A program made the position numbers and the translations under genes. This document shows, one piece after another, positions 1 through 57,253 of a stretch of DNA of 57,253 bases. Where the stretch lies: contig JBEIFN010000001.1 in the NCBI GenBank assembly GCA_040382435.1, positions 1-57,253 on the forward strand, in the 5' to 3' direction. Position 1 is the stretch's first letter. Each line of letters opens with the position of its first letter. The notes below the pieces were generated by a model, which was not told the origin of the DNA, ran no database searches, and worked only from the letters and a program-made list of their open reading frames with translations. The stretch is from Alphaproteobacteria bacterium. Lineage in GTDB: Bacteria; Myxococcota_A; UBA796; GCA-2862545.

Positions 1-2
1 CG

Positions 3-440
3 GAGGGATGGGGCGCGGCGTTCGGCACGCTCGGGAGCTTTCCGACCGTTGGCGGCGGCGCGACGTTTCAGATGCCGCTCGGCAACCGCGCCGCCCGCGC
101 CGAGATCGAGCGGGCCGCGGCAGAGGTCGCCAACGCCGAGGCCGAGCTGCAAGCCGTCCGCGACCGGCTCGGCAACGCGGCGCGCGTGGCGCTGCGCGCG
201 TTCGACGATGCCCGCGCGCGGCTCGCCCTGACGGCCACCCAGCGCGCGCTCGCCGAGGCCACGCTCGCCTACGAGATGGAGCGCGAGCGCCTGGGGCGGG
301 TCGACACCCAGACCGTGATCGATGCGCGTCTGGCCGCCACGCGCGCCGCCGATGCGCAGGCCCAAGCCGAGCGCGACGTCGCGCTCGCCGAAGTCGAGCT
401 CACCTCGCTCACCGGCGCGCTGGGGCGATGGACGCCTTGA
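3..440 (+). CDS. TolC-family outer-membrane efflux protein, C-terminal fragment (5' end lies outside the window)
   Basis: Frame is open from the window edge to TGA 438-440. Ala/Arg/Glu-rich coiled-coil segments (AELQAVRDRL, LAYEMERERLGRVDTQTVIDARLAA) are typical of the C-terminal TolC/OprM repeat. G/C-rich third positions. Confidence 0.6.
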   Translation, partial: EGWGAAFGTLGSFPTVGGGATFQMPLGNRAARAEIERAAAEVANAEAELQAVRDRLGNAARVALRAFDDARARLALTATQRALAEATLAYEMERERLGRVDTQTVIDARLAATRAADAQAQAERDVALAEVELTSLTGALGRWTP

Positions 441-511
441 TCGGTCCGTCGCCATCGATTCAGCAGTGGGGTTGACGGAGCTACACGGTACAATGTCGCG
501 GCGGAGGCGTC

Positions 512-1900
512 ATGCGCGCTTGGGGATGGTGGCTCGTGGCGGGGGCGGGTCTCGTGGCGTGTGGGACGCCGTCGGGCCCGGCGGAGGGCGACGCGCCCTC
601 GACCGATACGGGCGTTGCCGACGCACCCGACGCGCGCGTCACGACCTGGCACGACGACGTCCGTCCAATCGTCGAGGCGCAGTGCGTCGCGTGTCACGAC
701 GTCGGTGGCGCGGCGCCGTTGCCGTTCACCGAGCGTGACGCCGCTTGGTCAGAGGCACCCGGCTGGGCGGCGGCGGCGGCCGCGGCGGTGGCCTCGGGCT
801 CGATGCCGCCTTGGAAGGCCGACCCGACCTGCACGCCCGTGCGGGGCGCGCGGGTGCTCAGCGAAGCCGACAAGGCGACCGTTGCCGCTTGGGCCGAAGG
901 CGGCTTTGCGTCGGGGACGCCTCGGCCGTACACGCCACCCGTCACGACCCACGAGCACGGGCTTGCGACGTACTCGCTGAGGATGCCCGCCCCGTTCGTC
1001 CCCGACGTGCAGACCCCGGATGATTACCGCTGCTTCGTGCTGGACTTCAACAACGCGACCGAGGTCTGGATGTCGGGGTTCGAGGTCTACGCCGAGCATC
1101 CCGAGATGGTGCATCACGTCATCCTCTACGGGCTGGACGCGGGCTACGCCGACGATGTGGCGGCCTGGGACGCTGCGGACGCCGAGCCGGGCTACGACTG
1201 CCTGTTCGACCCGGGGACCTGGGACAGCGCGTTTCTCGCGGGCTGGGCACCCGGTCAGTCCGCGGAGTTCTTCGGAGACGGCATCGCCCGCCAGCTCGAT
1301 CCTGGGACGGTGCTCGTCTATCAAGTCCACTACAACACGCAGAACCTGGCCGGTGCGCCGCCCGAGGCCGATCAATCGGGGATCGACCTTTGGACCTTGC
1401 CGGAGGGTGAGGCGCCGACGCGCGAGCTCGTGAGCATCCCGTTCCCGGTGACCAACCTGTCCTTGCCGGCGGGCGCGCCCGAGGTGGTGGTGGAGCAGAC
1501 CGTTCGGCTGGCGGACCTGCTCGGGGGCGTGCCCGAGTCGCTGGTCACGCTGTTGTCGAGCGCGGTGCGGACCGTGGGGGTGTTTCCGCACATGCACGAG
1601 CTGGGCACCGAACTCGAGGTCGATGTGATCGATGCCGCCGGCACCGAGCAGTGTCTGTTCCGCGTCGAGGACTGGGATTTCGCTTGGCAACAGGCGTACT
1701 TCTTCGAGGAGGACGCCTGGTGGGCGCCGTCTGCGGACGCCTCGATTCGCCTGCGTTGCACGTACGACAACTCGGCGGCGAACCAACCGGTGTTCAACGG
1801 GGTGCAGCAGGAGCCGCGCGATGTGCGCTGGGGTGAGGGGACGACGGACGAGATGTGCCTCGTGTTCTTCGAATCCTTGATCCCGGCGGGCCTGCTATGA
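512..1900 (+). CDS. Lipoprotein: planctomycete-type cytochrome c domain fused to a PHM/DBH-like type II copper monooxygenase
   Basis: ATG 512 is preceded by GGAGG. Lipobox LVAC-G. CVACH (aa 58-62) and SGSMPPW form a haem-c signature. HHVILY, QVHYN, PHMHELG and TDEMC line up with the CuH (H,H,H) and CuM (H,H,M) ligands of peptidylglycine alpha-hydroxylating monooxygenase. Confidence 0.8.
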   Translation: MRAWGWWLVAGAGLVACGTPSGPAEGDAPSTDTGVADAPDARVTTWHDDVRPIVEAQCVACHDVGGAAPLPFTERDAAWSEAPGWAAAAAAAVASGSMPPWKADPTCTPVRGARVLSEADKATVAAWAEGGFASGTPRPYTPPVTTHEHGLATYSLRMPAPFVPDVQTPDDYRCFVLDFNNATEVWMSGFEVYAEHPEMVHHVILYGLDAGYADDVAAWDAADAEPGYDCLFDPGTWDSAFLAGWAPGQSAEFFGDGIARQLDPGTVLVYQVHYNTQNLAGAPPEADQSGIDLWTLPEGEAPTRELVSIPFPVTNLSLPAGAPEVVVEQTVRLADLLGGVPESLVTLLSSAVRTVGVFPHMHELGTELEVDVIDAAGTEQCLFRVEDWDFAWQQAYFFEEDAWWAPSADASIRLRCTYDNSAANQPVFNGVQQEPRDVRWGEGTTDEMCLVFFESLIPAGLL

Positions 1901-3669
1901 TCTTCCGGCGCATGGAGGGTGCGATGGCGCGTGGGTTGGGGCGCGTGACGCCGTTGGCAGTGGTGCTCGCGTGTGGGGGGGCGGAGGGTCTGGACGGCGA
2001 TGTGCCGCCGGCCTGGGCGCCAGAGTTGGCGTGTCCATCGGCCGACAACCCGGACTGCGCGCCGGGTGCTGCGACCACGCTGCGCGCCGGGGCCGCGGTG
2101 CGCAGCGTCGTTCCGGCGTGCTGGGAGGGTTGGACCGACGCCAACGACGACCAGTACTACGACGCTGGGGATGAATCGTTCCTCGACTGCGGGTGTGATC
2201 ACCTCTGTCCGGCCGACGCGGGCTACACCGCGCCCGACGAGGGCGAGGGCGACGGCGTGTTTCAGGCCGTCTGGCTCGCGGGTTTCGGCAACGGTCGTCC
2301 CGCCAACGGCGTACGCGACGCGTCCCTTGGCATGATCGGTGAGGGAGATGGTCTGCTGGCGAGCGTTGTGGTCCTCGATCAAGACGCGACGCGGATCGCG
2401 ATCGCCACGGTGGACGCGGTCGGCATCATGTACGACCAGGTGCTCGAGATCCGTGCCGCGGTCGCGGCCCGCGGCCTCGGCATCGACCACGTCATCGTGC
2501 ACAGCAGCCACACGCACTCGGGCCCTGACACCATGGGCATCTTCGGTCCGAGCATCAGCCGGACGGGGTTTCAGCAACGCTACGCCGATCAGATCGCGGT
2601 CGCCGTCGCGGACGCCGCTGAGGAGGCGGTCGCTGGGCTCGTGGACGTCGAGCTGCGGACGGGCGAGGTCGACCTCAACGAGGTCGGTGGCGACAAGGGC
2701 GTCGGCAACGTGATCCGCGACAGCCGTGATCCGAACATCGTCGACCCGCGCGTCGGCGTCGCGCAGCTCATCCATGACGGGGCGACCGTCGCGACGCTGG
2801 TCCACTGGGCGAACCACCCCGAGACGATCGCGGACGACAACCTGTTGATGACCTCGGACTTCGTGCACGGCGTTCGAAAGGTCGTCAGCGAAGGTTCCCG
2901 TTGGCCCGATGCTTCGGGGCGTCCCGGCGTGGGGGGCGTGACGGTCTACCTCAACGGGACCGTGGGCGGCATGATGACCTCGCTGGGGGCTGAGGTCACC
3001 GACCCGACCGGCGCGACGTGGCGTGAGGCGTCGTGGGAAAAGGTCGACGCCGTGGGGCAGATCATCGGCGAAGCGGCGTTGACCGCGCTCGACGGCGCCA
3101 CCACCGCCGTCGCACCGCGGCTGACCGTGGGCGCGCACGAGATCGACTTGCCGGTCGAGAATACGGGCTATCAAGCCATGTTTCTGATCGGCGTGCTCAG
3201 CCACCGCACGGCCGACGGCTACGACGTCAACCAGCCGCTCGGCGACGACAACCTCCCCTACGCCCCGACCGAGGTCGATCTGGTCGAGCTTGGGCCGATT
3301 CGCCTGCTGACGATGCCGGGCGAGGTCTTGCCCGAGAGCTTTCTCGGTGGCTACGACGGATCGTTCACGCCGCCCGGGCAAGAGATCGTCGATGTGAGCC
3401 AGCCCAACGCGCCCGAACTCTCGCTCGCGCCCTCACCGCCGTACTTGGTCGACCGGCTGGGCGGCCAGCTGCGCTGGTGCGTCAGTCTGGGCAACGACGA
3501 GGTCGGCTACGTGATCCCGCCCTACAACTTCGTGCTCGCCGACGCTGGCGCCTACGTGCTGGAGGCCGAGGGCGATCACTACGAGGAGACCAACAGCCTC
3601 GGTGCCCAGACCCTCCCGCTGCTCGAAGCCGCGGCCGATCGCCTGATCGCTTGGCTCGACGCCCGGTAG
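1897..3669 (+). CDS. Neutral/alkaline ceramidase-like lipoprotein
   Basis: ATG 1897 overlaps the upstream TGA (ATGA). Lipobox VLAC-G. HSSHTHSGPDTMG resembles the conserved THTHSGP block of the neutral ceramidase N-terminal domain. The ORF-track start at 1855 would overlap the upstream gene by 46 nt. Confidence 0.7.
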   Translation: MIFRRMEGAMARGLGRVTPLAVVLACGGAEGLDGDVPPAWAPELACPSADNPDCAPGAATTLRAGAAVRSVVPACWEGWTDANDDQYYDAGDESFLDCGCDHLCPADAGYTAPDEGEGDGVFQAVWLAGFGNGRPANGVRDASLGMIGEGDGLLASVVVLDQDATRIAIATVDAVGIMYDQVLEIRAAVAARGLGIDHVIVHSSHTHSGPDTMGIFGPSISRTGFQQRYADQIAVAVADAAEEAVAGLVDVELRTGEVDLNEVGGDKGVGNVIRDSRDPNIVDPRVGVAQLIHDGATVATLVHWANHPETIADDNLLMTSDFVHGVRKVVSEGSRWPDASGRPGVGGVTVYLNGTVGGMMTSLGAEVTDPTGATWREASWEKVDAVGQIIGEAALTALDGATTAVAPRLTVGAHEIDLPVENTGYQAMFLIGVLSHRTADGYDVNQPLGDDNLPYAPTEVDLVELGPIRLLTMPGEVLPESFLGGYDGSFTPPGQEIVDVSQPNAPELSLAPSPPYLVDRLGGQLRWCVSLGNDEVGYVIPPYNFVLADAGAYVLEAEGDHYEETNSLGAQTLPLLEAAADRLIAWLDAR

Positions 3670-3749
3670 GGGTCGGCCGCTCGCCTTCATCGACAGGTGC
3701 GGGGGCGGCGTTACAGCCTGAGACATCGTTCGTACGACGGGAGGTCGCG

Positions 3750-4181
3750 ATGCAAGGCTGGGAATGGAGCGTGTTGGGCTTGGCGCTGTTCGCCGCTGAG
3801 CTGTTCACCCCTGGCGGCTTCGTGCTGATGTTCTTCGGGGTCGGCGCGCTCGTCGTCGGAATCCTCGAAATCGCTGGCTGGAAGCCGGACTTCTCCGTTC
3901 AGGCGCTTGTGTTCGCCCTCGTCTCGCTCGCCGGCGTCCTCGGGTTTCGCGGCAGCTTGTTGCGGCGGTTTGCCGCCTCCAGCACCACGCCGGCGGCGGC
4001 GGGCATCGTCGGCAGCTTCGCCGAGGCCCAGGCCGAGATCGGCGCCGGCCAGTTCGGTCAGGTCAGCCTGCACGGCACCTCGTGGACGGCGCGCAACGAC
4101 GGTGACGTCGCGCTGGCGGCGGGTGGGCGCTGCAAGGTCACCGCGCTCGACGGGATCGCGCTCGTCGTCGTTCCCGTCTAA
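3750..4181 (+). CDS. NfeD-family membrane protein (YbbJ-like)
   Basis: ATG 3750 follows GGGAGG. There are two or three N-terminal TM helices, then a C-terminal OB-like soluble domain (GQVSLHGTSWTARNDGD...GGRCKVTALDG). It sits immediately upstream of an SPFH gene, the classic pairing. The track ORF from 3033 is an Arg-rich out-of-context extension. Confidence 0.85.
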   Translation: MQGWEWSVLGLALFAAELFTPGGFVLMFFGVGALVVGILEIAGWKPDFSVQALVFALVSLAGVLGFRGSLLRRFAASSTTPAAAGIVGSFAEAQAEIGAGQFGQVSLHGTSWTARNDGDVALAAGGRCKVTALDGIALVVVPV

Positions 4182-4198
4182 AACTCTCGGAGGTTTCC

Positions 4199-5110
4199 AT
4201 GTCGGTCTTCTTCATCGGATTTGCGCTGCTGGCGGTCGTGGTGATCGCCAAGACGGCGATCTTGGTGCCGCAGCAAAACGCCTACGTGGTCGAGAAGTTG
4301 GGCAAGTATTCTGGAACGTTGCAGGCTGGTTTTCACCTACTTATGCCGTTCGTCGACGTGATCCGGTCGAAGTGGGACCTGCGCGAGATGGCGCTCGATA
4401 TCCCCGAGCAGATCTGCATCACCCGCGACAACGTCCAGGTCGGCATCGATGGCATCCTCTACCTGCAGGTCCTCGACGCCGAGCGTGCCACCTACGGCGT
4501 GGCCAACCTCACGTTTGCCGTGACGCAGCTCGCCCAGACGATGCTGCGCTCCGAGGTCGGTAAGATCGAGCTCGATCGCACCTTTGAGGAGCGTTCGTCG
4601 ATCAACCACGCCGTCATCTCCGAGCTTGAGCGTGCAACGTCGCCGTGGGGCGTCAAGGTCCTGCGCTACGAGATCAAGAACATCACGCCCCCGCGCGACG
4701 TCATCGCCGCGATGGAGAAGCAAATGCGCGCCGAGCGCGAGAAGCGGGCGCAGATCTTGGCCTCGGAAGGCGAGCGCGACTCGGCCGTCAACCACGCCGA
4801 GGGCGAGAAGCAGCAGGTGATCAAGAAGTCCGAAGCGTACAAGGAGCAGCAGATCAACGAGGCCGCCGGCCAGGCGGCGGCGATCATCGCGCGCGCCGAG
4901 GCGACCGCGACGGGCATCCGCAAGGTCGCCGAGGCGATCCAACAGGCAGGCGGCACCGAGGCCGTTCAGCTCCGCGTGGCGGAGCAGTACATCGAGGCGT
5001 TCAGCGGCTTGGCGCAGAAGAGCAACACGATGATCATCCCGAGCAACGTCGCCGACGTCACCAGCGTGCTCGCCACCGCGATGAGCGCCGCCAAGATCGC
5101 CAAGGGCTGA
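4199..5110 (+). CDS. SPFH/band-7 (stomatin/QmcA-like) protein
   Basis: GGAGG lies 6 nt upstream. N-terminal TM helix, SPFH core (VPQQNAYVVEKLGKY...RDNVQV...LRSEVGKIELD) and a C-terminal Ala/Glu coiled coil. Confidence 0.92.
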   Translation: MSVFFIGFALLAVVVIAKTAILVPQQNAYVVEKLGKYSGTLQAGFHLLMPFVDVIRSKWDLREMALDIPEQICITRDNVQVGIDGILYLQVLDAERATYGVANLTFAVTQLAQTMLRSEVGKIELDRTFEERSSINHAVISELERATSPWGVKVLRYEIKNITPPRDVIAAMEKQMRAEREKRAQILASEGERDSAVNHAEGEKQQVIKKSEAYKEQQINEAAGQAAAIIARAEATATGIRKVAEAIQQAGGTEAVQLRVAEQYIEAFSGLAQKSNTMIIPSNVADVTSVLATAMSAAKIAKG

Positions 5111-5112
5111 TG

Positions 5113-5135
5113 CGGGCCGGGCTCACCCCGGTCCG
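5113..5135. terminator. Candidate bidirectional hairpin in the 12-bp convergent gap (SPFH / AbgT)
   Basis: CGGGCCGGG-ctcac-CCCGGTCCG forms a 9-bp stem with one G.U pair. There is no clear U tract, and it overlaps the AbgT stop codon. Confidence 0.3.
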
Positions 5136-6601
5136 AGGTCCATTCCGGCGGCCCATGCGAACAACAGGGCCGCCGTCCAAGTCACCATGCACGCCAAGGC
5201 CATCGGGGCCAGCCAGGCGATGAGGCTGCCGAGCGTGGCGTCGGGGCGGTAGCGGCGGACCGTCACGAGCACGATCGGCAAGTAGGGGTTGAGCGGACCG
5301 ACGGGGTTGATGCACGCGTCACCGATGCGGTACGCCATCTGGACAAAGTCGGGTGGTACCCCGAGCTGCAGCCCGGCAGGGACGAGGACGGGCGCGAACA
5401 GGGCCCACTTCGCGCTCGCGCTCGACAGGACGACGTCGACCGCTGCACCCGCGCCGAGTACCCCGAGCAGCACGCCGGCGCCCCCGAGGCCGATGGCGCG
5501 TGTGGCGTCGGCGACGCCCACCGAGAGCCAGGCGGCGAGCTGCGAGCGTCCAAAAACGGCGAGCGTCTGACCTGCGACCAAGGCGAGCACGAGGTACCCT
5601 GCCACCCCCTCGGCGGCGCGCTGCAGCGTGGCTTGGAGCGAGGCGAGGTCGGGCAGGCGTCCGGCGCGGCGACCGTAGACGAGGGCGGCGGTGAACAGGG
5701 TCGTGGCGACCGCGGGGACGGTCGCGTCGGACCAGGCGGGGACGGTTCGCCCATCGGGCCGAACCAGGGTGCCTTGAAGGGGGCCGCCCGGGAGCCAGAC
5801 CGCGAGCGCCCAAGCGGACAGCACGACGGCGGCGGTCACCAAGGCAGTGGCGGGACTCGGATCGCTGGGGACGCCTTCGCCTCGCTCGTCGGGCGTCTCG
5901 ACCTCGACCGCCGTGTGCAGCGAAGGCAGCATCGCCCGCAGGACGAGGGTTGCGGTCACGATGACGAGGACGGTGGAGGCGGCCGTGAAGCGGAGGTTGG
6001 CGGTCGCGGCGACCTCCAAACCTGGCGCGGTCGTTTGGGCGGCGGCCGTCGTCATGCCCGCGAGCAGCGGGTCGAGCGGGATCAGCAGCGGGTTGGCGGC
6101 GTATCCGAGTCCGATGCCCACGGTCGTCCCGAGCACGCCAGCGAGCGGCGGCCTCCCGGCGCGCTCGAAGGCCCTCGCGACCAGCGGTGGCAGCACGAGG
6201 TATCCGGCGTCGCCGGCGAGCGTAGAGAGCACCCCGAGCCCGATGGCGCCCGGGAGCAAGGCGGGGGCGGGCAGCGCGCCGACCCCGCGGCGCAGGACGG
6301 CGTCGAGCAGCCCGACCTGCTCCGCGACGCCGACGGCGATCGCGAGCACGAGGACGGCGCCCAGCGGTGGAAAGTCCAGCATGTTGCGGGCGATCGAGGT
6401 CAACAGCCACGGCAGCTGGTCGGCGCCGAGCAGATCGACCACCGCGATCGGCGCACCGTCGGGGAGGCGCGCGGTGGCGCCGGTGAGGGCGTGGCTCGCG
6501 ACGAGCACGGCGAGCCAGGTCGCTGCGAACAGCGCGATGGGCTCGGGGAGGCGTCGCGCGATCTGCTCGAAGCGTGCGATCGCGCGTGCGAGCGCGCTCA
6601 C
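5123..6601 (-). CDS. AbgT-family transporter (p-aminobenzoyl-glutamate transporter family)
   Basis: GTG start at 6601 overlaps the GMC stop (GTGA). Polytopic membrane protein with AbgT-type blocks (NMLDFPPLGAVLVLAIAVGVAEQ, INPVGPLNPY). Confidence 0.85.
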   Translation of the reverse strand: MSALARAIARFEQIARRLPEPIALFAATWLAVLVASHALTGATARLPDGAPIAVVDLLGADQLPWLLTSIARNMLDFPPLGAVLVLAIAVGVAEQVGLLDAVLRRGVGALPAPALLPGAIGLGVLSTLAGDAGYLVLPPLVARAFERAGRPPLAGVLGTTVGIGLGYAANPLLIPLDPLLAGMTTAAAQTTAPGLEVAATANLRFTAASTVLVIVTATLVLRAMLPSLHTAVEVETPDERGEGVPSDPSPATALVTAAVVLSAWALAVWLPGGPLQGTLVRPDGRTVPAWSDATVPAVATTLFTAALVYGRRAGRLPDLASLQATLQRAAEGVAGYLVLALVAGQTLAVFGRSQLAAWLSVGVADATRAIGLGGAGVLLGVLGAGAAVDVVLSSASAKWALFAPVLVPAGLQLGVPPDFVQMAYRIGDACINPVGPLNPYLPIVLVTVRRYRPDATLGSLIAWLAPMALACMVTWTAALLFAWAAGMDLGPG

Positions 6602-8142
6602 GCGCGTGCTGCCGCCGCGACGAACGGCACGGCGCGGTGGGCGAGCGCGTAGATCGTCTCGCTCGGGTTGACGCCCAACGCCGTGGGGAGCACCGAACCG
6701 TCGACGACGAACAGGTTGTCGAATCCAAAGACGCGGTGCTCGCTGTCGACGACGCCGTGCTCTGGCGATGCGCCCATCGCACAGCCGCCCATCTGGTGCG
6801 CCGAGAAGATCGCGTGCTCGTGCGCGCCGTAGGGGGCATCTGCGAAGGCGTCGAGCTCGCTCGGGTCGGAGACGACGACGCTGTCGACGTGTAGGCTCGC
6901 CACGGTCTGCGCACCCGCGGCGAGCTGGACCTCGGCGACGACGCGATGCGCGGCGGCGAACGCTTCGCGCAGCGCGGGGCGAATGGGGTAGTCGACCACG
7001 GGGCGACCGTCGTCGCGGAGGCGGACGGTGCCACCGTCATCGCCGGGCAGGAGTCCGTCGACGGACAGGGCGATGATCGCGTTGGCGTACTCCAGCTGCG
7101 AGATCAGCTCGTGCTGGACCCGGCCGAAGGCGTTGAACGCGACCGCGGCGAGCATCGGTTGGAGCGGGGCCGCTTCGAGGAAGAAGCCCATCTTGTCGGG
7201 TCCGCGGTCGATGTGCTGGTGGCTGCCGATCGACTGCGGCGCGCCCGACCAAGGCGCCACTGGGGTCGGCATGCGCCCGAACAACCCGATCACGGGGTGC
7301 AAGAAGGTACGGCGGCCGACGCGTCCGCCAGCCGTGATGCCGGACCGCAGCAGCAGGCCGGGACCGTTGATCGCGCCGGCGCTGCTGACGACGACCTTGG
7401 CGGTCACCGTCACCGAGGGGCCTTCGGCCGTGGGCGCCGTCGAGCGGAAGACGCGGCCGACGACGCCGGTCGCGCGGGCGCCGTCGTGCACGATGCGGTC
7501 CACCGCGACGTTGGCGAGCAGCGTCAGACCGCCGGCGAGCGCGTCCGCGATGTAGGTGATCGCCATCGCCTGCTTGCCGTCGACGGGGCACCCGACCCCG
7601 CACAGGCCGCTGTTTGCGCAGCCTTTGACGTTGCGGCGCAGCGGGCGCACCTCCCACCCCAGCTTTCGCGCGCCGGCGAGAAGGGCGTGGTTGTTCGCGT
7701 TGGCCATGGCCTCGGGCCACTCGGTGATCGACAGTCGCGTCTCGACGGCCTCAAAGTGTGGAGCGAGCTCGGCTTCGGTGAACGGGAGCTGATGAACTTG
7801 GCGCCAGTGCGCGAGGATGCGCTCAGGCGTGCGAAAGCAGGTCGTCCAGTTGACGGTGGTCGAGCCGCCGACGCTGCGTCCTTGCAGGATCGTGATCGCT
7901 TGGTCCGCCGTCGCCCGCGTCCCGCGCTCTTGGTAGAGCTTGGGGAAGGATTCGGCTTCTAAACCATGAAAGTCAGCACGTGTCGCGTAGTCCCCCTCTT
8001 CGAGGAGCACGACGGTCAGGCCCTGGGCGACCAGCCCGGCGGCCAGCACGGCGCCGCCTGCGCCGGAGCCGACGATGACGACGTCGGCGGAGAGCTCGAC
8101 GTCCTCGGTGAGGTCCGTGGCGGTCTTGAGGGTGCCGGTCAT
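6598..8142 (-). CDS. GMC-family FAD oxidoreductase, large subunit, no signal peptide
   Basis: ATG 8142 overlaps the upstream TGA (ATGA 8139-8142). Rossmann motif VVIVGSGAGGAVLA...LLEEG. C-terminal GMC block HQMGGCAMG...FVVDGSVLP. The track start at 8346 adds 68 Arg/Pro-rich residues and is rejected. Confidence 0.9.
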   Translation of the reverse strand: MTGTLKTATDLTEDVELSADVVIVGSGAGGAVLAAGLVAQGLTVVLLEEGDYATRADFHGLEAESFPKLYQERGTRATADQAITILQGRSVGGSTTVNWTTCFRTPERILAHWRQVHQLPFTEAELAPHFEAVETRLSITEWPEAMANANNHALLAGARKLGWEVRPLRRNVKGCANSGLCGVGCPVDGKQAMAITYIADALAGGLTLLANVAVDRIVHDGARATGVVGRVFRSTAPTAEGPSVTVTAKVVVSSAGAINGPGLLLRSGITAGGRVGRRTFLHPVIGLFGRMPTPVAPWSGAPQSIGSHQHIDRGPDKMGFFLEAAPLQPMLAAVAFNAFGRVQHELISQLEYANAIIALSVDGLLPGDDGGTVRLRDDGRPVVDYPIRPALREAFAAAHRVVAEVQLAAGAQTVASLHVDSVVVSDPSELDAFADAPYGAHEHAIFSAHQMGGCAMGASPEHGVVDSEHRVFGFDNLFVVDGSVLPTALGVNPSETIYALAHRAVPFVAAAARA

Positions 8143-10040
8143 GGCAGACTCCCGGGCTGGGCGGGCGCCACTCCGGTCGGGGGGGCTTGGGTCGTCGCCG
8201 CGGCGGGCGTGACGATGGCGGCCACCAGCGGGCCGGCGTAGCCGAGCGCAGGCCACACCTCGGGCCGCGCGTAGTAGGCGCTCGCCGTGAGCGTGCGCAG
8301 GGCCTTGTAGACTTGACGCCGCAGTCCAAGCGGGCTCGTCCGCCATCCGTCCAGCACGCGGTCTTGCGCAACCGCATCCATGTTGGTGAACGCGGTGGGC
8401 GTCCCCGCCACGATCATGTTCGTCAGGGGGTTTTCGAACAGCGCGCAGGCCTGCTCGACCTCGGCGACCATGCCGGGCGGACAGGTCGCGAGCAGGTCGT
8501 CGACGGCCTCGGCGATGCCGAGATCGGTGGCGGTGGGGAAGTCGGGGCGTCCGGCGAGCGACGGCCCACCGGGGTTGACCCGTGCGGCGACCGCGTGCAG
8601 GACCGAGAAGGCGCGGGGACTCAGCGCCTTGAGCGGCCGTGAAGGGGAGGTCACGCGGCCGGGAAGCAGGCCGACGCCGACCCCTCCGAGCGCGAGCATC
8701 GTCGCGCCCAGCGCACCGGTCTTGAGAAAGCTGCGACGGGTGGAGGCCATGGGTTTGGGCGTAACGCGCGGCGGTCGAGGTGCATCCGGCGCGCTGTCAT
8801 CGCGCGTTGTCGGCCACGGGGCGACGAAGGGGACCATCGCGAGGCCGGGCAGCGCCAGAACGCTGCAGAGCGCGAAATACAGGCTCCAGTCGTGGTCGAC
8901 CGCCTCGACCAGCCAACCCGCGCTCGCGGCGAACAGCGTCCGGGGGAGCGCGGCGACGCCGCTGAACAAGGCGTACTGGGTGGCGGCGTAGGCGCGGTCG
9001 GTCCGGCTGGCGACGAACGCGAGAAACGCCGCGTTGCCGAGGCCGACCCCGAGGTACTCGGCCGCCACCGCGATCCCGAGGCCTAGCAGTGAGGGGCCGA
9101 CGGAGGCCAACGCGGAGAACGCGAGGATGCTCCCTGCTTGCACCGCACCGAACACCCACAGGGCGCGGTGGATCCCGATCCGCGTCATCAGCGCGCCGCC
9201 CAGCGTGGCCCCCGCGACCGTCGACCAAAGGCCCACGACCTTGGCCACCGTCCCGATCTCGGTCGGCGTGAAGCCGAGGCCTAGGTAGAACGGCGTGACC
9301 ATGGAGGTCGCGAAGGCGTCGCCGAGCTTGAAGAGCACGAGGAACAGCAGGAAGGCGGCCGCGCCGCTCCAGCCCCGCGCCGCGAGGAAGTGCTGGAACG
9401 GCAGAACGACGGCGTCGCGCAGGCCGGGTGGGGGCGCGACGCGCTCCACCGGCTCGGGGGCGAGCCAGGTCGTCACGAGGCCGAGGGTCATGAAGGCCGC
9501 GGTGACCGAGAACACCGTCGACCAGGGCGCATGGTCCGCGAGCACGAGCGCGAGGCCGCCGGGGACGAGCTGGCTGACGCGGTAGGCGTTGGCGAACCAG
9601 GCGGTGCCGTGGCCGAGCTCGTCATCGGTCAGCAGCTCGCGTCGCCACGCGTCGAGCACGATGTCCTGGCTGGCGGAGGCGAAGCTGACCCCGACCGTGA
9701 GCACGCCAGCGCGTAGCAGATCCGAGGCCCATATGGATGGTTCGAGCAGGGAAAACGCCCCAAGCCCGAGCAGGAGTGCGAGCTGTAGCAGCGCGGCCCA
9801 CGTGCGTCGGCGGTCGAGGTTGGCGGGCAGCGCGCGGTCGAGGACGGGCGCCCAAAGGAACTTCCACGCGTACGGCGTGCCTGCGAGTGCGAACAACCCG
9901 ATCGAGGTGAGGTCGGCGCCCTGCGAGGTCAACCATGCAGGGACGAGCTGCGTCGTGGTGTAGAGCGGTAGGCCCGACGCGAACCCGAGGCCGACGCACG
10001 CCGCGATGCGGGCGGAGAACAGGTCGCGCCATCCGCGCAT
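8139..10040 (-). CDS. ampG: AmpG-type MFS muropeptide permease fused in frame to a Tat-signal 'gluconate 2-dehydrogenase subunit 3'-type small subunit
   Basis: ATG 10040 is preceded by GAGGAG with a 7-nt spacer. Roughly the first 410 aa are collinear with E. coli AmpG (LGFASGLP, AWKFLWAPVLDR, SASQDIVLDAW, LFKLGDAFA, ATQYALFS). A Pro-rich linker follows. Then comes MASTRRSFLKTGALGATMLALGG plus a domain of about 200 aa (internal ATG at 8750), with no intervening stop. Confidence 0.8.
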   Translation of the reverse strand: MRGWRDLFSARIAACVGLGFASGLPLYTTTQLVPAWLTSQGADLTSIGLFALAGTPYAWKFLWAPVLDRALPANLDRRRTWAALLQLALLLGLGAFSLLEPSIWASDLLRAGVLTVGVSFASASQDIVLDAWRRELLTDDELGHGTAWFANAYRVSQLVPGGLALVLADHAPWSTVFSVTAAFMTLGLVTTWLAPEPVERVAPPPGLRDAVVLPFQHFLAARGWSGAAAFLLFLVLFKLGDAFATSMVTPFYLGLGFTPTEIGTVAKVVGLWSTVAGATLGGALMTRIGIHRALWVFGAVQAGSILAFSALASVGPSLLGLGIAVAAEYLGVGLGNAAFLAFVASRTDRAYAATQYALFSGVAALPRTLFAASAGWLVEAVDHDWSLYFALCSVLALPGLAMVPFVAPWPTTRDDSAPDAPRPPRVTPKPMASTRRSFLKTGALGATMLALGGVGVGLLPGRVTSPSRPLKALSPRAFSVLHAVAARVNPGGPSLAGRPDFPTATDLGIAEAVDDLLATCPPGMVAEVEQACALFENPLTNMIVAGTPTAFTNMDAVAQDRVLDGWRTSPLGLRRQVYKALRTLTASAYYARPEVWPALGYAGPLVAAIVTPAAATTQAPPTGVAPAQPGSLP

Positions 10041-10051
10041 GGTTGGGCTCC

Positions 10052-12136
10052 TCAGGGTGCGTCCCACCATACCCTAGGGGCGATGCCGCTGGGGACCCCG
10101 TCGATCGTGACGAGGATTCGGGTCTGACGTTCGGTCGTAGGCGCGCGGAGGCGGCGCTCGTAGTGGTCGCCGACGCTCGTCACACCGCCCATCCACGGCG
10201 CCCCAACGCTGGTCGCGGGGTCCGTCTCGATCGTGACGGTGGCGGCGCGTGGTGCGCCCTGCGCGTCGCGCGGCGTGACCGACACCACGATCTCGGAGAC
10301 GCCGTCCGCGGGTGCGTGCCGGTCCACTTCGGACAGGTGGATCGTCTCCGGCTCGGTGATGTGGTGGGTTTGGCCCGCCTGAAGGGGGCCGACCTCCTGT
10401 CGCACGCCGCTCGGCCAATCGATCGTCAGCTGTGTCGTCTCGTCGTTGGGACCCAGCGCGAAGTACGCGAACTCCGAGGGCACCAAGCCTTCGGAAGCCG
10501 TCGCGCCGAGGAGTTGCCACTGATCGGGGAGGCCGGCCACCTGCAAGCGCAAGCGGGCGCCGAAGCCGTGCGCGTTGCTGGTCGTGCCGTGCAGTCGCAC
10601 AGCGAGGACGCGGCCACCGGTGTCGACGTCGTTGCGCAACACGCGGGGCAGGTCCCCGATGCCACCGACGAGCAGATCCGGGTCGGCGTCGCCGTCGATG
10701 TCGTCGACGCGCAACGTGTGCTGCCAACCCGGTACGCCGAGCGGCAGGCTCGAGGAGACGTCGACGAGGTGGCCGAGCCCGTCGTTCCACAGCGCCAGCG
10801 GCGCGTACGGCCCGTTGCGGACCGGCGCGGTGAAGGCGTCCATGTCGTCACCGAGCGCGACGACGGCGTCGGGTCGGCCATCGCGGTCAAGATCGATCGG
10901 CCCGATCGCCCACGGGAGTTGGAAGACCTGGTTGGGACCGATGGGGAGCGCGTCGGCGAGCGTCGGGGTGAGGTCGGTCCAGGCGCTCGGCCCGGTCGAG
11001 AAGCCGTGTAGGTGGGGGTCAGACAGCGAGACGAGGTACTCGAAGACGCCGTCGCCGTGCAGGTCGAACAGGGCCGCCCCCATCGGCTGGCGCGCGCCGA
11101 GGGGCATAAAGGGCGCGGTGGGGTCGTACCGGAACACGGAACCCATCGGGAAGGGGTCGACGTGACCCCACACGGTGCGTCCGGCAAGCGCGCCCACAGG
11201 CTCAAGGACGGTCGAGGGATGATCGGTGGCCTCGCACCCTGACGCGACCCACAACACCCGGTCCGGTGCGCCGTCGAAGCCCGGGAACGCGCCGAGGGCG
11301 TAGGCGTTGGGGCGCAGGTCTTCGGGGAAGACGCCGTCGATCCAGCTCCACGTCGCGACCCCGGTCCGGAAGAACGCCAACGCGCCGCGTGCGGTGGTGT
11401 TCGAGCACGAGTTGGGGAGGAACCAGACGTCGATCCAGCCGTCGCGATCGAGGTCTGCGACCCCCACGCGCTGGTAGCCGCCGAGGGGCCGCAAGCCGTC
11501 GGGCATCGACGGGAGCTGGCCTTGAAACGTGGCACCGCGCGCGAGCGTGATCGGCGACTCGAAGCTGGCGCGGAGGAGGTCGACCGCGCCATCGTCGTCG
11601 AGGTCGAGCGCGCCGACCACGCCGCGGCGAACGGGGCGAAGGCGGGCGCTCAGGGCCGCGTCGTAGGTCCAGCCTCCTGCGCCATCGGGACGGTACACGG
11701 CGTGCCAGTTCGGCGCGGCGCCCCCCATCAGCACCTCGGAGACGATCAGCTCGACGCTGCCGTCCGCGTCGAGGTCGGCGGGTAGTACGGTGGTTAACTC
11801 GCCGAGCTCGCGATTCGAGATGCTCGACGGGGGCGCGGTCGCGCCGTCGGCCAACAGGGTCCCGAGGAGCACCTCGGAGAAGCCTGCGCCCCAGCTGGGC
11901 GGCGTGGGTCGGGGAGGCTCCTGGGCCGTGTCCCTGGCGGGCGTCTCGGTCGGCGTGTCCGCCAGCGTGTCCGCGGGGGTGTCGGACGGCGTGTCCGGCC
12001 TCGGGGTGTCGATGGGTGTGGGGTCGTCGGGCGATCCGGTGTCGGACGCCTTGAGCGATGCGTCGGGAGCGGGCGCACACGCGAGCATCACGGTGACCAC
12101 GGCGAGCGGCCGCCATGTTCGGGACGACGTCGTCAT
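10052..12136 (-). CDS. CRTAC1-like lipoprotein (FG-GAP/VCBS repeats + ASPIC/UnbV domain + Ig-like C-terminus), paralogue 1
   Basis: ATG 12136 overlaps the upstream TGA (ATGA). Lipobox MLAC-A, then a D/T/P-rich linker. DxDxDG repeats (DLDADGSVE, DLDDDGAVD, DLDRDGWID, DLHGDGVFE, DLDRDGRPD, DIDGDADPD). ASPIC block GTTSNAHGFGARLRL...TIDWPSG. Confidence 0.85.
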   Translation of the reverse strand: MTTSSRTWRPLAVVTVMLACAPAPDASLKASDTGSPDDPTPIDTPRPDTPSDTPADTLADTPTETPARDTAQEPPRPTPPSWGAGFSEVLLGTLLADGATAPPSSISNRELGELTTVLPADLDADGSVELIVSEVLMGGAAPNWHAVYRPDGAGGWTYDAALSARLRPVRRGVVGALDLDDDGAVDLLRASFESPITLARGATFQGQLPSMPDGLRPLGGYQRVGVADLDRDGWIDVWFLPNSCSNTTARGALAFFRTGVATWSWIDGVFPEDLRPNAYALGAFPGFDGAPDRVLWVASGCEATDHPSTVLEPVGALAGRTVWGHVDPFPMGSVFRYDPTAPFMPLGARQPMGAALFDLHGDGVFEYLVSLSDPHLHGFSTGPSAWTDLTPTLADALPIGPNQVFQLPWAIGPIDLDRDGRPDAVVALGDDMDAFTAPVRNGPYAPLALWNDGLGHLVDVSSSLPLGVPGWQHTLRVDDIDGDADPDLLVGGIGDLPRVLRNDVDTGGRVLAVRLHGTTSNAHGFGARLRLQVAGLPDQWQLLGATASEGLVPSEFAYFALGPNDETTQLTIDWPSGVRQEVGPLQAGQTHHITEPETIHLSEVDRHAPADGVSEIVVSVTPRDAQGAPRAATVTIETDPATSVGAPWMGGVTSVGDHYERRLRAPTTERQTRILVTIDGVPSGIAPRVWWDAP

Positions 12137-14352
12137 GGTGCATCCCACCAAACGCGGGGGGCGACGCCGAGAGGGACGCCATCGAGGGTGACGACGATCC
12201 GATCTTGCGCGGCCGTCGTTGGGGCGCGGAGCGTGCGGGTGACGGTCGTGCCGGACGTTGTCGCCGGACCTGTCCAGCTGCCTCCCGAGAGCGTGGCGTC
12301 GAGCTCGATCGTCACGGCGGCCGCTCGGGCGGCTCCCGCGGCGTCGCGCGGCGTGACCGTCACCGTGATCTCGGCGGCGCCGTCTGCGGGCGCGTGCCGG
12401 TCGGGCTCGGAGAGCGTCACGGTCGGCGGCTCGACGATCGTGTGCGTCGCGCCCGCTGGCAGGGGTCCGACGACCTGACGCAGACCGCTCGGCCAGTCGA
12501 TGGTCAAGCGGGTCGCGGCTCCGGCGGTTCCGGTCGAGAAGAACAATCGCTCGGGTGGGGCGTGCCCCTCGGTCCCGGTCGCGCCCAGCAGCTGCCATTG
12601 GTCGGGGAGCCCCTGCACCTCGACGCGCAGCCGCGCGCCCATGCCGAGGTGGTTCGAGGTGGTTCCTTGCAACTTGACGCCGAAGCTGCCGCCGCCGGTG
12701 TTGACGTCGTTGCGCAGCAGGCGGGGCAGGTCGCCGATGCCGCCGACGAGCAGGTCGGGGTCGCCGTCATCGTCGAGGTCGTCGACGGCCAGGGTGTGCA
12801 GCCATCCCGGTAGGCCGAGGTCGAGGCCGGCGGTCGCGTCGGAGAACCCGCCTTGTCCGTGGTTCCACATCACGATCGGCAGGTAGGGGCCGTTGCGGAC
12901 GGGCGCGGCGAACGCCCCAAAGTCGTCGCCCAGTGCCACCACGAGATCGATGCGGCCGTCCCGGTCGAGGTCGATCGGACCGATCGCCCAGGGGAGCTGG
13001 AACGTCTGGTTTCCACCGATCGGGTACGGCGGCGCGAAGCCGGGCGTCAGGTCCTGCCAGAGGCCGGGCAGGATGCGAAAGGCGTGGAACAGCGGGTCGG
13101 CGAGCGTGGTGCCGAACTCCCAGATGCCATCGCCTTCGACATCGAACACCGCCGACCCCATCGGCCGGCGCGCGCCGATCGGCAGGAAGGGGGCGCTCGG
13201 GTCGTAGCGGAACACGGCGTCCATCGGGAAGGGATCGACGTAGGTCCACGTCGGTCGCCCCTGCAGCGTCCCGGTGGGCTGCAGGATCATCGGCGCATGG
13301 TCGGCGGCCTCGCAGCCCGCGCCGGACATCACGAGACGGTCGGGCTCGCCGTCGTGGCCCGGGATCGTCCCCAGCGCGGTCGCGCCGACGCGCGGGGACG
13401 TGTCGAACAGGTCATCGATCCATGTCCACTGGTCGACGGCGGTGCGGACGAAGGGGACGATCACCTCCGTGGTACGTCCACAGACGTTGGGGGCGTACAC
13501 GACATCGATCCAGCCATCGCGGTCGAGGTCGGTGACGGTCACGTGCAGCCAGCCGCCGCGGGGCTGCATCGCGGTCGGGATCCCGCCGTCCTCCTGCACC
13601 CAGCCGGCGCCGCGGCGAAGCTGGATCGGCGCGTCGTAGGCCGCGCGGAGCAGGTCGACCGCGCCGTCCTCGTCGAGATCATAGGCGCCGACGACACCTC
13701 GGCGGACGCTGGTCAAGAGGTCCGACAGGGCGGCATCGACCGTCCAGTCCGCGCTCGTGGCTCCACGCCGCAGGACCGCGTGCCAGTTCGGGCTCGCGGT
13801 CGGGCGGAACACCTCGGAGAGGATCAGCTCGCGGACGCCGTCACCGTCGAGGTCGGCGAGGTGTGCGGTGACGAGTTCGCCCATCTCGCCCCCCGCCACA
13901 TCGGGCAGCTGCACCGTGATGCCCTCGTTGGCCCACAGGTCGAGTCCGATTTCGGAAAACCCAGCACCGAAGGAGGGGGGATCGGGGGGAGACGAGGGGG
14001 TGTCGGCGTCGGGTGTGTCGGATGGAGCCGGTGTGTCGTCGCCCTCGGGGTTGGGGGGCGTGGCGGTGTCGATGGGGTCGGGCGGGTTCGACGGCGTGTC
14101 GGTGGCGGGCGTGTCGGGTTGCTCCGGACCTTGCGGTGTGTCGCCGGTCGGTGTCGGACCGGGATCGACGCCCGGAGCGGGCGTGTCGTCGCCCGTCGTC
14201 GGTCGCGTGTCGTCGGCGGGAGGAGGATCCTCGGTGGTGCCGACGGCGCCCGGTGAGGCGCAGCCGAGCCACAGGAGGCCCCAAACGCTCCGACACGCGA
14301 GAAGGGTTGCGCCTCTCTGCCCGCCGGATCGTGACTGGCCTGCTCTCGCCAT
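12133..14352 (-). CDS. CRTAC1-like lipoprotein (FG-GAP/VCBS + ASPIC/UnbV), paralogue 2
   Basis: ATG 14352 (MARAGQ...WLGC-A lipobox). Same architecture and collinear sequence with paralogue 1, and both end in APRVWWDAP. Confidence 0.85.
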   Translation of the reverse strand: MARAGQSRSGGQRGATLLACRSVWGLLWLGCASPGAVGTTEDPPPADDTRPTTGDDTPAPGVDPGPTPTGDTPQGPEQPDTPATDTPSNPPDPIDTATPPNPEGDDTPAPSDTPDADTPSSPPDPPSFGAGFSEIGLDLWANEGITVQLPDVAGGEMGELVTAHLADLDGDGVRELILSEVFRPTASPNWHAVLRRGATSADWTVDAALSDLLTSVRRGVVGAYDLDEDGAVDLLRAAYDAPIQLRRGAGWVQEDGGIPTAMQPRGGWLHVTVTDLDRDGWIDVVYAPNVCGRTTEVIVPFVRTAVDQWTWIDDLFDTSPRVGATALGTIPGHDGEPDRLVMSGAGCEAADHAPMILQPTGTLQGRPTWTYVDPFPMDAVFRYDPSAPFLPIGARRPMGSAVFDVEGDGIWEFGTTLADPLFHAFRILPGLWQDLTPGFAPPYPIGGNQTFQLPWAIGPIDLDRDGRIDLVVALGDDFGAFAAPVRNGPYLPIVMWNHGQGGFSDATAGLDLGLPGWLHTLAVDDLDDDGDPDLLVGGIGDLPRLLRNDVNTGGGSFGVKLQGTTSNHLGMGARLRVEVQGLPDQWQLLGATGTEGHAPPERLFFSTGTAGAATRLTIDWPSGLRQVVGPLPAGATHTIVEPPTVTLSEPDRHAPADGAAEITVTVTPRDAAGAARAAAVTIELDATLSGGSWTGPATTSGTTVTRTLRAPTTAAQDRIVVTLDGVPLGVAPRVWWDAP

Positions 14353-14485
14353 GTTCGCGCCTCGCCGAGCATTGTACGTCGTGATGCGCCGGTTCGCGCG
14401 TCGCCGGTACGACGCGGTGTGCACGGCGTCTGGCCGGTGGTTGTGTTCGGCTCGCCGGCGCCATAGGCTGCGGGCGTGGTGGGGC

Positions 14486-15946
14486 ATGCTTTTTCATAGC
14501 CACGACTTCATCTTCGGCTTGTTGCCCCTGACCTGGAGCCTGTGGCGGGCGGCCGATCGGCGCAGCCCTCGGGCGGCGCTGTGGGTGTTGGTGCTCGCGA
14601 GCTTGGTGTTCTACGCTTGGTGGTACCCGCCGTATGTGATCTTGTTCCTCGCTTCGATGTTCGGCAATTTTGGCTTGGGGCAGGTTCTTGGGGACGATGC
14701 GCGCGCGGAGCGCGTTCGTGATCGCGCGCTCTGGTGGGGCATCGCGGCCAACCTCGGCCTGTTGTTCGTCTACAAGTACTTGGGTTGGGTGCTCGAGATC
14801 CTCGGGCAGGTCGGCGGGCCGCAGCTGCAGGGCCCCGGGTGGTCGTTGCCGATCGGCATCAGCTTCTTCACCTTCCAGCAGGTCGCCTACCTCGTGGATG
14901 CGCGGCGAGGGCTGTGCAAGGAGCACGATGGCCTGGCCTACGCTTTCTTCGTCTCGTTCTTTCCGCAGCTGATCGCGGGGCCGATCATCCACCACCGCGA
15001 CATCCTGCCGCAGGTCCACGAACGGCGTCGACCGACGGCGGACGATCTCGCGGTCGGCGTGTCGTTGTTCGTCGTCGGCTTGGCCAAGAAGGTGCTGATC
15101 GCCGACGTGATGGCCCCTCAGGTCGATCGCGTTTTTGGTGGGGTGCACGCCGGAGAGGCTCCGACGACCGCGATCGCATGGCTCGGGATGTTCGCTTGGC
15201 ACTTCCAGCTCTACTTCGACTTCTCGGGCTACTCCGACATGTCGCTCGGGCTGGCGCGGATGTTCGCGATGCGGCTGCCGGTCAACTTCGAGGCCCCCTA
15301 TCGCTCGGACTCGTTGACGGAGTTCTGGCGGCGCTGGCACCTGTCGCTGAGCCACTTTCTGCGCGACTACTTGTACGTGCCGCTGGGCGGGAACAAGGGC
15401 GGCGTGTGGATGCAGGCGCGCAACCAGTTCTTGACGTTGTTCGTGGCCGCCGTCTGGCACGGCGCGGGCTGGACGTTCGTGGTCTGGGGCCTGCAGATGG
15501 GCGGGATCGTCTACATCCATACGATCTTGCGCGACCGGGGCTGGACGCTGCCCGACACACCGTTCGGTGTCGGCCTGGGACGCGCGCTGTTGTGGCTGTG
15601 CATGCTCTCGTCGTGGCCGCTGTTCCGGGGGCAGAGCCTGACGGACGCTGGGCTGCTCTACGAGGCGATGCTCGGCGTCGGCCCGGCGGGTCTCGGCGCC
15701 TTCCCGCTGACGTGGTTGCTCGCTTTTCTGGCGCTGACGGTGTGGACGCAGGTGCTGCCGACGACCCAGCAGCTGTTCCGTCACCACGACCCGGCGTGGC
15801 ATTGGCGTGCGGTCGACCGGTTGACCGGACCGGCGTGGCTCGCTTGGCACCCAACGTGGGTGTGGGGGGCGTTCGTGGCAGGTCTTTTCGCGGCCTCGGT
15901 CACGGTCTTGGACCGCGCGGGCGCGTTCCTCTACTGGAACTTCTGA
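14486..15946 (+). CDS. MBOAT-family membrane O-acyltransferase (AlgI/DltB/PatA-like)
   Basis: ATG 14486 (MLFHSHDF...). Polytopic. MBOAT signature FWRRWHLSLSHFLRDYLYVPLGGN contains the conserved His. The track ORF from 13757 is an antisense-shadow extension. Confidence 0.92.
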   Translation: MLFHSHDFIFGLLPLTWSLWRAADRRSPRAALWVLVLASLVFYAWWYPPYVILFLASMFGNFGLGQVLGDDARAERVRDRALWWGIAANLGLLFVYKYLGWVLEILGQVGGPQLQGPGWSLPIGISFFTFQQVAYLVDARRGLCKEHDGLAYAFFVSFFPQLIAGPIIHHRDILPQVHERRRPTADDLAVGVSLFVVGLAKKVLIADVMAPQVDRVFGGVHAGEAPTTAIAWLGMFAWHFQLYFDFSGYSDMSLGLARMFAMRLPVNFEAPYRSDSLTEFWRRWHLSLSHFLRDYLYVPLGGNKGGVWMQARNQFLTLFVAAVWHGAGWTFVVWGLQMGGIVYIHTILRDRGWTLPDTPFGVGLGRALLWLCMLSSWPLFRGQSLTDAGLLYEAMLGVGPAGLGAFPLTWLLAFLALTVWTQVLPTTQQLFRHHDPAWHWRAVDRLTGPAWLAWHPTWVWGAFVAGLFAASVTVLDRAGAFLYWNF

Positions 15947-15953
15947 GGCGCGC

Positions 15954-17210
15954 ATGGCACCCCAACGCTACCTACGCCTGGTCGCCCTCCTCGCAGGTTT
16001 GCTCCTCGCTCCGGTGATGTTCGTCAACATCGTGGTCGATCCGTTCGGGATCTTCCGTCGTTGGCACCTCCCACACGTGCCCCGCGATCCCGTGTTTTGG
16101 TCGCGCGTGAGCGCCGGCGAGCGGGTGACCGAGAAGTGCCAAGTGGTGCTGATGGGCAGCAGCCGGACCATGCACGGCTACGGGTACGACGTCCCCGATT
16201 GGGGGGGAAAGACCGTCTGCAATGCGGCCGTCGGCGGCACGAGCGTCTGGGAGCAGGTCGAGATCTTCGACCGCGTGCGGTCCTTGAGGCGGCCCAAATT
16301 CGCTGTCTTCTTCGCTGACTTCCATATTTTTAACCCTGCGCGGGGCAGCAATGGCGACTTCGCGCAGTCCCGCTTCAACGACGATCGGTCGCTGCTCACG
16401 TACTACCTGTGGGCGCTGACCTCTCTCGACGCGGTGAAGGCCTCCGCCGAGGTGATGGGGCATCCGATCGGCAAGCCCTCTGCGCGCATCCCGCGCACGC
16501 AGCTCGCGGGCAACCGGCTCGAGATCTACCGGTTCCTCGAGAACCCGCACCTGTACACGGGGTGGACGGGGGACGACGAGACGATGAACGCCTACCTCGA
16601 CATGGTCCAGTCGGCGTTGCGCGACGGCATGCGCGCGGTGATCGTCATCCCTCCCATCCACGCGCTGCTGCTCGAGGCCGAGGCGCGAACCGGGCGGACG
16701 GAGGCGGAGCATGCCTGGAAGCGGCGTTTGACCCAGGAGGTCGCCGATCGGTTCGGCGACCGTGTCCAGCTTTGGGACTTCTCGACCTACCACAAGTTCG
16801 CCACGGACCCGATGCCCGTGGGCGGCGACAGCCCCGCGTCGCCGTGGTGGGTGGACGTGAGCCATCAGAGCGGTCGGCTCGGCTGGCTGGTGATGGCGCG
16901 GCTCATCTACGAGGAAGATCCAGAGTTGGTCCGGTCCTCCGGGAACGCCGACGTCGAGACCTGGGACGACCGCTTCGGGGTTCGTCTCTCGCCGCAGAAC
17001 GTCGAGGCCGTGCTCCACCAGGTCGACGCCGACCGGCAGGCATGGCGGACGGCTCAGCCCGCGCAGGTCGCCTGGCTCGACGCCTGGGCGGAAGAGTTGG
17101 CCGCGCTGGGCGACGGCAAGCGACCGTCGGTATTCGGACCCGCGGCCGACGATCCCGACGACCTCCCGTCGGCGGCCGAGATCGAGGCGCGGATCGAGGC
17201 CGCACCGTAG
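15954..17210 (+). CDS. Membrane-anchored DltD/SGNH-like partner protein of the MBOAT (function inferred)
   Basis: Starts 8 nt after the MBOAT stop, with GAGG upstream. One N-terminal TM helix. VVLMGSSRTM gives a possible nucleophile Ser as in the DltD GSSE block. WWVDVSHQ gives a DxxH block. The rest has no motif I recognise. Confidence 0.55.
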   Translation: MAPQRYLRLVALLAGLLLAPVMFVNIVVDPFGIFRRWHLPHVPRDPVFWSRVSAGERVTEKCQVVLMGSSRTMHGYGYDVPDWGGKTVCNAAVGGTSVWEQVEIFDRVRSLRRPKFAVFFADFHIFNPARGSNGDFAQSRFNDDRSLLTYYLWALTSLDAVKASAEVMGHPIGKPSARIPRTQLAGNRLEIYRFLENPHLYTGWTGDDETMNAYLDMVQSALRDGMRAVIVIPPIHALLLEAEARTGRTEAEHAWKRRLTQEVADRFGDRVQLWDFSTYHKFATDPMPVGGDSPASPWWVDVSHQSGRLGWLVMARLIYEEDPELVRSSGNADVETWDDRFGVRLSPQNVEAVLHQVDADRQAWRTAQPAQVAWLDAWAEELAALGDGKRPSVFGPAADDPDDLPSAAEIEARIEAAP

Positions 17211-17225
17211 CGCTGGGGGACGGGC

Positions 17226-17903
17226 CTAGGGCGTGGGCGGCGGCGCCCAAGCGTCGATCGGGATGCCTTCCCACGAGCCCGTTCCGGGCGCAGGAGCGGC
17301 GGGTTCCAGCGGTTCCATCGCCACAGGCTCGCCGACGACGTCGGAGATCCGCCGTGCCGCTTGCTCGGCGAGCGCGTCCATGTTGGGGACGACCACCCCG
17401 AGCGTTTGGGTGCGATCGGCCACGCTCGCGACGCCCTCGTCGAGCGCGTCGGCCACGGCGTCCAGCTCGGCTTCGACCTTGAGCCGGACGTCGGGGGACC
17501 ACTGGGTGCGGCTGCTCATCGCGGCCACGGCCCGCTCGAGACGCCCCATGGTGCGATCGGCGGCGCGGTCAGCCGCGACCGAGGCGGCGGTGGCGAGCGC
17601 GTCGCGGGCGCCGACCACGGGCGCGAGGCTCGCGGATGGACCCAGCTCGGCGAGCGTCGGGGCGAGGCTCGGGTCGTCCTGCGCCTCGGGGGGAGGCGGC
17701 GTGGGGGCCGTCCCGGCTGGCGGTGCTGCGGGGGGCGGTGGCTCGACGTCCGCCGGCCGTGCGGTCGCGGGCGACAGCGGTGCGGGCGCGTCCGCGCCGG
17801 TATCTTCGGCCACCGTGGGGCGTGTCAGCCATGCCAACACGAGGACGACCGTCGCCCCCATCACGACGGGGATCCACCATGCGGTCCGTTGCTGGCCCTC
17901 CAT
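17226..17903 (-). CDS. Hypothetical membrane-anchored Pro/Ala-rich protein
   Basis: ATG 17903 is preceded by GGAGG. One TM helix (WWIPVVMGATVVLVLAWL), then a low-complexity Pro-rich spacer and an Ala-rich helical region. Confidence 0.55.
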   Translation of the reverse strand: MEGQQRTAWWIPVVMGATVVLVLAWLTRPTVAEDTGADAPAPLSPATARPADVEPPPPAAPPAGTAPTPPPPEAQDDPSLAPTLAELGPSASLAPVVGARDALATAASVAADRAADRTMGRLERAVAAMSSRTQWSPDVRLKVEAELDAVADALDEGVASVADRTQTLGVVVPNMDALAEQAARRISDVVGEPVAMEPLEPAAPAPGTGSWEGIPIDAWAPPPTP

Positions 17904-17950
17904 GAACGCCTCCGACCGGACGGTTATCGCGCTGCGGCCAAGGAGCCTTC

Positions 17951-18649
17951 ATGTCGAACACGCTGCCGATCGTCCCGATGCTCGGAGGTGCGGACTTCGC
18001 GGTCCGCCGGATCTTGTGCATCGGTCGCAACTACGCCGAGCACGCGGCCGAGATGGGGGCGGACGTCCGGGAGCCGCCGTTTCACTTCACCAAGTCCTTG
18101 CCTGCGCTGTTCATCGCGGACGGCCCAACGGCTTGGCCGTATCCCGCCGCGACGTCGGACTGTCATCACGAGCTCGAGGTCGTGATCGCGCTTGGATGTG
18201 GGGGCGCGGACCTCACGCCGGATCAGGGGGCTGCGTGCGTCGTGGGCTGGGGCTTGGGTCTGGACATGACGCGGCGCGATCTTCAGACCGCCGCGAAGAA
18301 GGCGGGCCGCCCCTGGGCATCGGGCAAGGACTTCGACGGCGCAGCGATCTGCACGCCGCTCGTCCCGTCCTCGGTGTTCTCGCCCGGTGCGCAAGGTCCG
18401 CTGGTCCTGCGCGTGGACGAGGTCGAGCGGCAGCGCGGCGACCTCTCACAGCTGCTGTGGCCAGTGCCGGCGCTGATCGCGCAGCTGAGCACGCTGATGA
18501 CACTCGGCGCGGGCGACCTCATCTACACGGGGACGCCCGCGGGTGTGGGGCCCGTCGCGGTCGGTCAGACGCTGGTGGGGACGTTCCCCGGTCTACCGAC
18601 GCTCACGGTGACCGTGGTCTCGCGTGAGGTGGCCCATGGCGTGGTCTGA
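17951..18649 (+). CDS. Fumarylacetoacetate hydrolase (FAH) family protein
   Basis: AAGGAG lies 6 nt upstream. [27 protein letters not shown] and [19 protein letters not shown] are FAH-fold blocks. Confidence 0.88.
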
Positions 18650-19568
18650 GGCGGACCTCCCCGACCTGTCGCGGCGTCGCTTTGTCGTCACGGGGGCCAA
18701 CAGCGGGCTCGGTTGGGAGACCGCGCGCGCGCTCGCGTCGCGTGGGGGCGAGGTCGTGATGGCGTGTCGGAACCCCGCCAAGGCGACGGCCGCGGCGGAC
18801 GGCATCCGCGAGCGGGTACCCGGGGCGAAGCTGACGTTGCTCGCGCTCGACCTTGGGGATCTCGCCTCGGTCCGCGCCGCGTCGGCCGCGTTGCTCGCCG
18901 AGGGACGGCCGATCGATGGGTTGATCAACAACGCCGGCGTGATGGCGGTGCCCCAAGGGCAAACGGTGGACGGCTTCGAGATCCAGTTTGGCACCAACCA
19001 TCTGGGCCACTTCGCCTGGACGGCCGCGCTGCTCCCGCTGGTGCAGGACGCCGCCGCAGGTCGCGTGGTCACCGTGGCGTCCTCGGCCCATCACTTCGGT
19101 TGGATGCGTTGGGGCGATCTCCAGCGGACCCGTCGCTACCATCCCTGGCTCGCCTACGGGCAGAGCAAGCTGAGCAACTTGCTGTTCACCTACGCCCTCG
19201 ATCGCCGCCTACGCGCAGCCGGAAGCGCGGTCCGCGCGCTCGCCGCCCACCCCGGCTACGCCGACACCAACCTGCAGTACGTCGCGCCTGCGCAACGCGG
19301 GTCGTCGCTCGAGCTCGCCGGAATGCGTCTCGGCAACCGCTGGGTGGCGCAGTCGGCCGCCGATGGGGCGCTGCCGACGTTGCGCGCGGCGTGCGACCCC
19401 GACGCGCCGTCGGGCGCGTACTACGGACCCGGGGGGTGGTTCGAGATGCGGGGGCCGCCGGTGGCGGTGCGCAGCAACGCGCGCAGCCGGTCCGTCGACG
19501 ATCAGGAGCGGCTGTGGTCGGAGAGCCTCGCGCTGACGGGGGCGACCTGGCCTGCGTGGCTCGCGTGA
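18636..19568 (+). CDS. Short-chain dehydrogenase/reductase (SDR)
   Basis: ATG 18636 overlaps the FAH gene end by 14 nt, with GAGG upstream. TGANSGLG cofactor motif; YGQSK catalytic Y-x3-K. Confidence 0.88.
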
Positions 19569-20611
19569 GCGACGCTGCCTACGAGGTGCTGCGCGCGTGG
19601 GAGGCCGTCGACGGGCTGACGCTGCGGCCGGCGGCGAGCGGCTTGATCAACACAACCTTCCTGCTCTCCGATGACCGGGGCCAGACGGTGGCGGTGCTTC
19701 AGCGGCTCCACGGTGGGGTGTTCCGGCCGACGGTGCATCTCGACACGGACGGCTTGATGCCCTTCGTCCGGTCCGCGGGCCTTCAGGCACCGCGCTTGAT
19801 TCGGACCCGTTCAGGTGCGTTGTGGCACGAGGCCGAGGACGGGTGTTGGCGGATGATGACTGTGGTGGGGGCCTCGACGCACGACGTCGCACCCTCTCTG
19901 GCCCACGTCGCGTCTGCGGCCGGTTTGGTCGCGCGCTTTCACGGCGCGCTCGCCGGCGTCGACTGGACGTTTCATCACGTTCGTCCCGCGCCCCACGACA
20001 CCGCGGCACGCCTGTCGGCGCTGCAGGGCGCGCTCGTCGAGCACCGCGGCCACCGTCATCACGACGCCGTCGCCGGCCTCGCCGATCAACTTGGCGCTCT
20101 GTACGCCCAGATCGCGCGGGATACCCCCGCCGCACTGCCCACCCGCATCGTGCATGGCGACCTAAAGCTTTCCAATGTTCGCTTCGATGGCGAAACCGCG
20201 GTGGCGTTGATCGACCTCGACACCCTCGCCCACGGCACGCTGGACGCCGAGCTCGGCGATGCGATGCGAAGCTGGTGCGGCCGGGGCGGGGAGGACGCCG
20301 CGGCGATCGCGGTCGATATCGACACGTTCGGCGCGGCCATGCGCGGCTACGCGTCGGCGGCGGGTGCTTGGGGGCCGACCGAGGACGAATGGGCGAGCCT
20401 TGTCGTCGGCACGGCGCGCATCGCGGCCGAGCTCGCGATGCGGTTCGCCGCAGACGCGCTCGCAGAGCGCTACTTCGGCTGGGATCGCGCCAAGTTCGCG
20501 TCCGCTGGCGATCACAACCTGTTGCGGGCGCGCGGACAGGCGAGCTTGGCGGCCGCCGTATGGGCGGCGCGCCGGGAAGCGGAGCGAGAGCTCGCCGCGG
20601 CGCGCGCCTAG
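19565..20611 (+). CDS. Aminoglycoside-phosphotransferase-fold (APH / homoserine-kinase-II-like) small-molecule kinase
   Basis: GTG 19565 overlaps the SDR stop (GTGA). The first in-frame ATG (MPF...) lies about 60 codons into the conserved N-terminal region of the fold, so an upstream non-ATG start is needed. [13 protein letters not shown]...[10 protein letters not shown] is the Brenner/DxD catalytic motif. Confidence 0.8.
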
Positions 20612-20617
20612 GACGCC

Positions 20618-20974
20618 TCAGTTCTCGACGTCGTCCTCGGAGTCGTCGTCGTCCTCGGAGTCGTCGTCGTCCTCGAGCTCGTCGCCGAACAGGATCTCCT
20701 CGGCGACCTCGAACACGCGCTCGAGCAGCGCCTCGTCCTCGACCGGGTCGAGGTCGACACCCTCGTCGGTCTCCTTGTAGGCGAAGGCGTAGAGGTCAAA
20801 CCCCGGGCCCTCGTCTTCCTCCGACTCCATCGCCTCGAGCTGATCAAGCGGCGCGAGGACCGCGAACGTGCCCTCTTCGAGCTCGACCAAGGTGAGCAGC
20901 GCGAACTCGCGGTCGTTGCCCTCCTCGTCGGTGAGCGTGACGGTCTCGTACTCGACTTCTTCCTGCTGGCTCAT
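20618..20974 (-). CDS. DUF1292-family acidic small protein
   Basis: VTLTDEEGNDREFALLTLVELEEGTFAVLAP...LYAFAYKETDEG is the DUF1292 pattern, followed by a highly acidic tail. Confidence 0.8.
   Translation of the reverse strand: MSQQEEVEYETVTLTDEEGNDREFALLTLVELEEGTFAVLAPLDQLEAMESEEDEGPGFDLYAFAYKETDEGVDLDPVEDEALLERVFEVAEEILFGDELEDDDDSEDDDDSEDDVEN
20631..20666. repeat. Perfect 18-bp tandem duplication inside the DUF1292 gene tail
   Basis: tcgtcctcggagtcgtcg occurs twice, plus a partial third copy. It encodes the DDDDSE DDDDSE tail. Confidence 0.85.
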
Positions 20975-21127
20975 GTCGACCTCCTCAGGGTCGGCGGGGG
21001 TAACCTACTGTCACGCAGGGGCCACGCACCCGGTGCGGGTTGGCGTGTTCGTCACCGCAGCGACGGCGATCGGAGTTGGTGTTAGGCCGGCGCGAGCCCG
21101 GTCTTGCGGCAGGGCGCAGGAGGTCGC

Positions 21128-22099
21128 ATGGGCGCGTTCGCTACCGTCACCGGGGCCATTGGGGCCGGACTCGTCGGGCTACTCGGGGCGGCGAAGTTCA
21201 AGGTGTCGCGGTCCGACGGCACGTACCTGAAGGTGCCGAAGTTCCGGCGGATGATGTTTCACATCATGCCGACGCGCAATGAGTCGATCGTCTACTTCGA
21301 CCGCGTGATCCGCGCGGAGGCGCTCGAGGCGTTCCTCGGCGAGAGCAAGGCGTTCGGGGCCAACCTCACCCATGTCGCCGTCGCCGCGATCAACATCGGG
21401 CTCGCCGAGAACCCACGGATGAACCAGTTCGTCGTCGGCCGCCGGATGTACGCCCGCAAGGGACGCTGGATCACCTTCAGCATGAAGCGCAAGAAGCTCG
21501 ACAAAGAGGCCAAGCTCTCGGCGGTCAAGTTGCAGATGCAGGACGGCGAGACCTTCCGGCAGCTTACGGAGCGGATCAACGGCGGCGTGGCGTACGAGCG
21601 TTCCGGCGAAAAGACCCCTTCGGATAAGGAGTTCGATCTGCTCGACCTGCTGCCGCGGCTCGGTCTCGACGGCGCGAACAAGCTCATCCGCTGGTTGGAC
21701 TACCACAACCTGCTGCCGGCCTTCTTCATCGAGGGCGACGGCATGTACACGAGCTGCTTCATCGCCAACCTCGGCAGCGTCGGGATGGGTCCGGGCTACC
21801 ACCACCTCTACGAGCACGGAACGTGCCCGTTGTTCTTGATGATCGGACAGGTCGAAGAGCGTCCGGTGGTCGAGAACGGAGAGGTCAAGGTCGGGCGCGT
21901 GCTCCCGCTGCGCTTCAGCTACGACGAGCGCATCGCCGACGGTCTCACGGCGAAGTTCGGCATCGAGTCCACCGTCAAGGTGATGGAGGACCCGTACCGT
22001 TGGCTGGGTTGTGTCAAGGCCGACGGCAGTGACGCCGCGCGCGTGATGTGGCCGCACGGCGACACGGTGACCCATGACGACGCAGGCGCGGACGGCTGA
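21128..22099 (+). CDS. 2-oxoacid dehydrogenase E2 / CAT-fold acyltransferase-like protein with an atypical active-site motif
   Basis: ATG 21128 follows GGAGG. N-terminal hydrophobic segment. The C-terminal block LRFSYDERIADG corresponds to the E2 DHRxxDG motif but has Glu in place of the catalytic His. Confidence 0.7.
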   Translation: MGAFATVTGAIGAGLVGLLGAAKFKVSRSDGTYLKVPKFRRMMFHIMPTRNESIVYFDRVIRAEALEAFLGESKAFGANLTHVAVAAINIGLAENPRMNQFVVGRRMYARKGRWITFSMKRKKLDKEAKLSAVKLQMQDGETFRQLTERINGGVAYERSGEKTPSDKEFDLLDLLPRLGLDGANKLIRWLDYHNLLPAFFIEGDGMYTSCFIANLGSVGMGPGYHHLYEHGTCPLFLMIGQVEERPVVENGEVKVGRVLPLRFSYDERIADGLTAKFGIESTVKVMEDPYRWLGCVKADGSDAARVMWPHGDTVTHDDAGADG

Positions 22100-22464
22100 T
22101 GCGCGTCCGCATCCTCGGCGGCCTGGCCCTGGCGGGCTGTGTCGCCACCTACCACGACCCGCGCGCCACAGGGGTCGTGATCGACCCGCCGCCGGGCGAT
22201 GTCCAGGGGCCGGTCACCCTGTTGGTGGCCAACGAGCGGCCCGACCCGCTGCGGTGTGTCATTGTCGAGGGTCAAGGATGCCCGTCGGTCGCAGATCGCG
22301 TCTCGGTCTGGCAGACCTTGGCGCCTGGTGATGTGGTCCGCGTCGACGACGTCGCGTGCGCGGTGCTCGACGTCGCGTGTTGGGATGGCGAGGTTGACGG
22401 GACGGTGCGCCCGGTGCGTCAATGGGGCTGGGTGGTGCTGCCGGCTGACGACACGGATCTCTGA
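22099..22464 (+). CDS. Small hypothetical lipoprotein
   Basis: ATG shares one nucleotide with the upstream TGA (TGATG). Lipobox LAGC-V. Four Cys residues. No family recognised. Confidence 0.6.
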   Translation: MRVRILGGLALAGCVATYHDPRATGVVIDPPPGDVQGPVTLLVANERPDPLRCVIVEGQGCPSVADRVSVWQTLAPGDVVRVDDVACAVLDVACWDGEVDGTVRPVRQWGWVVLPADDTDL

Positions 22465-23615
22465 TGTGGTCTCCTGACGCCGTTCTGCGCGTCCCGGTCA
22501 GCGACGCTGTCGCGCTGCGGGTGTTTCTGTTCGGACCTGCTGACGGAACCCCCGTGGTGTTGCTGCACGGGTTCCCCGAGTGGGCCGGGGCTTGGCGGGA
22601 GGTCGCGCCTGCGCTCGCCGCGGCGGGCTACCGCGTGATCGTCCCCGACCAGCGTGGCTACGGCGGCTCCGACGCGCCGCGCGGGGCGGCGGACTACGCG
22701 ATCGCTGCGCTGATCGCCGACATCGCGACGTTGCTCGAACGGCTCGACGCGAGCCCGGCGCATGTCGTGGGCCACGACTGGGGGGCAGCCGTCGCTTTTG
22801 GGGTCGCCGTGGCGCACCCCGAGCGCGTACGGACGCTCACCGTCACCAACGGGCCCTACCCACCCGCCCTCAAGGTCGCTTGGGGACGCTCGCCCCGCGC
22901 CGCGCTGGGGTCGTCGTATATGGCGTTGTTTCAGCTGCCGTGGCTGCCCGAGCGGCTGATGATGGCGCTCGCGCCGCGGTTGCTCGCCGCGATGGCGCCC
23001 ACGGGGTTCTCTGCGGCGACGCTGGGTTGGTACCGTCGTGAGGCTTGGTCCTCACCCGAGGCGTTTCGAGGACCCTTGATGTGGTACCGGGCGCTCCGTT
23101 TTGGGGGATTTCCGCGGGGTCGGGTCACCGCCCCGACGCGTCTGGTCTGGGGGGCGCGCGACGCGATCATGTCGGTCGCGGTCGCCAGGGCTTCTGCGAC
23201 GATCGCCGAGCACGCCGAGGTGCGCGTCGTGGACGAGGCGGGACATTTTCTCCCGGCGGAGGCGCCGCAGACGCTGGTCTCGGCCGTGCTCGATCACCTC
23301 GCAGACCACGGCGGCCCCGTCCCGTACGTCTTCAAGATCGCGGACGCTGCCACGTGGGAGGCGGTGGACGAGGCTTGGCGGGGAGCACCTGTCGACGAGG
23401 CAGACGGGTACATCCACCTCTCAGCTGCGCACCAGGTGGGGGGCACGCTCGCCAAGCACTTTCGGGACGTCGCGGGCCTCGTGCTGCTGACGGTCGACCC
23501 CGCGCGGCTACCTTCGGGTGCGCTTCGCTGGGAGATCAGCCGCGACGGCAAGCCGTTCCCGCACTTGTACGGCGCGCTCCCTCGCGCGGCGGTCGTCGCC
23601 GTCCGGCCGATCTAG
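22464..23615 (+). CDS. Alpha/beta hydrolase (epoxide-hydrolase/haloalkane-dehalogenase-like) fused to a C-terminal DUF952 domain
   Basis: TGATG coupling at the start. HGFPE oxyanion block and GHDWG nucleophile elbow. The C-terminal ~100 aa (YIHLSAAHQV...LVLLTVDP...FPHLYGALP) is the DUF952 pattern. Confidence 0.85.
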   Translation: MWSPDAVLRVPVSDAVALRVFLFGPADGTPVVLLHGFPEWAGAWREVAPALAAAGYRVIVPDQRGYGGSDAPRGAADYAIAALIADIATLLERLDASPAHVVGHDWGAAVAFGVAVAHPERVRTLTVTNGPYPPALKVAWGRSPRAALGSSYMALFQLPWLPERLMMALAPRLLAAMAPTGFSAATLGWYRREAWSSPEAFRGPLMWYRALRFGGFPRGRVTAPTRLVWGARDAIMSVAVARASATIAEHAEVRVVDEAGHFLPAEAPQTLVSAVLDHLADHGGPVPYVFKIADAATWEAVDEAWRGAPVDEADGYIHLSAAHQVGGTLAKHFRDVAGLVLLTVDPARLPSGALRWEISRDGKPFPHLYGALPRAAVVAVRPI

Positions 23616-24604
23616 GCCTGGCTGCGCAGCCCGTAGGCGTCAAGCGGGTGCGTCGCGAGCGGGGCGATGATGCGGTAGATCTCGGCGGGCAGCGGCCGTT
23701 GGTAGCGCCCGTCGACGACGGGTGGGTATTTCGGAAAGACCACGGCGCCTCCGGTCGGTGCGAGCAATGGCGGGGTGCCGGGCGCGTGGAGGGGCTCGCC
23801 CGCGGCGACCCTCTGGAAGTTGACCAGTCCTGGCCGCAACGCCAGTCCGTCGTGCGCGAACGGCTCGCGGTGGACGGTCTCGAAGAACGCGATCTCGGGT
23901 TGTGCGCGTGCGAGGTCGGCGAGGGACTGTCCTTGAGCGATCGCGGTGGCGACGGCGATCGCGCGCCGGACCGCCGCTTCGGCACGGGCCTCGGCACCGT
24001 GATCGAACCCCTTCTCGCCAAGCTCCAGCGTCAGACCAGGCTTACCTGCGAGTCGGACGTACTCGTCGGCGCAGACGCCCGACAGGCTGAAGGTCACGTC
24101 GGGCGCGCGCGTGATCCACACCGCGGCGCCCGCGATCGCGCGTGCCCACTGCCAGCCGGGCACCTGAAACGGAAAGATCCAGAACGGTTCGACCGACGGC
24201 TGGATCGTCTGATGCAGATCCAAGAACACGTCGGCGGCGTCGAGCAGTGGCTTCAGCACGGCCGCGCGGCGTCCCTCGTGCGAATCGGACGGCTTCTCGG
24301 TGAACTCACGGTTGAGGTCGGTCTCGAGGAAGCGCTGGTTCGCGAGCCCGGCCTCGGCATTTCCGAGGAAGAACGTCACCCGGCCCGGAAGGGTCAGGCG
24401 ACCGGCGACGAGATCCTCCATCACGGCGAGGACGCCGGGGAGCGTGCCGCATTCTTCGCCGTGGACCATCGTGCCGACGACGAGGTGGCTCGGGTGGCGT
24501 CCCTCGCCGTGCGTGGAGGTGTCGGCGGGCGCTTCGGGTGCAGGGGTCGCCAACGCGCGGAAGCGGTCGATCAGGGGTTGCAGGCGGTCGCGGTGCGTCG
24601 TCAT
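23612..24604 (-). CDS. Succinylglutamate desuccinylase/aspartoacylase (AstE/AspA) family zinc hydrolase
   Basis: VGTMVHGEECG carries the HxxE zinc ligands, followed by NREF and DLHQ blocks. Its TAG shares a CTAG with the convergent gene. Confidence 0.8.
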   Translation of the reverse strand: MTTHRDRLQPLIDRFRALATPAPEAPADTSTHGEGRHPSHLVVGTMVHGEECGTLPGVLAVMEDLVAGRLTLPGRVTFFLGNAEAGLANQRFLETDLNREFTEKPSDSHEGRRAAVLKPLLDAADVFLDLHQTIQPSVEPFWIFPFQVPGWQWARAIAGAAVWITRAPDVTFSLSGVCADEYVRLAGKPGLTLELGEKGFDHGAEARAEAAVRRAIAVATAIAQGQSLADLARAQPEIAFFETVHREPFAHDGLALRPGLVNFQRVAAGEPLHAPGTPPLLAPTGGAVVFPKYPPVVDGRYQRPLPAEIYRIIAPLATHPLDAYGLRSQA

Positions 24605-24699
24605 GAGGAGCCTTCCGTGGCTCCGTTATCGTCACACCGCCGCGCGGGCAGGGCCGGCTTGGCCGCGGCGGGATAAATTGGCGGTCTTGTGAGGTGGGC

Positions 24700-25677
24700 A
24701 TGAACGCCACGACGCCTGAGGTTCGCTCGGATTGGCGGCGCGACGAGATCGAGGCGCTGTTCGATCTGCCGCTGCTCGCGCTGCTCGACCGTGCTCGGGC
24801 CCTGCACCTGCGCCACCACGACGCCGGCCGTGTGCAGCTCGCGACGCTCGCGAACATCAAGTCGGGGGGCTGCCCCGAGGACTGTGGCTACTGCCCGCAG
24901 TCGGCGCACCACGAGGGCGCGGTCGCGAACGAGCCGATGATGGCGGTCTGCGACGTGGTCGCGGCAGCGCGTCGGGCGCGCGAAGCCGGTGCGGCGCGCT
25001 TTTGCATGGGCGCTGCGTGGCGTCGGGTCCGCGACGGCGAGGCCTTCGATCGCGTCGTCGAGATGGTGGCGGCCGTGCACAACGAGGGGCTCGAGGTGTG
25101 CGTCACCCTCGGCATGCTCGAACCCCACCAGATCGCGCGTCTGCGGCAGGCCGGACTGTACGCGTACAACCACAACATCGACACCAGCCCCGAGTACTAC
25201 GGGGAGGTGGTCCATACGCGTCAGTACGACGACCGGCTGCAGACGCTCGCGCACGCGCGCGAAGCCGGGGTCAGCCTGTGTTCGGGCGGCATCTTGGGCA
25301 TGGGCGAGACCGAAGCCGACCGGGTGGGGATGCTTCATGTGCTCGCGACGATGTCGCCCCATCCCGAGAGCGTCCCGCTCAACCAGCTCGTGCGGGCACC
25401 GGGCACGCCGCTCTCCCAGTCGACGCCGCTCGATCCCTTCGAGTTCATCCGCGTGGTGGCGGTGGCGCGCATCGTGATGCCCGACGCCGTGCTGCGCCTC
25501 GCGGCGGGTCGGTCGTCGCTGTCGCGAGAGGCCGCGGCGATGGCGTTCTATGCGGGTGCCAACAGTATCTTCTACGGTGAGAAGCTGTTGACGACGCCCA
25601 ACCCCGACATGTCCGAGGACCGAGCCCTCCTCGCCGAGCTCGGCCTCGAGCCGATGCAGCCCGCGCCGCGCGCATGA
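24700..25677 (+). CDS. bioB: Biotin synthase
   Basis: GAGG upstream of ATG 24700. Radical-SAM CPEDCGYCPQ, YNHNIDTS, and overall collinearity with BioB. Confidence 0.96.
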   Translation: MNATTPEVRSDWRRDEIEALFDLPLLALLDRARALHLRHHDAGRVQLATLANIKSGGCPEDCGYCPQSAHHEGAVANEPMMAVCDVVAAARRAREAGAARFCMGAAWRRVRDGEAFDRVVEMVAAVHNEGLEVCVTLGMLEPHQIARLRQAGLYAYNHNIDTSPEYYGEVVHTRQYDDRLQTLAHAREAGVSLCSGGILGMGETEADRVGMLHVLATMSPHPESVPLNQLVRAPGTPLSQSTPLDPFEFIRVVAVARIVMPDAVLRLAAGRSSLSREAAAMAFYAGANSIFYGEKLLTTPNPDMSEDRALLAELGLEPMQPAPRA

Positions 25678-26804
25678 CCGACGCGCTGACGGCGCGGCTC
25701 GTCGCACGCGCAGCGGCGTGGCGTGCGCGCGACCTTCAACGCGTGCTGCAGGCGCCGCAAGGGGTCGACCTCTCGTCGAATGACGTGCTGGGGTTGTCCA
25801 CCGATCCGGACGTCGTCGCGGCCGCGCTGCACGGCGTTCGGGCCTACGGCGTGGGCTCGGGCGGCAGCCGGTTGCTCGGCGGTCACCGTCCGGTGTTCGA
25901 GGACCTGGAGGCGCGCGCCGCGTCGTGGCTGGGCGTCGAGCGGACGCTGCTGTTCGGTTCGGGGTACGCCGCGTCCGTCGGGGTGCTCACCGCGTTGCTC
26001 GGTCGGGGCGACGTGGTGGTGAGTGACGCCTTGAACCACGCGAGCTTGATCGACGGCATGCGGTTGTCGGGCGCCCGGCGGGTTGTCGTGCCTCACCTCG
26101 ACCTGTCCGCGCTCGCGCAAGCCCTGGCGGCGGCCCGACCCGAGCCTGACGGCCTCGTCGCGGTGGTCGTGGAGGGCGTGTATTCGATGGACGGAGATGG
26201 TTGGGACTTGGACGCGGTCGCGACGTTGTGCGCAGCCCACCGGGCGGTGCTCATCGTCGATGAGGCCCACGCCACGGGGTTGGTCGGTCCGTCGGGGGCG
26301 GGTGCTGCGGCCGAGGCGGGCGTTGCGGAGGCGGTTGCGGTGCGGTTGCATCCTTGCGGCAAGGCGCTTGGCGGGCAAGGCTGCCTCGTCGCCGGCTCGC
26401 GAGAGGTCATCGACGCGCTCGTGCAACACGCCAGGAGCTTCGTGTTCTCGACCGCGCCCTGGCCCGCGACGGGTGCTGCGTTGATCGCCGCGATCGACCG
26501 CGTCGCGCGCGATGAGGCGCTGCGCGCGCGTCCTGCCGCGCTCGGGGCGCACCTCCGCGAGCGCCTCGGGCCGCGTCTGGGCCTTGGGGCGGGCGCGATC
26601 GTCCCGATCCCGGCGGGTGATGCGGCACGTGCCTCCGCGCTGTCCGAGGGCCTCGCGGCGCGGGGGTGGTGGGCGCGCGCCGTCCGGCCGCCGACGGTTC
26701 CGGTCGGGACGGCGCGGGTCCGCATCGTGACGAGGGCGCCCCTCTCCGTGGCACAGATCGAGACACTAGCGGACGACGTCCTTGCGGTAGAACGTGGCCT
26801 ATGA
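25674..26804 (+). CDS. bioF: 8-amino-7-oxononanoate synthase
   Basis: ATGA overlap with bioB. Class-II aminotransferase fold of the AONS type (SNDVLGL, DALNHASLIDG, VDEAHATG, the PLP-Lys region). Confidence 0.92.
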   Translation: MTDALTARLVARAAAWRARDLQRVLQAPQGVDLSSNDVLGLSTDPDVVAAALHGVRAYGVGSGGSRLLGGHRPVFEDLEARAASWLGVERTLLFGSGYAASVGVLTALLGRGDVVVSDALNHASLIDGMRLSGARRVVVPHLDLSALAQALAAARPEPDGLVAVVVEGVYSMDGDGWDLDAVATLCAAHRAVLIVDEAHATGLVGPSGAGAAAEAGVAEAVAVRLHPCGKALGGQGCLVAGSREVIDALVQHARSFVFSTAPWPATGAALIAAIDRVARDEALRARPAALGAHLRERLGPRLGLGAGAIVPIPAGDAARASALSEGLAARGWWARAVRPPTVPVGTARVRIVTRAPLSVAQIETLADDVLAVERGL

Positions 26805-27424
26805 TCCCAACAACGCGCTTTTTCCTCTCCGGTACGGACACTGACGTCGGCAAGACCACCGCCGCCGCGGCGTTGTGTGCGGCGTGGGGGCTTGCCTACT
26901 GGAAGGTGGTGCAGGCGGGCACCGTCCCCACCACCGATCGTGCGACGGTTGGTCGGCTTGCGGGCGTGACCACGTACCCGGAGGCCTACGTGCTCGCGCG
27001 GCCCGCGAGTCCACACGCTGCGGCGCGTGACGAGGGGATCCGCATCGATCCTGGGCAGCTCCGCGCGCCATGCGAGGGGCCGCTGCTCGTGGAGGGGGCT
27101 GGAGGGTTCTCGGTGCCGCTCGCCGCGGATCCTTGGGTCTGGCAGGCCGAGATCCCCCGTCGGTTGGGGCTGCCGGTCGTGATCGTCGCCCGCACCGGTC
27201 TTGGGACGCTGCATCACACCACGACGACGGTGGCCGCTGTCCGCGCGGCGGGGTTGCCGTGCGTGGGCCTCGTGTTGGTCGGCGATCCTCACCCCGAGAA
27301 CGAGGCCGACGTCGAAGCGTTGACCGGAACCCCTGTTTGGGGACGGCTGCCGCGGGTGGTTGACGTCGATCGTGGGTTCTCGACGCTCGTCGAGGCCGTG
27401 CGGCGCTGGCGGTACGCGCGATGA
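26801..27424 (+). CDS. bioD: Dethiobiotin synthetase
   Basis: ATGA overlap with bioF. FLSGTDTDVGKT P-loop and LLVEGAGG block. Confidence 0.92.
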   Translation: MIPTTRFFLSGTDTDVGKTTAAAALCAAWGLAYWKVVQAGTVPTTDRATVGRLAGVTTYPEAYVLARPASPHAAARDEGIRIDPGQLRAPCEGPLLVEGAGGFSVPLAADPWVWQAEIPRRLGLPVVIVARTGLGTLHHTTTTVAAVRAAGLPCVGLVLVGDPHPENEADVEALTGTPVWGRLPRVVDVDRGFSTLVEAVRRWRYAR

Positions 27425-28659
27425 GCGTCTGGCATCCGTTCACACAGCTTCGCGGTTTTACCCCGCTGGGGGAGGTCGTCGCCGCCGAGGGAGCGTGGCT
27501 GCACCTGTCGGATGGGCGGCGGCTGCTCGACGGGATCAGCAGCTGGTGGGTGACCTTGCACGGTCATGCGCGCCCCGAGATCGCCGCCGCCGTCGCCGCC
27601 CAGGCTGCACGCCTCGACCAGGTCATCCTCGCCGACTTCGTCCATCCCGCGGCAGCCGCGCTCACCGCGGCCTTGTCGGGCGTACTGCCGGGGGGGCCCA
27701 AGCGCGTGTTTTTCTCGGATGACGGCTCGACGGCGGTGGAGGTCGCGCTGAAGATGGCGTGGCAGCACCAGCGGGCACGCGATCCTGGACGGACGAGGAT
27801 CGTAGCGTTTGACGGCGGTTATCATGGCGACACGCTCGGCGCGATGAGCGTGGGTGCGCGTGACGTCTTCACGCTCTCGTTCGAAGGGCTGCTGCTCCCG
27901 GTCACGTTCTTGCCGTGGGACGACGTGGATGCGCTCGAGCGCTTCTTCACCGAGCACGGTCAGCAGGTCGTGGCCGCGATCGTCGAGCCGATGGTGCAGT
28001 GTGCTGGCGGGATGCGCATCGCGGGTCCGGAGTTTCTGTCGGCCCTCGATCGGGCTGCGCATGACGCGGGCGCGTTGTGGATCGCCGACGAGGTCGCGGT
28101 GGGGTTTGGTCGTACCGGTCGGATGTGGGGATGCGACCACGCTGGTGTGTCGCCCGACCTCGTCGCGCTGAGCAAGGGGCTGACGGGGGGGACGCTCCCG
28201 ATGGGGATCACCGCAGCGTCGCAAACCATCTACGAGAGTTTTCTCGGCGCCGACAAGCGGTCGGCCTTTCTGCACGGCCACAGCTATACCGGCAACCCGA
28301 TCGCGGCGGCGGCTGCGCTCGCGAGCCTTGATCTCGTCCGTCGCGAGGACACACCGGCGCGTTTTGCCGCGTTCGAGAACGTCTATCGGGGCTGGTTCGA
28401 CGCAGTTCGGTCGAGACCGGCGCTCGCCGATCCGCGCGCGCTGGGGGGCATCTTCGCGTTCGATGTGGCGTGCGGTGGTGGCTACCACGACCCGATCGGC
28501 CGACGGGTACAGGCTGCGGCGCTGCGTCGTGGGCTGTATGTCCGTCCGCTGGGGTCGGTGGTCTACTTGATGCCCCCGGCGGCGGTCACGCTCGCCGAGC
28601 TGGACGCGGCGTGCGACAGCCTGCTGTCGGCGGTCGACGAGGCGTTGGAGGGGCGATGA
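27421..28659 (+). CDS. bioA: Adenosylmethionine-8-amino-7-oxononanoate aminotransferase
   Basis: ATGA overlap with bioD. Class-III aminotransferase with the BioA-type N-terminus (WHPFTQ), DEVAVGFGRTG, and PLP lysine in ALSKGLTGG. Confidence 0.93.
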   Translation: MSVWHPFTQLRGFTPLGEVVAAEGAWLHLSDGRRLLDGISSWWVTLHGHARPEIAAAVAAQAARLDQVILADFVHPAAAALTAALSGVLPGGPKRVFFSDDGSTAVEVALKMAWQHQRARDPGRTRIVAFDGGYHGDTLGAMSVGARDVFTLSFEGLLLPVTFLPWDDVDALERFFTEHGQQVVAAIVEPMVQCAGGMRIAGPEFLSALDRAAHDAGALWIADEVAVGFGRTGRMWGCDHAGVSPDLVALSKGLTGGTLPMGITAASQTIYESFLGADKRSAFLHGHSYTGNPIAAAAALASLDLVRREDTPARFAAFENVYRGWFDAVRSRPALADPRALGGIFAFDVACGGGYHDPIGRRVQAAALRRGLYVRPLGSVVYLMPPAAVTLAELDAACDSLLSAVDEALEGR

Positions 28660-29444
28660 ACCTGTTCGAACGACACGCGGCGCCGCGTCTGATCGGGGTC
28701 GTGCACCTGCCGCCGCTGCCCGGCAGCCCGTCGCGCGGCGCGATGCAGGAGGTGCGCGCGCGTGCCGCGGCCGACGCGGCGGCGCTCGCTGCGGGCGGTG
28801 TGGACGGGATCATCGTCGAGAACCTCGGCGACGCCCCGTTCTTCGGCGCGACGGTCGACGCCGCGACGATCGCTGGGTTGACGGTGGCCGCGCTCGACGT
28901 CCGGCAGGCGGCGCCCGAGGTGCCGCCCGGGATCAACGTGCTCCGCAACGACGGTCCGGCGGCGGTCGCGATCGCGGCGGCGGTCGGTGCGTCGTTCGTC
29001 CGCGTCAATGTGCTGACGGGCGCGATGGTCACCGACCAAGGGCTCCTGCAAGGTTGTGCGCGCGCGGTGGCCGAGGCGCGCGCATGCCTCGCACCGGGCC
29101 TGCGGGTCGCGGCGGATGTCTTGGTCAAGCACGCGACACCGCTCGGTGACCCCGATCTCGTCGAGGTCGCGCGGGACACGCTCGCGCGCGGGGGCGCGCA
29201 GGCGGTCATCGTCAGCGGCTCGGGGACCGGACGCCCGACGGACCCGGCCCGTGCGGAGCGTCTGGTCGCTGCGGGGTTGGGTCCGGTTTGGATCGGCAGT
29301 GGGGTGACGCTCGCGACCGCCGCGCGCTGGGCGGGACTGGCCGACGTCGTCATCGTGGGCACCGCGCTGCATGAGGACGCGCGGCTCGACGCGCCGCTCT
29401 GCCCGCGCCGTGTGGCGGCGATGAAGGCTGCGCTCTCGGCCTAG
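28656..29444 (+). CDS. BtpA/SgcQ-family TIM-barrel protein
   Basis: ATGA overlap with bioA. LIGVVHLPPLPGSP...GVDGIIVENLGDAPF...GINVLRND is the BtpA family pattern. Confidence 0.8.
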   Translation: MNLFERHAAPRLIGVVHLPPLPGSPSRGAMQEVRARAAADAAALAAGGVDGIIVENLGDAPFFGATVDAATIAGLTVAALDVRQAAPEVPPGINVLRNDGPAAVAIAAAVGASFVRVNVLTGAMVTDQGLLQGCARAVAEARACLAPGLRVAADVLVKHATPLGDPDLVEVARDTLARGGAQAVIVSGSGTGRPTDPARAERLVAAGLGPVWIGSGVTLATAARWAGLADVVIVGTALHEDARLDAPLCPRRVAAMKAALSA

Positions 29445-30811
29445 CCGCGCCAAGCGAGGAAGGTCTGCACCGCGATGACTGACCCGATGACGCCGAACAG
29501 GTCGGCGAGCAACCCCGCCGCGATCGCGTGGCGGTAGCGGTGGATCCCGACGCTGCCGAAGTAGACGGCGAGGACGTAGAAGGTTGTCTCCGAGCAGCCG
29601 TTGATCGTGCTGACGAGCAGGCCGGTGTAGGTGTCGGGTCCCGTGGCGGGGTCGGCGAGCGTTGCGGCGAGGAGTCCGTTCGCGCCGCTGCCGGAGAGCG
29701 GCCGGATCAACGCCATCGGGAGCGCCTCGCCCGGCAGCCCGAGCGGGCGCGTGAGCGGATCGAGCACAGCGACGATCGCGTCCAGCGCGCCCGAGGCTTG
29801 GAAGAACCCGACCGCGGTGAGGACCGCCACGAGGTAGGGGACAATGCGCACGGCGGTCTCCCACGCCTCCCGTGCGCCGCGCAAGAACGAGGCGTACACG
29901 TCCACGCCGCGCCAAGCCCCGAGCGCGATCACGCCGGTGGCGAGGGTGGGAACGAGCCAGGGGCCCAAGGTGTCCGAGAACAGGACCATCGCCGGGATCG
30001 CGAGCAGCGCGCCCCCGAAGGCGAGCAGCGTGACGGCCCAGGGCAGGGCGGGGAGCGGGGCCTCGCGCTCGCCGGCGTCCTCGACCGGCCGTACGTCGTC
30101 GGGCGGCGTCACGGCCTCGGGGCCGGGCAACCAGCGGGCCGCGATCAGCGCGAATGCGATGGCTCCAGCCGTCGAGCACAGGGTGGCGAAGAGGGTGGTC
30201 GCGACGATGTCGGCGGGCCCCGTCGAGCCCGCGGCCTGGCGGATCGCGATCGCTTGGGTGGGGATCAGCGTCACCGACGAGGTGTTGATCGCGAGGAACA
30301 ACACCATCGCGTTGGAGGCCGTGCCGCGGTGGGGGTTGAGGCGGTCCAGCTCGCGCATGGCCTTGAGGCCAAACGGCGTCGCCGCGTTCGCCAAGCCGAG
30401 GGCATTTGCGCTCAGGTTGAGGATCATCGCCGACATCGCGGGGTGATCCGCCGGAACGTCGGGGAACAGACGGACCATCAGCGGGCGGATCAGACGCGCG
30501 AGGAAGGTGAGCGCGCCTGCGTCCTCGGCGATGGCGACGATGCCGAGGAAGAACGCCATCACGCCGATGAGTCCGATCGCGAGATCGACGGCCTTGCCGG
30601 CCTTGTCGAGGATGGCTTCACCGCCCTTCTTCATCGGGCTCGGCGCGGGCGCGGGTGTGCCGGGGTCGGAGACGGCCTGACCGGGCGTCGTCGTGGTGTC
30701 GGTCGCTGTGTTTTGCACGACCTCGACCGTAGGTGGGGGCGAGGGCCACACCGTCCGAACCCCGGCGACGGCGAAGGCGAGCATGAACAAGAAGGCGAAC
30801 ACGCGGTTCAT
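29441..30811 (-). CDS. Nucleoside-recognition-domain membrane protein (fused SpmA/SpmB-like)
   Basis: ATG 30811 is preceded by GGGAG. Polytopic, with LSANALGLANAATPFGLKAM and LSGSGANG blocks. Thr/Pro-rich segment after the first TM helix. Confidence 0.75.
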   Translation of the reverse strand: MNRVFAFLFMLAFAVAGVRTVWPSPPPTVEVVQNTATDTTTTPGQAVSDPGTPAPAPSPMKKGGEAILDKAGKAVDLAIGLIGVMAFFLGIVAIAEDAGALTFLARLIRPLMVRLFPDVPADHPAMSAMILNLSANALGLANAATPFGLKAMRELDRLNPHRGTASNAMVLFLAINTSSVTLIPTQAIAIRQAAGSTGPADIVATTLFATLCSTAGAIAFALIAARWLPGPEAVTPPDDVRPVEDAGEREAPLPALPWAVTLLAFGGALLAIPAMVLFSDTLGPWLVPTLATGVIALGAWRGVDVYASFLRGAREAWETAVRIVPYLVAVLTAVGFFQASGALDAIVAVLDPLTRPLGLPGEALPMALIRPLSGSGANGLLAATLADPATGPDTYTGLLVSTINGCSETTFYVLAVYFGSVGIHRYRHAIAAGLLADLFGVIGSVIAVQTFLAWRG

Positions 30812-30890
30812 TGGCGCTCCCGGGTCAGCGATGGTCAACACGCGCGGCGTGCGTCCCCCGGGGTGTTACCCGATTGGCGGCGAGGTTGGC

Positions 30891-31931
30891 GTGCGACGCT
30901 GGGCAGTGGGGGCGGCCTTCTTGGCGTTGACGGCGTGCGGCGGAGGCGACGTTGACGCGCCGACGTCGGACGCGCCCGCAGCGTCGTGGGCGGGCGGTTC
31001 GCTCACGCAGGCCGAGCTGCAGGCCGAGGTCGCCGACGAGCTGGCCCAGCTCGAGACGCGCACGGCGCTGCAGCGCTACGAGATCTTGCATCGCGCGCTG
31101 GAGTCCAAGGTCGAGGGCGAGGTGCTGGCCGCAAGATGCGAGGCGACGGGAGCGGCGTCGGTCGAGGCGCTGTTGCAGGCCGAGGTCGACGCGAAGGTCC
31201 CTGAGGCGGACGAGGGCAGGATCCGTCGCGAGTTCGACCGCCTGTCCGCCCAGATGCCCGGCGCGGACTACGCGACGGTGCGGCCGCACCTCGTCCGCCA
31301 GCTGCGAGAGTCCGACATCGCCAGCGCGCGCCTCGACTACGTCGCCGGCCTCAAGGACGCCGCCGGGCTCCGGTTGCACCTTCCCTACCCCGACATCCCT
31401 CGGACCCACGTGGAGGTTCGCGAACACGACGCGGTCCGCGGGCCCGCCGATGCACCGGTGACGCTGGTGATGTTCGGTGAATACCAGTGCTTCTTCTGTC
31501 GTAAGGCCTTGCCGCTGCTCGGGCGGCTCGCCAGCGAGCACAGCGATCTGCGGGTGGTGTTCAAGGACTTCCCGATGCAAGGCCACGACGCTGCGCGGGA
31601 CGCCGCAGTGGCGGCGCGCTGCGCGGGTCAGCAGGGGCGCTACTGGGAGATGGCGGACCGCTTGATGGAGCGTCAAGACGCGCTCGCGCCGGCCGACCTC
31701 GAACAGCACGCGGTCGCGCTCGGGCTGGACGTCGCGCCGTGGCGAGACTGCGTCGCCGACGGGATTTGGCAGGAGCGCATCGAAGAGAGCGTGCGGGACG
31801 GTCGTGAGGCGGGCGTGCACGCGACGCCGACCTTCTTCGTCAACGGGCGGATGGTGGCGGGCTCGGTCGGCTGGGAGCGGCTGGACGATCTGGTCTCCAG
31901 CGAGTTGGCGGCGGTCGCAGCGGCGCGCTGA
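30891..31931 (+). CDS. DsbA/thioredoxin-fold lipoprotein (CxxC = CFFC)
   Basis: Preferred start is GTG 30891 (GAGG about 8 nt upstream), which gives a classic lipobox (RRWAVGAAFLALTAC-G). The alternative ATG 30831 leaves only 19 bp to the divergent gene. FGEYQCFFCRK and ATPTFFVNG are DsbA-family blocks. Confidence 0.8.
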   Translation: MRRWAVGAAFLALTACGGGDVDAPTSDAPAASWAGGSLTQAELQAEVADELAQLETRTALQRYEILHRALESKVEGEVLAARCEATGAASVEALLQAEVDAKVPEADEGRIRREFDRLSAQMPGADYATVRPHLVRQLRESDIASARLDYVAGLKDAAGLRLHLPYPDIPRTHVEVREHDAVRGPADAPVTLVMFGEYQCFFCRKALPLLGRLASEHSDLRVVFKDFPMQGHDAARDAAVAARCAGQQGRYWEMADRLMERQDALAPADLEQHAVALGLDVAPWRDCVADGIWQERIEESVRDGREAGVHATPTFFVNGRMVAGSVGWERLDDLVSSELAAVAAAR

Positions 31932-32026
31932 CCCGTGTTGCGCGGCGCCGGGCACGATGTCCACCGCAGGGTCGTCGTGTTCGGCGTCTGTACGGGCGGC
32001 GTGCTAGGGCGTTCTCGGAGGGCGTT

Positions 32027-35000
32027 TTGCCGACCCCTACGCGCATCGGTCCGTTCGACGTCGTCCGCCCGCTCGCTACGGGCGGCATGGCCGAGGTGTT
32101 CGAGGTGCTCGATCCGGCCACCGGGGAGCGGTACGCGCTCAAGCTGCTGCAAGAAGCCCGCTCCTCGCTCAAGCGGTTCAACCGCGAGTTCGAGGCGATG
32201 TCGCGCCTGAACCATCCCGGCATCTGCCGGGTGTACCGCTACGGGCAGCATGAGCGGCAGCCGTGGATCACGATGGAGCTGCTCGACGGACTGGCGCTGC
32301 AGTCGTGGGTCAAGCGATTTGGCGATCCCGGCGCGCCGGAGCGGACCGCCGAGACGCTGCGGGTCGGGTGGTGCATCGCGGGTGCCTTGGGCTACCTGCA
32401 CGACCGCGGGATCGTGCACCGCGACCTCAAGAGCGCAAATGTCGTCGTGCTGCATGACGGTCGCGTCAAGCTGCTCGACTTCGGGACGGCGCACTTGCTC
32501 GACCCGCTCGAGCGGATCACGGCACCCGGCGACTTTGTCGGCACGTTCAGCTACGCCTCGCCCGAACAGATCCTCGGCCATGCCGTCGACGGCGCCTCCG
32601 ATCTGTATGCACTCGGCGTCATCCTGTACCGGCTGGCCTCGGGACGTCGGCCGTTTCGGGGGTCGGACCCCAAGACCTTGGCCCAGCTGCATCTGCAGGA
32701 GGTGCCGAGGCGGATGCGGGAGTCGGTGCCCGAGCTGCCCGAGGCGCTCGACGCCTTGGTGGCGCGCCTCCTCGAAAAGCGCGTGACCGACCGTCCGAGG
32801 TCGGCGTCGGTCGTGGCCGACGCGCTCGAATCGATCCATGGCGCGCCGTTTGTCCTCCCGGGGGACGGGCTGCACTTTGCGGCTGAGCGGTCGGTGGGAC
32901 GTGGGCCGCAGCACATCGCGCTGTGGCGTGCGCTCGATGCGGTTGTGCCGGGCGGCGCCGTCGAGGTCTCGGGGCTCGATCCGCTGGAGATCGACACGTT
33001 CGCCGAGACGGTGGCCCAGGACGCGGCGCGCCGGGGGTGGCGTGCCGCGGTGCTCGGGACGCAAGACCTTCACCTGCGTGGCTTGGCGCTCGCGGTGGCT
33101 GCGTTGGCGTCCGCTGGGGATCAGCCCGAGCTTCGGGAGCTGCGTCGCGCGCCGCCGGACGGCGTCGAGCGGCTCCTGAGGACGCTGGTCCCGACGTTGA
33201 TGACGGCGTTGGCGCGCACGGAGGAGCCGGCCGTCCTCGTCCTTGAGTCCCCAGGTCGCTTGGACACGGCGGCGCAGCGTGTCCTCGTCGCGTTGGCGCG
33301 CGGCGCGAGCGCGGCCAACACGCGGCTGCGCTTTGTTCTGCTCGACCTTCCTGTCGGCGATTCGAGCGGGCTCGCCACGGCGCTCGACGCCACTCGGCTG
33401 TGCGCCCCGCGTCTGATGGACGGAGAGGTCGCCATCGCGACGGCGGAGCTGCTGCATCGCCGTCCGCCGCCCCCCAACGCCGCGCGCCGGATCGCGCATG
33501 CGTCGGGCGGTCGTCCGGGGTGGCTCGCGCCGGTCCTCGAAGCGATGCTCGACGCCGACGAAGTCGAGGTTCGGGCGGACGACGCGAACCGCGTCGACTG
33601 GCAGGAGCGTCCGAGTCATGTGCCGTTTCATGCCGAGCGCTTGGAGCAGGCGCGGGCGGCGGTGGGCGAGCGGGTTCCGGCGGCTTGGCGCGCGGTCGGT
33701 GAGCCGATCGCCCTGCTCGACGCGCCGCTCCCTGAGGCGGTGCTGTTCGACGTGCTCGGCGGCTCGGCCGCGGCGGTGTCGGTGATCCTCGAGGATGGTC
33801 ACGCGGCCGGGGTGTGGCGGCGCGCGGAAGGGAGGGTCGCTATCGATGATCCCGTCTTGTCGCGGCTGTGGCGCGAGGGGATGACCTCGGCGCGACGGCT
33901 CGCGCTGGTGGAGGCCCTCGCGCGGGTGGGTGAGACGCGTGCGCCGACCGCGGCGCTCGCGGCGTGCATGTTCGAGGCGGGTCGGAGCGAAGGGGCGCTC
34001 CGCGTCGCGGTGCGCGTGGCGCAAGATCTTCTCGATCTCGGTGCGTCGGCCGATGCTTTCGCGCTGCTCGACGGCCTCGTCGATGCCGCCCAGCATCCTG
34101 GGCTGGACGCCGGTCTGGTGTGTTCGTTCTTCGTCGCCCATGGCCGTTGCGCACGCATCGTTAAGCCCTTGGACCCACGGAGCGTCCGCAGCTTCAAGAT
34201 CGCCGAGGAGCGCGCCGAGACCGACGCCGCCCGCGCTCGGGTCGCCCTCGCGCGCGCAGAGCTGTACGCTGCTCTGGGGCACCCCTCCAACCATGCGCGC
34301 GCGCTCGAACTGGCCTGGACGTTGCTCAAGGACGCGCCATCGGACCCGTTGCGCTCCGAGGTCGCCCGCCGGCTCGGTGCGCAGTGCGTCGACGACGGTC
34401 GCATCGGTCTCGCGCTCCGGTGGTTCGATCATGCGATCGCCGCGGCCGAAGCGGCCTCGGACGCCGTGGCGTTGGGGGCCGCGGAGCTGGAGCGCGCGCG
34501 GTTGACGTGGTGGCTCGGCGACGCCGATGCGGCGCTGGCCGTCGCGACGCGCTTGTCTGCGTCGACCAACGCGCCGCTGGCGTGGAGCGCGATCGCGCTG
34601 ACGGCGGACGTTGGCCGCCTGCAGGGGCGGTTCTCCGAGGTGCTTGCGCCGCTCGAGCGCGCCGTCGCGCAGCTCCGGGCCGGCGGTGCCCCGCCTGAGG
34701 TGCGCTGGCGGCTTTTGCTCGTCCTGGGGGAGATCGAGCTCGCGCTCGATCGGCTCGGTGGCGCACAAGAGGTCGCGGAGGAGCTGCTGGGTGGCCTTGC
34801 GCGGGGTGAACCTCTCCCTCGACGCCTTGAGGCGAGACGCTTGGCTGCGCGTGTTCATCTCGCGTCCGGGCGCGTCGCGGACGCTCGTTCGGCGCTGCAA
34901 GACATCGTCTCGGCTGCGGACGCCGCCGGGCTGCGCCGGCTCGCCTACTTGGCACGCGCCCCGCTCGGAGAGGCGGCGGTGCTACAAGGGGATGGCTTGG

Positions 35001-35362
35001 ACGCCGCGCTCGCGTTCGATGACGCGCTGAAGTCCTCCCTGGCTGCCGGGGACCGGCTCGCCGCGGCGCAGATCTCGCTCCACTGGGGACGTTCGCGGCG
35101 CCCAGACGCGGAGACCCACGCGATGGTCGCGCCCGCGCGCGCCCTGCTCGAACGGCGAGGGTACCGCTGGCTCGAGGTCGAGTACGCGCTCCTCGAGCTG
35201 CGGATGCTCCGCGATCTTGGGCATCTCGGTCCGTCCGAGCGTGCGTTGGCGGAGGCGAGAGCGCTGCTCCAGGGGATCGCGGCGCGTCAGGCGGTCACGG
35301 AGGCCTCGGCGCTGCGGGTCCACCCGTGGACCCGAGAGGTCCGGCGAGCGATGGCCTCGTGA
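32027..35362 (+). CDS. Ser/Thr protein kinase with degenerate AAA/STAND-like middle domain and C-terminal TPR-like helical repeats
   Basis: TTG 32027 lies 5 nt after GGAGGG. Kinase motifs ATGGMAEV, YALKLL, HRDLKSANVV, DFGTA and SYASPEQ are all present. No GK[ST] occurs anywhere after the kinase domain; the Walker-A position reads SGLDPLEID and the Walker-B position LVLESPGRLD. Confidence 0.9.
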   Translation: MPTPTRIGPFDVVRPLATGGMAEVFEVLDPATGERYALKLLQEARSSLKRFNREFEAMSRLNHPGICRVYRYGQHERQPWITMELLDGLALQSWVKRFGDPGAPERTAETLRVGWCIAGALGYLHDRGIVHRDLKSANVVVLHDGRVKLLDFGTAHLLDPLERITAPGDFVGTFSYASPEQILGHAVDGASDLYALGVILYRLASGRRPFRGSDPKTLAQLHLQEVPRRMRESVPELPEALDALVARLLEKRVTDRPRSASVVADALESIHGAPFVLPGDGLHFAAERSVGRGPQHIALWRALDAVVPGGAVEVSGLDPLEIDTFAETVAQDAARRGWRAAVLGTQDLHLRGLALAVAALASAGDQPELRELRRAPPDGVERLLRTLVPTLMTALARTEEPAVLVLESPGRLDTAAQRVLVALARGASAANTRLRFVLLDLPVGDSSGLATALDATRLCAPRLMDGEVAIATAELLHRRPPPPNAARRIAHASGGRPGWLAPVLEAMLDADEVEVRADDANRVDWQERPSHVPFHAERLEQARAAVGERVPAAWRAVGEPIALLDAPLPEAVLFDVLGGSAAAVSVILEDGHAAGVWRRAEGRVAIDDPVLSRLWREGMTSARRLALVEALARVGETRAPTAALAACMFEAGRSEGALRVAVRVAQDLLDLGASADAFALLDGLVDAAQHPGLDAGLVCSFFVAHGRCARIVKPLDPRSVRSFKIAEERAETDAARARVALARAELYAALGHPSNHARALELAWTLLKDAPSDPLRSEVARRLGAQCVDDGRIGLALRWFDHAIAAAEAASDAVALGAAELERARLTWWLGDADAALAVATRLSASTNAPLAWSAIALTADVGRLQGRFSEVLAPLERAVAQLRAGGAPPEVRWRLLLVLGEIELALDRLGGAQEVAEELLGGLARGEPLPRRLEARRLAARVHLASGRVADARSALQDIVSAADAAGLRRLAYLARAPLGEAAVLQGDGLDAALAFDDALKSSLAAGDRLAAAQISLHWGRSRRPDAETHAMVAPARALLERRGYRWLEVEYALLELRMLRDLGHLGPSERALAEARALLQGIAARQAVTEASALRVHPWTREVRRAMAS

Positions 35363-35835
35363 TCACGGGCGCCTGGCGGAGGCTCGCGCCCGCGGCGCGG
35401 GGGTGGCGTCAGGCCGCGGCTGGGCTTCGTGCCGTGTTGACGATGACGCCGGCGCTCGCTTGGGGAGCGATGCTGCTGGGGCCGCGCGTGGGCTGGGGGC
35501 CGCTCCTCGCCGTGATGCCCGCCGCTTGGCTGATCGGTGTGGCGTTGTCGGTCTATGTGGCCGGGCGACGCCATGACGCCGTCGTTTGGCTGTGTTTGCC
35601 CGAGCAACTCGTCGTCGTCGAGGGCGTGTGGTGGCGACAGACGATCGCCGTGCCGCTCGAAGCGGTGCAGCATGTCGACGTCGACGAGGGGCCGCTCGCG
35701 CGTGCGCTCGGTGTCGCCACGCTCGCGGTGTACACCGGCACAGGGGGAGGCGCGGACGTGGTCCTCGCTGGCTTGTCGCACGGTGACGCCGAGGCGCTCC
35801 GAGGATTTCTGATCGCGGCGGCCCCGCATGGATGA
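35359..35835 (+). CDS. YdbS-like bacterial PH-domain (bPH_2) membrane protein
   Basis: GTG 35359 overlaps the kinase TGA (GTGA); the alternative is GTG 35326. Two TM helices, then a bPH_2 block (VPLEAVQHVDVDEGPLARALGVATLAVYT). Confidence 0.75.
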   Translation: MITGAWRRLAPAARGWRQAAAGLRAVLTMTPALAWGAMLLGPRVGWGPLLAVMPAAWLIGVALSVYVAGRRHDAVVWLCLPEQLVVVEGVWWRQTIAVPLEAVQHVDVDEGPLARALGVATLAVYTGTGGGADVVLAGLSHGDAEALRGFLIAAAPHG

Positions 35836-37483
35836 GGTGGGGGACCGTCGCTTGCCGCTGCGGGCCGCCCCCTTGGCCGCCGGGCGTGAGCTGCTTGGCT
35901 TGCTGCGGCGGTGGGCTTGGTTGTTGCTGCTCGCGTGGGTCGGACATCGTCCGGAGGCCCCGACCCGTCCCCTGCTCGCGGTGAGTCTCGTCCTCGGCAT
36001 GATCGCCGCGGCTCGCGCCGCGTGGGTTCCGTTGACGACGCGGTGGGCGCTGGGTCGCGCGGCGTTGACGGTTCAGACCGGCTGGTTGCGCGTGGAGCGC
36101 CGGGTGCTCCCGCTGTCGCGCATCGTGGCGGTCGAGGTCGCTTACGGGCCGTTGTTGGCTGCGCTCGGCTTGGCCGAGGTGGAGATCCGGACGTTGGGCG
36201 ACGCTGAGGCCCCGTTGCGGCTTCGGTGGCTCGAACGCAAGGACGCGGCCAGCTTGCAGGCGGCGCTCCGTGGGGAGGGTCAGCGCGCGGCGCCGTCGGC
36301 GGCGTGGGGCTGCCCCCTCTGGCTGTGGGCGCTCTGGGGCGCGATGCAGCCACGCTGGGGGGCGGTGGTGCTCGTCGTCGGCGGGGCGTCGCAGTTGGTG
36401 GGCTGGCGTCCCGATGGCGTCGATCGTCCCGACCCTGTGTGGATCGACCGGATGCTGGTGCTGGGTCTGCTCCTCGGGCCGGCGGTGGGCGCGGTGCAAG
36501 CCGTCATTCAACACGCGGGACAGACCCTCACGCCGACGCCTCGGGGCGTCGCGGTGCGCGCGGGATGGCCGGTGGCGCGGCGCTGGCAGCTCGAACGCGA
36601 GCGCGTCGCGTCGGTTCGTTGGGTGCAAGGACCTTGGCTGGCGCGATCCGGTGCGGTCCGGGTGGTGATCCACGCCGTGCGCGCCGCCGACGCGCGAACG
36701 GGGGTGCTGACCGATCTCACGCTCGTGGTCCCTTGGTTGTCGTGGTCACAAGCAGAAGAACTGGGTGCGGCACTCGGCGTCGCCCAGCAGCGCGCGTTCG
36801 ACGGGGGGGTGCCGCTGGCGGCTGTCGAGGGGCATCGGCGTCGCGCGGTCGCCCTCCTCGCGGGCGGCGTGGGCGGCGTCGCGCTTGGGGTCGTCGTTCA
36901 GCCCGGCTTGGGGGCTGCCTGGGCGGCGGCTTGGCTCGCGTGGGGCATCTGGCGGGGGGCACGCGCGCGCGCGACGCGGTGGGGGGCGGACGCGCTCGGG
37001 TGGTGGCGGCGTGTCGAGGGCCCTTGGCCTGCGTGGGAGGTCGCCGTTGGCGCGCGCGCGACGCGCGCCGCGATGCTGACCCCGCCGTGGCTCGCGGCAC
37101 GTGGCGTCACCCGACTGGGCCTAGGAAGCCCGGGGCGTTGGTTTGCGTTGGGGCTGGTCGACGCCCATGCCGCCGAGGCGGCGGCGCTGGGGTGGGCGCG
37201 CTCAGCCGTCCGCCGCCGCGCGCTCGGCGCGCAACTCGAGCAGCACGAGGGTGCTGCTGGCGGCGAGGATGGCACCCAGCACGTCGCCGTAGAGCAGCGA
37301 GAGCAGCACGCCCAACATGGCCAGACCGACAGCGGCGTAGGGCTGGCGTCGGTACCAGCTGACGGCGAGGCTGAACTCGGCGGCCGCGAGGGCGAGGGTG
37401 AAGCCGCTGCTGGTCAACATCCCGAGGGTCATCGGCGAACCGACCCCATAGAAGCTCCACTCCCAGCGGAGGTTGAGCGCTGA
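35828..37483 (+). CDS. YdbT-like membrane protein with repeated bPH_2 domains
   Basis: ATG 35828 overlaps the upstream gene by 8 nt. Repeated 'LPLSRIVAVEVAYGPLLAALGLAEVEI'-type bPH_2 units are separated by TM pairs. The last ~94 codons (37202-37483) run antisense to a better-supported minus-strand gene and look like a shadow extension. Confidence 0.7.
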   Translation: MDEVGDRRLPLRAAPLAAGRELLGLLRRWAWLLLLAWVGHRPEAPTRPLLAVSLVLGMIAAARAAWVPLTTRWALGRAALTVQTGWLRVERRVLPLSRIVAVEVAYGPLLAALGLAEVEIRTLGDAEAPLRLRWLERKDAASLQAALRGEGQRAAPSAAWGCPLWLWALWGAMQPRWGAVVLVVGGASQLVGWRPDGVDRPDPVWIDRMLVLGLLLGPAVGAVQAVIQHAGQTLTPTPRGVAVRAGWPVARRWQLERERVASVRWVQGPWLARSGAVRVVIHAVRAADARTGVLTDLTLVVPWLSWSQAEELGAALGVAQQRAFDGGVPLAAVEGHRRRAVALLAGGVGGVALGVVVQPGLGAAWAAAWLAWGIWRGARARATRWGADALGWWRRVEGPWPAWEVAVGARATRAAMLTPPWLAARGVTRLGLGSPGRWFALGLVDAHAAEAAALGWARSAVRRRALGAQLEQHEGAAGGEDGTQHVAVEQREQHAQHGQTDSGVGLASVPADGEAELGGREGEGEAAAGQHPEGHRRTDPIEAPLPAEVER

Positions 37484-37561
37484 CTGCCCCAGCAGGAGCG
37501 AAGCGCCGATGGCGATCGCGCTCGCGAGTACGGTATGCAGCATCAGGATGGAGAGGCGCAT
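37202..37561 (-). CDS. Small hypothetical integral membrane protein (about 4 TM)
   Basis: Strongly hydrophobic 119-aa product. Its third codon positions are the G/C-rich ones in the region shared with the plus-strand ORF tail. No Shine-Dalgarno is visible; M7 at 37543 is an alternative start. Confidence 0.55.
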   Translation of the reverse strand: MRLSILMLHTVLASAIAIGASLLLGQSALNLRWEWSFYGVGSPMTLGMLTSSGFTLALAAAEFSLAVSWYRRQPYAAVGLAMLGVLLSLLYGDVLGAILAASSTLVLLELRAERAAADG

Positions 37562-38018
37562 GCGGTCCGCGTGGAAGGTGGTGGCTTGGCGTCGGTTCGA
37601 CGTGCAGCCCGAGGAGGTGTGGGCGGCGCTCGGTGCCGACCCCCAAGGCGTTCTAGCCCCCAACGGCCCGTTCGGCTCGGTGCAGGCCTTCGCGCAAGGT
37701 CCGTGGACCGTCGATCCGCCGTCGCGGGCGCGGCGGCTCTCGGCGGGGTGTGATCAGCGCCTTCGTATCGAGCGCGCGATCGGAGATCGCAGCCGCTTGG
37801 TCGTCGAGACCCTGGTGTGGCGCTCGGGTTGGTTCGCAGGACTGGCCGCACGCATGGCGGCGTCCGCGGCCGGACGCGCGGCGGTGACTGCGCTGCAAGC
37901 CGTGGCGCTGCCGGGGGACGGCAAGGCGGGTCTGCGCGCTCACCCGCTCCCGCCAGCGATGGCGGGGCACGGCGAGGACGCGCTGGGCACGTTGCTCGCG
38001 CCTGCGACGTCACGCTAG
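37560..38018 (+). CDS. Hypothetical protein, possibly SRPBCC-fold
   Basis: GGAGAGG lies upstream of ATG 37560. High GC3. The N-terminus (WKVVAWRRFDVQPEEVWAAL) resembles the start of SRPBCC/polyketide-cyclase-like proteins. The family call is weak. Confidence 0.5.
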   Translation: MRSAWKVVAWRRFDVQPEEVWAALGADPQGVLAPNGPFGSVQAFAQGPWTVDPPSRARRLSAGCDQRLRIERAIGDRSRLVVETLVWRSGWFAGLAARMAASAAGRAAVTALQAVALPGDGKAGLRAHPLPPAMAGHGEDALGTLLAPATSR

Positions 38019-38671
38019 CCGACCCGCAACGCGGCTTGCAGGACAGCGCCGGTGAAGCTCGGTCGTAGGTAGAGCCCGCGCCGCATCGCACGCACGCGCT
38101 CGCCCTCCTCGTCGATCACCCACGCGGTGTCTTCGGCGCTTTTCCCCTTGGGCCGCACCTGGAGCGCGACGCCGAGGCGGCCGTGGAGCAGTCGGTGTTC
38201 CCCTTGGGCCGCGACGTCTGCGAACGTCTCCCAGTCGTTTGCGAGCACGGCTTCCTCGTCTGCCGTCGGGACCCACAGGAACGCACGACCCACGCGCGGG
38301 CCGGTCGGCGTGGCGACGATGGGCACCCAGAGGACGTGAGAGAGCTTGGCGCGAACGGGGCAATGTTCCCAGCGTGGCCAACCCGGTTCGAGGGGTGCGG
38401 TCGTGACGTAGGTCGACTCGCGGGGCCTGCCGTCGGGGTTGACGGGGAGCGTTTTGCACTCCACGCCCAGCGTCGGAAAGTCAGGCACGGGGAGGTTGCC
38501 GGCGTGCGCGCCGAGCAGGCGCTCCACCGCCTCGCCGACCCAGCCCTTGCTGCGGCTCGGATCGGGGCACCGCGTGTGGAGGCGCGCGGCGAGGTCCTCG
38601 GCGCTCGCGCCCGCCAGCGCGCGGGCCCGCTGGCGCAGGACCTCGAGGGTCTCGGGCGGCGCGACGCGCAT
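38015..38671 (-). CDS. mutH: MutH-family GATC-specific nicking endonuclease
   Basis: Collinear with E. coli MutH over the whole length: KGWVGEAVERLLGA, PDFPTLGVECKTLPV (D...ExK catalytic triad), VLWVP, LQVRPKGKS, RRGLYLRPSF (the Tyr212-equivalent block). Confidence 0.85.
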   Translation of the reverse strand: MRVAPPETLEVLRQRARALAGASAEDLAARLHTRCPDPSRSKGWVGEAVERLLGAHAGNLPVPDFPTLGVECKTLPVNPDGRPRESTYVTTAPLEPGWPRWEHCPVRAKLSHVLWVPIVATPTGPRVGRAFLWVPTADEEAVLANDWETFADVAAQGEHRLLHGRLGVALQVRPKGKSAEDTAWVIDEEGERVRAMRRGLYLRPSFTGAVLQAALRVG

Positions 38672-38676
38672 CTCGG

Positions 38677-39771
38677 CTACGGCGCTGTGTGGACGAGCGT
38701 CGTGACGGCCGCGTCGATCGGCGCGCGTCCGTCGAGCAGGGCCGAGGCGTCGGCGCGTCCCGTGGCCGTCTCAGCGAGCGCGAGGAGCCCGACAACGCCG
38801 ATGCGTTGGCTGGTGGCCGCGTCGAGCGTCACGCCTGGGGAGTCGATGCCAGGGAGTCCTGCTTGGTCGCCCCAGCCGACGTGTCCGGCGCCGGCGATGT
38901 CGTGGCGCCAGGCGGGCGCAGGCAGCGCGCCCCAGATGGCCTCGCCGTCGGCCGGAGTCGAGGGGTCGAGCGCGCCCGTCTGGTGAAGCGTGGGTAGGGC
39001 GGTCGCACCGACGCCTGCGGCCTGCATCAGGCGCCAGTCGCCGGGTGCGAACGCGACCGCGCCCTGAAACCGGTCGTCGGCGAACCCCGCCTCGAACGAC
39101 GGGAGGTAGGCGTCGGTCCAGCCGTTGCACACGCTCGCGGTGTCGCCTTGCGCACACAGCGGCCCCCACGTCGCGACGTCGAGGCCGGCCCCGGCGATCA
39201 ACAGAGCCGTGAAGCCGCCGAACGAATGTCCTGCGACCACCGCCTGCCCGTTGGGCACGAGGAACGGCTCGGCGCCGTCGAGCAGGTGGGTCAGCGTCGC
39301 TGAGACGTCGGCCGGACGCTGCACGTAGATGTCGGTGGTGCGGTCGGGGCTGTCGAACGACGTGTTGCCGGTGTGGTCGGGTGCGGCGACGATCCAGCCG
39401 TGACGAGCGGCCTGCGCCATCACCGACCCGAGGCTCTCGGCGAACCCGCGATGGCCGTGCGAGAACACGATGACTGGGCGCGGACCGGGCGCCGGTGCCG
39501 GGTCATCGAGGACCCCTGGGGCCGGGAAGAACCCGAGGTAGGCGACCTCGTCGTCGGTCAGTTCCGGGGCCTCGGTCGGGAACCACAGCGCGAGGCGCAG
39601 GCGACGCTCGCCGGTCAGCGGGTGGTCGTAGACGACCTCGGAGGTGCGGTAGCCGACGCGGTAGCTGCCCGATCCCGTGATCTCGGCCACCGGGTCAACG
39701 TCGGCGCTGTCGACCGCGTCATCGGTTCCGTTCGGCGCCGTGCATGCCAAAAGCGAGGCGAGCCACCACAT
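38677..39771 (-). CDS. Alpha/beta-hydrolase lipoprotein (PAF-acetylhydrolase / dienelactone-hydrolase-like)
   Basis: ATG 39771 (MWWLASLLAC-T lipobox). VIVFSHGH and AGHSFGG nucleophile elbow. Ends 5 nt before the mutH start. Confidence 0.75.
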   Translation of the reverse strand: MWWLASLLACTAPNGTDDAVDSADVDPVAEITGSGSYRVGYRTSEVVYDHPLTGERRLRLALWFPTEAPELTDDEVAYLGFFPAPGVLDDPAPAPGPRPVIVFSHGHRGFAESLGSVMAQAARHGWIVAAPDHTGNTSFDSPDRTTDIYVQRPADVSATLTHLLDGAEPFLVPNGQAVVAGHSFGGFTALLIAGAGLDVATWGPLCAQGDTASVCNGWTDAYLPSFEAGFADDRFQGAVAFAPGDWRLMQAAGVGATALPTLHQTGALDPSTPADGEAIWGALPAPAWRHDIAGAGHVGWGDQAGLPGIDSPGVTLDAATSQRIGVVGLLALAETATGRADASALLDGRAPIDAAVTTLVHTAP

Positions 39772-39893
39772 CCACACCTTCCGGGTGTTGGGTAACGCGG
39801 CGTCGGAGGGCTGGCGGACCGTCCATCGGTCGCAGGGTGAGACGCTGTGAATCATCGGCTCATGCCGTGCGAGGCCCCGCGCGGAGGTGGGCG

Positions 39894-40574
39894 ATGACGA
39901 CGGTCGAGGCGTATGGGGTGACGGGTCCGGAGCGTTGGGGCGACGCGGAGCTGCTCGCGCTGATCTTGGGCGGCCCGCGGTCGCTGCAGGCTGCAGCCGA
40001 GGCGCTGGAGGTGTTCTCGGGGCTCGCGAACCTCGCGTTGGAGGAGCCGATGGCGATCGCCGAGCGGGCGGGGCTGTCGCTCCCCCGCGCGGTCCGAATG
40101 CACGCGGCCCTCGCGCTCGGACGGCGGGCGCTCAGTCAGGCGGCGGTCGAGGTCGCCAAGCTCGAAGACGCGGCGGATGCGGCGCGGATCTTCCGGCCAC
40201 GGCTCGCTCACCTCGCACGCGAGGAGCTGCACGCGGCGTTCTTGGATCGCCGCAACCGGGTCGTCGCGATTCGCACGCTCACGACGGGGAGCGCGGCCTA
40301 TACGATCGTCGACCCTGCGCACGTGTTTCGCGTGGCGCTCGCGGTCCGCGCCGAGGCGGTCGTGCTCGCGCACAACCATCCTTCGGGAGACGCGCGACCT
40401 TCGGTGGCCGATGTCGAGATCACGCAGCGCATCGCCGAAGCGGGTCGCATGTTGGGGGTCGCCTTGCTCGACCACGTGATCGTGGGCGCCGATGAGGTGG
40501 TCAGCCTCGCCGCCAGGGGCGCGGTGCCGCGCTTTCACACGGGCTCACCAGCGCTGGCCGCGGATCCGACGTAG
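39894..40574 (+). CDS. radC: RadC-family JAB/MPN-domain protein
   Basis: N-terminal helix-hairpin-helix-like region (ELLALILG) and the JAMM motif VLAHNHPSGDARPSVADVEIT. Confidence 0.9.
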   Translation: MTTVEAYGVTGPERWGDAELLALILGGPRSLQAAAEALEVFSGLANLALEEPMAIAERAGLSLPRAVRMHAALALGRRALSQAAVEVAKLEDAADAARIFRPRLAHLAREELHAAFLDRRNRVVAIRTLTTGSAAYTIVDPAHVFRVALAVRAEAVVLAHNHPSGDARPSVADVEITQRIAEAGRMLGVALLDHVIVGADEVVSLAARGAVPRFHTGSPALAADPT

Positions 40575-40647
40575 CCGTGGGCTTGTCGAGAGGTGCGGAC
40601 TCGGCTACGATGCTCCGAGCCTCAAGGGCGCTGTTTCGGAGGATTCG

Positions 40648-40962
40648 ATGTTCGCACTTGGTTCCCCCCGCGCGATGTTGCACATCGCCGCCGTCGTGGT
40701 CCTCACGTCGGCATGCGGCCCGAACGAGAAGGTGGCGTCGTCGTCGTCCGAGCCCACCACGAGCCTCGACCAGTCTCTTCCGGCGCTCGATACGGGCCGT
40801 CCCGATCCGATCTCCGCTGAGGAACCTGCGGATCCTCCCGCGGATACGCCTGCCGATACGCCTGCCGATACGCCTGCCGATACGCCCGCGGATACGCCTG
40901 CCGATACGCCCGCGGATACGCCCGCGGATACGCCGGTGGACACCGCGCCGTCGGGCGGTTGA
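40648..40962 (+). CDS. Small lipoprotein with (ADTP)n repeat tail
   Basis: Lipobox LTSAC-G. The C-terminal half is eight tandem ADTP units. Confidence 0.6.
   Translation: MFALGSPRAMLHIAAVVVLTSACGPNEKVASSSSEPTTSLDQSLPALDTGRPDPISAEEPADPPADTPADTPADTPADTPADTPADTPADTPADTPVDTAPSGG
40843..40938 (+). repeat. 12-bp tandem repeat, eight near-perfect units (gatacgccYgcS), flanked by degenerate units at 40831-40842 and 40939-40950
   Basis: Read directly: gatacgcctgcc x3, gatacgcccgcg, gatacgcctgcc, gatacgcccgcg x2, gatacgccggtg. In frame within the CDS. Confidence 0.95.
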
Positions 40963-41040
40963 TCCCGTCGGTGGGGGCGGTGGACGTCCTGCCCTGATGC
41001 GCCCTGACCGCGCCCCGAGCCGTGCCGAACGGCGGAGCGC

Positions 41041-44000
41041 CTAGAGGGCGTCGAGGTCGAGCTGGAGCGCGTCGCCGCCGCTCGTATCCCAGGGCGTGTG
41101 CGCCGCAGGGAGAAGCTCCTTCCACTCCTCACCGGGGGCACCCCACACGACGCGTCCCGCTATTTGGAGGGGACCCGTGAGGCCGAGCGCTTCTCGAGGG
41201 ATGGCGAGCGCGAGCGTGTGGCGGTCGGCGCTGAGAAATAGGTCCTCGCCAGGGGTGAAGCGCAGCACCGCCACGCCGTTGACGTAGACGCCGGGCCACG
41301 GCGCGCCGTCGTCTCCGGCGCCGGGCACCGCCCGCGCGGTGATCGTCACGCTTGGCGTGAACGGGAGCACGGCGGGGGCCGAGACGTTGCCGAAGGTGTA
41401 CGGCAGGCTCGACCCGACGATGTCGAGCCCGCTAGGCGCAAGGTCGAGCATCCAAGGCGCGTAGTCTTCCTCAAAGGCGGGCGAGACGAGCGTGACCCAG
41501 AGCGTGTCGGCGTCGGCCTGGAGGGCGATCGCGCTCCACGGCGCCAGCGTCGCGCCCAGACTTGGCAAAAGCGCGCTGCCACCGAACGCCTCGATGTCGT
41601 CGACGCCGTCGTAGCGGACAGCGGGCTGCGCCGCGGTGCGAGGCGCGTCCAACGCGAGCAGCTTGATCGCGGCGACGTTGACGAAGCTCGAAGGGGCGCT
41701 TCCGCCCCCCGCGCCGCCGGTGTAGCGGGCGAAGTGGGCGAGGGCCGACATGTTTCCGGCGTCGGTGATCGTCACCCGGTAGCGTTCCCCGGCGACGAGG
41801 TGCACGTCGATCGCGGTGCTGTCGTTCCACGTCGACCAACTCCCGCGCTGCACGGCGGTGGCGACGCCGGTGCCGACCATCGTCCCGGCCGCGTCCCAGA
41901 CATCGACCCGCTTGTTCGCGGCGGTCACGCCGGTGTTGACGGGACCCGCGCCGTTCCCGACGACGAGCTGGAGGCGGTACCGGCCCGTGTGAGGGACGCT
42001 CAGCGCCTCGACGCCGAGCGCGTCCGCGGCGGCCCCCCAGTCCATCCAATGGCTGCGGCCGTGGTCCTCGGACCATCGACCCCCGCCCGCTGTACGGACG
42101 ATGCGGCCGGTGGGCAGCGTGACGACGCGGTGCGCATCATCCCCCCACCAACACGCCGCCGGGCTGTGGGGGCTCTCGAGCGGGTGGCCAGCGTAACGGA
42201 CGGCGGTGGCGTAGCAGGGGGTCGCGTCGGCCGCGCCCACGTCGCGCCAGGTCGTCCCGGTCAGGTCGCTGCCGACGAGCACGCCATCTCGGTAGACGTC
42301 GATGACGGTGTCGGCGGCCGTGGGCGCCCAGCTGAGGGTGACGTCGTCGCCCGCGCGTGCGACGCTCGGGGCCTCGGGCCCGGGCGGCGGCCAAAAGTCC
42401 CGAAAGTCGCCGCGGTCTTCGACCAGCGTCAACGTTCCGGCTTCGCCGTCCGTACGCGCTTCGAGCGTGACCACCACCGTGCCGTTGGCGGGGAGGGCGT
42501 CGTAGGCGACAGGCCAGTTGACGGGCACCCCGTCGAGCGTCGCCCCGGCGACCCGGTAGCTTCCCTGCGCACCGGTCGCGGTCGGGAGCGCGAGCTGGAC
42601 GTCGATGCGCTTATCGCGCCACGCGAAAGCCTCCAGCCTGACCTCGGCCGCGCCGCCCAGCCACTGGGTGTGCGTGGCGGGCGTGACGTAGGGCGTCACC
42701 GACAGGCCTTCGGAGGAGACCGCGACGCCGAACACGCCTTGAACGGCCGCGCCGAGGTAGCCGCCGACGCTCCACAGCTGTCGACGCGAGTTGACGACGG
42801 GGCCGGACTCCGCGCCTGCATCCACCCAGTTGCGGCCCGAAAGGAACTCGAAGTTCTCCATGTTGGAGAGGTTGAGGGCTGCGCCGCGCACGAGGCTGTC
42901 GAGGTCGTGGTCGAACACGGCGGCGTTGTCGACCTGCCGCGCCGCGAGGAGATGGTAGGCCGTGACGAACGGCCAGATCGACCGGTTGTGGTAGATCGCG
43001 GTCGACGGTTGCTGCGGCCAGATGACGGGTGGGCCGTGCTTGGTGTGCGGGTACGCGGCGATCGCGGCGGCGGCGTGAGCCGGGCTGAGGACCCCTTCGA
43101 GGGTCGCGAGCGCGACGCCGAGCGCGTCGTAGTGCCGGCCCGATGAAGGGTCGAAGGGGGTCATGCGGTACGACGCGGGCAGGGCATCCTTTTCGACCCA
43201 GAACGCGCCGCACGCGTCGGCGAGCGCGGCTGCGGTCGTGCGGGCTGCGGTCGCCTCGCCGGGATCGGGGGTCAAGCCTGCGAGCACGCGCCACGCGCTG
43301 CTGTGAAGGACGTTGGTGCTCAGGGCCTCGCTGGCGGCGATCGCGGTGGTGTCGGACGCGGTCCACGCGGGGTAGGTTTGCTCCCGCCAGTCGAGAAACG
43401 AGGTCTCTCCTCGCATCCGACCCGTCGCGGGGTCGAGGGCGACCTGGCGGTCGATCGCGGTGGTTGTCTCTAGGGCCTCGCGTGCCTCCTGCGCGAAGGT
43501 CGTGGCCTCGTCGGGTTGCAGGAACGGCAGCACGGCTTCGGCGCCGAGTGCCCACGCCACGCGGTCGGTGGACACGGGCCAGGACCCGCCCGTCCCGGTG
43601 TCTTGGACGATCTGCAGCGGTCCGCCTGCCTTGGGACGGCTCAGCTTGAACCGCAGGCTGTTCGCTGCGCGTGTCGGGTCCAACCAGGCGAGCCCAAGAT
43701 CGACGGCGAACGCCGTGTCGCGCGTCCAAACGTAGGTCCAGCGCTCGCCTGTCTCGAAGCAGTCGCACGCGGTCGCCGCGCCGTTGTCGAAGCCGCCGTC
43801 GGCGATCTGCGAGACGCTGGCCTGGGTCGCGTCGTCGATGGCCATCGCGAACAGGCCATCGAACAGCACGGATCCGGTGCGCAGCCGGGGCCGGTCGGCG
43901 CGCTCGGACAGGGTGCGGGTCCCACCGGCGGGCACGCCGTCCCGTAAGGCGTGCGTGCTCGTCAACGTGTAGGTCCGCAGCGCGCCGTCGACCGCCGTGA

Positions 44001-44181
44001 TCGTGACGTCGCCCCCGTCGAAACGGTGGGTCGAGTCGCCTTCGGAGGGCTGCGGTGTGTCGACGGCGGGGGTGTCCGTTTCGGACGCTGTCGTGTCGGT
44101 CTCTGCGGTGTCGTCGGGTGCGTCTTTGTCGGGCGCGGGGGGCGCGGTCACACACGCGATGAGGGCGAGCCAAAGGGGCAT
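41041..44181 (-). CDS. Six-hairpin glycoside-hydrolase-like lipoprotein (GH15-type motif) with CBM6/35-like beta-sandwich and Ig-like modules
   Basis: GGAGG upstream of ATG 44181. Lipobox LIAC-V plus D/T-rich linker. ERWTYVWTRDTAFAVD resembles the GH15 YxWxRD block. GRYRLQLVVGNGAGPVNTG...GERYRVTI resembles a CBM6/35. Confidence 0.7.
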   Translation of the reverse strand: MPLWLALIACVTAPPAPDKDAPDDTAETDTTASETDTPAVDTPQPSEGDSTHRFDGGDVTITAVDGALRTYTLTSTHALRDGVPAGGTRTLSERADRPRLRTGSVLFDGLFAMAIDDATQASVSQIADGGFDNGAATACDCFETGERWTYVWTRDTAFAVDLGLAWLDPTRAANSLRFKLSRPKAGGPLQIVQDTGTGGSWPVSTDRVAWALGAEAVLPFLQPDEATTFAQEAREALETTTAIDRQVALDPATGRMRGETSFLDWREQTYPAWTASDTTAIAASEALSTNVLHSSAWRVLAGLTPDPGEATAARTTAAALADACGAFWVEKDALPASYRMTPFDPSSGRHYDALGVALATLEGVLSPAHAAAAIAAYPHTKHGPPVIWPQQPSTAIYHNRSIWPFVTAYHLLAARQVDNAAVFDHDLDSLVRGAALNLSNMENFEFLSGRNWVDAGAESGPVVNSRRQLWSVGGYLGAAVQGVFGVAVSSEGLSVTPYVTPATHTQWLGGAAEVRLEAFAWRDKRIDVQLALPTATGAQGSYRVAGATLDGVPVNWPVAYDALPANGTVVVTLEARTDGEAGTLTLVEDRGDFRDFWPPPGPEAPSVARAGDDVTLSWAPTAADTVIDVYRDGVLVGSDLTGTTWRDVGAADATPCYATAVRYAGHPLESPHSPAACWWGDDAHRVVTLPTGRIVRTAGGGRWSEDHGRSHWMDWGAAADALGVEALSVPHTGRYRLQLVVGNGAGPVNTGVTAANKRVDVWDAAGTMVGTGVATAVQRGSWSTWNDSTAIDVHLVAGERYRVTITDAGNMSALAHFARYTGGAGGGSAPSSFVNVAAIKLLALDAPRTAAQPAVRYDGVDDIEAFGGSALLPSLGATLAPWSAIALQADADTLWVTLVSPAFEEDYAPWMLDLAPSGLDIVGSSLPYTFGNVSAPAVLPFTPSVTITARAVPGAGDDGAPWPGVYVNGVAVLRFTPGEDLFLSADRHTLALAIPREALGLTGPLQIAGRVVWGAPGEEWKELLPAAHTPWDTSGGDALQLDLDAL

Positions 44182-44248
44182 GCGGCCTCCGAGTCGGCAT
44201 CGTACCGCGCGCGGCGGGCGCGTGGTGGCGGCCGGGCGTGAAACGTCG

Positions 44249-45787
44249 TCAAGGACCCGAGAGGCCGGGCAGCAGCGCGCCTTCGAAGCGCCACCCGTCG
44301 GCGCTCGCCGTGAGCCGCGCCGCGCGTGAGGGGCCTTGGCATCGCGGGTGTGTCGCGAGGTCGATCACGAGCGCGCCGTCGATCGTCGTCCAGACGATCC
44401 CGGTGTCGTGGCCACAACCGTCGGCGCTGTTGTGGACGGCGACGAACGAGACCTCGCGTCGAGGGCCAGCCTCGCCGAGCTGCAACGTCAGGCGTGCTTG
44501 CCCGTCGATCGCGAGGCCGAGGGTGAGGGTGGCGGCGTCGGCTTGGGGGGCGATGAGCGACCACGACGGGAGCGTCGTCGGGGTCGCGTCGTCGGGCGGT
44601 GGGCCGGGGACCATCGCGGCGTCCAGCCAGGCGCTGCCGTCGTCGGCATGGTCGGGTCGCAGGCGCAGGGTGAGCGGCTCGGGGGCGGCGAGCGCTGTGC
44701 GACGTTCCAACACGTCGGCGCGGCGTCGTGCCGTGGCGGCGATCGGCAGGGTGGCAAAGCGGTCCGCGAGCGCGCGCCACGCGGCAGCCGTGCCGGCGGC
44801 GGTCGCCGAGGCGGTCGCGCGCTCGAGCAGCTTGGCCTCGATCGCCGTGCGGTGCGGGCTGGACGGGTCCTTGACGAGCAGCTCGGCGTAGGCCGTCTCG
44901 GTGTCGACGCGCGGGGCGGCCGCCCACCACAGGGCCGAACGCCGGGAGGCGGCGTCGGCGGCGCGGGGGTGGTCCGGGAAGCGTCGGAGCAGGTCGCTCC
45001 ACGCCTCGGGCGTGTTCTGCGCGGCGGCTTCCGTCCACGTCAGCACCGCCTCGATCTCGGCCAAGGCGGGCTCGCACGGCAAGGCGGGGTAGCGCGCACG
45101 CAGCGCGGCCAGTCCGGTCAGCGAGGGGGGGGTCTCCGGCGAGAGCCACGCGTTGCACCCCGCGCGTGCGGCACCCTCGCGTGCCGCCGCGGCAAACGGC
45201 CCGTCGGGCGCGGCAGCGAGGTAGTTCTGCCAGGCCTCTTCGGTGTCGACGCTCGCCGTGCGCCGAAACAGCGCCTCGTCCTTGCGTGGATGTTGTGGGT
45301 ATTCGGTCAGCAGCGTGTCCCAGCTCGCCGGGGCGTCGTCGTGCTCGGCCGCGGCCCACACCAGCGCGTGCTCGTGGGCGAGCAGCGCGTCCGCGCAGGG
45401 CGTTCCCGGTAGTTCGCGCCGCAGCTCGCGGGCGACGCGGACGTTGCGCGCTTGGAGGACAGCGGGGCACCTGAGCTGCCCCTCGGCGTCGCGGGACGCT
45501 GCGACGAATGCGCCGGCTGGGTGCAGGGCGCGGTAGGTCTGGTAGGCCTCGGGCGTGTTGGCGCGGGTCGCGCGCGCCCATCGCGCGGCGTCGAGCCAGT
45601 GCGCGACGTCTTGCGCGTCGGGCTCGCCTTCGTGGGCCTTAAGCCAGCGTACCGCCCATGCCTCGGCGGCATCATCGCCTTTGCTCGCGGCGAGCGCGCG
45701 GAGGGTCTCGAGCGGGGTGGTCGCTGCGTTCGCCGTGGAGAGGGCGAGCAGACAGGCGAGAAGGGGGCCGAGCCAGGTGGTGCGCAT
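44249..45787 (-). CDS. Secreted hypothetical protein with repeated helical 'TPEAW..(Y/F)P.HP' units
   Basis: ATG 45787 with signal peptide (LLACLLALSTANA-A). At least five degenerate repeats (NTPEAYQTYRALHPAG, ASWDTLLTEYPQHPRKD, TEEAWQNYLAAAPDG, NTPEAWSDLLRRFPDHPRA, TETAYAELLVKDPSSPHR). The track start at 46354 is rejected. Confidence 0.65.
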   Translation of the reverse strand: MRTTWLGPLLACLLALSTANAATTPLETLRALAASKGDDAAEAWAVRWLKAHEGEPDAQDVAHWLDAARWARATRANTPEAYQTYRALHPAGAFVAASRDAEGQLRCPAVLQARNVRVARELRRELPGTPCADALLAHEHALVWAAAEHDDAPASWDTLLTEYPQHPRKDEALFRRTASVDTEEAWQNYLAAAPDGPFAAAAREGAARAGCNAWLSPETPPSLTGLAALRARYPALPCEPALAEIEAVLTWTEAAAQNTPEAWSDLLRRFPDHPRAADAASRRSALWWAAAPRVDTETAYAELLVKDPSSPHRTAIEAKLLERATASATAAGTAAAWRALADRFATLPIAATARRRADVLERRTALAAPEPLTLRLRPDHADDGSAWLDAAMVPGPPPDDATPTTLPSWSLIAPQADAATLTLGLAIDGQARLTLQLGEAGPRREVSFVAVHNSADGCGHDTGIVWTTIDGALVIDLATHPRCQGPSRAARLTASADGWRFEGALLPGLSGP

Positions 45788-45887
45788 GTCGTCCGCTAAC
45801 GCGCCGCACAGGTAGCGCCGTCCCGCGGCAGACGGCGGCGGGCGGTGGGGGACGGCGCCGGTTACGGGCCCGTCGCTGGGAGGGTGC

Positions 45888-46397
45888 ATGCGCGCTTGGA
45901 TGCTGATCGCAGGGCTTGGGGTCTCCTTGGCGGCTTGCGGGGCGACGGCGGGTGCGTCGGAGGGGATCGACGGCGAGGCAGCCGGCGGCAAGGCCGCCAA
46001 GGCTTTGTGGTCCACCTTCGGCGACAAGTTCGACGCGTCGGCGCCGGTGGTGCCGATCAAGGACGTCCTTGACGCGCCGGCGAACTTCGTCGGTAAGCCG
46101 TTGACCGTGCAGGGCACGGTCGCAGACGTCTGCCAGAAAGCGGGCTGCTGGATGGTCCTTGGCGACGGGGCGCGGACCCTTCGCGTCCGGATGGCCGACC
46201 ACGCGTTCAGCGTCGAGAAGCAGGGGACCGGCTGGACGGCCCAGGTGCAAGGTGAGGTCGTCGCCAAGCCGCTCGACGCCGCGATGGTCGAGCACCTGCG
46301 TTCGGAGTCCGGCAAGCCCGAAGCGATGCCCGAGGTGGCGGCGACGGGGGGCACCGTCTACGAGCTGGTCGCGACCGCGGTCCGCATGAAGCCGTGA
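45888..46397 (+). CDS. DUF4920-family lipoprotein
   Basis: Lipobox LAAC-G. GKPLTVQGTVADVCQKAGCWMVL is the DUF4920 core. Confidence 0.8.
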   Translation: MRAWMLIAGLGVSLAACGATAGASEGIDGEAAGGKAAKALWSTFGDKFDASAPVVPIKDVLDAPANFVGKPLTVQGTVADVCQKAGCWMVLGDGARTLRVRMADHAFSVEKQGTGWTAQVQGEVVAKPLDAAMVEHLRSESGKPEAMPEVAATGGTVYELVATAVRMKP

Positions 46398-47734
46398 GCG
46401 CGGCGTCGCCGTCGTGGCGGGCCGAGGTGCCAGGCCTCGTAGAGATCGCGGGGCCCGTGATCGTCGCCCAAGTGGGCCTGATGCTGATGCACACCGTGGA
46501 CGCCTACGTGGTCGGTGGTCTCGGCAGTGAGGCGTTGGCCGCGATGTCGGTGGCGAGTACGTGGTGCCTTGGCTGGATCGTGTTTGGTCAGGGCGCTGCG
46601 GCGGGTCTCGACCCGTTGCTCAGCCAAGCCGTGGGGGCCGGGTCCGAGGACGATCGAGGGGCGGCGCTCGCAGGCGGTCTTGGCTGGCTGATGTTGCTGT
46701 CGGTGCCGGTCGTGCTCGGTCATGTGCTCGCGGCCCAGGGCCTGGCGGCGCTCGGACAGCATCCGGAGATCATCGCCCCTGCCGCGGCGTTTTCTCGCGC
46801 GCTCTCGCCATCCGTGCCGGCGCTGTTCTTGTTTCAGTGGGTGCGGACGGGCCTTCAGAGCCGTGGCGTGACGGCGCCGGTGCTCGTCGCGGTGGCGATC
46901 GGCAACGTCCTCAACCTCGCGCTGTGCCTGTGGTTTGTCCGCGGCCTTGGCTGGGGGGCGGTGGGCGCTGGCGCGGCCACGACCTTCGTCCGCTGGGCGA
47001 TGCTGCTCGCGTTGTTGCCGCTGGCTCAGCCTGAGCTGCGCGCTTGGTGGCGGCATCGCCGTTCGACGTTGGCGCCGCAGGTCCTCGGCGCTGTGGGCCG
47101 GGTGGCGCTTCCGACGAGCGTGCAGATCGCAACCGAAGTCTGGGCGTTCAACGCGGGTACCTTTATCGTGGGCTGGCTCGGTCCAGCGGCGTCGGCGGCG
47201 CACGCGGTCGCGCTCCACCTCTCGAGCCTCTCGTTCATGGTGCCGCTCTCGCTCGGATCGGCGGCGGCCACCCGTGTGGGGCAGCGCGTCGGGCGAGGCG
47301 GGCCGTGGGCGCCGATCGCGGGCGCAGCCCTGCGCCTTGCGGCTGGCTGGGCCTTGGTCGGCTCGCTCGTGTTCGCGCTCGCGCGTGCCCCTTTGGCGGG
47401 CTTGTTTCTGCCCGAGGCGGACGAAGCGTTCGGGCTGGCGGTGGCGTTGCTACCGTTTGCGGCCGCGTTTCAGCTCGCCGACGGGATGCAGGCGGTGTTG
47501 TTCGGTGTGTTGCGCGGCGCAGGCGACACGCGGCGTCCGATGCTCGCCAACCTTGTGGGCTACTGGGGGTTGGGGCTTCCGTTGGGGGCTTGGTGGTCGT
47601 CGCGCTCGGGCACGCCGCAGGGCCTGTGGTCCGGTTTGGTGCTCGCGCTCGTGGTCATCGCGGTCGTCCTCGCAGGCCGGCTCCGTTCCGTCTTGCTCAC
47701 CGGCGCGGTCCGCGTGCGGGTGGAGGACGGTTGA
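46394..47734 (+). CDS. MATE-family efflux transporter
   Basis: GTG 46394 overlaps the upstream TGA (GTGA). 12-TM protein with MATE blocks (AGPVIVAQVGLMLMHTVDAYVVGGLG, RGAGDTRRPM). Confidence 0.9.
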   Translation: MSAASPSWRAEVPGLVEIAGPVIVAQVGLMLMHTVDAYVVGGLGSEALAAMSVASTWCLGWIVFGQGAAAGLDPLLSQAVGAGSEDDRGAALAGGLGWLMLLSVPVVLGHVLAAQGLAALGQHPEIIAPAAAFSRALSPSVPALFLFQWVRTGLQSRGVTAPVLVAVAIGNVLNLALCLWFVRGLGWGAVGAGAATTFVRWAMLLALLPLAQPELRAWWRHRRSTLAPQVLGAVGRVALPTSVQIATEVWAFNAGTFIVGWLGPAASAAHAVALHLSSLSFMVPLSLGSAAATRVGQRVGRGGPWAPIAGAALRLAAGWALVGSLVFALARAPLAGLFLPEADEAFGLAVALLPFAAAFQLADGMQAVLFGVLRGAGDTRRPMLANLVGYWGLGLPLGAWWSSRSGTPQGLWSGLVLALVVIAVVLAGRLRSVLLTGAVRVRVEDG

Positions 47735-48567
47735 TCTGGTTGGACGAGCACAACAGTCCGTCTGGCGACCTGTGCGGGTCCGCGGACAACCGCGCGCACC
47801 GCGACTGGTTGCTCGCCTCTTCACCGCGCACCGGCAGCACGTGGCTCGGGCGGTTGCTCAGCGAGCCGGGTGATGTGGGGCAGCCCAAGGAGTGGCTCAA
47901 CGGCATGCAGCTGCGCGACCTGACGGTGCGCTTTGGCACAACAGCGCTCTCGCGGTGGGGAGCGTCGCTGCTCGGGGCGCGCACCGCGCCCTTGTTGCTC
48001 CGTCTCCCGTGGACCGATGCGGCCTTGGATGCCTACCTTTGCCGGGTGCGTGCGGTGCGGACGTCGCCGACGGGTTGGTTCGCGCTCAAGCTCCACGCGC
48101 ACCATCGCCGTCGCTGGTTCGATGCCGCAGACAGGAGGTTCGAGGATTGGTTCTCGCCGCGTCTGGTGGTGGCCCTTCATCGTCGCGACACCGTCGCGCA
48201 AGCCGTGAGCTGGGCGCGCGCCATCCAGTCGGGCGCTTGGGCGTCGCACCAGCCCGGCCACGCCGCTCCACGCTACGACGCACGCCAGATCGGCCTGTGT
48301 CTGCGGGACATCGAACGCGATCAGGCTGACTGGCGCGCTTGGCTCGATGCACGTCCTGCCGTGCCGCGGTTGTTCGTGGCGTATGAAGACCTCGTCGCCG
48401 ATGCGCCGGCGGTCGTGGCGCGCGTTCGGGAGGGGTTGGGGGTTGCGCCTCGGGACGGTCCTGTCCCCGACGTTGGCTTGGTCCGCCAGGCTGACGAGGT
48501 GTCGCTCGCCTGGGCGCAGCGCTTTGGGGCCGAACACGCCGGTCTCGGCGTCGGGGCGGGTCGCTAG
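47731..48567 (+). CDS. Stf0-family sulfotransferase
   Basis: No in-frame ATG lies upstream of the PAPS-binding loop, so TTG 47731 (TTGA overlap with the MATE stop) or TTG 47740 is needed. LLASSPRTGSTWLGRLL is the 5'-PSB loop, and HRRDTVAQAVSW the 3'-PB-type block. Confidence 0.75.
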   Translation: MIWLDEHNSPSGDLCGSADNRAHRDWLLASSPRTGSTWLGRLLSEPGDVGQPKEWLNGMQLRDLTVRFGTTALSRWGASLLGARTAPLLLRLPWTDAALDAYLCRVRAVRTSPTGWFALKLHAHHRRRWFDAADRRFEDWFSPRLVVALHRRDTVAQAVSWARAIQSGAWASHQPGHAAPRYDARQIGLCLRDIERDQADWRAWLDARPAVPRLFVAYEDLVADAPAVVARVREGLGVAPRDGPVPDVGLVRQADEVSLAWAQRFGAEHAGLGVGAGR

Positions 48568-49274
48568 CGCGTGAGCGCGGGTTGGAGCGCGTCCGTCCAA
48601 GGTCCGAGGGCGGGGCGCGCGGTGGCGCCGTCGACCAGTGCTGCGAGGCGATCGAGGAACTCGGCGCGAGGCACGGTCTCGGCACCGAAGCGGGTGAGAT
48701 GCGGTGTCGTCATCTGGGCATCGACGAGCGCAAAGCCCCACGCTTGGAGGTGGCGCACCAGCGTGACGAAGGCGACCTTCGAGGCGTCGTCGGCGTCGGC
48801 GAACATGCTCTCGCCGCAGAACACGCCGCCGACGGCGACGCCGTAGAGTCCTCCGACGAGCACGCCGTCGCGCCACGCCTCGACGCTGTGCGCAGCACCC
48901 GCCGCGTGCAGCGCGACGTAGGCCTCAATGACGGCTGGCGTGATCCACGTGTCGGACTGGCCGGGCCGGGCCACCGCGGCGCAACGGGTCACCACCGCTT
49001 CGAAGGCGGTGTCGAAGCGGATCTCGTAGTCGCCACGCCGCATCCGCTTGCTGAGGCTTCTCGGGATGCGCAGCTGGTGGACGTCGAGGACGCAGCGGGG
49101 ATCGAGCGACCACCACAGGATGGGTTCACCGGCGGAGAACCACGGGAAGATGCCGCGCCGGTAGGCCGCGAGCAGCCGTGAGACCGACAGGTCACCGCCG
49201 ATCGCCAGCGGGCGGTGACCGGGTGCGCCGCGCGGATCGGGGAACGTCGTGTCACGACCCAGACGAACCAGCAA
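48564..49274 (-). CDS. aat: Leucyl/phenylalanyl-tRNA--protein transferase
   Basis: Collinear with E. coli Aat (LLAAYRRGIFPWF, ILWWSLDPR, GGLYGVAVGGVFCGESMF). Preferred start is TTG 49274 (GGAGG 4 nt upstream), which gives MLVRLGRD, like E. coli MRLVQLSR. ATG 49322 is the alternative. Confidence 0.9.
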   Translation of the reverse strand: MLVRLGRDTTFPDPRGAPGHRPLAIGGDLSVSRLLAAYRRGIFPWFSAGEPILWWSLDPRCVLDVHQLRIPRSLSKRMRRGDYEIRFDTAFEAVVTRCAAVARPGQSDTWITPAVIEAYVALHAAGAAHSVEAWRDGVLVGGLYGVAVGGVFCGESMFADADDASKVAFVTLVRHLQAWGFALVDAQMTTPHLTRFGAETVPRAEFLDRLAALVDGATARPALGPWTDALQPALTR

Positions 49275-49320
49275 GGCGCCTCCGGGTCGTGCTATATCCG
49301 GCGCTGACGAGGAGGCGTGC

Positions 49321-50160
49321 ATGCGCTGGACGATGGTCACTTGGGTGGTGGGGATGGCTTCGATGGCGGGCTGCGGGATGCTGCCTGACGAGAACAACGA
49401 CACCGCAGACACCGGCGACAGCGCCAATATCGACTCCGCGTTGCCCGAGGACACCGGCGGCACGCCCGAGGAGACCGACCCGGTGGAGCTGCCGTCGCTT
49501 CGCGTGACGGTGCGCGACGTGGCCCAGGTCATCCTCACCGAGGGCGTCAACGTTCAGTACTGCCGCACCGGGACCTGCTTTCGCCCCACGCGCGACGGCG
49601 ACACCTTCGCCTTCTTCGGCCTCGGCCCCGGGACGGGCTCGCTCGAAGTGATCGACGCGCGCCCGATGGCCGATCGTGCCACCGTGTTCGCGCCGATCGT
49701 GCTCGGCGACACGCCGCGCGAGTTGTCGGTGGAGCAGCCCACCGTCTCGGCGCAGGCGATCTTGCCCGCCCAGCGGGAGGAGCTCGAGCTGGGCAACCTG
49801 CTGATCACCGTTGGAGCTGGTGAATTGACGCCGGCGGACGCGTTCACCGAGCCGTCGATCGACATCAGCGCGACGCTGGCGACCTCGGTGGCGCTCCCGA
49901 TCGAGAACGGTCCGACCAGCGAGTTGGTGGCGCTGTGGTACATGAACCCGTTCAACCACACCAACGTCAACCCGATGCCGATCCGGTTCATGAACGCTTG
50001 GGGCGCGGTCGACGGTCAGCTGTCGCTGTGGCAGGCGAACTACGGCTCCTCCGACTGGACGCGGCTCGGCGACCTCGTCGTGGACGGCGAGGGCTACCTC
50101 GTGCCGCAGGGGATCGCGGGCATCTACACGATCAGCACGCTGGCGGTCTTTCGCAACTGA
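49321..50160 (+). CDS. Hypothetical lipoprotein
   Basis: GGAGG 6 nt upstream of ATG 49321. Lipobox MAGC-G, D/T-rich linker, beta-rich remainder. No family recognised. Confidence 0.6.
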   Translation: MRWTMVTWVVGMASMAGCGMLPDENNDTADTGDSANIDSALPEDTGGTPEETDPVELPSLRVTVRDVAQVILTEGVNVQYCRTGTCFRPTRDGDTFAFFGLGPGTGSLEVIDARPMADRATVFAPIVLGDTPRELSVEQPTVSAQAILPAQREELELGNLLITVGAGELTPADAFTEPSIDISATLATSVALPIENGPTSELVALWYMNPFNHTNVNPMPIRFMNAWGAVDGQLSLWQANYGSSDWTRLGDLVVDGEGYLVPQGIAGIYTISTLAVFRN

Positions 50161-50173
50161 GGTCGGCCGGTGA

Positions 50174-50201
50174 GGGTCGGGCGCGTCGCGCTGCCCGACC
50201 C
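50174..50201. terminator. Strong hairpin in the convergent intergenic gap (candidate bidirectional terminator)
   Basis: GGGTCGGGC-gcgtcgcgct-GCCCGACCC forms a perfect 9-bp G/C stem. No obvious U tract. Confidence 0.5.
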
Positions 50202-50236
50202 CTCGTCGCATGCCCCGGGGGGCGCTCGTGAAGAGA

Positions 50237-53143
50237 TCAGCCCTCGGGCGTCGAAGGCTCGTCGCTCGACGGCGTCTCGGGGGCGGCTTGTGCCTCGTCG
50301 GCCGCCACGTTCGCTTCGGGTTGCGCCCCGATCGGTTCGGCGTCCGCGGTCTTGCGGGTGCGCGCCTTGCGGACGCGGGCCGGCTTGGGCGCGTCGGCCG
50401 GTGCGTCGTCGGACGCGCCCTCGGTCGGTGCCTCGGCTTGCGGGGCCAGCTGGAGGTCGGACGCCGTCCAGGCGCCAGCACCCGCTTCGACGAGCGCTTG
50501 TAGGCGAACCAGATCGAGGTCCAGGGCGTGGCGGTCGAGGCTGCTCGGCGCTGTACGCTCGGCCGCGCGTCGCGTCTCGTGGAACGCGGCGACGTATTGA
50601 CCGCGCGCCTCCAGCACCTTGGCGAGCGCGGTGAAGACGCGCGGGTTGTGGGGTTCCTTCTTCTCGATCCGGCGCAACCGCGTCTCGGCCTCGTCGAGCT
50701 TGCCGCGGTGCAGATCGAGCAAGGCCTCCTCGATGTCGAGCCGTGCCGCGCCGGCGCCCTTGCCGCCACGCTCGTCGGCCGCGAGCTTGCGGGCCTTGGC
50801 GAGCAGCTGGCCGGCGCGGTCGAGGTCGCCCCCCTCCTCGCGGAGCGCGATGGCGTAGAGGAGGTGGGCCTCGGAGCTGTTCGCATCCGCGGCGATCAGA
50901 CCCTCGCACAGGCCCCGAAGCTCGGCGCGGGCAGCCTCGGCGCGCTCGGGGACGCCGCGGGCGATGTCGAGCAGCAGCCAGACGAGGCGGCTGGTCTGGA
51001 CGATGTCGGCGGGGGCGAGGCGGACGGCCTCACGCAGCAGCGACTCGGCCTCGTCGATCTTCTCGGCGCCCTCCTCGCGGCGAGCCATCCCGAGCAGCCC
51101 GTAGGCATCGGGCAGCAACGGGTCGGCGGCGCGTGCAGCCTCGAGCTGCTCGATCGCCTCGGGACGACGTCCGGCGCGGAGCAGGAGGCTCGCGAGCCGC
51201 GTGCGCAGCCGGGTGTGCTCGGGGAGCAGCGAGACCGCAGCTTCGAGGATGCGGATCGCCTTGTTTCGGCCGTTGCGCTGAAGGTGGAACCCGACCGCCT
51301 CGTGGAAGAGCTCGGGCACTGGGGCGGCCTCGATCGCTTCGTCCAAGGCTGCGAGTTGCTCCTTGTCGGCGGCGTTGGTGCGGCGCAGCAGCTCGGCCTT
51401 GAGCAGGTGCGCGTCGGCGTTCGCCGCGTCGCGCTTGAGGACCTCGGCCAACCGCGCGGCCGCGATGTCGAAGCGCGGCGTCTTGCTGCGGAGCAGCCCG
51501 ATGCACGACTCGACGACGGCGTCGTGGTCGGGGACAGCGAGCGCGAGCAGGTCGCGCAGGTTCCGGGCCTCGACCAGCAGACGGTTGACCTCTTGGCCCA
51601 GCGCCACAGCGGCCGCACCACGCGCGGCCGTGTGGCGGGCACGCAGGCGTCGCGCGATCTCGGCAGCGGTATCAAAGTCCGAGGCTTCGCGAGGGTCGAG
51701 GCCGGCGCGGATCAGCGGATGTACGCCGTAGTGCTTGGTCGCCTCGGTGCCGCCCATGCTGAGGAGGCCCTCGGCGATCAGCGTCGCGCGGTCCTTCTTG
51801 GCCACTTCGAGCTCGGCGAGCAGGCCGGCTTCGGCCGCGTCCCGGAGGTGCGCGACGCGAGCGAGCAGGACGCGCAGGTTCGCGGGGAGCTTCTCGAGGC
51901 GCTTTTCGGCTTGGCGACGGACGGCGTCGGTGTCGTTGGCGGCCGACATGCGGAAGAACTTCTCGGCGTCGAGCAGGCTTGGGTCGTGGCGCACCGCGGC
52001 GGCAGCGAGCCGGAGGGCGACGGGGTGGCCGTGCAGGCGGCTCGCCAGCGCGCGCAGCTTGTCGGCGTCCGCATCGACCCCGAGCGCTTCGAACACCTCG
52101 AGGCTCGCGTCGGGGCTGAGCCCGCCGACGTCGAACCGCCGCAGCGCCGCGTCACGACCCTCGCGGAAGAAGCGCGGCTGCACCGCAGAGACGAACACGA
52201 GGCGCAGCGGGTAGGCGGCGGTGAGGAGCGCCTCGCACAAAAGCTCTAGGCGGCTTTTGCGGAAGAAGTCGGCCTCTTTGCCGGTGGCGACTTGGAGTCC
52301 GCGGACCACGAGGACGGCGCCGCTGAGTCCCTCGGCGGCCGAGAGCGCGGTGATGGCGGCCTGAACCGCCGAGACGGGCGTATGCGGCCCGGCGAGGTGC
52401 TCGCGCAACGAGGCATCGCCAGCGTCGTCGAGGATCGCCGCGAGGCGTCCGATCAAGGTGTCGAAGCCAACCCCGCGCCCCAGCGTCAGCGACGGCAGCG
52501 TCGTCAGCCCGCTCGCGGCGATGGCGTGGTCAGCGAGCGCGGTGCGGCCGATGCCTGACGGGCCGGCGAGGACGACGGGGCCGCCTTGGTCGCGGAGCGC
52601 ACCGGCGACCTGAGCGACGAGCTCGTCGCGTCCGGCGAACACGAAGCGCGGCCCGTCGGCGGGCTTCTTGCTCGCCGCCTCGGCGGGCGCGCGCTCGGTG
52701 GGGGCGGCCGCGGTCGCGGCGGGGACCGGGGCGCCGACGAGCCAGCCCTTGCCGCGCTCCGCGAGGTGCTCGACGCGTCCGAACAGGCGCATCAACGTGA
52801 ACTTGTCGGGGTTGCGCCCGACGACGACGACCGCGGGCTTGACCGTGAGTTGGACGGCGGCTTCCGCGAGCTTTTGCAGGCCGACCCCGTCGGCGGCGTC
52901 GGGCTCGACGAGGATGAGCACGCCGCCCTTGACGCCACAGCGGGCCAGGGTCGCGGGCGTGGGCTCGACGAGCGGCGGTGAGGCCTTGCCTGCGAGCGAG
53001 ATCGGCGCGAGGGCTGCGCGGTCGCGGAGGGCGAGCGCGACCTCGGCGTCGCGCAACAGCGACCCGGAGACGGCGACGGCAGCACGGCCCTCGCGGATGG
53101 CGGTCGACAGCAGCGTGGTCAACGAAGCGGCAGCGCCGGACAT
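50237..53143 (-). CDS. STAND/NB-ARC-like protein with degenerate P-loop, TPR repeats and an N-terminal domain of unknown type
   Basis: GAGGAG upstream of ATG 53143. VVLAGPSGIGRTALA sits in the Walker-A position with Arg where Lys is expected. The central part looks like a helical/winged-helix region. The C-terminal half is TPR-like (repeated A..L...G....A...), followed by a low-complexity tail. Confidence 0.75.
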   Translation of the reverse strand: MSGAAASLTTLLSTAIREGRAAVAVSGSLLRDAEVALALRDRAALAPISLAGKASPPLVEPTPATLARCGVKGGVLILVEPDAADGVGLQKLAEAAVQLTVKPAVVVVGRNPDKFTLMRLFGRVEHLAERGKGWLVGAPVPAATAAAPTERAPAEAASKKPADGPRFVFAGRDELVAQVAGALRDQGGPVVLAGPSGIGRTALADHAIAASGLTTLPSLTLGRGVGFDTLIGRLAAILDDAGDASLREHLAGPHTPVSAVQAAITALSAAEGLSGAVLVVRGLQVATGKEADFFRKSRLELLCEALLTAAYPLRLVFVSAVQPRFFREGRDAALRRFDVGGLSPDASLEVFEALGVDADADKLRALASRLHGHPVALRLAAAAVRHDPSLLDAEKFFRMSAANDTDAVRRQAEKRLEKLPANLRVLLARVAHLRDAAEAGLLAELEVAKKDRATLIAEGLLSMGGTEATKHYGVHPLIRAGLDPREASDFDTAAEIARRLRARHTAARGAAAVALGQEVNRLLVEARNLRDLLALAVPDHDAVVESCIGLLRSKTPRFDIAAARLAEVLKRDAANADAHLLKAELLRRTNAADKEQLAALDEAIEAAPVPELFHEAVGFHLQRNGRNKAIRILEAAVSLLPEHTRLRTRLASLLLRAGRRPEAIEQLEAARAADPLLPDAYGLLGMARREEGAEKIDEAESLLREAVRLAPADIVQTSRLVWLLLDIARGVPERAEAARAELRGLCEGLIAADANSSEAHLLYAIALREEGGDLDRAGQLLAKARKLAADERGGKGAGAARLDIEEALLDLHRGKLDEAETRLRRIEKKEPHNPRVFTALAKVLEARGQYVAAFHETRRAAERTAPSSLDRHALDLDLVRLQALVEAGAGAWTASDLQLAPQAEAPTEGASDDAPADAPKPARVRKARTRKTADAEPIGAQPEANVAADEAQAAPETPSSDEPSTPEG

Positions 53144-53256
53144 GGCGTCTCCTCGGCACGAAAACAGGGTCCGGCGCGCTAACCGTGTGGGTGGGTGCGA
53201 TCAAACCGAGACGTTGTCGCGTGCGGCAGGCGTGGGGCGCCGGGATAGTCGCAAGC

Positions 53257-55146
53257 ATGCCTGTAGACCTTCTCGAGGCGCGCGCCGCTCGCCTGCCGAC
53301 CGAGCCCGGTGTGTACATGTTTCGCGATCGACGCGGGGGGGTGCTGTACGTGGGCAAGGCCACCAACCTCCGCGCGCGGGTCAGGCAGTACCTCGGGGGT
53401 CATGATGGTCGGGCCATGGTGCCGTGGCTCCTCGCCGCGGCGGGCGACGTCGAGGCCGTCGTCACGGCAACGTCCAAAGAGGCGTTGCTTCTCGAAAACG
53501 ACCTGATCAAGAAGCACCAGCCGAGGTTCAATGTCAAACTCAGGGACGACGCGACGTACTTGCACCTCGCGATCGATCGCCACGAGCGATGGCCGCGCGT
53601 GCGCGTGACGCGGCGTGCACACCCGGGGTGGCAGGTCTTTGGGCCCTACCCCTCGGCGAGTCAGGCGCGCGAGGCGCTCTCGGTGATGCAGCGTTTGTTC
53701 CCGCTGCGCACGTGCTCGGACGCGGTGCTCCGCTCGCGACGTCGGGCGTGCGTGCTGGCGGGGATGGGTCGCTGCGTCGCGCCGTGCGTCGAGCCAGTCC
53801 CCGGTCCGGTCTACGCCGCGCTCGTCGACGGCGCCGCGGCCTTTCTCTCGGGCAAGGTCGGGCCGGTGCTTGCCGATCTCGACGCCCGGATGCTCGCCGC
53901 AGCGTCCGAAGAGCGCTTCGAGGAGGCGGCGGTGTGGCGGGACCGCGCCGCGGCGGTCCGCGCGACGGTGGCCGCCCAGCAGGTCGTCGACACGCGTGGC
54001 GGTGATCGCGACGTTTGGGCCGTCGCGCGATCGGGCTACGACGTCGCCGTGGTCCGGCTTCCTGTGCGCGAGGGCCGCGTGGGCGAGCCGATCCGTCGCG
54101 TCCGTCGAGGGGTGATGGAGGACGACGCCGAGGTCCTGTCGAGCGAGATCAACGCCAACCCCGAGCCGGCCTCCGCAGAGGTGCTGGTCCCGCTCGTGCT
54201 GCCGGACGCCGACGCGCTGGGCGAGGCGCTCTCGGAGCGTAAGGGGCGGCGCGTCGTCGTGCGGGTGCCCGAGCGCGGCGCGAAGGCCGAGCTGATGGCG
54301 ATGGCGCGGCGCAACGCGGAGGCCGCGTTGACCGCGAGCCTCGACGCGCAGAGCAAAACGCGTATCGCGCTCGAGCGCATCGCCGAAGTCCTCGGGTTGC
54401 AAGGTCCTCCTGGCCGGATCGAGTGCTTCGACAACTCTCACCTTGCGGGAACCTCGCCGGTCGCGGCGATGGCTGTTCTGCTCGATGGACGCATCGCGCC
54501 GTCCCAGAAGCGGACGTACCGCATCCAGCGCGCGCGCGGCGGTGACGACTACGACGGGATGCGTGAGGTGCTGACGCGGCGGCTGCGTCGTGGCGCTGCG
54601 GAGGGCGGCCTTCCCGACTTGTTGATGGTCGATGGTGGGCTGGGCCAGGTGCGGGTCGCTGTCGAGGTGCGCGACGCGCTCGGGCTTTCGGTCCCCCTGT
54701 GCGGCATCGTCAAGCCTCGGACGGCGCACGCCAAGGGCGATCGGGGGGCCACCGACCGGATCGTGCGCGAGGACGGCGAAGTGATCGCGCTGCCTGCGCA
54801 CGATCCGGGGCTCCGCTTGTTGCAGCGTCTACGCGACGAGACGCACCGCAGCGCCGTGGGATTTCAGCGTAAAAAGCGCAGTCAACAGGCGTTTCAGAGT
54901 ACGCTCGCCGGCATCGAGGGGTTGGGGCCGGTCCGTCGACGTCGCCTGGTCGCCGCGCTCGGCTCCGTGGAGGCGGTGATCGACGCAGACGTCGCCACCC
55001 TCGCGTCGGTGCCCGGCATCTCGCCGGCGTTGGCCGACCACATTCGGACGGTGCTGGACGGCTGGCTCGCGCAACCGAGGGCCGCCGCGTCGGGTCCGCC
55101 GGTCGGGGTGAGCCGTCTGGACATGGACGACCTCGATCCCGTCTGA
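53257..55146 (+). CDS. uvrC: Excinuclease ABC subunit C
   Basis: GIY-YIG block PTEPGVYMFRDRRGGVLYVGKATNLRARVRQY, UVR domain, endonuclease V-like domain and C-terminal (HhH)2. Confidence 0.96.
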   Translation: MPVDLLEARAARLPTEPGVYMFRDRRGGVLYVGKATNLRARVRQYLGGHDGRAMVPWLLAAAGDVEAVVTATSKEALLLENDLIKKHQPRFNVKLRDDATYLHLAIDRHERWPRVRVTRRAHPGWQVFGPYPSASQAREALSVMQRLFPLRTCSDAVLRSRRRACVLAGMGRCVAPCVEPVPGPVYAALVDGAAAFLSGKVGPVLADLDARMLAAASEERFEEAAVWRDRAAAVRATVAAQQVVDTRGGDRDVWAVARSGYDVAVVRLPVREGRVGEPIRRVRRGVMEDDAEVLSSEINANPEPASAEVLVPLVLPDADALGEALSERKGRRVVVRVPERGAKAELMAMARRNAEAALTASLDAQSKTRIALERIAEVLGLQGPPGRIECFDNSHLAGTSPVAAMAVLLDGRIAPSQKRTYRIQRARGGDDYDGMREVLTRRLRRGAAEGGLPDLLMVDGGLGQVRVAVEVRDALGLSVPLCGIVKPRTAHAKGDRGATDRIVREDGEVIALPAHDPGLRLLQRLRDETHRSAVGFQRKKRSQQAFQSTLAGIEGLGPVRRRRLVAALGSVEAVIDADVATLASVPGISPALADHIRTVLDGWLAQPRAAASGPPVGVSRLDMDDLDPV

Positions 55147-55156
55147 CCGCGCCGGC

Positions 55157-55185
55157 TTGACACTGCGCGATGTATCGGTGATGAA
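55157..55185 (+). promoter_or_regulatory. Candidate sigma70-type promoter for the XPB leader
   Basis: Perfect -35 TTGACA (55157-55162). After a 17-nt spacer the -10 is only GATGAA (3 of 6 matches). Weak support. Confidence 0.25.
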
Positions 55186-55411
55186 GAAGATGAACCGGGT
55201 GTTGGCGCACGTCGGTCGGCTCGTCCGACCAAGGTCACGCGCCCCCCCTGTCTCCCTCCCTGCCGGCGAAGTGCCGGTTTCGCCTAGCGTCGACGGCCGG
55301 CTCGCTGCCCGCCCGGCGACGGCCCCGCCGGACGATCCGGCGTCCGAGCAGCCCCAGTGCGCCGCATGTCTCGGCGCCCGGCCCCGCCGATCCCTCGCGC
55401 AAGGAGTCCGA

Positions 55412-55432
55412 ATGCGAGCGTCCTGTCGATGA
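55412..55432 (+). promoter_or_regulatory. Candidate 6-codon leader uORF (MRASCR) translationally coupled to the XPB gene
   Basis: AAGGAG lies 5 nt upstream of ATG 55412. The uORF TGA overlaps the XPB ATG (ATGA at 55429-55432). The XPB ATG has no Shine-Dalgarno of its own. Confidence 0.45.
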
Positions 55433-57102
55433 ATCCGTCGAACCCCGTCATCGTGCAGGGCGACGGCAAGGTCTTCCTCGAGACCCGCCACCGCGACTTC
55501 GACACGGTCCGTGACTTCCTCGCGCGCTTCGCAGAGCTCGAGAGCAGCCCCGAGCTGTTCCACACCTACCGCATCACCGATTTGTCCCTGTGGAACGCGG
55601 CTTCTTCGGGGATGACGCTGCCCGAGATCGTCGACGGCCTCCGCAAGTGCTCCAAGTTCGAGATCCCCGACGACGTCGCGCGTCGCATCGAAGAGACGGT
55701 GGGCCGTTACGGCTTGGTCGAGCTCGTCCGCCATCCCGACGCGCCGCGCGAGTGGTTGCGCCTCAACTTCGCCTCTCGGTTCATCGAAAAGTCGGTGCTC
55801 GGGACGGCGACGGGCAAGGCGCTGCTTCAAGAGGACGGCAAGCGGCACGTCAAGCTCCACGTCGGGATGCGGGGCGTGTTCAAGCAGCGGATGCTCGGGG
55901 AGTCGTGGCCGATTCAAGACAACGCGGGGTTCCTCGATGGTTCGCCGCTCGCGGTGGGGCTGCGAGAGACCACGCTGTCGGGCAAACCCTTCGCCACCCG
56001 ACCCTACCAGCGCGAAGCGGTCGCACGGTGGTGGATGGACGGCGCGCCGGCCGGCGGTCACGGTGTCGTCGTGCTGCCGTGCGGTGCCGGCAAGACGGTC
56101 GTCGCGCTCGCCGCGATGGCGCAAGCGGGCACGCACACGCTGATCCTGTGCAACAACCAGTCGGCGGTCACCCAGTGGATCCGCGAGATCCTCGACAAGA
56201 CGACGCTCACCGAGGCCGAGGTCGGCGAGTACAGCGGCGAGAGCAAGCAGATCAAGCCCGTGACCGTCGCGACCTACCAGGTGCTGACGTGGCGGCGGAG
56301 TAAGACGTCGGACTACGAACACTTGCACCTGTTCCGCGACCCCAAGTGGGGCTTGCTCGTCTACGACGAGGTGCACCTGCTGCCTGCGCCGGTGTTCGGC
56401 GCCACCGCGGAGCTTCAGGGCTGCCGTCGGCTCGGCCTGACCGCTACGCTGGTCCGTGAAGACGGACGCGAGGGCGATGTGTTCTCGCTGGTCGGCCCCA
56501 AGCGCTACGACCTGCCGTGGCAGCTCCTCGAACGCCAGGGGTTCGTCGCCGAGGCCAAGTGCTCCGAGATTCGGGTCCCGCTCTCGCGCGGCGATCGTGC
56601 CCGCTACGAGCGCGCCGACGAGAACGAGAAGTTCCGGATCGCCTCGGAGAACCCGCGCAAGCTCGAAGTGGTCGGCTCGCTCGCGCAGCGGCACGCCGAC
56701 GACCTGGTGCTCGTCATCGGGACCTACCTCGACCAGCTCCACGCGCTCGCCAAGCAGCTCTCGGCGCCGTTGATCACGGGCGAGACCCCGCAACGCGAGC
56801 GCGATGTGTTGTTCGGCAAGTTCCGCCGTAAGGAGATCCGCCGGCTCGTCGTGAGCAAGGTGGCGAACTTTGCGATCGACCTGCCCGACGCCAACGTCGC
56901 GATCCAGGTCTCGGGGAGCTTTGGAAGCCGCCAGGAGGAGGCCCAGCGCTTGGGCCGCATCCTGCGCCCCAAGGAGCGCGACGCGCTGTTCTACACGCTG
57001 GTCACCGCCGACAGCAAAGAGCAGCAGTTCGCCGTCAAACGCCAGCTCTTCCTGACGGAGCAGGGCTATCGGTACCACATCGAGAACATCGCCGCGACGT
57101 GA
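55429..57102 (+). CDS. xpb: XPB/ERCC3/Rad25-type SF2 DNA helicase (bacterial XPB)
   Basis: Collinear with M. tuberculosis XPB from the first residues (NPVIVQGDGKVFLE ... HTYRIT). Also has VVLPCGAGKT, YDEVHLLPA, LGLTATLVREDGRE, GDVFSLVGPKRYD and VSGSFGSRQEEAQRLGRILRPK. Confidence 0.92.
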   Translation: MNPSNPVIVQGDGKVFLETRHRDFDTVRDFLARFAELESSPELFHTYRITDLSLWNAASSGMTLPEIVDGLRKCSKFEIPDDVARRIEETVGRYGLVELVRHPDAPREWLRLNFASRFIEKSVLGTATGKALLQEDGKRHVKLHVGMRGVFKQRMLGESWPIQDNAGFLDGSPLAVGLRETTLSGKPFATRPYQREAVARWWMDGAPAGGHGVVVLPCGAGKTVVALAAMAQAGTHTLILCNNQSAVTQWIREILDKTTLTEAEVGEYSGESKQIKPVTVATYQVLTWRRSKTSDYEHLHLFRDPKWGLLVYDEVHLLPAPVFGATAELQGCRRLGLTATLVREDGREGDVFSLVGPKRYDLPWQLLERQGFVAEAKCSEIRVPLSRGDRARYERADENEKFRIASENPRKLEVVGSLAQRHADDLVLVIGTYLDQLHALAKQLSAPLITGETPQRERDVLFGKFRRKEIRRLVVSKVANFAIDLPDANVAIQVSGSFGSRQEEAQRLGRILRPKERDALFYTLVTADSKEQQFAVKRQLFLTEQGYRYHIENIAAT

Positions 57103-57133
57103 GCGGTGACGGCCTGCGCGCCGAGGAGAGCGG

Positions 57134-57253
57134 ATGTCGGAAGAGGATGAGGACTACGCGGAGTCGGACGGGTCGGAATCGGGTGGCGACCCCTCTCGCC
57201 GGCGTCGGCGTCGTCGCCGTCGCGGTCGCGGCCGTCGGCCCGAGGGTGGCGAG
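57134..57253 (+). CDS. Hypothetical protein, 5' fragment (acidic then Arg-rich N-terminus), runs off the window
   Basis: GAGGAGAG upstream of ATG 57134. Frame is open to the window end (MSEEDEDYAESDGSESGGDPSRRRRRRRRRGRGRRPEGGE). Confidence 0.4.
   Translation, partial: MSEEDEDYAESDGSESGGDPSRRRRRRRRRGRGRRPEGGE

What the first reader, a model, noticed from the sequence alone, without database searches (positions are those of the whole stretch)
5123..14352. Tightly coupled five-gene operon: two FG-GAP/ASPIC lipoproteins, AmpG::small-subunit, GMC flavoenzyme, AbgT transporter
Seen: five consecutive minus-strand genes with essentially no intergenic DNA.
- ATGA overlap at 12133-12136.
- The stop of FG-GAP paralogue 1 is embedded in the Shine-Dalgarno of ampG (cTGAGGAGcccaaccATG, 10040-10054).
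- ATGA overlap at 8139-8142.
- GTGA overlap at 6598-6601.
Established family knowledge:
- AmpG imports GlcNAc-anhydroMurNAc(-peptide).
- Two-subunit Tat-exported GMC enzymes include periplasmic sugar/glycoside dehydrogenases (gluconate 2-dehydrogenase, glycoside 3-dehydrogenase types).
- AbgT-family proteins move aminobenzoyl-glutamate-like dipeptides.
- CRTAC1-like FG-GAP/ASPIC proteins are extracytoplasmic beta-propellers of unknown bacterial function.
Inference: the set looks like an envelope-located capture, oxidation and uptake module for a glycopeptide or muropeptide-like substrate, possibly prey or self cell wall in a predatory organism. This gene combination does not match any pathway I can name.
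Basis: partly seen in the sequence, partly recalled or inferred. Interest (0 to 1): 0.65.

Follow-up and report, generated by a model that had tools for sequence, protein, structure and literature searches.

The report
AmpG permease fused to dehydrogenase subunit
The five tightly packed genes are real, but only one small bacterial lineage has this gene set; the one unusual part is a cell-wall-fragment transporter (AmpG) joined in one protein to the export subunit of a periplasmic flavin dehydrogenase, which may need two membrane-insertion systems to assemble.

Summary
Observation confirmed. Five minus-strand genes (5123-14352) have the stated ATGA/GTGA overlaps and an 11-nt SD-containing gap, and all domain assignments hold.

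Interpretation only partly supported. The block, flanking genes included, occurs only in the window's own clade (two relatives at 75-93% aa identity). In 80 species-level loci with a GMC relative, 69 have the small-subunit (ss) gene just upstream. Only one, the same close relative, has AmpG, AbgT or the FG-GAP/ASPIC genes within 10 kb. The closest standalone AmpG and FG-GAP homologues are likewise unlinked.

The conserved unit is a two-gene ss-GMC dehydrogenase:
- a Tat-signal "hitchhiker" subunit;
- a signal-less FAD enzyme with an invariant C-x5-C-x3-C motif, spaced as in the 3Fe-4S site of BcGDH;
- a fold closest to the FDH and BcGDH catalytic subunits.

The novel part is that the ss is fused in frame to a 12-TM AmpG core. 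The fusion is intact in four independent runs and three lineages, is under purifying selection, and has no SD before the ancestral start Met431. Among the best 150 of 1,169 ss homologues, only this clade is fused. It is a candidate dual Sec/Tat-inserted protein. Substrate unknown.

The parts
12133..14352 (-). FG2: CRTAC1-like FG-GAP/ASPIC lipoprotein. Candidate lipobox Cys31 (14260-14262), Pro/Thr/Asp-rich linker, Ca-motif beta-propeller, UnbV_ASPIC domain, C-terminal invasin-D3-like Ig domain.
   Evidence: Translation. Pfam FG-GAP_3 6e-18, UnbV_ASPIC 26.6 bits (cut-off 23.4), Invasin_D3. 60-61% identical to the FG1 core.
10052..12136 (-). FG1: paralogous CRTAC1-like lipoprotein (lipobox MLAC, Cys20 at 12077-12079). 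Its stop codon lies inside the SD of the next gene.
   Evidence: AF2 model of residues 121-694: pLDDT 91.2, pTM 0.92. Best PDB fold match is murine CRTAC1 9etn_A, E 1.6e-14. Invariant DxDxDG-type motifs in A3.
8832..10040 (-). AmpG-family MFS permease core: 12 TM, residues 1-403 of the 633-aa fusion.
   Evidence: TIGR00901 at 409 bits, cut-off 350. Aligns to solved AmpG 9c3f/8zgz over residues 10-403 against 15-402, E 2.5e-77. E. coli TM1-12 correspond to residues 1-413 and both termini are cytoplasmic (PMC11568325).
8751..8831 (-). Variable cytoplasmic linker (residues 404-430) joining AmpG to the former start of the small-subunit gene. No stop codon and no SD.
   Evidence: Three-way alignment: same length, divergent sequence, in frame. 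No SD-like motif before Met431, unlike the standalone ss genes. No indels in four runs.
8664..8750 (-). Ancestral start Met431 (8750-8748), twin-arginine motif T-R-R-S-F-L-K (RR at 8733-8738) and a Gly/Ala/Leu-rich h-region (residues 441-459). Predicted 13th, Tat-dependent, N-in/C-out helix, followed by R462, R468, K471 and R476.
   Evidence: TIGR01409 TAT_signal_seq at 16.8 bits, cut-off 16.7, residues 434-462. Standalone homologues start exactly at this Met, and RR is invariant. Criteria for dual Sec/Tat TMDs from PMC5449189.
8139..8663 (-). Periplasmic small-subunit ('hitchhiker', Gluconate_2-dh3-like) domain and a Pro/Ala-rich tail. Stop overlaps the GMC start (ATGA).
   Evidence: PF13618 E 2.9e-4, residues 478-596; 21.6 bits, just under the 23.4 cut-off. 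1,169 homologues at E<=1e-3; the best 150 other than its own clade are 121-299 aa standalone proteins. Standalone neighbours of GMC carry PF13618.
6598..8142 (-). GMC flavoenzyme catalytic subunit without a signal peptide. FAD fold starts at residue 20. Invariant Cys175/Cys181/Cys185 (7588-7620). Invariant His449 and Asn492.
   Evidence: PF00732 1.4e-51 and PF05199 1.3e-24. A1 invariant columns. AF2 pLDDT 78, pTM 0.85. Foldseek top hits are FDH large subunit 8jej_A/7w2j_A and BcGDH alpha 8grj_B/6a2u_B, TM about 0.7. Family profile's best PDB hits by sequence include the same (FDH first; BcGDH 10th-11th).
5123..6601 (-). AbgT-family transporter. GTG start overlaps the GMC stop (GTGA).
   Evidence: PF03806 at 326 bits. 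4r0c YdaH E 5e-62 and 4r1i MtrF E 5e-59. The GTGA junction is also present in L004.
14353..14485 (.). Only sizeable non-coding gap: divergent intergenic region between FG2 and the MBOAT gene, and the presumed promoter region for the five genes.
   Evidence: sequence. No sigma-70 consensus match. The assignment is an inference.

Best explanation
The locus is a real operon that is specific to one lineage. Its only deeply conserved functional unit is a two-gene periplasmic dehydrogenase:
- a small Tat-signal subunit (ss, Gluconate_2-dh3-like);
- a signal-less GMC flavoenzyme that folds with FAD (and probably a 3Fe-4S cluster) in the cytoplasm and is carried across the membrane by the ss ('hitchhiking').

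In this clade an ampG-family gene sits directly upstream and has lost its stop codon. The 12-TM permease now continues through a roughly 27-residue cytoplasmic linker into the old ss start codon, its twin-arginine motif and its signal helix.

I infer the following assembly route. The 12 AmpG helices are inserted by Sec/YidC. The 13th helix, together with the folded ss:GMC complex, is then inserted and exported by Tat, as in other dual Sec/Tat proteins. This leaves the dehydrogenase tethered at the periplasmic mouth of the permease.

The two CRTAC1-like Ca-binding propeller lipoproteins and the AbgT transporter are co-packed, clade-specific additions. Their link to the enzyme is unproven. The substrate is unknown.

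Shown: gene structure, the fusion, its uniqueness and conservation, and family and fold assignments. Inferred: the Tat/Sec route, the Fe-S cluster, tethering, and any coupling of oxidation to transport.
For: Fusion is real:
- One ORF with no stop.
- Identical or near-identical contigs without indels in four runs from three studies.
- 37 nt differences but only 7 aa differences against the X4/P0001 variant.
- In frame in L001 and L004 despite a divergent linker.

Ancestral state was a separate ss:
- 149 of the best 150 ss homologues are 121-299 aa, and those aligned begin at the residue matching Met431.
- The ss gene directly precedes GMC, with a 4-nt overlap in the four relatives' loci read in detail. 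In 69 of 80 loci an ss-like ORF lies just upstream.

Translated as a fusion: SD motifs precede the standalone ss genes (L006 GGAGAG, L008 GGAGG) but are absent before Met431 in all three fused genes.

Topology fits:
- The AmpG part aligns to E. coli AmpG TM1-12, whose termini are cytoplasmic.
- TRRSFLK passes TIGR01409.
- Positive charges follow the helix, as in known dual Sec/Tat proteins.

Hitchhiker enzyme type:
- GMC has no signal peptide.
- The fold and profile are closest to the FDH and BcGDH catalytic subunits.
- Invariant C175/C181/C185 have the +6/+4 spacing of BcGDH Cys212/218/222, which bind 3Fe-4S. C181 and C185 align with the Cys pair of the FDH motif in the profile alignment.

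Lineage-specific block.
Against: - No experiment or transcript data exist.
- Met431 is conserved, so separate internal initiation of the ss cannot be excluded.
- Signal-peptidase cleavage after the Tat helix would also undo the tether, although no AxA site is evident.
- My crude hydrophobicity estimate does not separate the Tat helix from the AmpG helices.
- The ss domain scores just below Pfam's cut-off (21.6 against 23.4 bits).
- The Fe-S cluster rests on motif spacing only, and the model has low confidence just after the motif (residues 183-195, pLDDT <50; about 53 over 171-180).
- No cytochrome c partner is encoded in the operon, so the electron acceptor is unknown.
- The fusion could be a tolerated neutral accident with no functional coupling.
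Confidence: 0.55

Rival explanations
1. All five products form one envelope pathway: the FG-GAP/ASPIC lipoproteins capture a glycopeptide or muropeptide-like polymer, the tethered GMC oxidises its sugar, and AmpG and AbgT import the sugar and peptide parts.
For: - Operon packing with coupled junctions is kept in three lineages.
- The physical AmpG-ss fusion is a Rosetta-stone-type hint.
- There is a precedent for an AmpG homologue whose periplasmic domain recruits the enzyme that makes its substrate: A. baumannii AmpG1 and Slt (PMC13507758).
- The nearest solved GMC relatives are sugar dehydrogenases.
Against: - None of the partnerships recurs outside the clade. AmpG, AbgT and FG-GAP are near GMC in 1 of 80 loci, the same close relative, in 0 of 4 FG loci and in 0 of 2 closest AmpG loci.
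- The one deeper-conserved neighbour of the FG gene is the divergent MBOAT pair, not the downstream genes.
- The nearest solved relatives of AbgT are described as efflux pumps.
- There is no glycan-binding or hydrolase evidence for the propellers.
Confidence: 0.18
2. The fusion is only apparent at the protein level. The ss is made separately from internal Met431, or is released by signal-peptidase cleavage. The cell then has an ordinary AmpG and an ordinary ss:GMC dehydrogenase that merely share an mRNA.
For: - Met431 is conserved in all three fused genes and aligns with the start of every standalone ss.
- The linker is poorly conserved and has lower GC3, 0.74.
Against: - No SD-like motif precedes Met431 in any of the three genes, whereas standalone ss genes have one.
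- No stop codon or frameshift has arisen in the linker in any lineage or run.
- No AxA-type cleavage site follows the helix.
Confidence: 0.17
3. The GMC pair oxidises a lipid-type alcohol (fatty alcohol, sterol or similar), not a sugar. It has nothing to do with what AmpG or AbgT carry, and the operon is a mosaic.
For: - In 15 of 80 loci an aldehyde dehydrogenase lies directly upstream of ss-GMC. An acyl-CoA ligase is nearby in 9 loci and a TetR regulator in 8.
- The best NCBIfam hit, far below cut-off, is cholesterol oxidase.
- The window flanks hold MBOAT, SDR and ceramidase-like genes.
Against: - That association is mostly in the distant 42-46% identity branch (Burkholderiales, Alcanivorax, Chromobacterium; two loci are 55-58%), and is absent from the other Myxococcota-type loci nearer to the window.
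- The closest solved folds are sugar dehydrogenases.
Confidence: 0.15

Closest known systems
Membrane-bound FAD-dependent dehydrogenase complexes with a Tat 'hitchhiker' small subunit: Burkholderia cepacia FAD-glucose dehydrogenase gamma-alpha(-beta), Gluconobacter fructose dehydrogenase, gluconate 2-dehydrogenase
   Same: - A small subunit with a twin-arginine signal is encoded just before a signal-less GMC catalytic subunit.
- The three-Cys motif has identical spacing to the 3Fe-4S ligands.
- There is a His/Asn pair.
- These are the closest solved folds.
   Different: - Only 20-22% identity.
- No multihaem cytochrome c subunit gene.
- The ss is not free but fused behind a 12-TM permease.
- Substrate unknown.
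Dual Sec/Tat-integrated polytopic membrane proteins: actinobacterial Rieske Sco2149, Sco3746 haem-Moco protein, polyferredoxins, YkuE-type phosphoesterases (Tooke et al. 2017, PMC5449189)
   Same: - Sec-type helices are followed by a cytoplasmic loop with a consensus RR motif.
- A last Gly/Ala-rich helix follows, and then positive charges.
- The extracytoplasmic domain must be exported folded.
   Different: - The known families have 2-4 Sec helices; this one has 12.
- The exported domain has no cofactor of its own but would drag a separate FAD enzyme with it.
- MFS and GMC proteins are not mentioned in that paper (0 occurrences).
- Untested experimentally.
AmpG anhydromuropeptide permease (E. 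coli, 9c3f/8zgz) and A. baumannii AmpG1 with a periplasmic domain that binds Slt (PMC13507758)
   Same: - Full-length similarity of the 12-TM core, and the TIGR00901 cut-off is passed.
- The idea of a permease that holds a periplasmic enzyme at its mouth.
   Different: - Lacks the C-terminal TM13/14 of E. coli AmpG.
- The equivalog models are not reached.
- The appended domain is a Tat-type dehydrogenase subunit at the C-terminus, not an internal periplasmic domain.
- Muropeptide transport is untested.
CRTAC1 / ASPIC-UnbV FG-GAP beta-propeller proteins
   Same: - FG-GAP_3 and UnbV_ASPIC domains.
- Best fold match is murine CRTAC1 (9etn).
- Invariant Ca-binding-type DxDxDG motifs.
   Different: - 14% identity.
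- Bacterial lipoprotein with a long Pro/Thr/Asp linker and an extra invasin-D3-like Ig domain.
- A small, mostly Myxococcota family.
- No known bacterial function.
AbgT family (E. coli AbgT importer; YdaH and MtrF efflux pumps)
   Same: Full-length Pfam match, and E 5e-62 to YdaH.
   Different: Scores are far below the NCBIfam subfamily and equivalog cut-offs (261 against 753; 216 against 864). Transport direction and substrate are unknown.

Membership tests
AmpG family MFS permease (TIGR00901) | Score above the curated subfamily cut-off, with full-length alignment to solved AmpG | tested here: met
   409 bits against a cut-off of 350. Residues 10-403 align to 9c3f residues 15-402, E 2.5e-77.
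AmpG family MFS permease (TIGR00901) | Equivalog-level identity to the enterobacterial or pseudomonad AmpG (NF008238, NF008867) | tested here: not met
   311 bits against 756, and 321 bits against 656.
AmpG family MFS permease (TIGR00901) | Two extra C-terminal helices TM13/14 forming the hydrophobic vestibule, as in E. coli AmpG | tested here: not met
   The alignment ends at E. coli residue 402, within TM1-12 (PMC11568325). A single Tat-type helix follows instead.
AmpG family MFS permease (TIGR00901) | Transport of GlcNAc-1,6-anhydroMurNAc(-peptides) | not testable with these tools
   Needs an uptake assay or complementation of an ampG mutant.
GMC oxidoreductase | GMC_oxred_N and GMC_oxred_C domains, N-terminal GxGxxG FAD fold, C-terminal catalytic His plus Asn/His | tested here: met
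   PF00732 at 175.8 bits and PF05199 at 87.7 bits. GSGAGG at residues 25-30. H449 and N492 are invariant in A1. GMC fold confirmed.
Hitchhiker-type FAD dehydrogenase complex (BcGDH / FDH / gluconate 2-DH type) | Small subunit with a twin-arginine signal encoded next to a signal-less catalytic subunit | tested here: met
   TRRSFLK. PF13618-like domain. GMC starts directly with the FAD fold.
Hitchhiker-type FAD dehydrogenase complex (BcGDH / FDH / gluconate 2-DH type) | Cys-rich loop binding a 3Fe-4S cluster | tested here: inconclusive
   Invariant C175/C181/C185 have the same +6/+4 spacing as BcGDH Cys212/218/222. C181 and C185 align with the Cys pair of the FDH motif in the profile alignment. 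Model confidence is low just after the motif (residues 183-195, pLDDT <50). The cluster itself needs EPR or a structure.
Hitchhiker-type FAD dehydrogenase complex (BcGDH / FDH / gluconate 2-DH type) | Multihaem cytochrome c electron-transfer subunit in the same operon | tested here: not met
   None among the five genes. Nor is one a conserved neighbour in the 80 loci.
Dual Sec/Tat-integrated polytopic membrane proteins | Consensus RR motif on the cytoplasmic side, immediately before the last helix, after an even number of Sec-type helices | tested here: met
   12-TM AmpG core with a cytoplasmic C-terminus, by homology. RR at residues 435-436, helix at 441-459.
Dual Sec/Tat-integrated polytopic membrane proteins | Low hydrophobicity of the last helix, plus positive charges after it | tested here: inconclusive
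   R462, R468, K471 and R476 are present. The helix is Gly/Ala-rich, but my crude scale gives +2.3, within the range of the AmpG helices.
Dual Sec/Tat-integrated polytopic membrane proteins | Experimentally Tat-dependent insertion of the last helix | not testable with these tools
   Needs reporter fusions in tat-plus and tat-minus hosts, and RR-to-KK mutants.
AbgT family transporter | Full-length PF03806 match | tested here: met
   326 bits, profile positions 5-497 of 502. 4r0c E 5e-62.
AbgT family transporter | NCBIfam subfamily or equivalog cut-off (TIGR00819, NF008459) | tested here: not met
   261 bits against 753.6, and 216 bits against 864.
CRTAC1-like FG-GAP/ASPIC protein | FG-GAP repeats plus UnbV_ASPIC domain, and a CRTAC1-like fold | tested here: met
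   FG-GAP_3 at 64.6 and 65.6 bits. UnbV_ASPIC at 26.6 bits in FG2 (passes) and 23.1 bits in FG1 (cut-off 23.4, borderline). 9etn_A E 1.6e-14, TM 0.61-0.63.
Bacterial lipoprotein | Signal peptide ending in a lipobox Cys | tested here: inconclusive
   FG1 has V-M-L-A-C20, which fits well. FG2 has L-W-L-G-C31, which is atypical at position -3. The N-terminal Cys is nearly invariant in 41 family members. No dedicated predictor was available.

The most novel reading that the evidence does not exclude
AmpG::ss would be the first transporter-tethered Tat 'hitchhiker' enzyme. A 12-TM MFS permease inserted by Sec would have a 13th helix, a fused small subunit and a non-covalently bound FAD/Fe-S GMC partner that are all delivered by Tat. 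This would be a new and much larger class of dual Sec/Tat substrate. It would also place a periplasmic dehydrogenase at the mouth of a muropeptide-type permease, so that oxidation and uptake of one substrate are physically coupled.
Probability: 0.22. Interest if true: 0.7.

Novelty: new variant of a known kind. Interest (0 to 1): 0.45.

Why it matters
If the fusion is made and assembled as one protein, it extends the known range of Sec-Tat cooperation in two ways. Known cases have 2-4 Sec helices before a cofactor domain; this one has a full 12-TM transporter. It would also have to pull a second, separately encoded flavoenzyme through Tat. That is a stringent natural test case for how Sec hands a nascent chain over to Tat.

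It would also be a rare case of a periplasmic redox enzyme wired to a permease. This makes the otherwise uncharacterised and very widespread ss-GMC dehydrogenase family experimentally approachable: that family has 5,521 GMC hits at E<=1e-10 and 1,169 ss hits.

If the fusion is a neutral accident, the locus is an ordinary mosaic operon. The lesson is then that tight gene packing in one clade is not evidence of a pathway.

Tried and rejected
- RNA evidence for co-transcription: no RNA run holds the stretch.
- Promoter/terminator scan: 0 promoter-like sites, and 1 weak terminator-like site inside ampG, fewer than the shuffles give. Uninformative.
- Metagenome scans for more fused or intermediate relatives:
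  - Alignment A4 was too diverse.
  - A5 matched 600 stretches, but none was confirmed.
  - The single-protein query returned only 5 distant ss relatives at 31-51% identity.
- Sequence search of the PDB with the ss domain and with the FG core: no hits.
- Hydrophobicity (Hessa-type values recalled from memory) to show that the Tat helix is weaker than the AmpG helices: not discriminating, so not used as evidence.
- P0012, a 789-aa AmpG-family protein, was considered as a second fusion of the same kind. Rejected: no ss similarity and no Pfam domain in its extension.
- A sequencing or assembly frameshift as the cause of the fusion. Rejected: four runs show no indels, and three lineages stay in frame.
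- A three-subunit FDH/BcGDH-type complex. Rejected for lack of a cytochrome c gene.
- Taxonomy of the window (the 'predatory' premise) could not be settled with the tools left.

Full report
**1. Observation**

The region 5123-14352 holds five consecutive minus-strand ORFs:

| Gene | Coordinates | Length |
|---|---|---|
| FG2 | 12133-14352 | 739 aa |
| FG1 | 10052-12136 | 694 aa |
| AmpG::ss | 8139-10040 | 633 aa |
| GMC | 6598-8142 | 514 aa |
| AbgT | 5123-6601 | 492 aa, GTG start |

I read the junctions base by base:
- ATGA at 12136-12133.
- TGA at 10054-10052 embedded in tGAGGAG, then 7 nt, then ATG at 10040-10038.
- ATGA at 8142-8139.
- GTGA at 6601-6598.

All five frames show GC3 of 0.87-0.89, against 0.50-0.56 at position 2.

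The block is bounded by a divergent MBOAT gene (starts about 14486, 133-nt gap) and a convergent Band_7 gene (ends 5110, 12-nt gap).

The only correction is that the SD/ATG string runs 10055-10038.

Tight spacing is normal for same-strand neighbours in this genome type (gene calls of L001). It is operon-typical rather than remarkable. Transcription itself could not be checked.

**2.

The fusion protein has only two full-length relatives among 3,656 AmpG-family hits: P0001 (99% id) and P0002 (86% id).

P0002's contig (L001, MAG GCA_046051915.1) and a second relative (L004) carry the same five genes with the same junction types. They also carry the same flanking genes on both sides (MBOAT and a 418-436-aa ORF; Band_7, NfeD and a ceramidase-like gene). 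This is one clade sharing one ancestral arrangement.

The GMC enzyme belongs to a large and well-conserved family, with 5,521 hits at E<=1e-10. Its nearest non-clade members are 57-66% identical and come from Myxococcota, alphaproteobacterial and other MAGs.

In four such contigs the neighbour is always a 181-208-aa Gluconate_2-dh3 gene overlapping the GMC start by 4 nt, and never AmpG, AbgT or FG-GAP.

I then fetched 80 species-representative loci with 10-kb flanks and searched them with all six protein parts:

| Part | Loci with a hit, of 80 |
|---|---|
| GMC | 80 |
| ss, immediately upstream | about 70 (69 by ORF clustering) |
| AmpG | 1 |
| AbgT | 1 |
| FG core | 1 |

That one locus is the MAG already seen as L001.

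From the other side:
- Four loci of FG-GAP/ASPIC homologues (30-42% id) have none of the partners.
- The two closest standalone AmpG genes with long contigs (55-56% id) have none either.

The five-gene combination is therefore lineage-specific. Only ss-GMC is a conserved module.

**3. The ss-GMC module**

GMC features:
- It starts directly with the FAD-binding fold (GSGAGG at residues 25-30) and has no signal peptide.
- Its family alignment has invariant Cys175, Cys181, Cys185, His449 and Asn492.
- The Cys spacing (+6, +4) equals that of Cys212/218/222. Those residues bind the 3Fe-4S cluster in the Burkholderia cepacia FAD-glucose dehydrogenase alpha subunit, whose gamma subunit is the Tat 'hitchhiker' (PMC6719666).
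- A family profile finds fructose dehydrogenase (best) and BcGDH (10th-11th) among its top PDB sequence matches. It aligns C181 and C185 with the Cys pair of the FDH motif.
- The AF2 model (pLDDT 78, pTM 0.85) matches FDH (8jej_A, 7w2j_A) and BcGDH alpha (8grj_B, 6a2u_B) best, with TM about 0.7 at 20-22% identity.

No cytochrome c subunit is encoded nearby, so this is a two-subunit variant with an unknown electron acceptor.

The substrate is unknown. In 15 of the 80 loci, mostly the distant 42-46% branch, an aldehyde dehydrogenase precedes ss-GMC. Acyl-CoA ligase and TetR genes lie nearby. This hints at alcohol oxidation there, but not in the loci nearest to the window.

**4. The fusion**

The AmpG part:
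- It passes TIGR00901 (409 bits against a cut-off of 350).
- It aligns over residues 10-403 with residues 15-402 of solved AmpG. That is the 12-TM MFS core. E. coli's extra TM13/14 are absent.
- Both termini of AmpG are cytoplasmic (PMC11568325).

After a variable linker comes Met431, then T-R-R-S-F-L-K, a Gly/Ala/Leu-rich helix (441-459) and R462/R468/K471/R476. The Gluconate_2-dh3-like domain follows.

Evidence that the ancestral state was a separate ss gene:
- Searching 1.84 billion representatives with the ss part gave 1,169 hits at E<=1e-3.
- Of the best 150, only the window's own cluster is long (625 aa, match at 431-624).
- All the others are 121-299 aa. The closest of them, in alignment A2, begin at the residue aligned with Met431 and have an invariant RR.
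- The fusion therefore arose by loss of the ampG stop codon in front of a pre-existing ss gene.

Evidence that the fusion is not an artefact:
- Contigs from four runs in three studies cover it without any indel.
- One variant differs by 37 nt but only 7 aa. This indicates purifying selection on both halves.
- L001 and L004 keep the frame through a linker whose sequence has diverged.

Evidence that it is translated as one protein: standalone ss genes have a clear SD (GGAGAG, GGAGG), while none of the three fused genes has one before Met431.

The topology is self-consistent. A cytoplasmic C-terminus of TM12 is followed by an RR motif and an N-in/C-out helix, which would place the ss domain and its GMC passenger in the periplasm.

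This is the architecture of the dual Sec/Tat proteins described by Tooke et al.: Rieske, Sco3746, polyferredoxin and YkuE types, with a low-hydrophobicity last helix followed by positive charges (PMC5449189). That paper mentions no MFS or GMC case.

**5. The other genes**

FG1 and FG2:
- The FG cores are 60-61% identical.
- The FG1 core model is confident (pLDDT 91). Its best PDB match is murine CRTAC1 (9etn_A, E 1.6e-14, TM 0.61-0.63).
- Invariant DxDxDG-type motifs suggest Ca binding.
- The family is small and mostly from Myxococcota MAGs.
- Its only deeper-conserved neighbour that I found is the divergent MBOAT plus 418-aa pair, present beside the 42% homologue in L091 at 53% and 51% identity.

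AbgT:
- It is a full-length family member.
- Its closest solved relatives, YdaH and MtrF, are described as efflux pumps (PMC4621753). Import is not a given.

**6. Verdict**

- The best-supported account is a lineage-specific operon built around a conserved Tat-exported ss:GMC dehydrogenase. Its small subunit has become the C-terminal extension of an AmpG-family permease, giving a new variant and a candidate new dual Sec/Tat substrate.
- An AmpG homologue that holds a periplasmic enzyme (A. baumannii AmpG1-Slt; PMC13507758) makes functional coupling conceivable, but nothing here demonstrates it.
- Interest is moderate. The operon as a 'pathway' is weak. The fusion is unusual and directly testable.

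Noticed in passing
window 14486-17210 (+); L091 1182-3841: The divergent MBOAT gene (DltB/AlgI-like, PF03062) and the following 418-aa ORF with no Pfam hit also lie beside the 42%-identical FG-GAP/ASPIC homologue in L091, at 53% and 51% aa identity. AmpG, GMC and AbgT do not. The propeller lipoproteins may belong functionally with this acyltransferase pair.
   Followed up: partly
L012, L020, L062, L065, L070, L072, L074, L076, L080, L082-L085, L087, L090: In 15 of 80 GMC loci an aldehyde dehydrogenase (PF00171) sits directly upstream of ss-GMC. An acyl-CoA ligase is nearby in 9 loci and a TetR regulator in 8. The layout suggests alcohol to aldehyde to acid to acyl-CoA for this mainly distant (42-46% id) branch of the family.
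   Followed up: partly
window 8832-10040: The AmpG part and its ~400-450-aa closest homologues align only with TM1-12 of E. coli AmpG. The C-terminal TM13/14 'vestibule' helices of the solved structure are missing.
   Followed up: partly
L003 6102-8471: A different AmpG-family protein (P0012, 789 aa) has a ~400-aa C-terminal extension with no Pfam hit. It sits beside large sulfotransferase/glycosyltransferase genes. This is another, unrelated AmpG fusion.
   Followed up: partly
L004 about 9890-10001: The Pro/Ala-rich tail of the ss domain is expanded into a (PA)n repeat in L004, while the tails in the window and L001 are short. It is a variable low-complexity C-terminus just before the GMC start.
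   Followed up: no
window 8465-8485 (ss residues about 519-525): The window-clade ss has a 6-residue insertion, within GPSLAGRPD after the conserved PGG, that the aligned standalone homologues lack.
   Followed up: no
L006 6279-7410; L008 6213-7328: In two loci with 63-65% GMC identity, ss-GMC is preceded by a DUF1232 gene and a conserved 285-aa ORF with no Pfam hit. It is followed by a ~930-aa unknown gene, TatD and an ECF sigma factor.
   Followed up: no
window 512-3669 (+): Downstream of the convergent Band_7/NfeD pair lie two genes conserved in L001 and L004. One is a 462-aa ORF with weak cytochrome c and copper type II monooxygenase (DBH-like) hits. The other is a 604-aa ORF with a weak neutral-ceramidase hit.
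   Followed up: no
window 13757-15955 and elsewhere: Very long 'shadow' ORFs (e.g. 13757-15946 +, 13841-15955 -, 5319-7040 -) overlap the real genes. They are a by-product of 71% GC, not genes.
   Followed up: yes
whole window: Near-identical DNA is found in metagenomes from mine tailings, freshwater, groundwater, lake, estuary and soil samples. The organism or its close kin is environmentally widespread. No tRNA genes occur in 57 kb.
   Followed up: no

Follow-up and report, generated by a model that had tools for sequence, protein, structure and literature searches.

The components of the locus described here are of kinds that are already known, namely STAND kinases of the PknK type and the YdbS/YdbT pair, which is widespread but poorly understood. 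PknK of Mycobacterium tuberculosis is a STAND kinase of the MalT subfamily, for which a kinase-NOD-repeat scheme has been given: an N-terminal Hanks kinase, a NOD composed of an NBD, a helical domain, and a winged helix, and C-terminal helical repeats (PMC4381067). YdbS has two TM segments and one PHb2 domain, and YdbT has six and three, respectively (PMC8657885). A sigW mutant of Bacillus subtilis shows reduced expression of ydbST, which supports the assignment of this operon to the sigma-W regulon made in the first-pass annotation of our sequence (PMC3498285). Sigma-W control is a Bacillus trait of ydbST, and the peptide-resistance phenotype of ydbST has been called experimentally unsupported (PMC8657885). 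The YdbS/YdbT-like pairs of leaderless-bacteriocin loci (DdE/DdF, LnqC/LnqD, and Orf7/Orf8) are, as far as that source covers them, the only ones whose role has been tested, and DdE/DdF are required for the export of enterocin DD14 in Enterococcus faecalis (PMC8657885). As for kinases, those with TPR domains and tandem duplicates are typical of myxobacteria, and 26% of the 317 kinases of S. cellulosum contain a TPR domain (PMC11032199).

We analyzed a DNA stretch of 57,253 nt (hereafter, the window) from the MAG of an uncultured myxobacterium-like Myxococcota; the locus of interest belongs to an uncultured Myxococcota family. A kinase gene is followed in the window by genes for a YdbS-like and a YdbT-like protein. 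The kinase is set beside PknK by the described domain scheme, not by sequence (PMC4381067). It resembles the myxobacterial TPR kinases in its C-terminal repeats and in the tandem duplication found in its family, whereas neither a NOD without catalytic motifs nor a link to bPH_2 proteins is described for those kinases in the parts of PMC11032199 considered here. What is new is the recurrence of the linkage within the family, the NTGA overlaps, the tandem paralogues, the second kinase type, and the family-wide dead NTPase. We regard it as highly likely that the kinase, YdbS, and YdbT genes form a real operon restricted to this lineage.

A Ser/Thr kinase with a STAND module lacking catalytic motifs

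The kinase gene (32027..35362, plus strand) starts with TTG, the first start codon past the upstream stop, and is preceded by GGAGG at a distance of 5 nt. According to the ORF, Pfam matches, and AlphaFold models (pLDDT 89.9 and 90.9), it encodes a protein of 1111 aa that consists of a Hanks kinase, a STAND NOD without catalytic motifs, and a helical-repeat arm. PknK is presumably of similar length, about 1100 aa, and we know of no YdbS/YdbT link for PknK. The Hanks-type Ser/Thr kinase domain (residues 12-263; 32060..32815, plus strand) matches Pfam Pkinase (PF00069) with an E-value of 5.7e-43 and a score of 147.7 bits against a curated cut-off of 31.7. It carries YALKLL at residue 36, HRDLK at 131, DFG at 151, and SPE at 178-180, and K39, D133, K135, N138, D151, T165, and T173 are invariant among 38 relatives. 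PknA and PknB match this domain by sequence (E about 1e-42), and the model has a bilobal kinase fold that matches PknB in Foldseek (5u94; E 1.2e-17, TM 0.91 on the target). The domain, previously annotated as intact, indeed has all catalytic residues and looks active. A simple hydropathy scan of the protein found one weak hydrophobic stretch and no strong membrane segment.

The NOD (residues 293-605; 32903..33841, plus strand) is modeled with a pLDDT of 90.9 as a P-loop-type NBD, a helical domain, and a winged helix, the last of which has weak profile matches. The model matches STAND/AAA+ proteins in Foldseek, including PAB2304, ORC/Cdc6, CED-4, Apaf-1, NRC, the STAND-TPR protein 6mfv, MalT (8bob), and Avs3, with E-values of 4e-9 to 4e-6. 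By profile, the NOD of the window is below the cut-off for AAA_16 (18.7 bits against 32.6; E 0.0026); 29 of 40 family members match AAA_16 at E<=0.01, the best at 4.6e-13. The decayed Walker A site, SGLDPLEID (residues 315-323; 32969..32995, plus strand), is located in the modeled loop between strand 311-315 and helix 322-335; I replaces the lysine and D the S/T, and GK[ST] is absent from the whole 1111-aa protein. The Walker B remnant, LVLESPGRLD (residues 404-413; 33236..33265, plus strand), is located at the end of modeled strand 402-407, with E407 at the first and S408 at the second acidic position of hhhhD[DE]. Both sequences thus sit where the P-loop fold would place the Walker motifs, of which Walker A is lost as reported and Walker B keeps one acidic residue.

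The dead NTPase is therefore real in this gene, but it is not peculiar to it. At the Walker A lysine position, the 86 full-length relatives have R (62), other residues (22), or K (2), so that, unlike in the PknK/MalT clade, the lysine is replaced in the window and in 84 of 86 relatives; the first Walker B acid is kept in 19 and missing in 69 of 88 family representatives. GK[ST] is kept in all 15 longer AAA_16-type relatives. Since the Walker A lysine is lacking, the STAND module of this protein and of almost all family members is predicted to be incapable of the usual switching by ATP hydrolysis, and the canonical ADP/ATP switch of MalT could not run as such. The dN/dS ratio between the genome of the window (G000) and its closest relative (G001) is 0.073 for the kinase gene and 0.083 for its NOD.

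Other parts of the protein are also characteristic of the family. GGRPGW (residues 494-499; 33506..33523, plus strand), in which G495 and P497 are invariant among the 38 relatives, is within the most conserved NOD motif of the family (consensus HRRPPP...ASGGxPxYVEE), and it presumably corresponds to the GxP motif of STAND helical domains. The C-terminal arm (residues 609-1111; 33851..35359, plus strand) comprises 28 helices in the AlphaFold model. The long TPR-like repeats noted earlier are supported by these helices and by a family profile that matches TPR proteins (E 3e-9 to 1e-5), though Pfam gave no TPR match in the kinase protein of the window. Near the C-terminus, the family signature LRVHPW (35312..35329, plus strand) contains H1099, which is invariant among the 38 relatives, and P1100 and W1101, which are present in at least 90% of them; a search for LRVHPW-type patterns yielded 37 loci in 185,579 species genomes.

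Gene junctions and the YdbS/YdbT membrane pair

The kinase stop codon (TGA, 35360-35362) and the YdbS start codon (GTG, 35359-35361) overlap as GTGA at 35359..35362 on the plus strand, and the YdbT start codon (ATG at 35828) precedes the YdbS stop codon (TGA, 35833-35835), giving an 8-nt overlap at 35828..35835 on the same strand. Both overlaps had been reported in the first-pass annotation and can be read directly in the sequence; the 8-nt arrangement is the same in G001. An earlier in-frame GTG at 35326 begins a longer YdbS ORF, and the start at 35359 gives the N-terminus found in orthologues. One contig, from a run of another study, covers 34900-37900 with 48 substitutions and no gaps, and a second contig covers 35121-35837 with one substitution and no gaps. 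Because these contigs span the junctions gap-free, the junctions are not assembly frameshifts. Judging from the two stop/start overlaps, a single mRNA very probably serves for translation of all three genes. A chance origin of the adjacency is unlikely because all three bPH_2 matches of this genome are at the locus and there are at most 20 kinase-domain candidates in its 3.4 Mb. Genomes of the family have 20-260 such candidates, or about one per 30-170 kb.

The YdbS-like gene (35359..35835, plus strand; 158 aa) encodes a hydrophobic hairpin and one bPH_2 domain (E 7e-14; 52.3 bits against a cut-off of 22), as delineated in an alignment of 49 orthologues. A simple hydropathy scan of the 169-aa form showed one clear segment (55-80) and a weaker first one, and the alignment with the 48 orthologues covers both hydrophobic stretches. 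The YdbS of the window lacks the C-terminal x-x-G-[VLI] ending that is kept in 47 of the 49 sequences. The YdbT-like gene (35828..37483, plus strand; 551 aa) was delineated by Pfam and alignment. It encodes two clear bPH_2 repeats (E 6e-16, two stretches passing), a degenerate third repeat that aligns with that of the orthologues and has no Pfam match, and, from about residue 466 on, a tail that is not conserved. This 86-residue tail lies over a convergent gene and has a dN/dS of 1.38, against 0.12-0.17 for residues 1-465; the value for YdbS is 0.18 (all G000 against G001). The lineage of the window is fast-evolving, and the kinase, YdbS, and YdbT are all under purifying selection.

As in B. 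subtilis (COG3402/COG3428), the gene for a small single-bPH_2 protein precedes and overlaps a gene on the same strand for a large protein with repeated bPH_2 domains (PMC8657885). The degenerate third repeat, the tail, and the coupled upstream kinase distinguish the window from the Bacillus operon. YdbS and YdbT both have hydrophobic hairpins in the hydropathy scan, and arginines are abundant at the N-terminus and past the YdbS hairpin, so that the positive-inside rule would place the PH domains on the cytoplasmic side, within reach of a soluble kinase.

Linkage of the kinase and the membrane pair across the family

Of the 36 other family genomes, 22, from 15 of 22 genera, share the kinase-YdbS-YdbT order on one strand, although these counts come from related genomes that are not independent of each other. 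The linkage first noticed in the window is therefore conserved. Of the kinase/YdbS junctions in these 22 genomes, 12 have retained the stop/start overlap in its 4-nt NTGA form, one has a 1-nt overlap, and one likely has a longer overlap; the others are gaps of 3-82 nt (seven) or about 0.8 kb (one). In most genomes of the family, the kinase gene is present as two tandem paralogues, KIN1 and KIN2, of which the clade of the window keeps one, and the NTGA overlap occurs both with KIN2 upstream and with a single KIN1-type gene, as in the window. The usual syntenic block is redoxin, Gate-domain protein, DsbA-like protein, KIN1, KIN2, YdbS, and YdbT. The three-gene module proposed earlier hence describes the single-kinase locus of the window, but not most genomes, which have two kinases and an upstream DsbA-like gene.

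It is quite possible that the kinase and the pair are co-transcribed neighbours with no direct partnership: a kinase duplication would have landed upstream of housekeeping YdbS/YdbT genes in the family ancestor, the overlaps would have arisen as in any tight operon, and the kinase would signal other matters. All 61 genomes of the order have YdbS/YdbT, mostly in a single copy; such universality points to a housekeeping function and not to an accessory of the kind found in the leaderless-bacteriocin loci. No kinase domain was found within up to 8 kb on either side of the pair in the fetched flanks of 20 genomes of six sister families (f2-f7), so the pair works without such a kinase. Within the family, both parts are retained but apart in 12 of the 36 genomes. 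The flanking genes are syntenic too; because the whole block is syntenic and the genomes are related, descent alone explains part of the conservation. Tandem lineage-specific duplication and frequent TPR fusions are, moreover, known for myxobacterial kinases (PMC11032199). This explanation accounts less well for the stop/start overlap having persisted or re-formed in many genera whose kinases are about 30% identical, and for its survival after the loss of one kinase paralogue. Nor does it readily explain why a different, tail-anchored kinase follows YdbT on the same strand in eight family genomes (at least 49% identity among them), including a position straight after YdbT in 7 of the 11 fetched loci that lack an adjacent big kinase, or why, in one genome from another family of the phylum, a Pkinase gene follows a bPH_2 pair.

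An improbable alternative is that the functional unit consists of the DsbA-like lipoprotein and the kinases, which would sense the envelope thiol/redox state with KIN1/KIN2 as a heteromeric pseudo-STAND pair and YdbS/YdbT as bystanders. In the window, the DsbA/thioredoxin-like lipoprotein gene (30693..31931, plus strand; Thioredoxin_4 E 3.5e-22, DSBA E 1.2e-14) lies upstream of the kinase gene, its true start probably being about 190 nt inside this ORF, and a sequence scan found a lipobox, LALTAC, and a CFFC motif in the product. In the family, 17 other loci have such a gene directly 5' of the kinase, including three in which YdbS/YdbT are separate or inverted (G008, G010, and G027). A redoxin gene is nearby in several loci, KIN1 and KIN2 are adjacent wherever both occur, and in loci that YdbS/YdbT have left, the two kinases remain side by side, often along with the DsbA-like gene. 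However, a lipoprotein with a lipobox would be periplasmic, and with no strong membrane segment in the kinase, direct contact is not evident; the DsbA-like gene is separated from the kinase by gaps of about 50-95 nt, in contrast to the overlaps at the YdbS junction, and it is absent from five kinase-pair loci (G016, G021, G022, G026, and G031).

It is highly improbable that the kinase is an anti-phage STAND protein of the Avs type, with its kinase domain as effector and the membrane pair as a downstream effector. Avs3 and NLR-type STAND proteins are among the matches of the NOD model, and the PADLOC kinase models PD-T4-6 and mad6 strongly match residues 8-271, but these PADLOC matches are confined to the generic kinase domain, with none for YdbS, YdbT, or the neighbours. 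The NTPase motifs used by such switches are missing, and the locus, a syntenic block of the chromosome passed down vertically in one family, is not a patchy island; its neighbours are biotin synthesis and envelope genes. A Pfam scan of roughly 24.7-46.4 kb identified the genes around the locus in the window as biotin synthesis, DsbA-like, MutH-like, hydrolase, and RadC genes; none of the scanned genes matched an ABC-transporter family.

Possible role of the kinase at the membrane pair

The reading that we prefer, tentatively and with a probability of about 0.45, is a direct partnership, in which a soluble Ser/Thr kinase would be co-produced with YdbS/YdbT and most likely act at the membrane pair. 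Together, the nucleotide-dead NOD and the TPR arm would form a fixed scaffold through which the kinase binds the PH-domain assembly or a ligand that this assembly holds. Once clustered at the membrane, the kinase domains could cross-phosphorylate their invariant activation-loop threonines, and the activated domains may then phosphorylate YdbS/YdbT or downstream targets. Given the involvement of relatives of the pair in leaderless-bacteriocin export in Firmicutes and their sigma-W control in Bacillus, the signal would most likely be a membrane or peptide perturbation. The bPH proteins may serve as sensor or target of the scaffold-kinase, and the locus may function in envelope-stress signalling, as proposed in the first-pass annotation. 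The stop-to-start fusion of a kinase gene to the genes of a membrane pair hints at a new membrane-linked signalling unit in this uncultured Myxococcota family.

Gene overlaps and reading frames at the kinase–YdbS–YdbT locus

Three open reading frames (ORFs) run in one direction at 32027–37483 on the forward strand of the window, which has a G+C content of approximately 71–72% and derives from an assembly of 3.4 Mb that is 71% complete. This DNA is found in freshwater or groundwater settings. The first ORF (32027–35362) encodes a Ser/Thr kinase of 1111 residues and begins with a TTG, the first start codon past the upstream stop, with GGAGG 5 nt before it. Its TGA (35360–35362) is overlapped by a GTG at 35359, which opens the frame of a YdbS-like protein at the position where the orthologues begin; this second gene ends at 35835 and overlaps the ATG of a YdbT-like gene (35828–37483) by 8 nt. 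A contig from another study, compared over 34900–37900, differs from the window by 48 substitutions and zero gaps, and a second contig spanning both junctions differs by one substitution. Since these contigs cross the region without gaps, the frames and overlaps are not assembly errors. What the first-pass annotation had seen in the sequence, namely the kinase, its lost motifs, the gene overlaps and the bPH_2 pair, is confirmed. A scan of 29300–38800, which is uninformative at 72% G+C, gave no promoter-like sites and five terminator-like sites (3.7 expected).

Several neighboring genes were also recorded. A biotin-synthesis cluster lies upstream (24694–29444), with genes for a BioB-like radical SAM/BATS protein, a class I/II aminotransferase, a dethiobiotin-synthetase-like AAA_26 protein and a class III aminotransferase, these names being our interpretation of Pfam matches; a BtpA-family gene follows the cluster in that region. 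The gene at 29441–30841 on the reverse strand, divergent from a DsbA-like gene, encodes a multi-pass membrane protein that has two Gate (nucleoside recognition) domains; its synteny with the module extends to 12 other loci. Downstream, Pfam identified genes for a MutH-like endonuclease (38015–38671, reverse), an alpha/beta hydrolase (38677–39855, reverse) and a RadC-like JAB protein (39744–40574, forward), none of which is kept beside the module in the relatives compared.

The YdbS-like protein matches bPH_2 (E 7e-14), and the YdbT-like protein has two bPH_2 stretches by Pfam and a third, degenerate unit that aligns with the third repeat of its orthologues. The two proteins are members of the YdbS/YdbT family in which the third YdbT repeat has decayed, and they account for all bPH_2 matches in the assembly. 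Arginine-rich sequence occurs at the N-terminus and in the segment past the hairpin, which under the positive-inside rule would put the PH domains on the cytoplasmic side. Such a pair was found in 61 of 61 genomes sampled from the order, usually as four domains forming one pair. Comparison of the window's assembly with its closest relative, a genus-mate, gave dN/dS values of 0.18 for YdbS and 0.12–0.17 for residues 1–465 of YdbT. bPH_2 proteins are widespread and occur in Bacillus, staphylococci, mycobacteria and archaea; to our knowledge, helping the export of a leaderless bacteriocin is the sole role of theirs that has been tested.

The two C-termini are unusual. Across the order, 47 of 49 YdbS orthologues end in x-x-G-[VLI], mostly GDDGV, and the window and the genus-mate are without this ending; both proteins terminate in AAAPHG (35815–35835 in the window, locus L025 in the genus-mate). 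The last ~86 residues of YdbT (37241–37483, forward) are not conserved, with a dN/dS of 1.38 at a dS of only 0.25 between the same two genomes, and the wobble position leaves the YdbT frame for another frame after about 37240–37390. A frameshift as the cause of the long tail was rejected, because the independent contigs are gap-free and the stop is the same in the genus-mate. The tail overlaps a convergent ORF (37202–37663, reverse) that resembles a small three-helix membrane protein; another ORF (37473–38018, forward) has the same third position, and either may be the real gene.

A kinase family with a degenerate STAND module

The Hanks kinase domain occupies residues 12–263 (Pfam E 5.7e-43; PknA/PknB E ~1e-42; Foldseek match to PknB with a TM score of 0.91), and across 38 relatives no catalytic residue varies, nor do two threonines of the activation loop. 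In the full-length AlphaFold model (pLDDT 89.9, pTM 0.89), the kinase domain is followed by a beta-alpha-beta domain (residues 293–460) and a helical domain, which holds the motif best conserved in the family, HRRPPP...ASGGxPxYVEE. Residues 513–605 are modeled as two-stranded hairpins plus helices, and 28 helices extend from there to the C-terminus. When the nucleotide-binding oligomerisation module (NOD, residues 293–605) was modeled on its own (pLDDT 90.9), Foldseek matched it to STAND and AAA+ initiator proteins: PAB2304, ORC2/Cdc6, CED-4, Apaf-1, NRC2/3, the STAND-TPR protein 6mfv, MalT and Avs3. With a family profile, the C-terminal arm hits TPR proteins, and there are weak matches to winged-helix regulators and to a designed P-loop ATPase. 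The proposed AAA/STAND-like region followed by TPR-like repeats was thus correct. The PknK/MalT branch of STAND proteins has this architecture (PMC4381067). The window's kinase resembles PknK-like STAND kinases in architecture and fold but lacks a valid Walker A site, and its NOD scores under the cut-off for Pfam AAA_16, which matches 29 of 40 family NODs. Given these two departures, we filed it as a putative derived, catalytically silent PknK-like variant and not as a typical member.

The Walker A lysine is absent from all 40 family sequences. The site reads GxxGSGR in the downstream of two tandem paralogues, mostly GxxGSDR in the upstream one and SGLDPLEID in the window, and GxxGSGR also prevails among ten weaker homologues found in sister families. 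A full HMM search, run over 1.84 billion cluster representatives, returned 1883 proteins at E<=1e-30; a word-indexed search returned 4, a small number that reflects the limits of that search and not rarity. A residue census was taken within the best 150 of the 1883, on proteins of 1000–1260 aa with the Walker A site aligned. Among these best matches, the lysine position is Arg in 62 of 86 sequences, another residue in 22 and Lys in 2, and HRDxK lies near the N-terminus in 90 of 91. GK[ST] is present in every one of the 15 longer, non-kinase AAA_16-type matches in the same set, and this anchors the register of the site. The first Walker B acid is retained by 17 of 17 longer proteins but by 19 of 88 family representatives. 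Even so, purifying selection on the NOD is strong (dN/dS 0.083 between the window's assembly and the genus-mate). The first-pass annotation had called the NTPase of this one protein dead; judged from these alignments, the loss is a family-wide trait, with 84 of 86 sequences lacking the lysine. We read the family NOD as a STAND scaffold in which nucleotide hydrolysis has been given up, and the clade of the window has probably lost nucleotide binding too.

Paralogues, synteny and conservation of the linkage

Most family genomes carry two tandem kinase paralogues, KIN1 (upstream) and KIN2 (downstream). The downstream paralogues form one clade (16 rows, support 99), and the window's kinase belongs to a clade of seven genes, all single-copy, that nests with the upstream paralogues. 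A chimeric origin of the single kinase, as KIN1 with a KIN2 end, was rejected: in four segment trees the single-kinase genes never join KIN2, which is monophyletic at 99 in the C-terminal segment tree. The commonest gene order is redoxin, Gate-domain membrane protein (opposite strand), DsbA-like lipoprotein, KIN1, KIN2, YdbS and YdbT.

Linkage was surveyed with the C-terminal part of the kinase, Pfam bPH_2 and our own HMMs, and the counts come from HMM matches on six-frame ORFs. Kinase, YdbS and YdbT are adjacent on one strand in 22 of 36 other family genomes (including G020 with a gap of ~0.8 kb and G028 judged on coordinates alone) and lie apart in 12; two were not judged, G017 (zero kinase matches, 16 of 32 candidates scored) and the fragmented G034. 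By genus, linkage holds in 15 of 22. With the window counted, 12 of 22 kinase/YdbS junctions show an NTGA overlap, and the other ten comprise one 1-nt overlap, one probable longer overlap, seven gaps of 3–82 nt and the ~0.8 kb gap. Among 20 genomes of six sister families, no kinase domain was found in flanks of up to 8 kb per side, five of these loci being cut by contig ends. When 185,579 species genomes were searched for the family's C-terminal signature, the kinase turned up in only 37 loci, all with Myxococcota-like or mislabeled titles. Thirteen of these were additional to those surveyed: two adjoin YdbS, four have no YdbS within at least 2.5 kb downstream, and the rest end at contig boundaries or are otherwise uninformative. 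The relatives' records are titled as uncultured Myxococcota, Myxococcales or Deltaproteobacteria, with a handful of plain mislabels, and one record carries no MAG label; several records with this Myxococcota-type kinase titled 'uncultured Enterobacteriaceae', 'Klebsiella pneumoniae', 'Rhodobacterales' and 'Alphaproteobacteria' look like mislabeled metagenome bins. The suggested three-gene signaling module is partly supported: the order recurs in the family, but most members have two kinases, and the sister-family flanks show no such linkage.

In seven of 11 fetched loci where the large kinases lie elsewhere, a different kinase follows YdbT on the same strand, and an eighth genome (G030) has both types. 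This tail-anchored Ser/Thr kinase (~400–650 aa; a Pkinase domain with a hydrophobic helix at the C-terminus) occurs 3' of YdbT in eight family genomes (L046, L047, L048, L050, L056, L060, L064 and L043) and immediately adjoins it in six. It was not found in the 71%-complete assembly of the window, where the best match is 35% identical. A BLAST cluster, 'c3', proved heterogeneous and was rejected as a single orthologous kinase family; the tail-anchored kinase is common to the eight genomes only. G085, which belongs to a different family within the phylum, has genes for two successive bPH_2 proteins, one of 172 aa, followed by a Pkinase gene, all on one strand (L136:6405–10887); this may be an independent instance in which a PH-domain pair is linked to a kinase. 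Two further bPH_2 loci outside the order have no Pkinase gene; this phylum-wide sample, taken at 1e-16, yielded three new loci, too strict a threshold and too small a number for rates. First-look kinase-domain candidates number 20–260 per family genome, and at such densities chance adjacency is possible in the largest genomes and unlikely in that of the window.

A possible docking role for the PH-domain pair

The boldest reading, to which we give a probability of about one in four, is that YdbS/YdbT-type bPH_2 pairs in general dock or sense for Ser/Thr kinases of a large, undescribed 'pseudo-STAND' family, whose nucleotide-independent scaffold NOD would have given up ATP hydrolysis, with Arg for the Walker A lysine and Walker B lost. 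For the locus itself, the model that we favor is as follows. One mRNA would yield kinase, YdbS and YdbT; the soluble kinase would dock through its NOD-TPR scaffold on a cytoplasmic assembly of YdbS/YdbT PH domains, and local clustering would drive the activation loops to be phosphorylated in trans. In response to a membrane or peptide cue, the kinase would phosphorylate the pair itself or other proteins. The only pointers to such a cue come from relatives, which have a role in leaderless bacteriocin export (PMC8657885) and, in Bacillus, are under sigma-W control (PMC3498285). The gene anatomy, the coupling, the pattern of conservation and the selection are established by the sequence comparisons, and the topology, docking, activation and cue are inferences.

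The main rival is that kinase and pair are merely co-transcribed and are not partners. The order of the whole block is conserved, including the redoxin, Gate and DsbA-like genes, so the linkage is partly plain synteny. However, the stop/start overlap survives ~30% kinase identity and the loss of one paralogue, and the tail-anchored kinase takes a place after YdbT where the large kinases lie elsewhere; the G085 locus likewise argues against synteny alone. A redox unit linked to the DsbA-like gene is a lesser alternative, as is an Avs-like defense protein, for which the PADLOC matches are confined to the generic kinase domain.

The literature searched, mostly without subscription journals, yielded no report linking a bPH_2 pair to a Ser/Thr kinase and no description of lysine-less STAND kinases. 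If the pair and kinase are mere neighbors, the locus would represent an ordinary myxobacterial kinase expansion. If the docking reading is true, it would be the first signaling role for the bPH_2 domain family, and a kinase partner that is conserved and coupled in translation would offer a concrete handle on the function of the pair and on the way a soluble bacterial kinase senses membrane state. The need for an ATP switch is also debated for plant NLRs that are independent of the P-loop, and a natural test of STAND scaffolds without that switch is provided by the full-length kinases whose STAND module lacks the Walker A lysine, which make up at least 86 sequence clusters.
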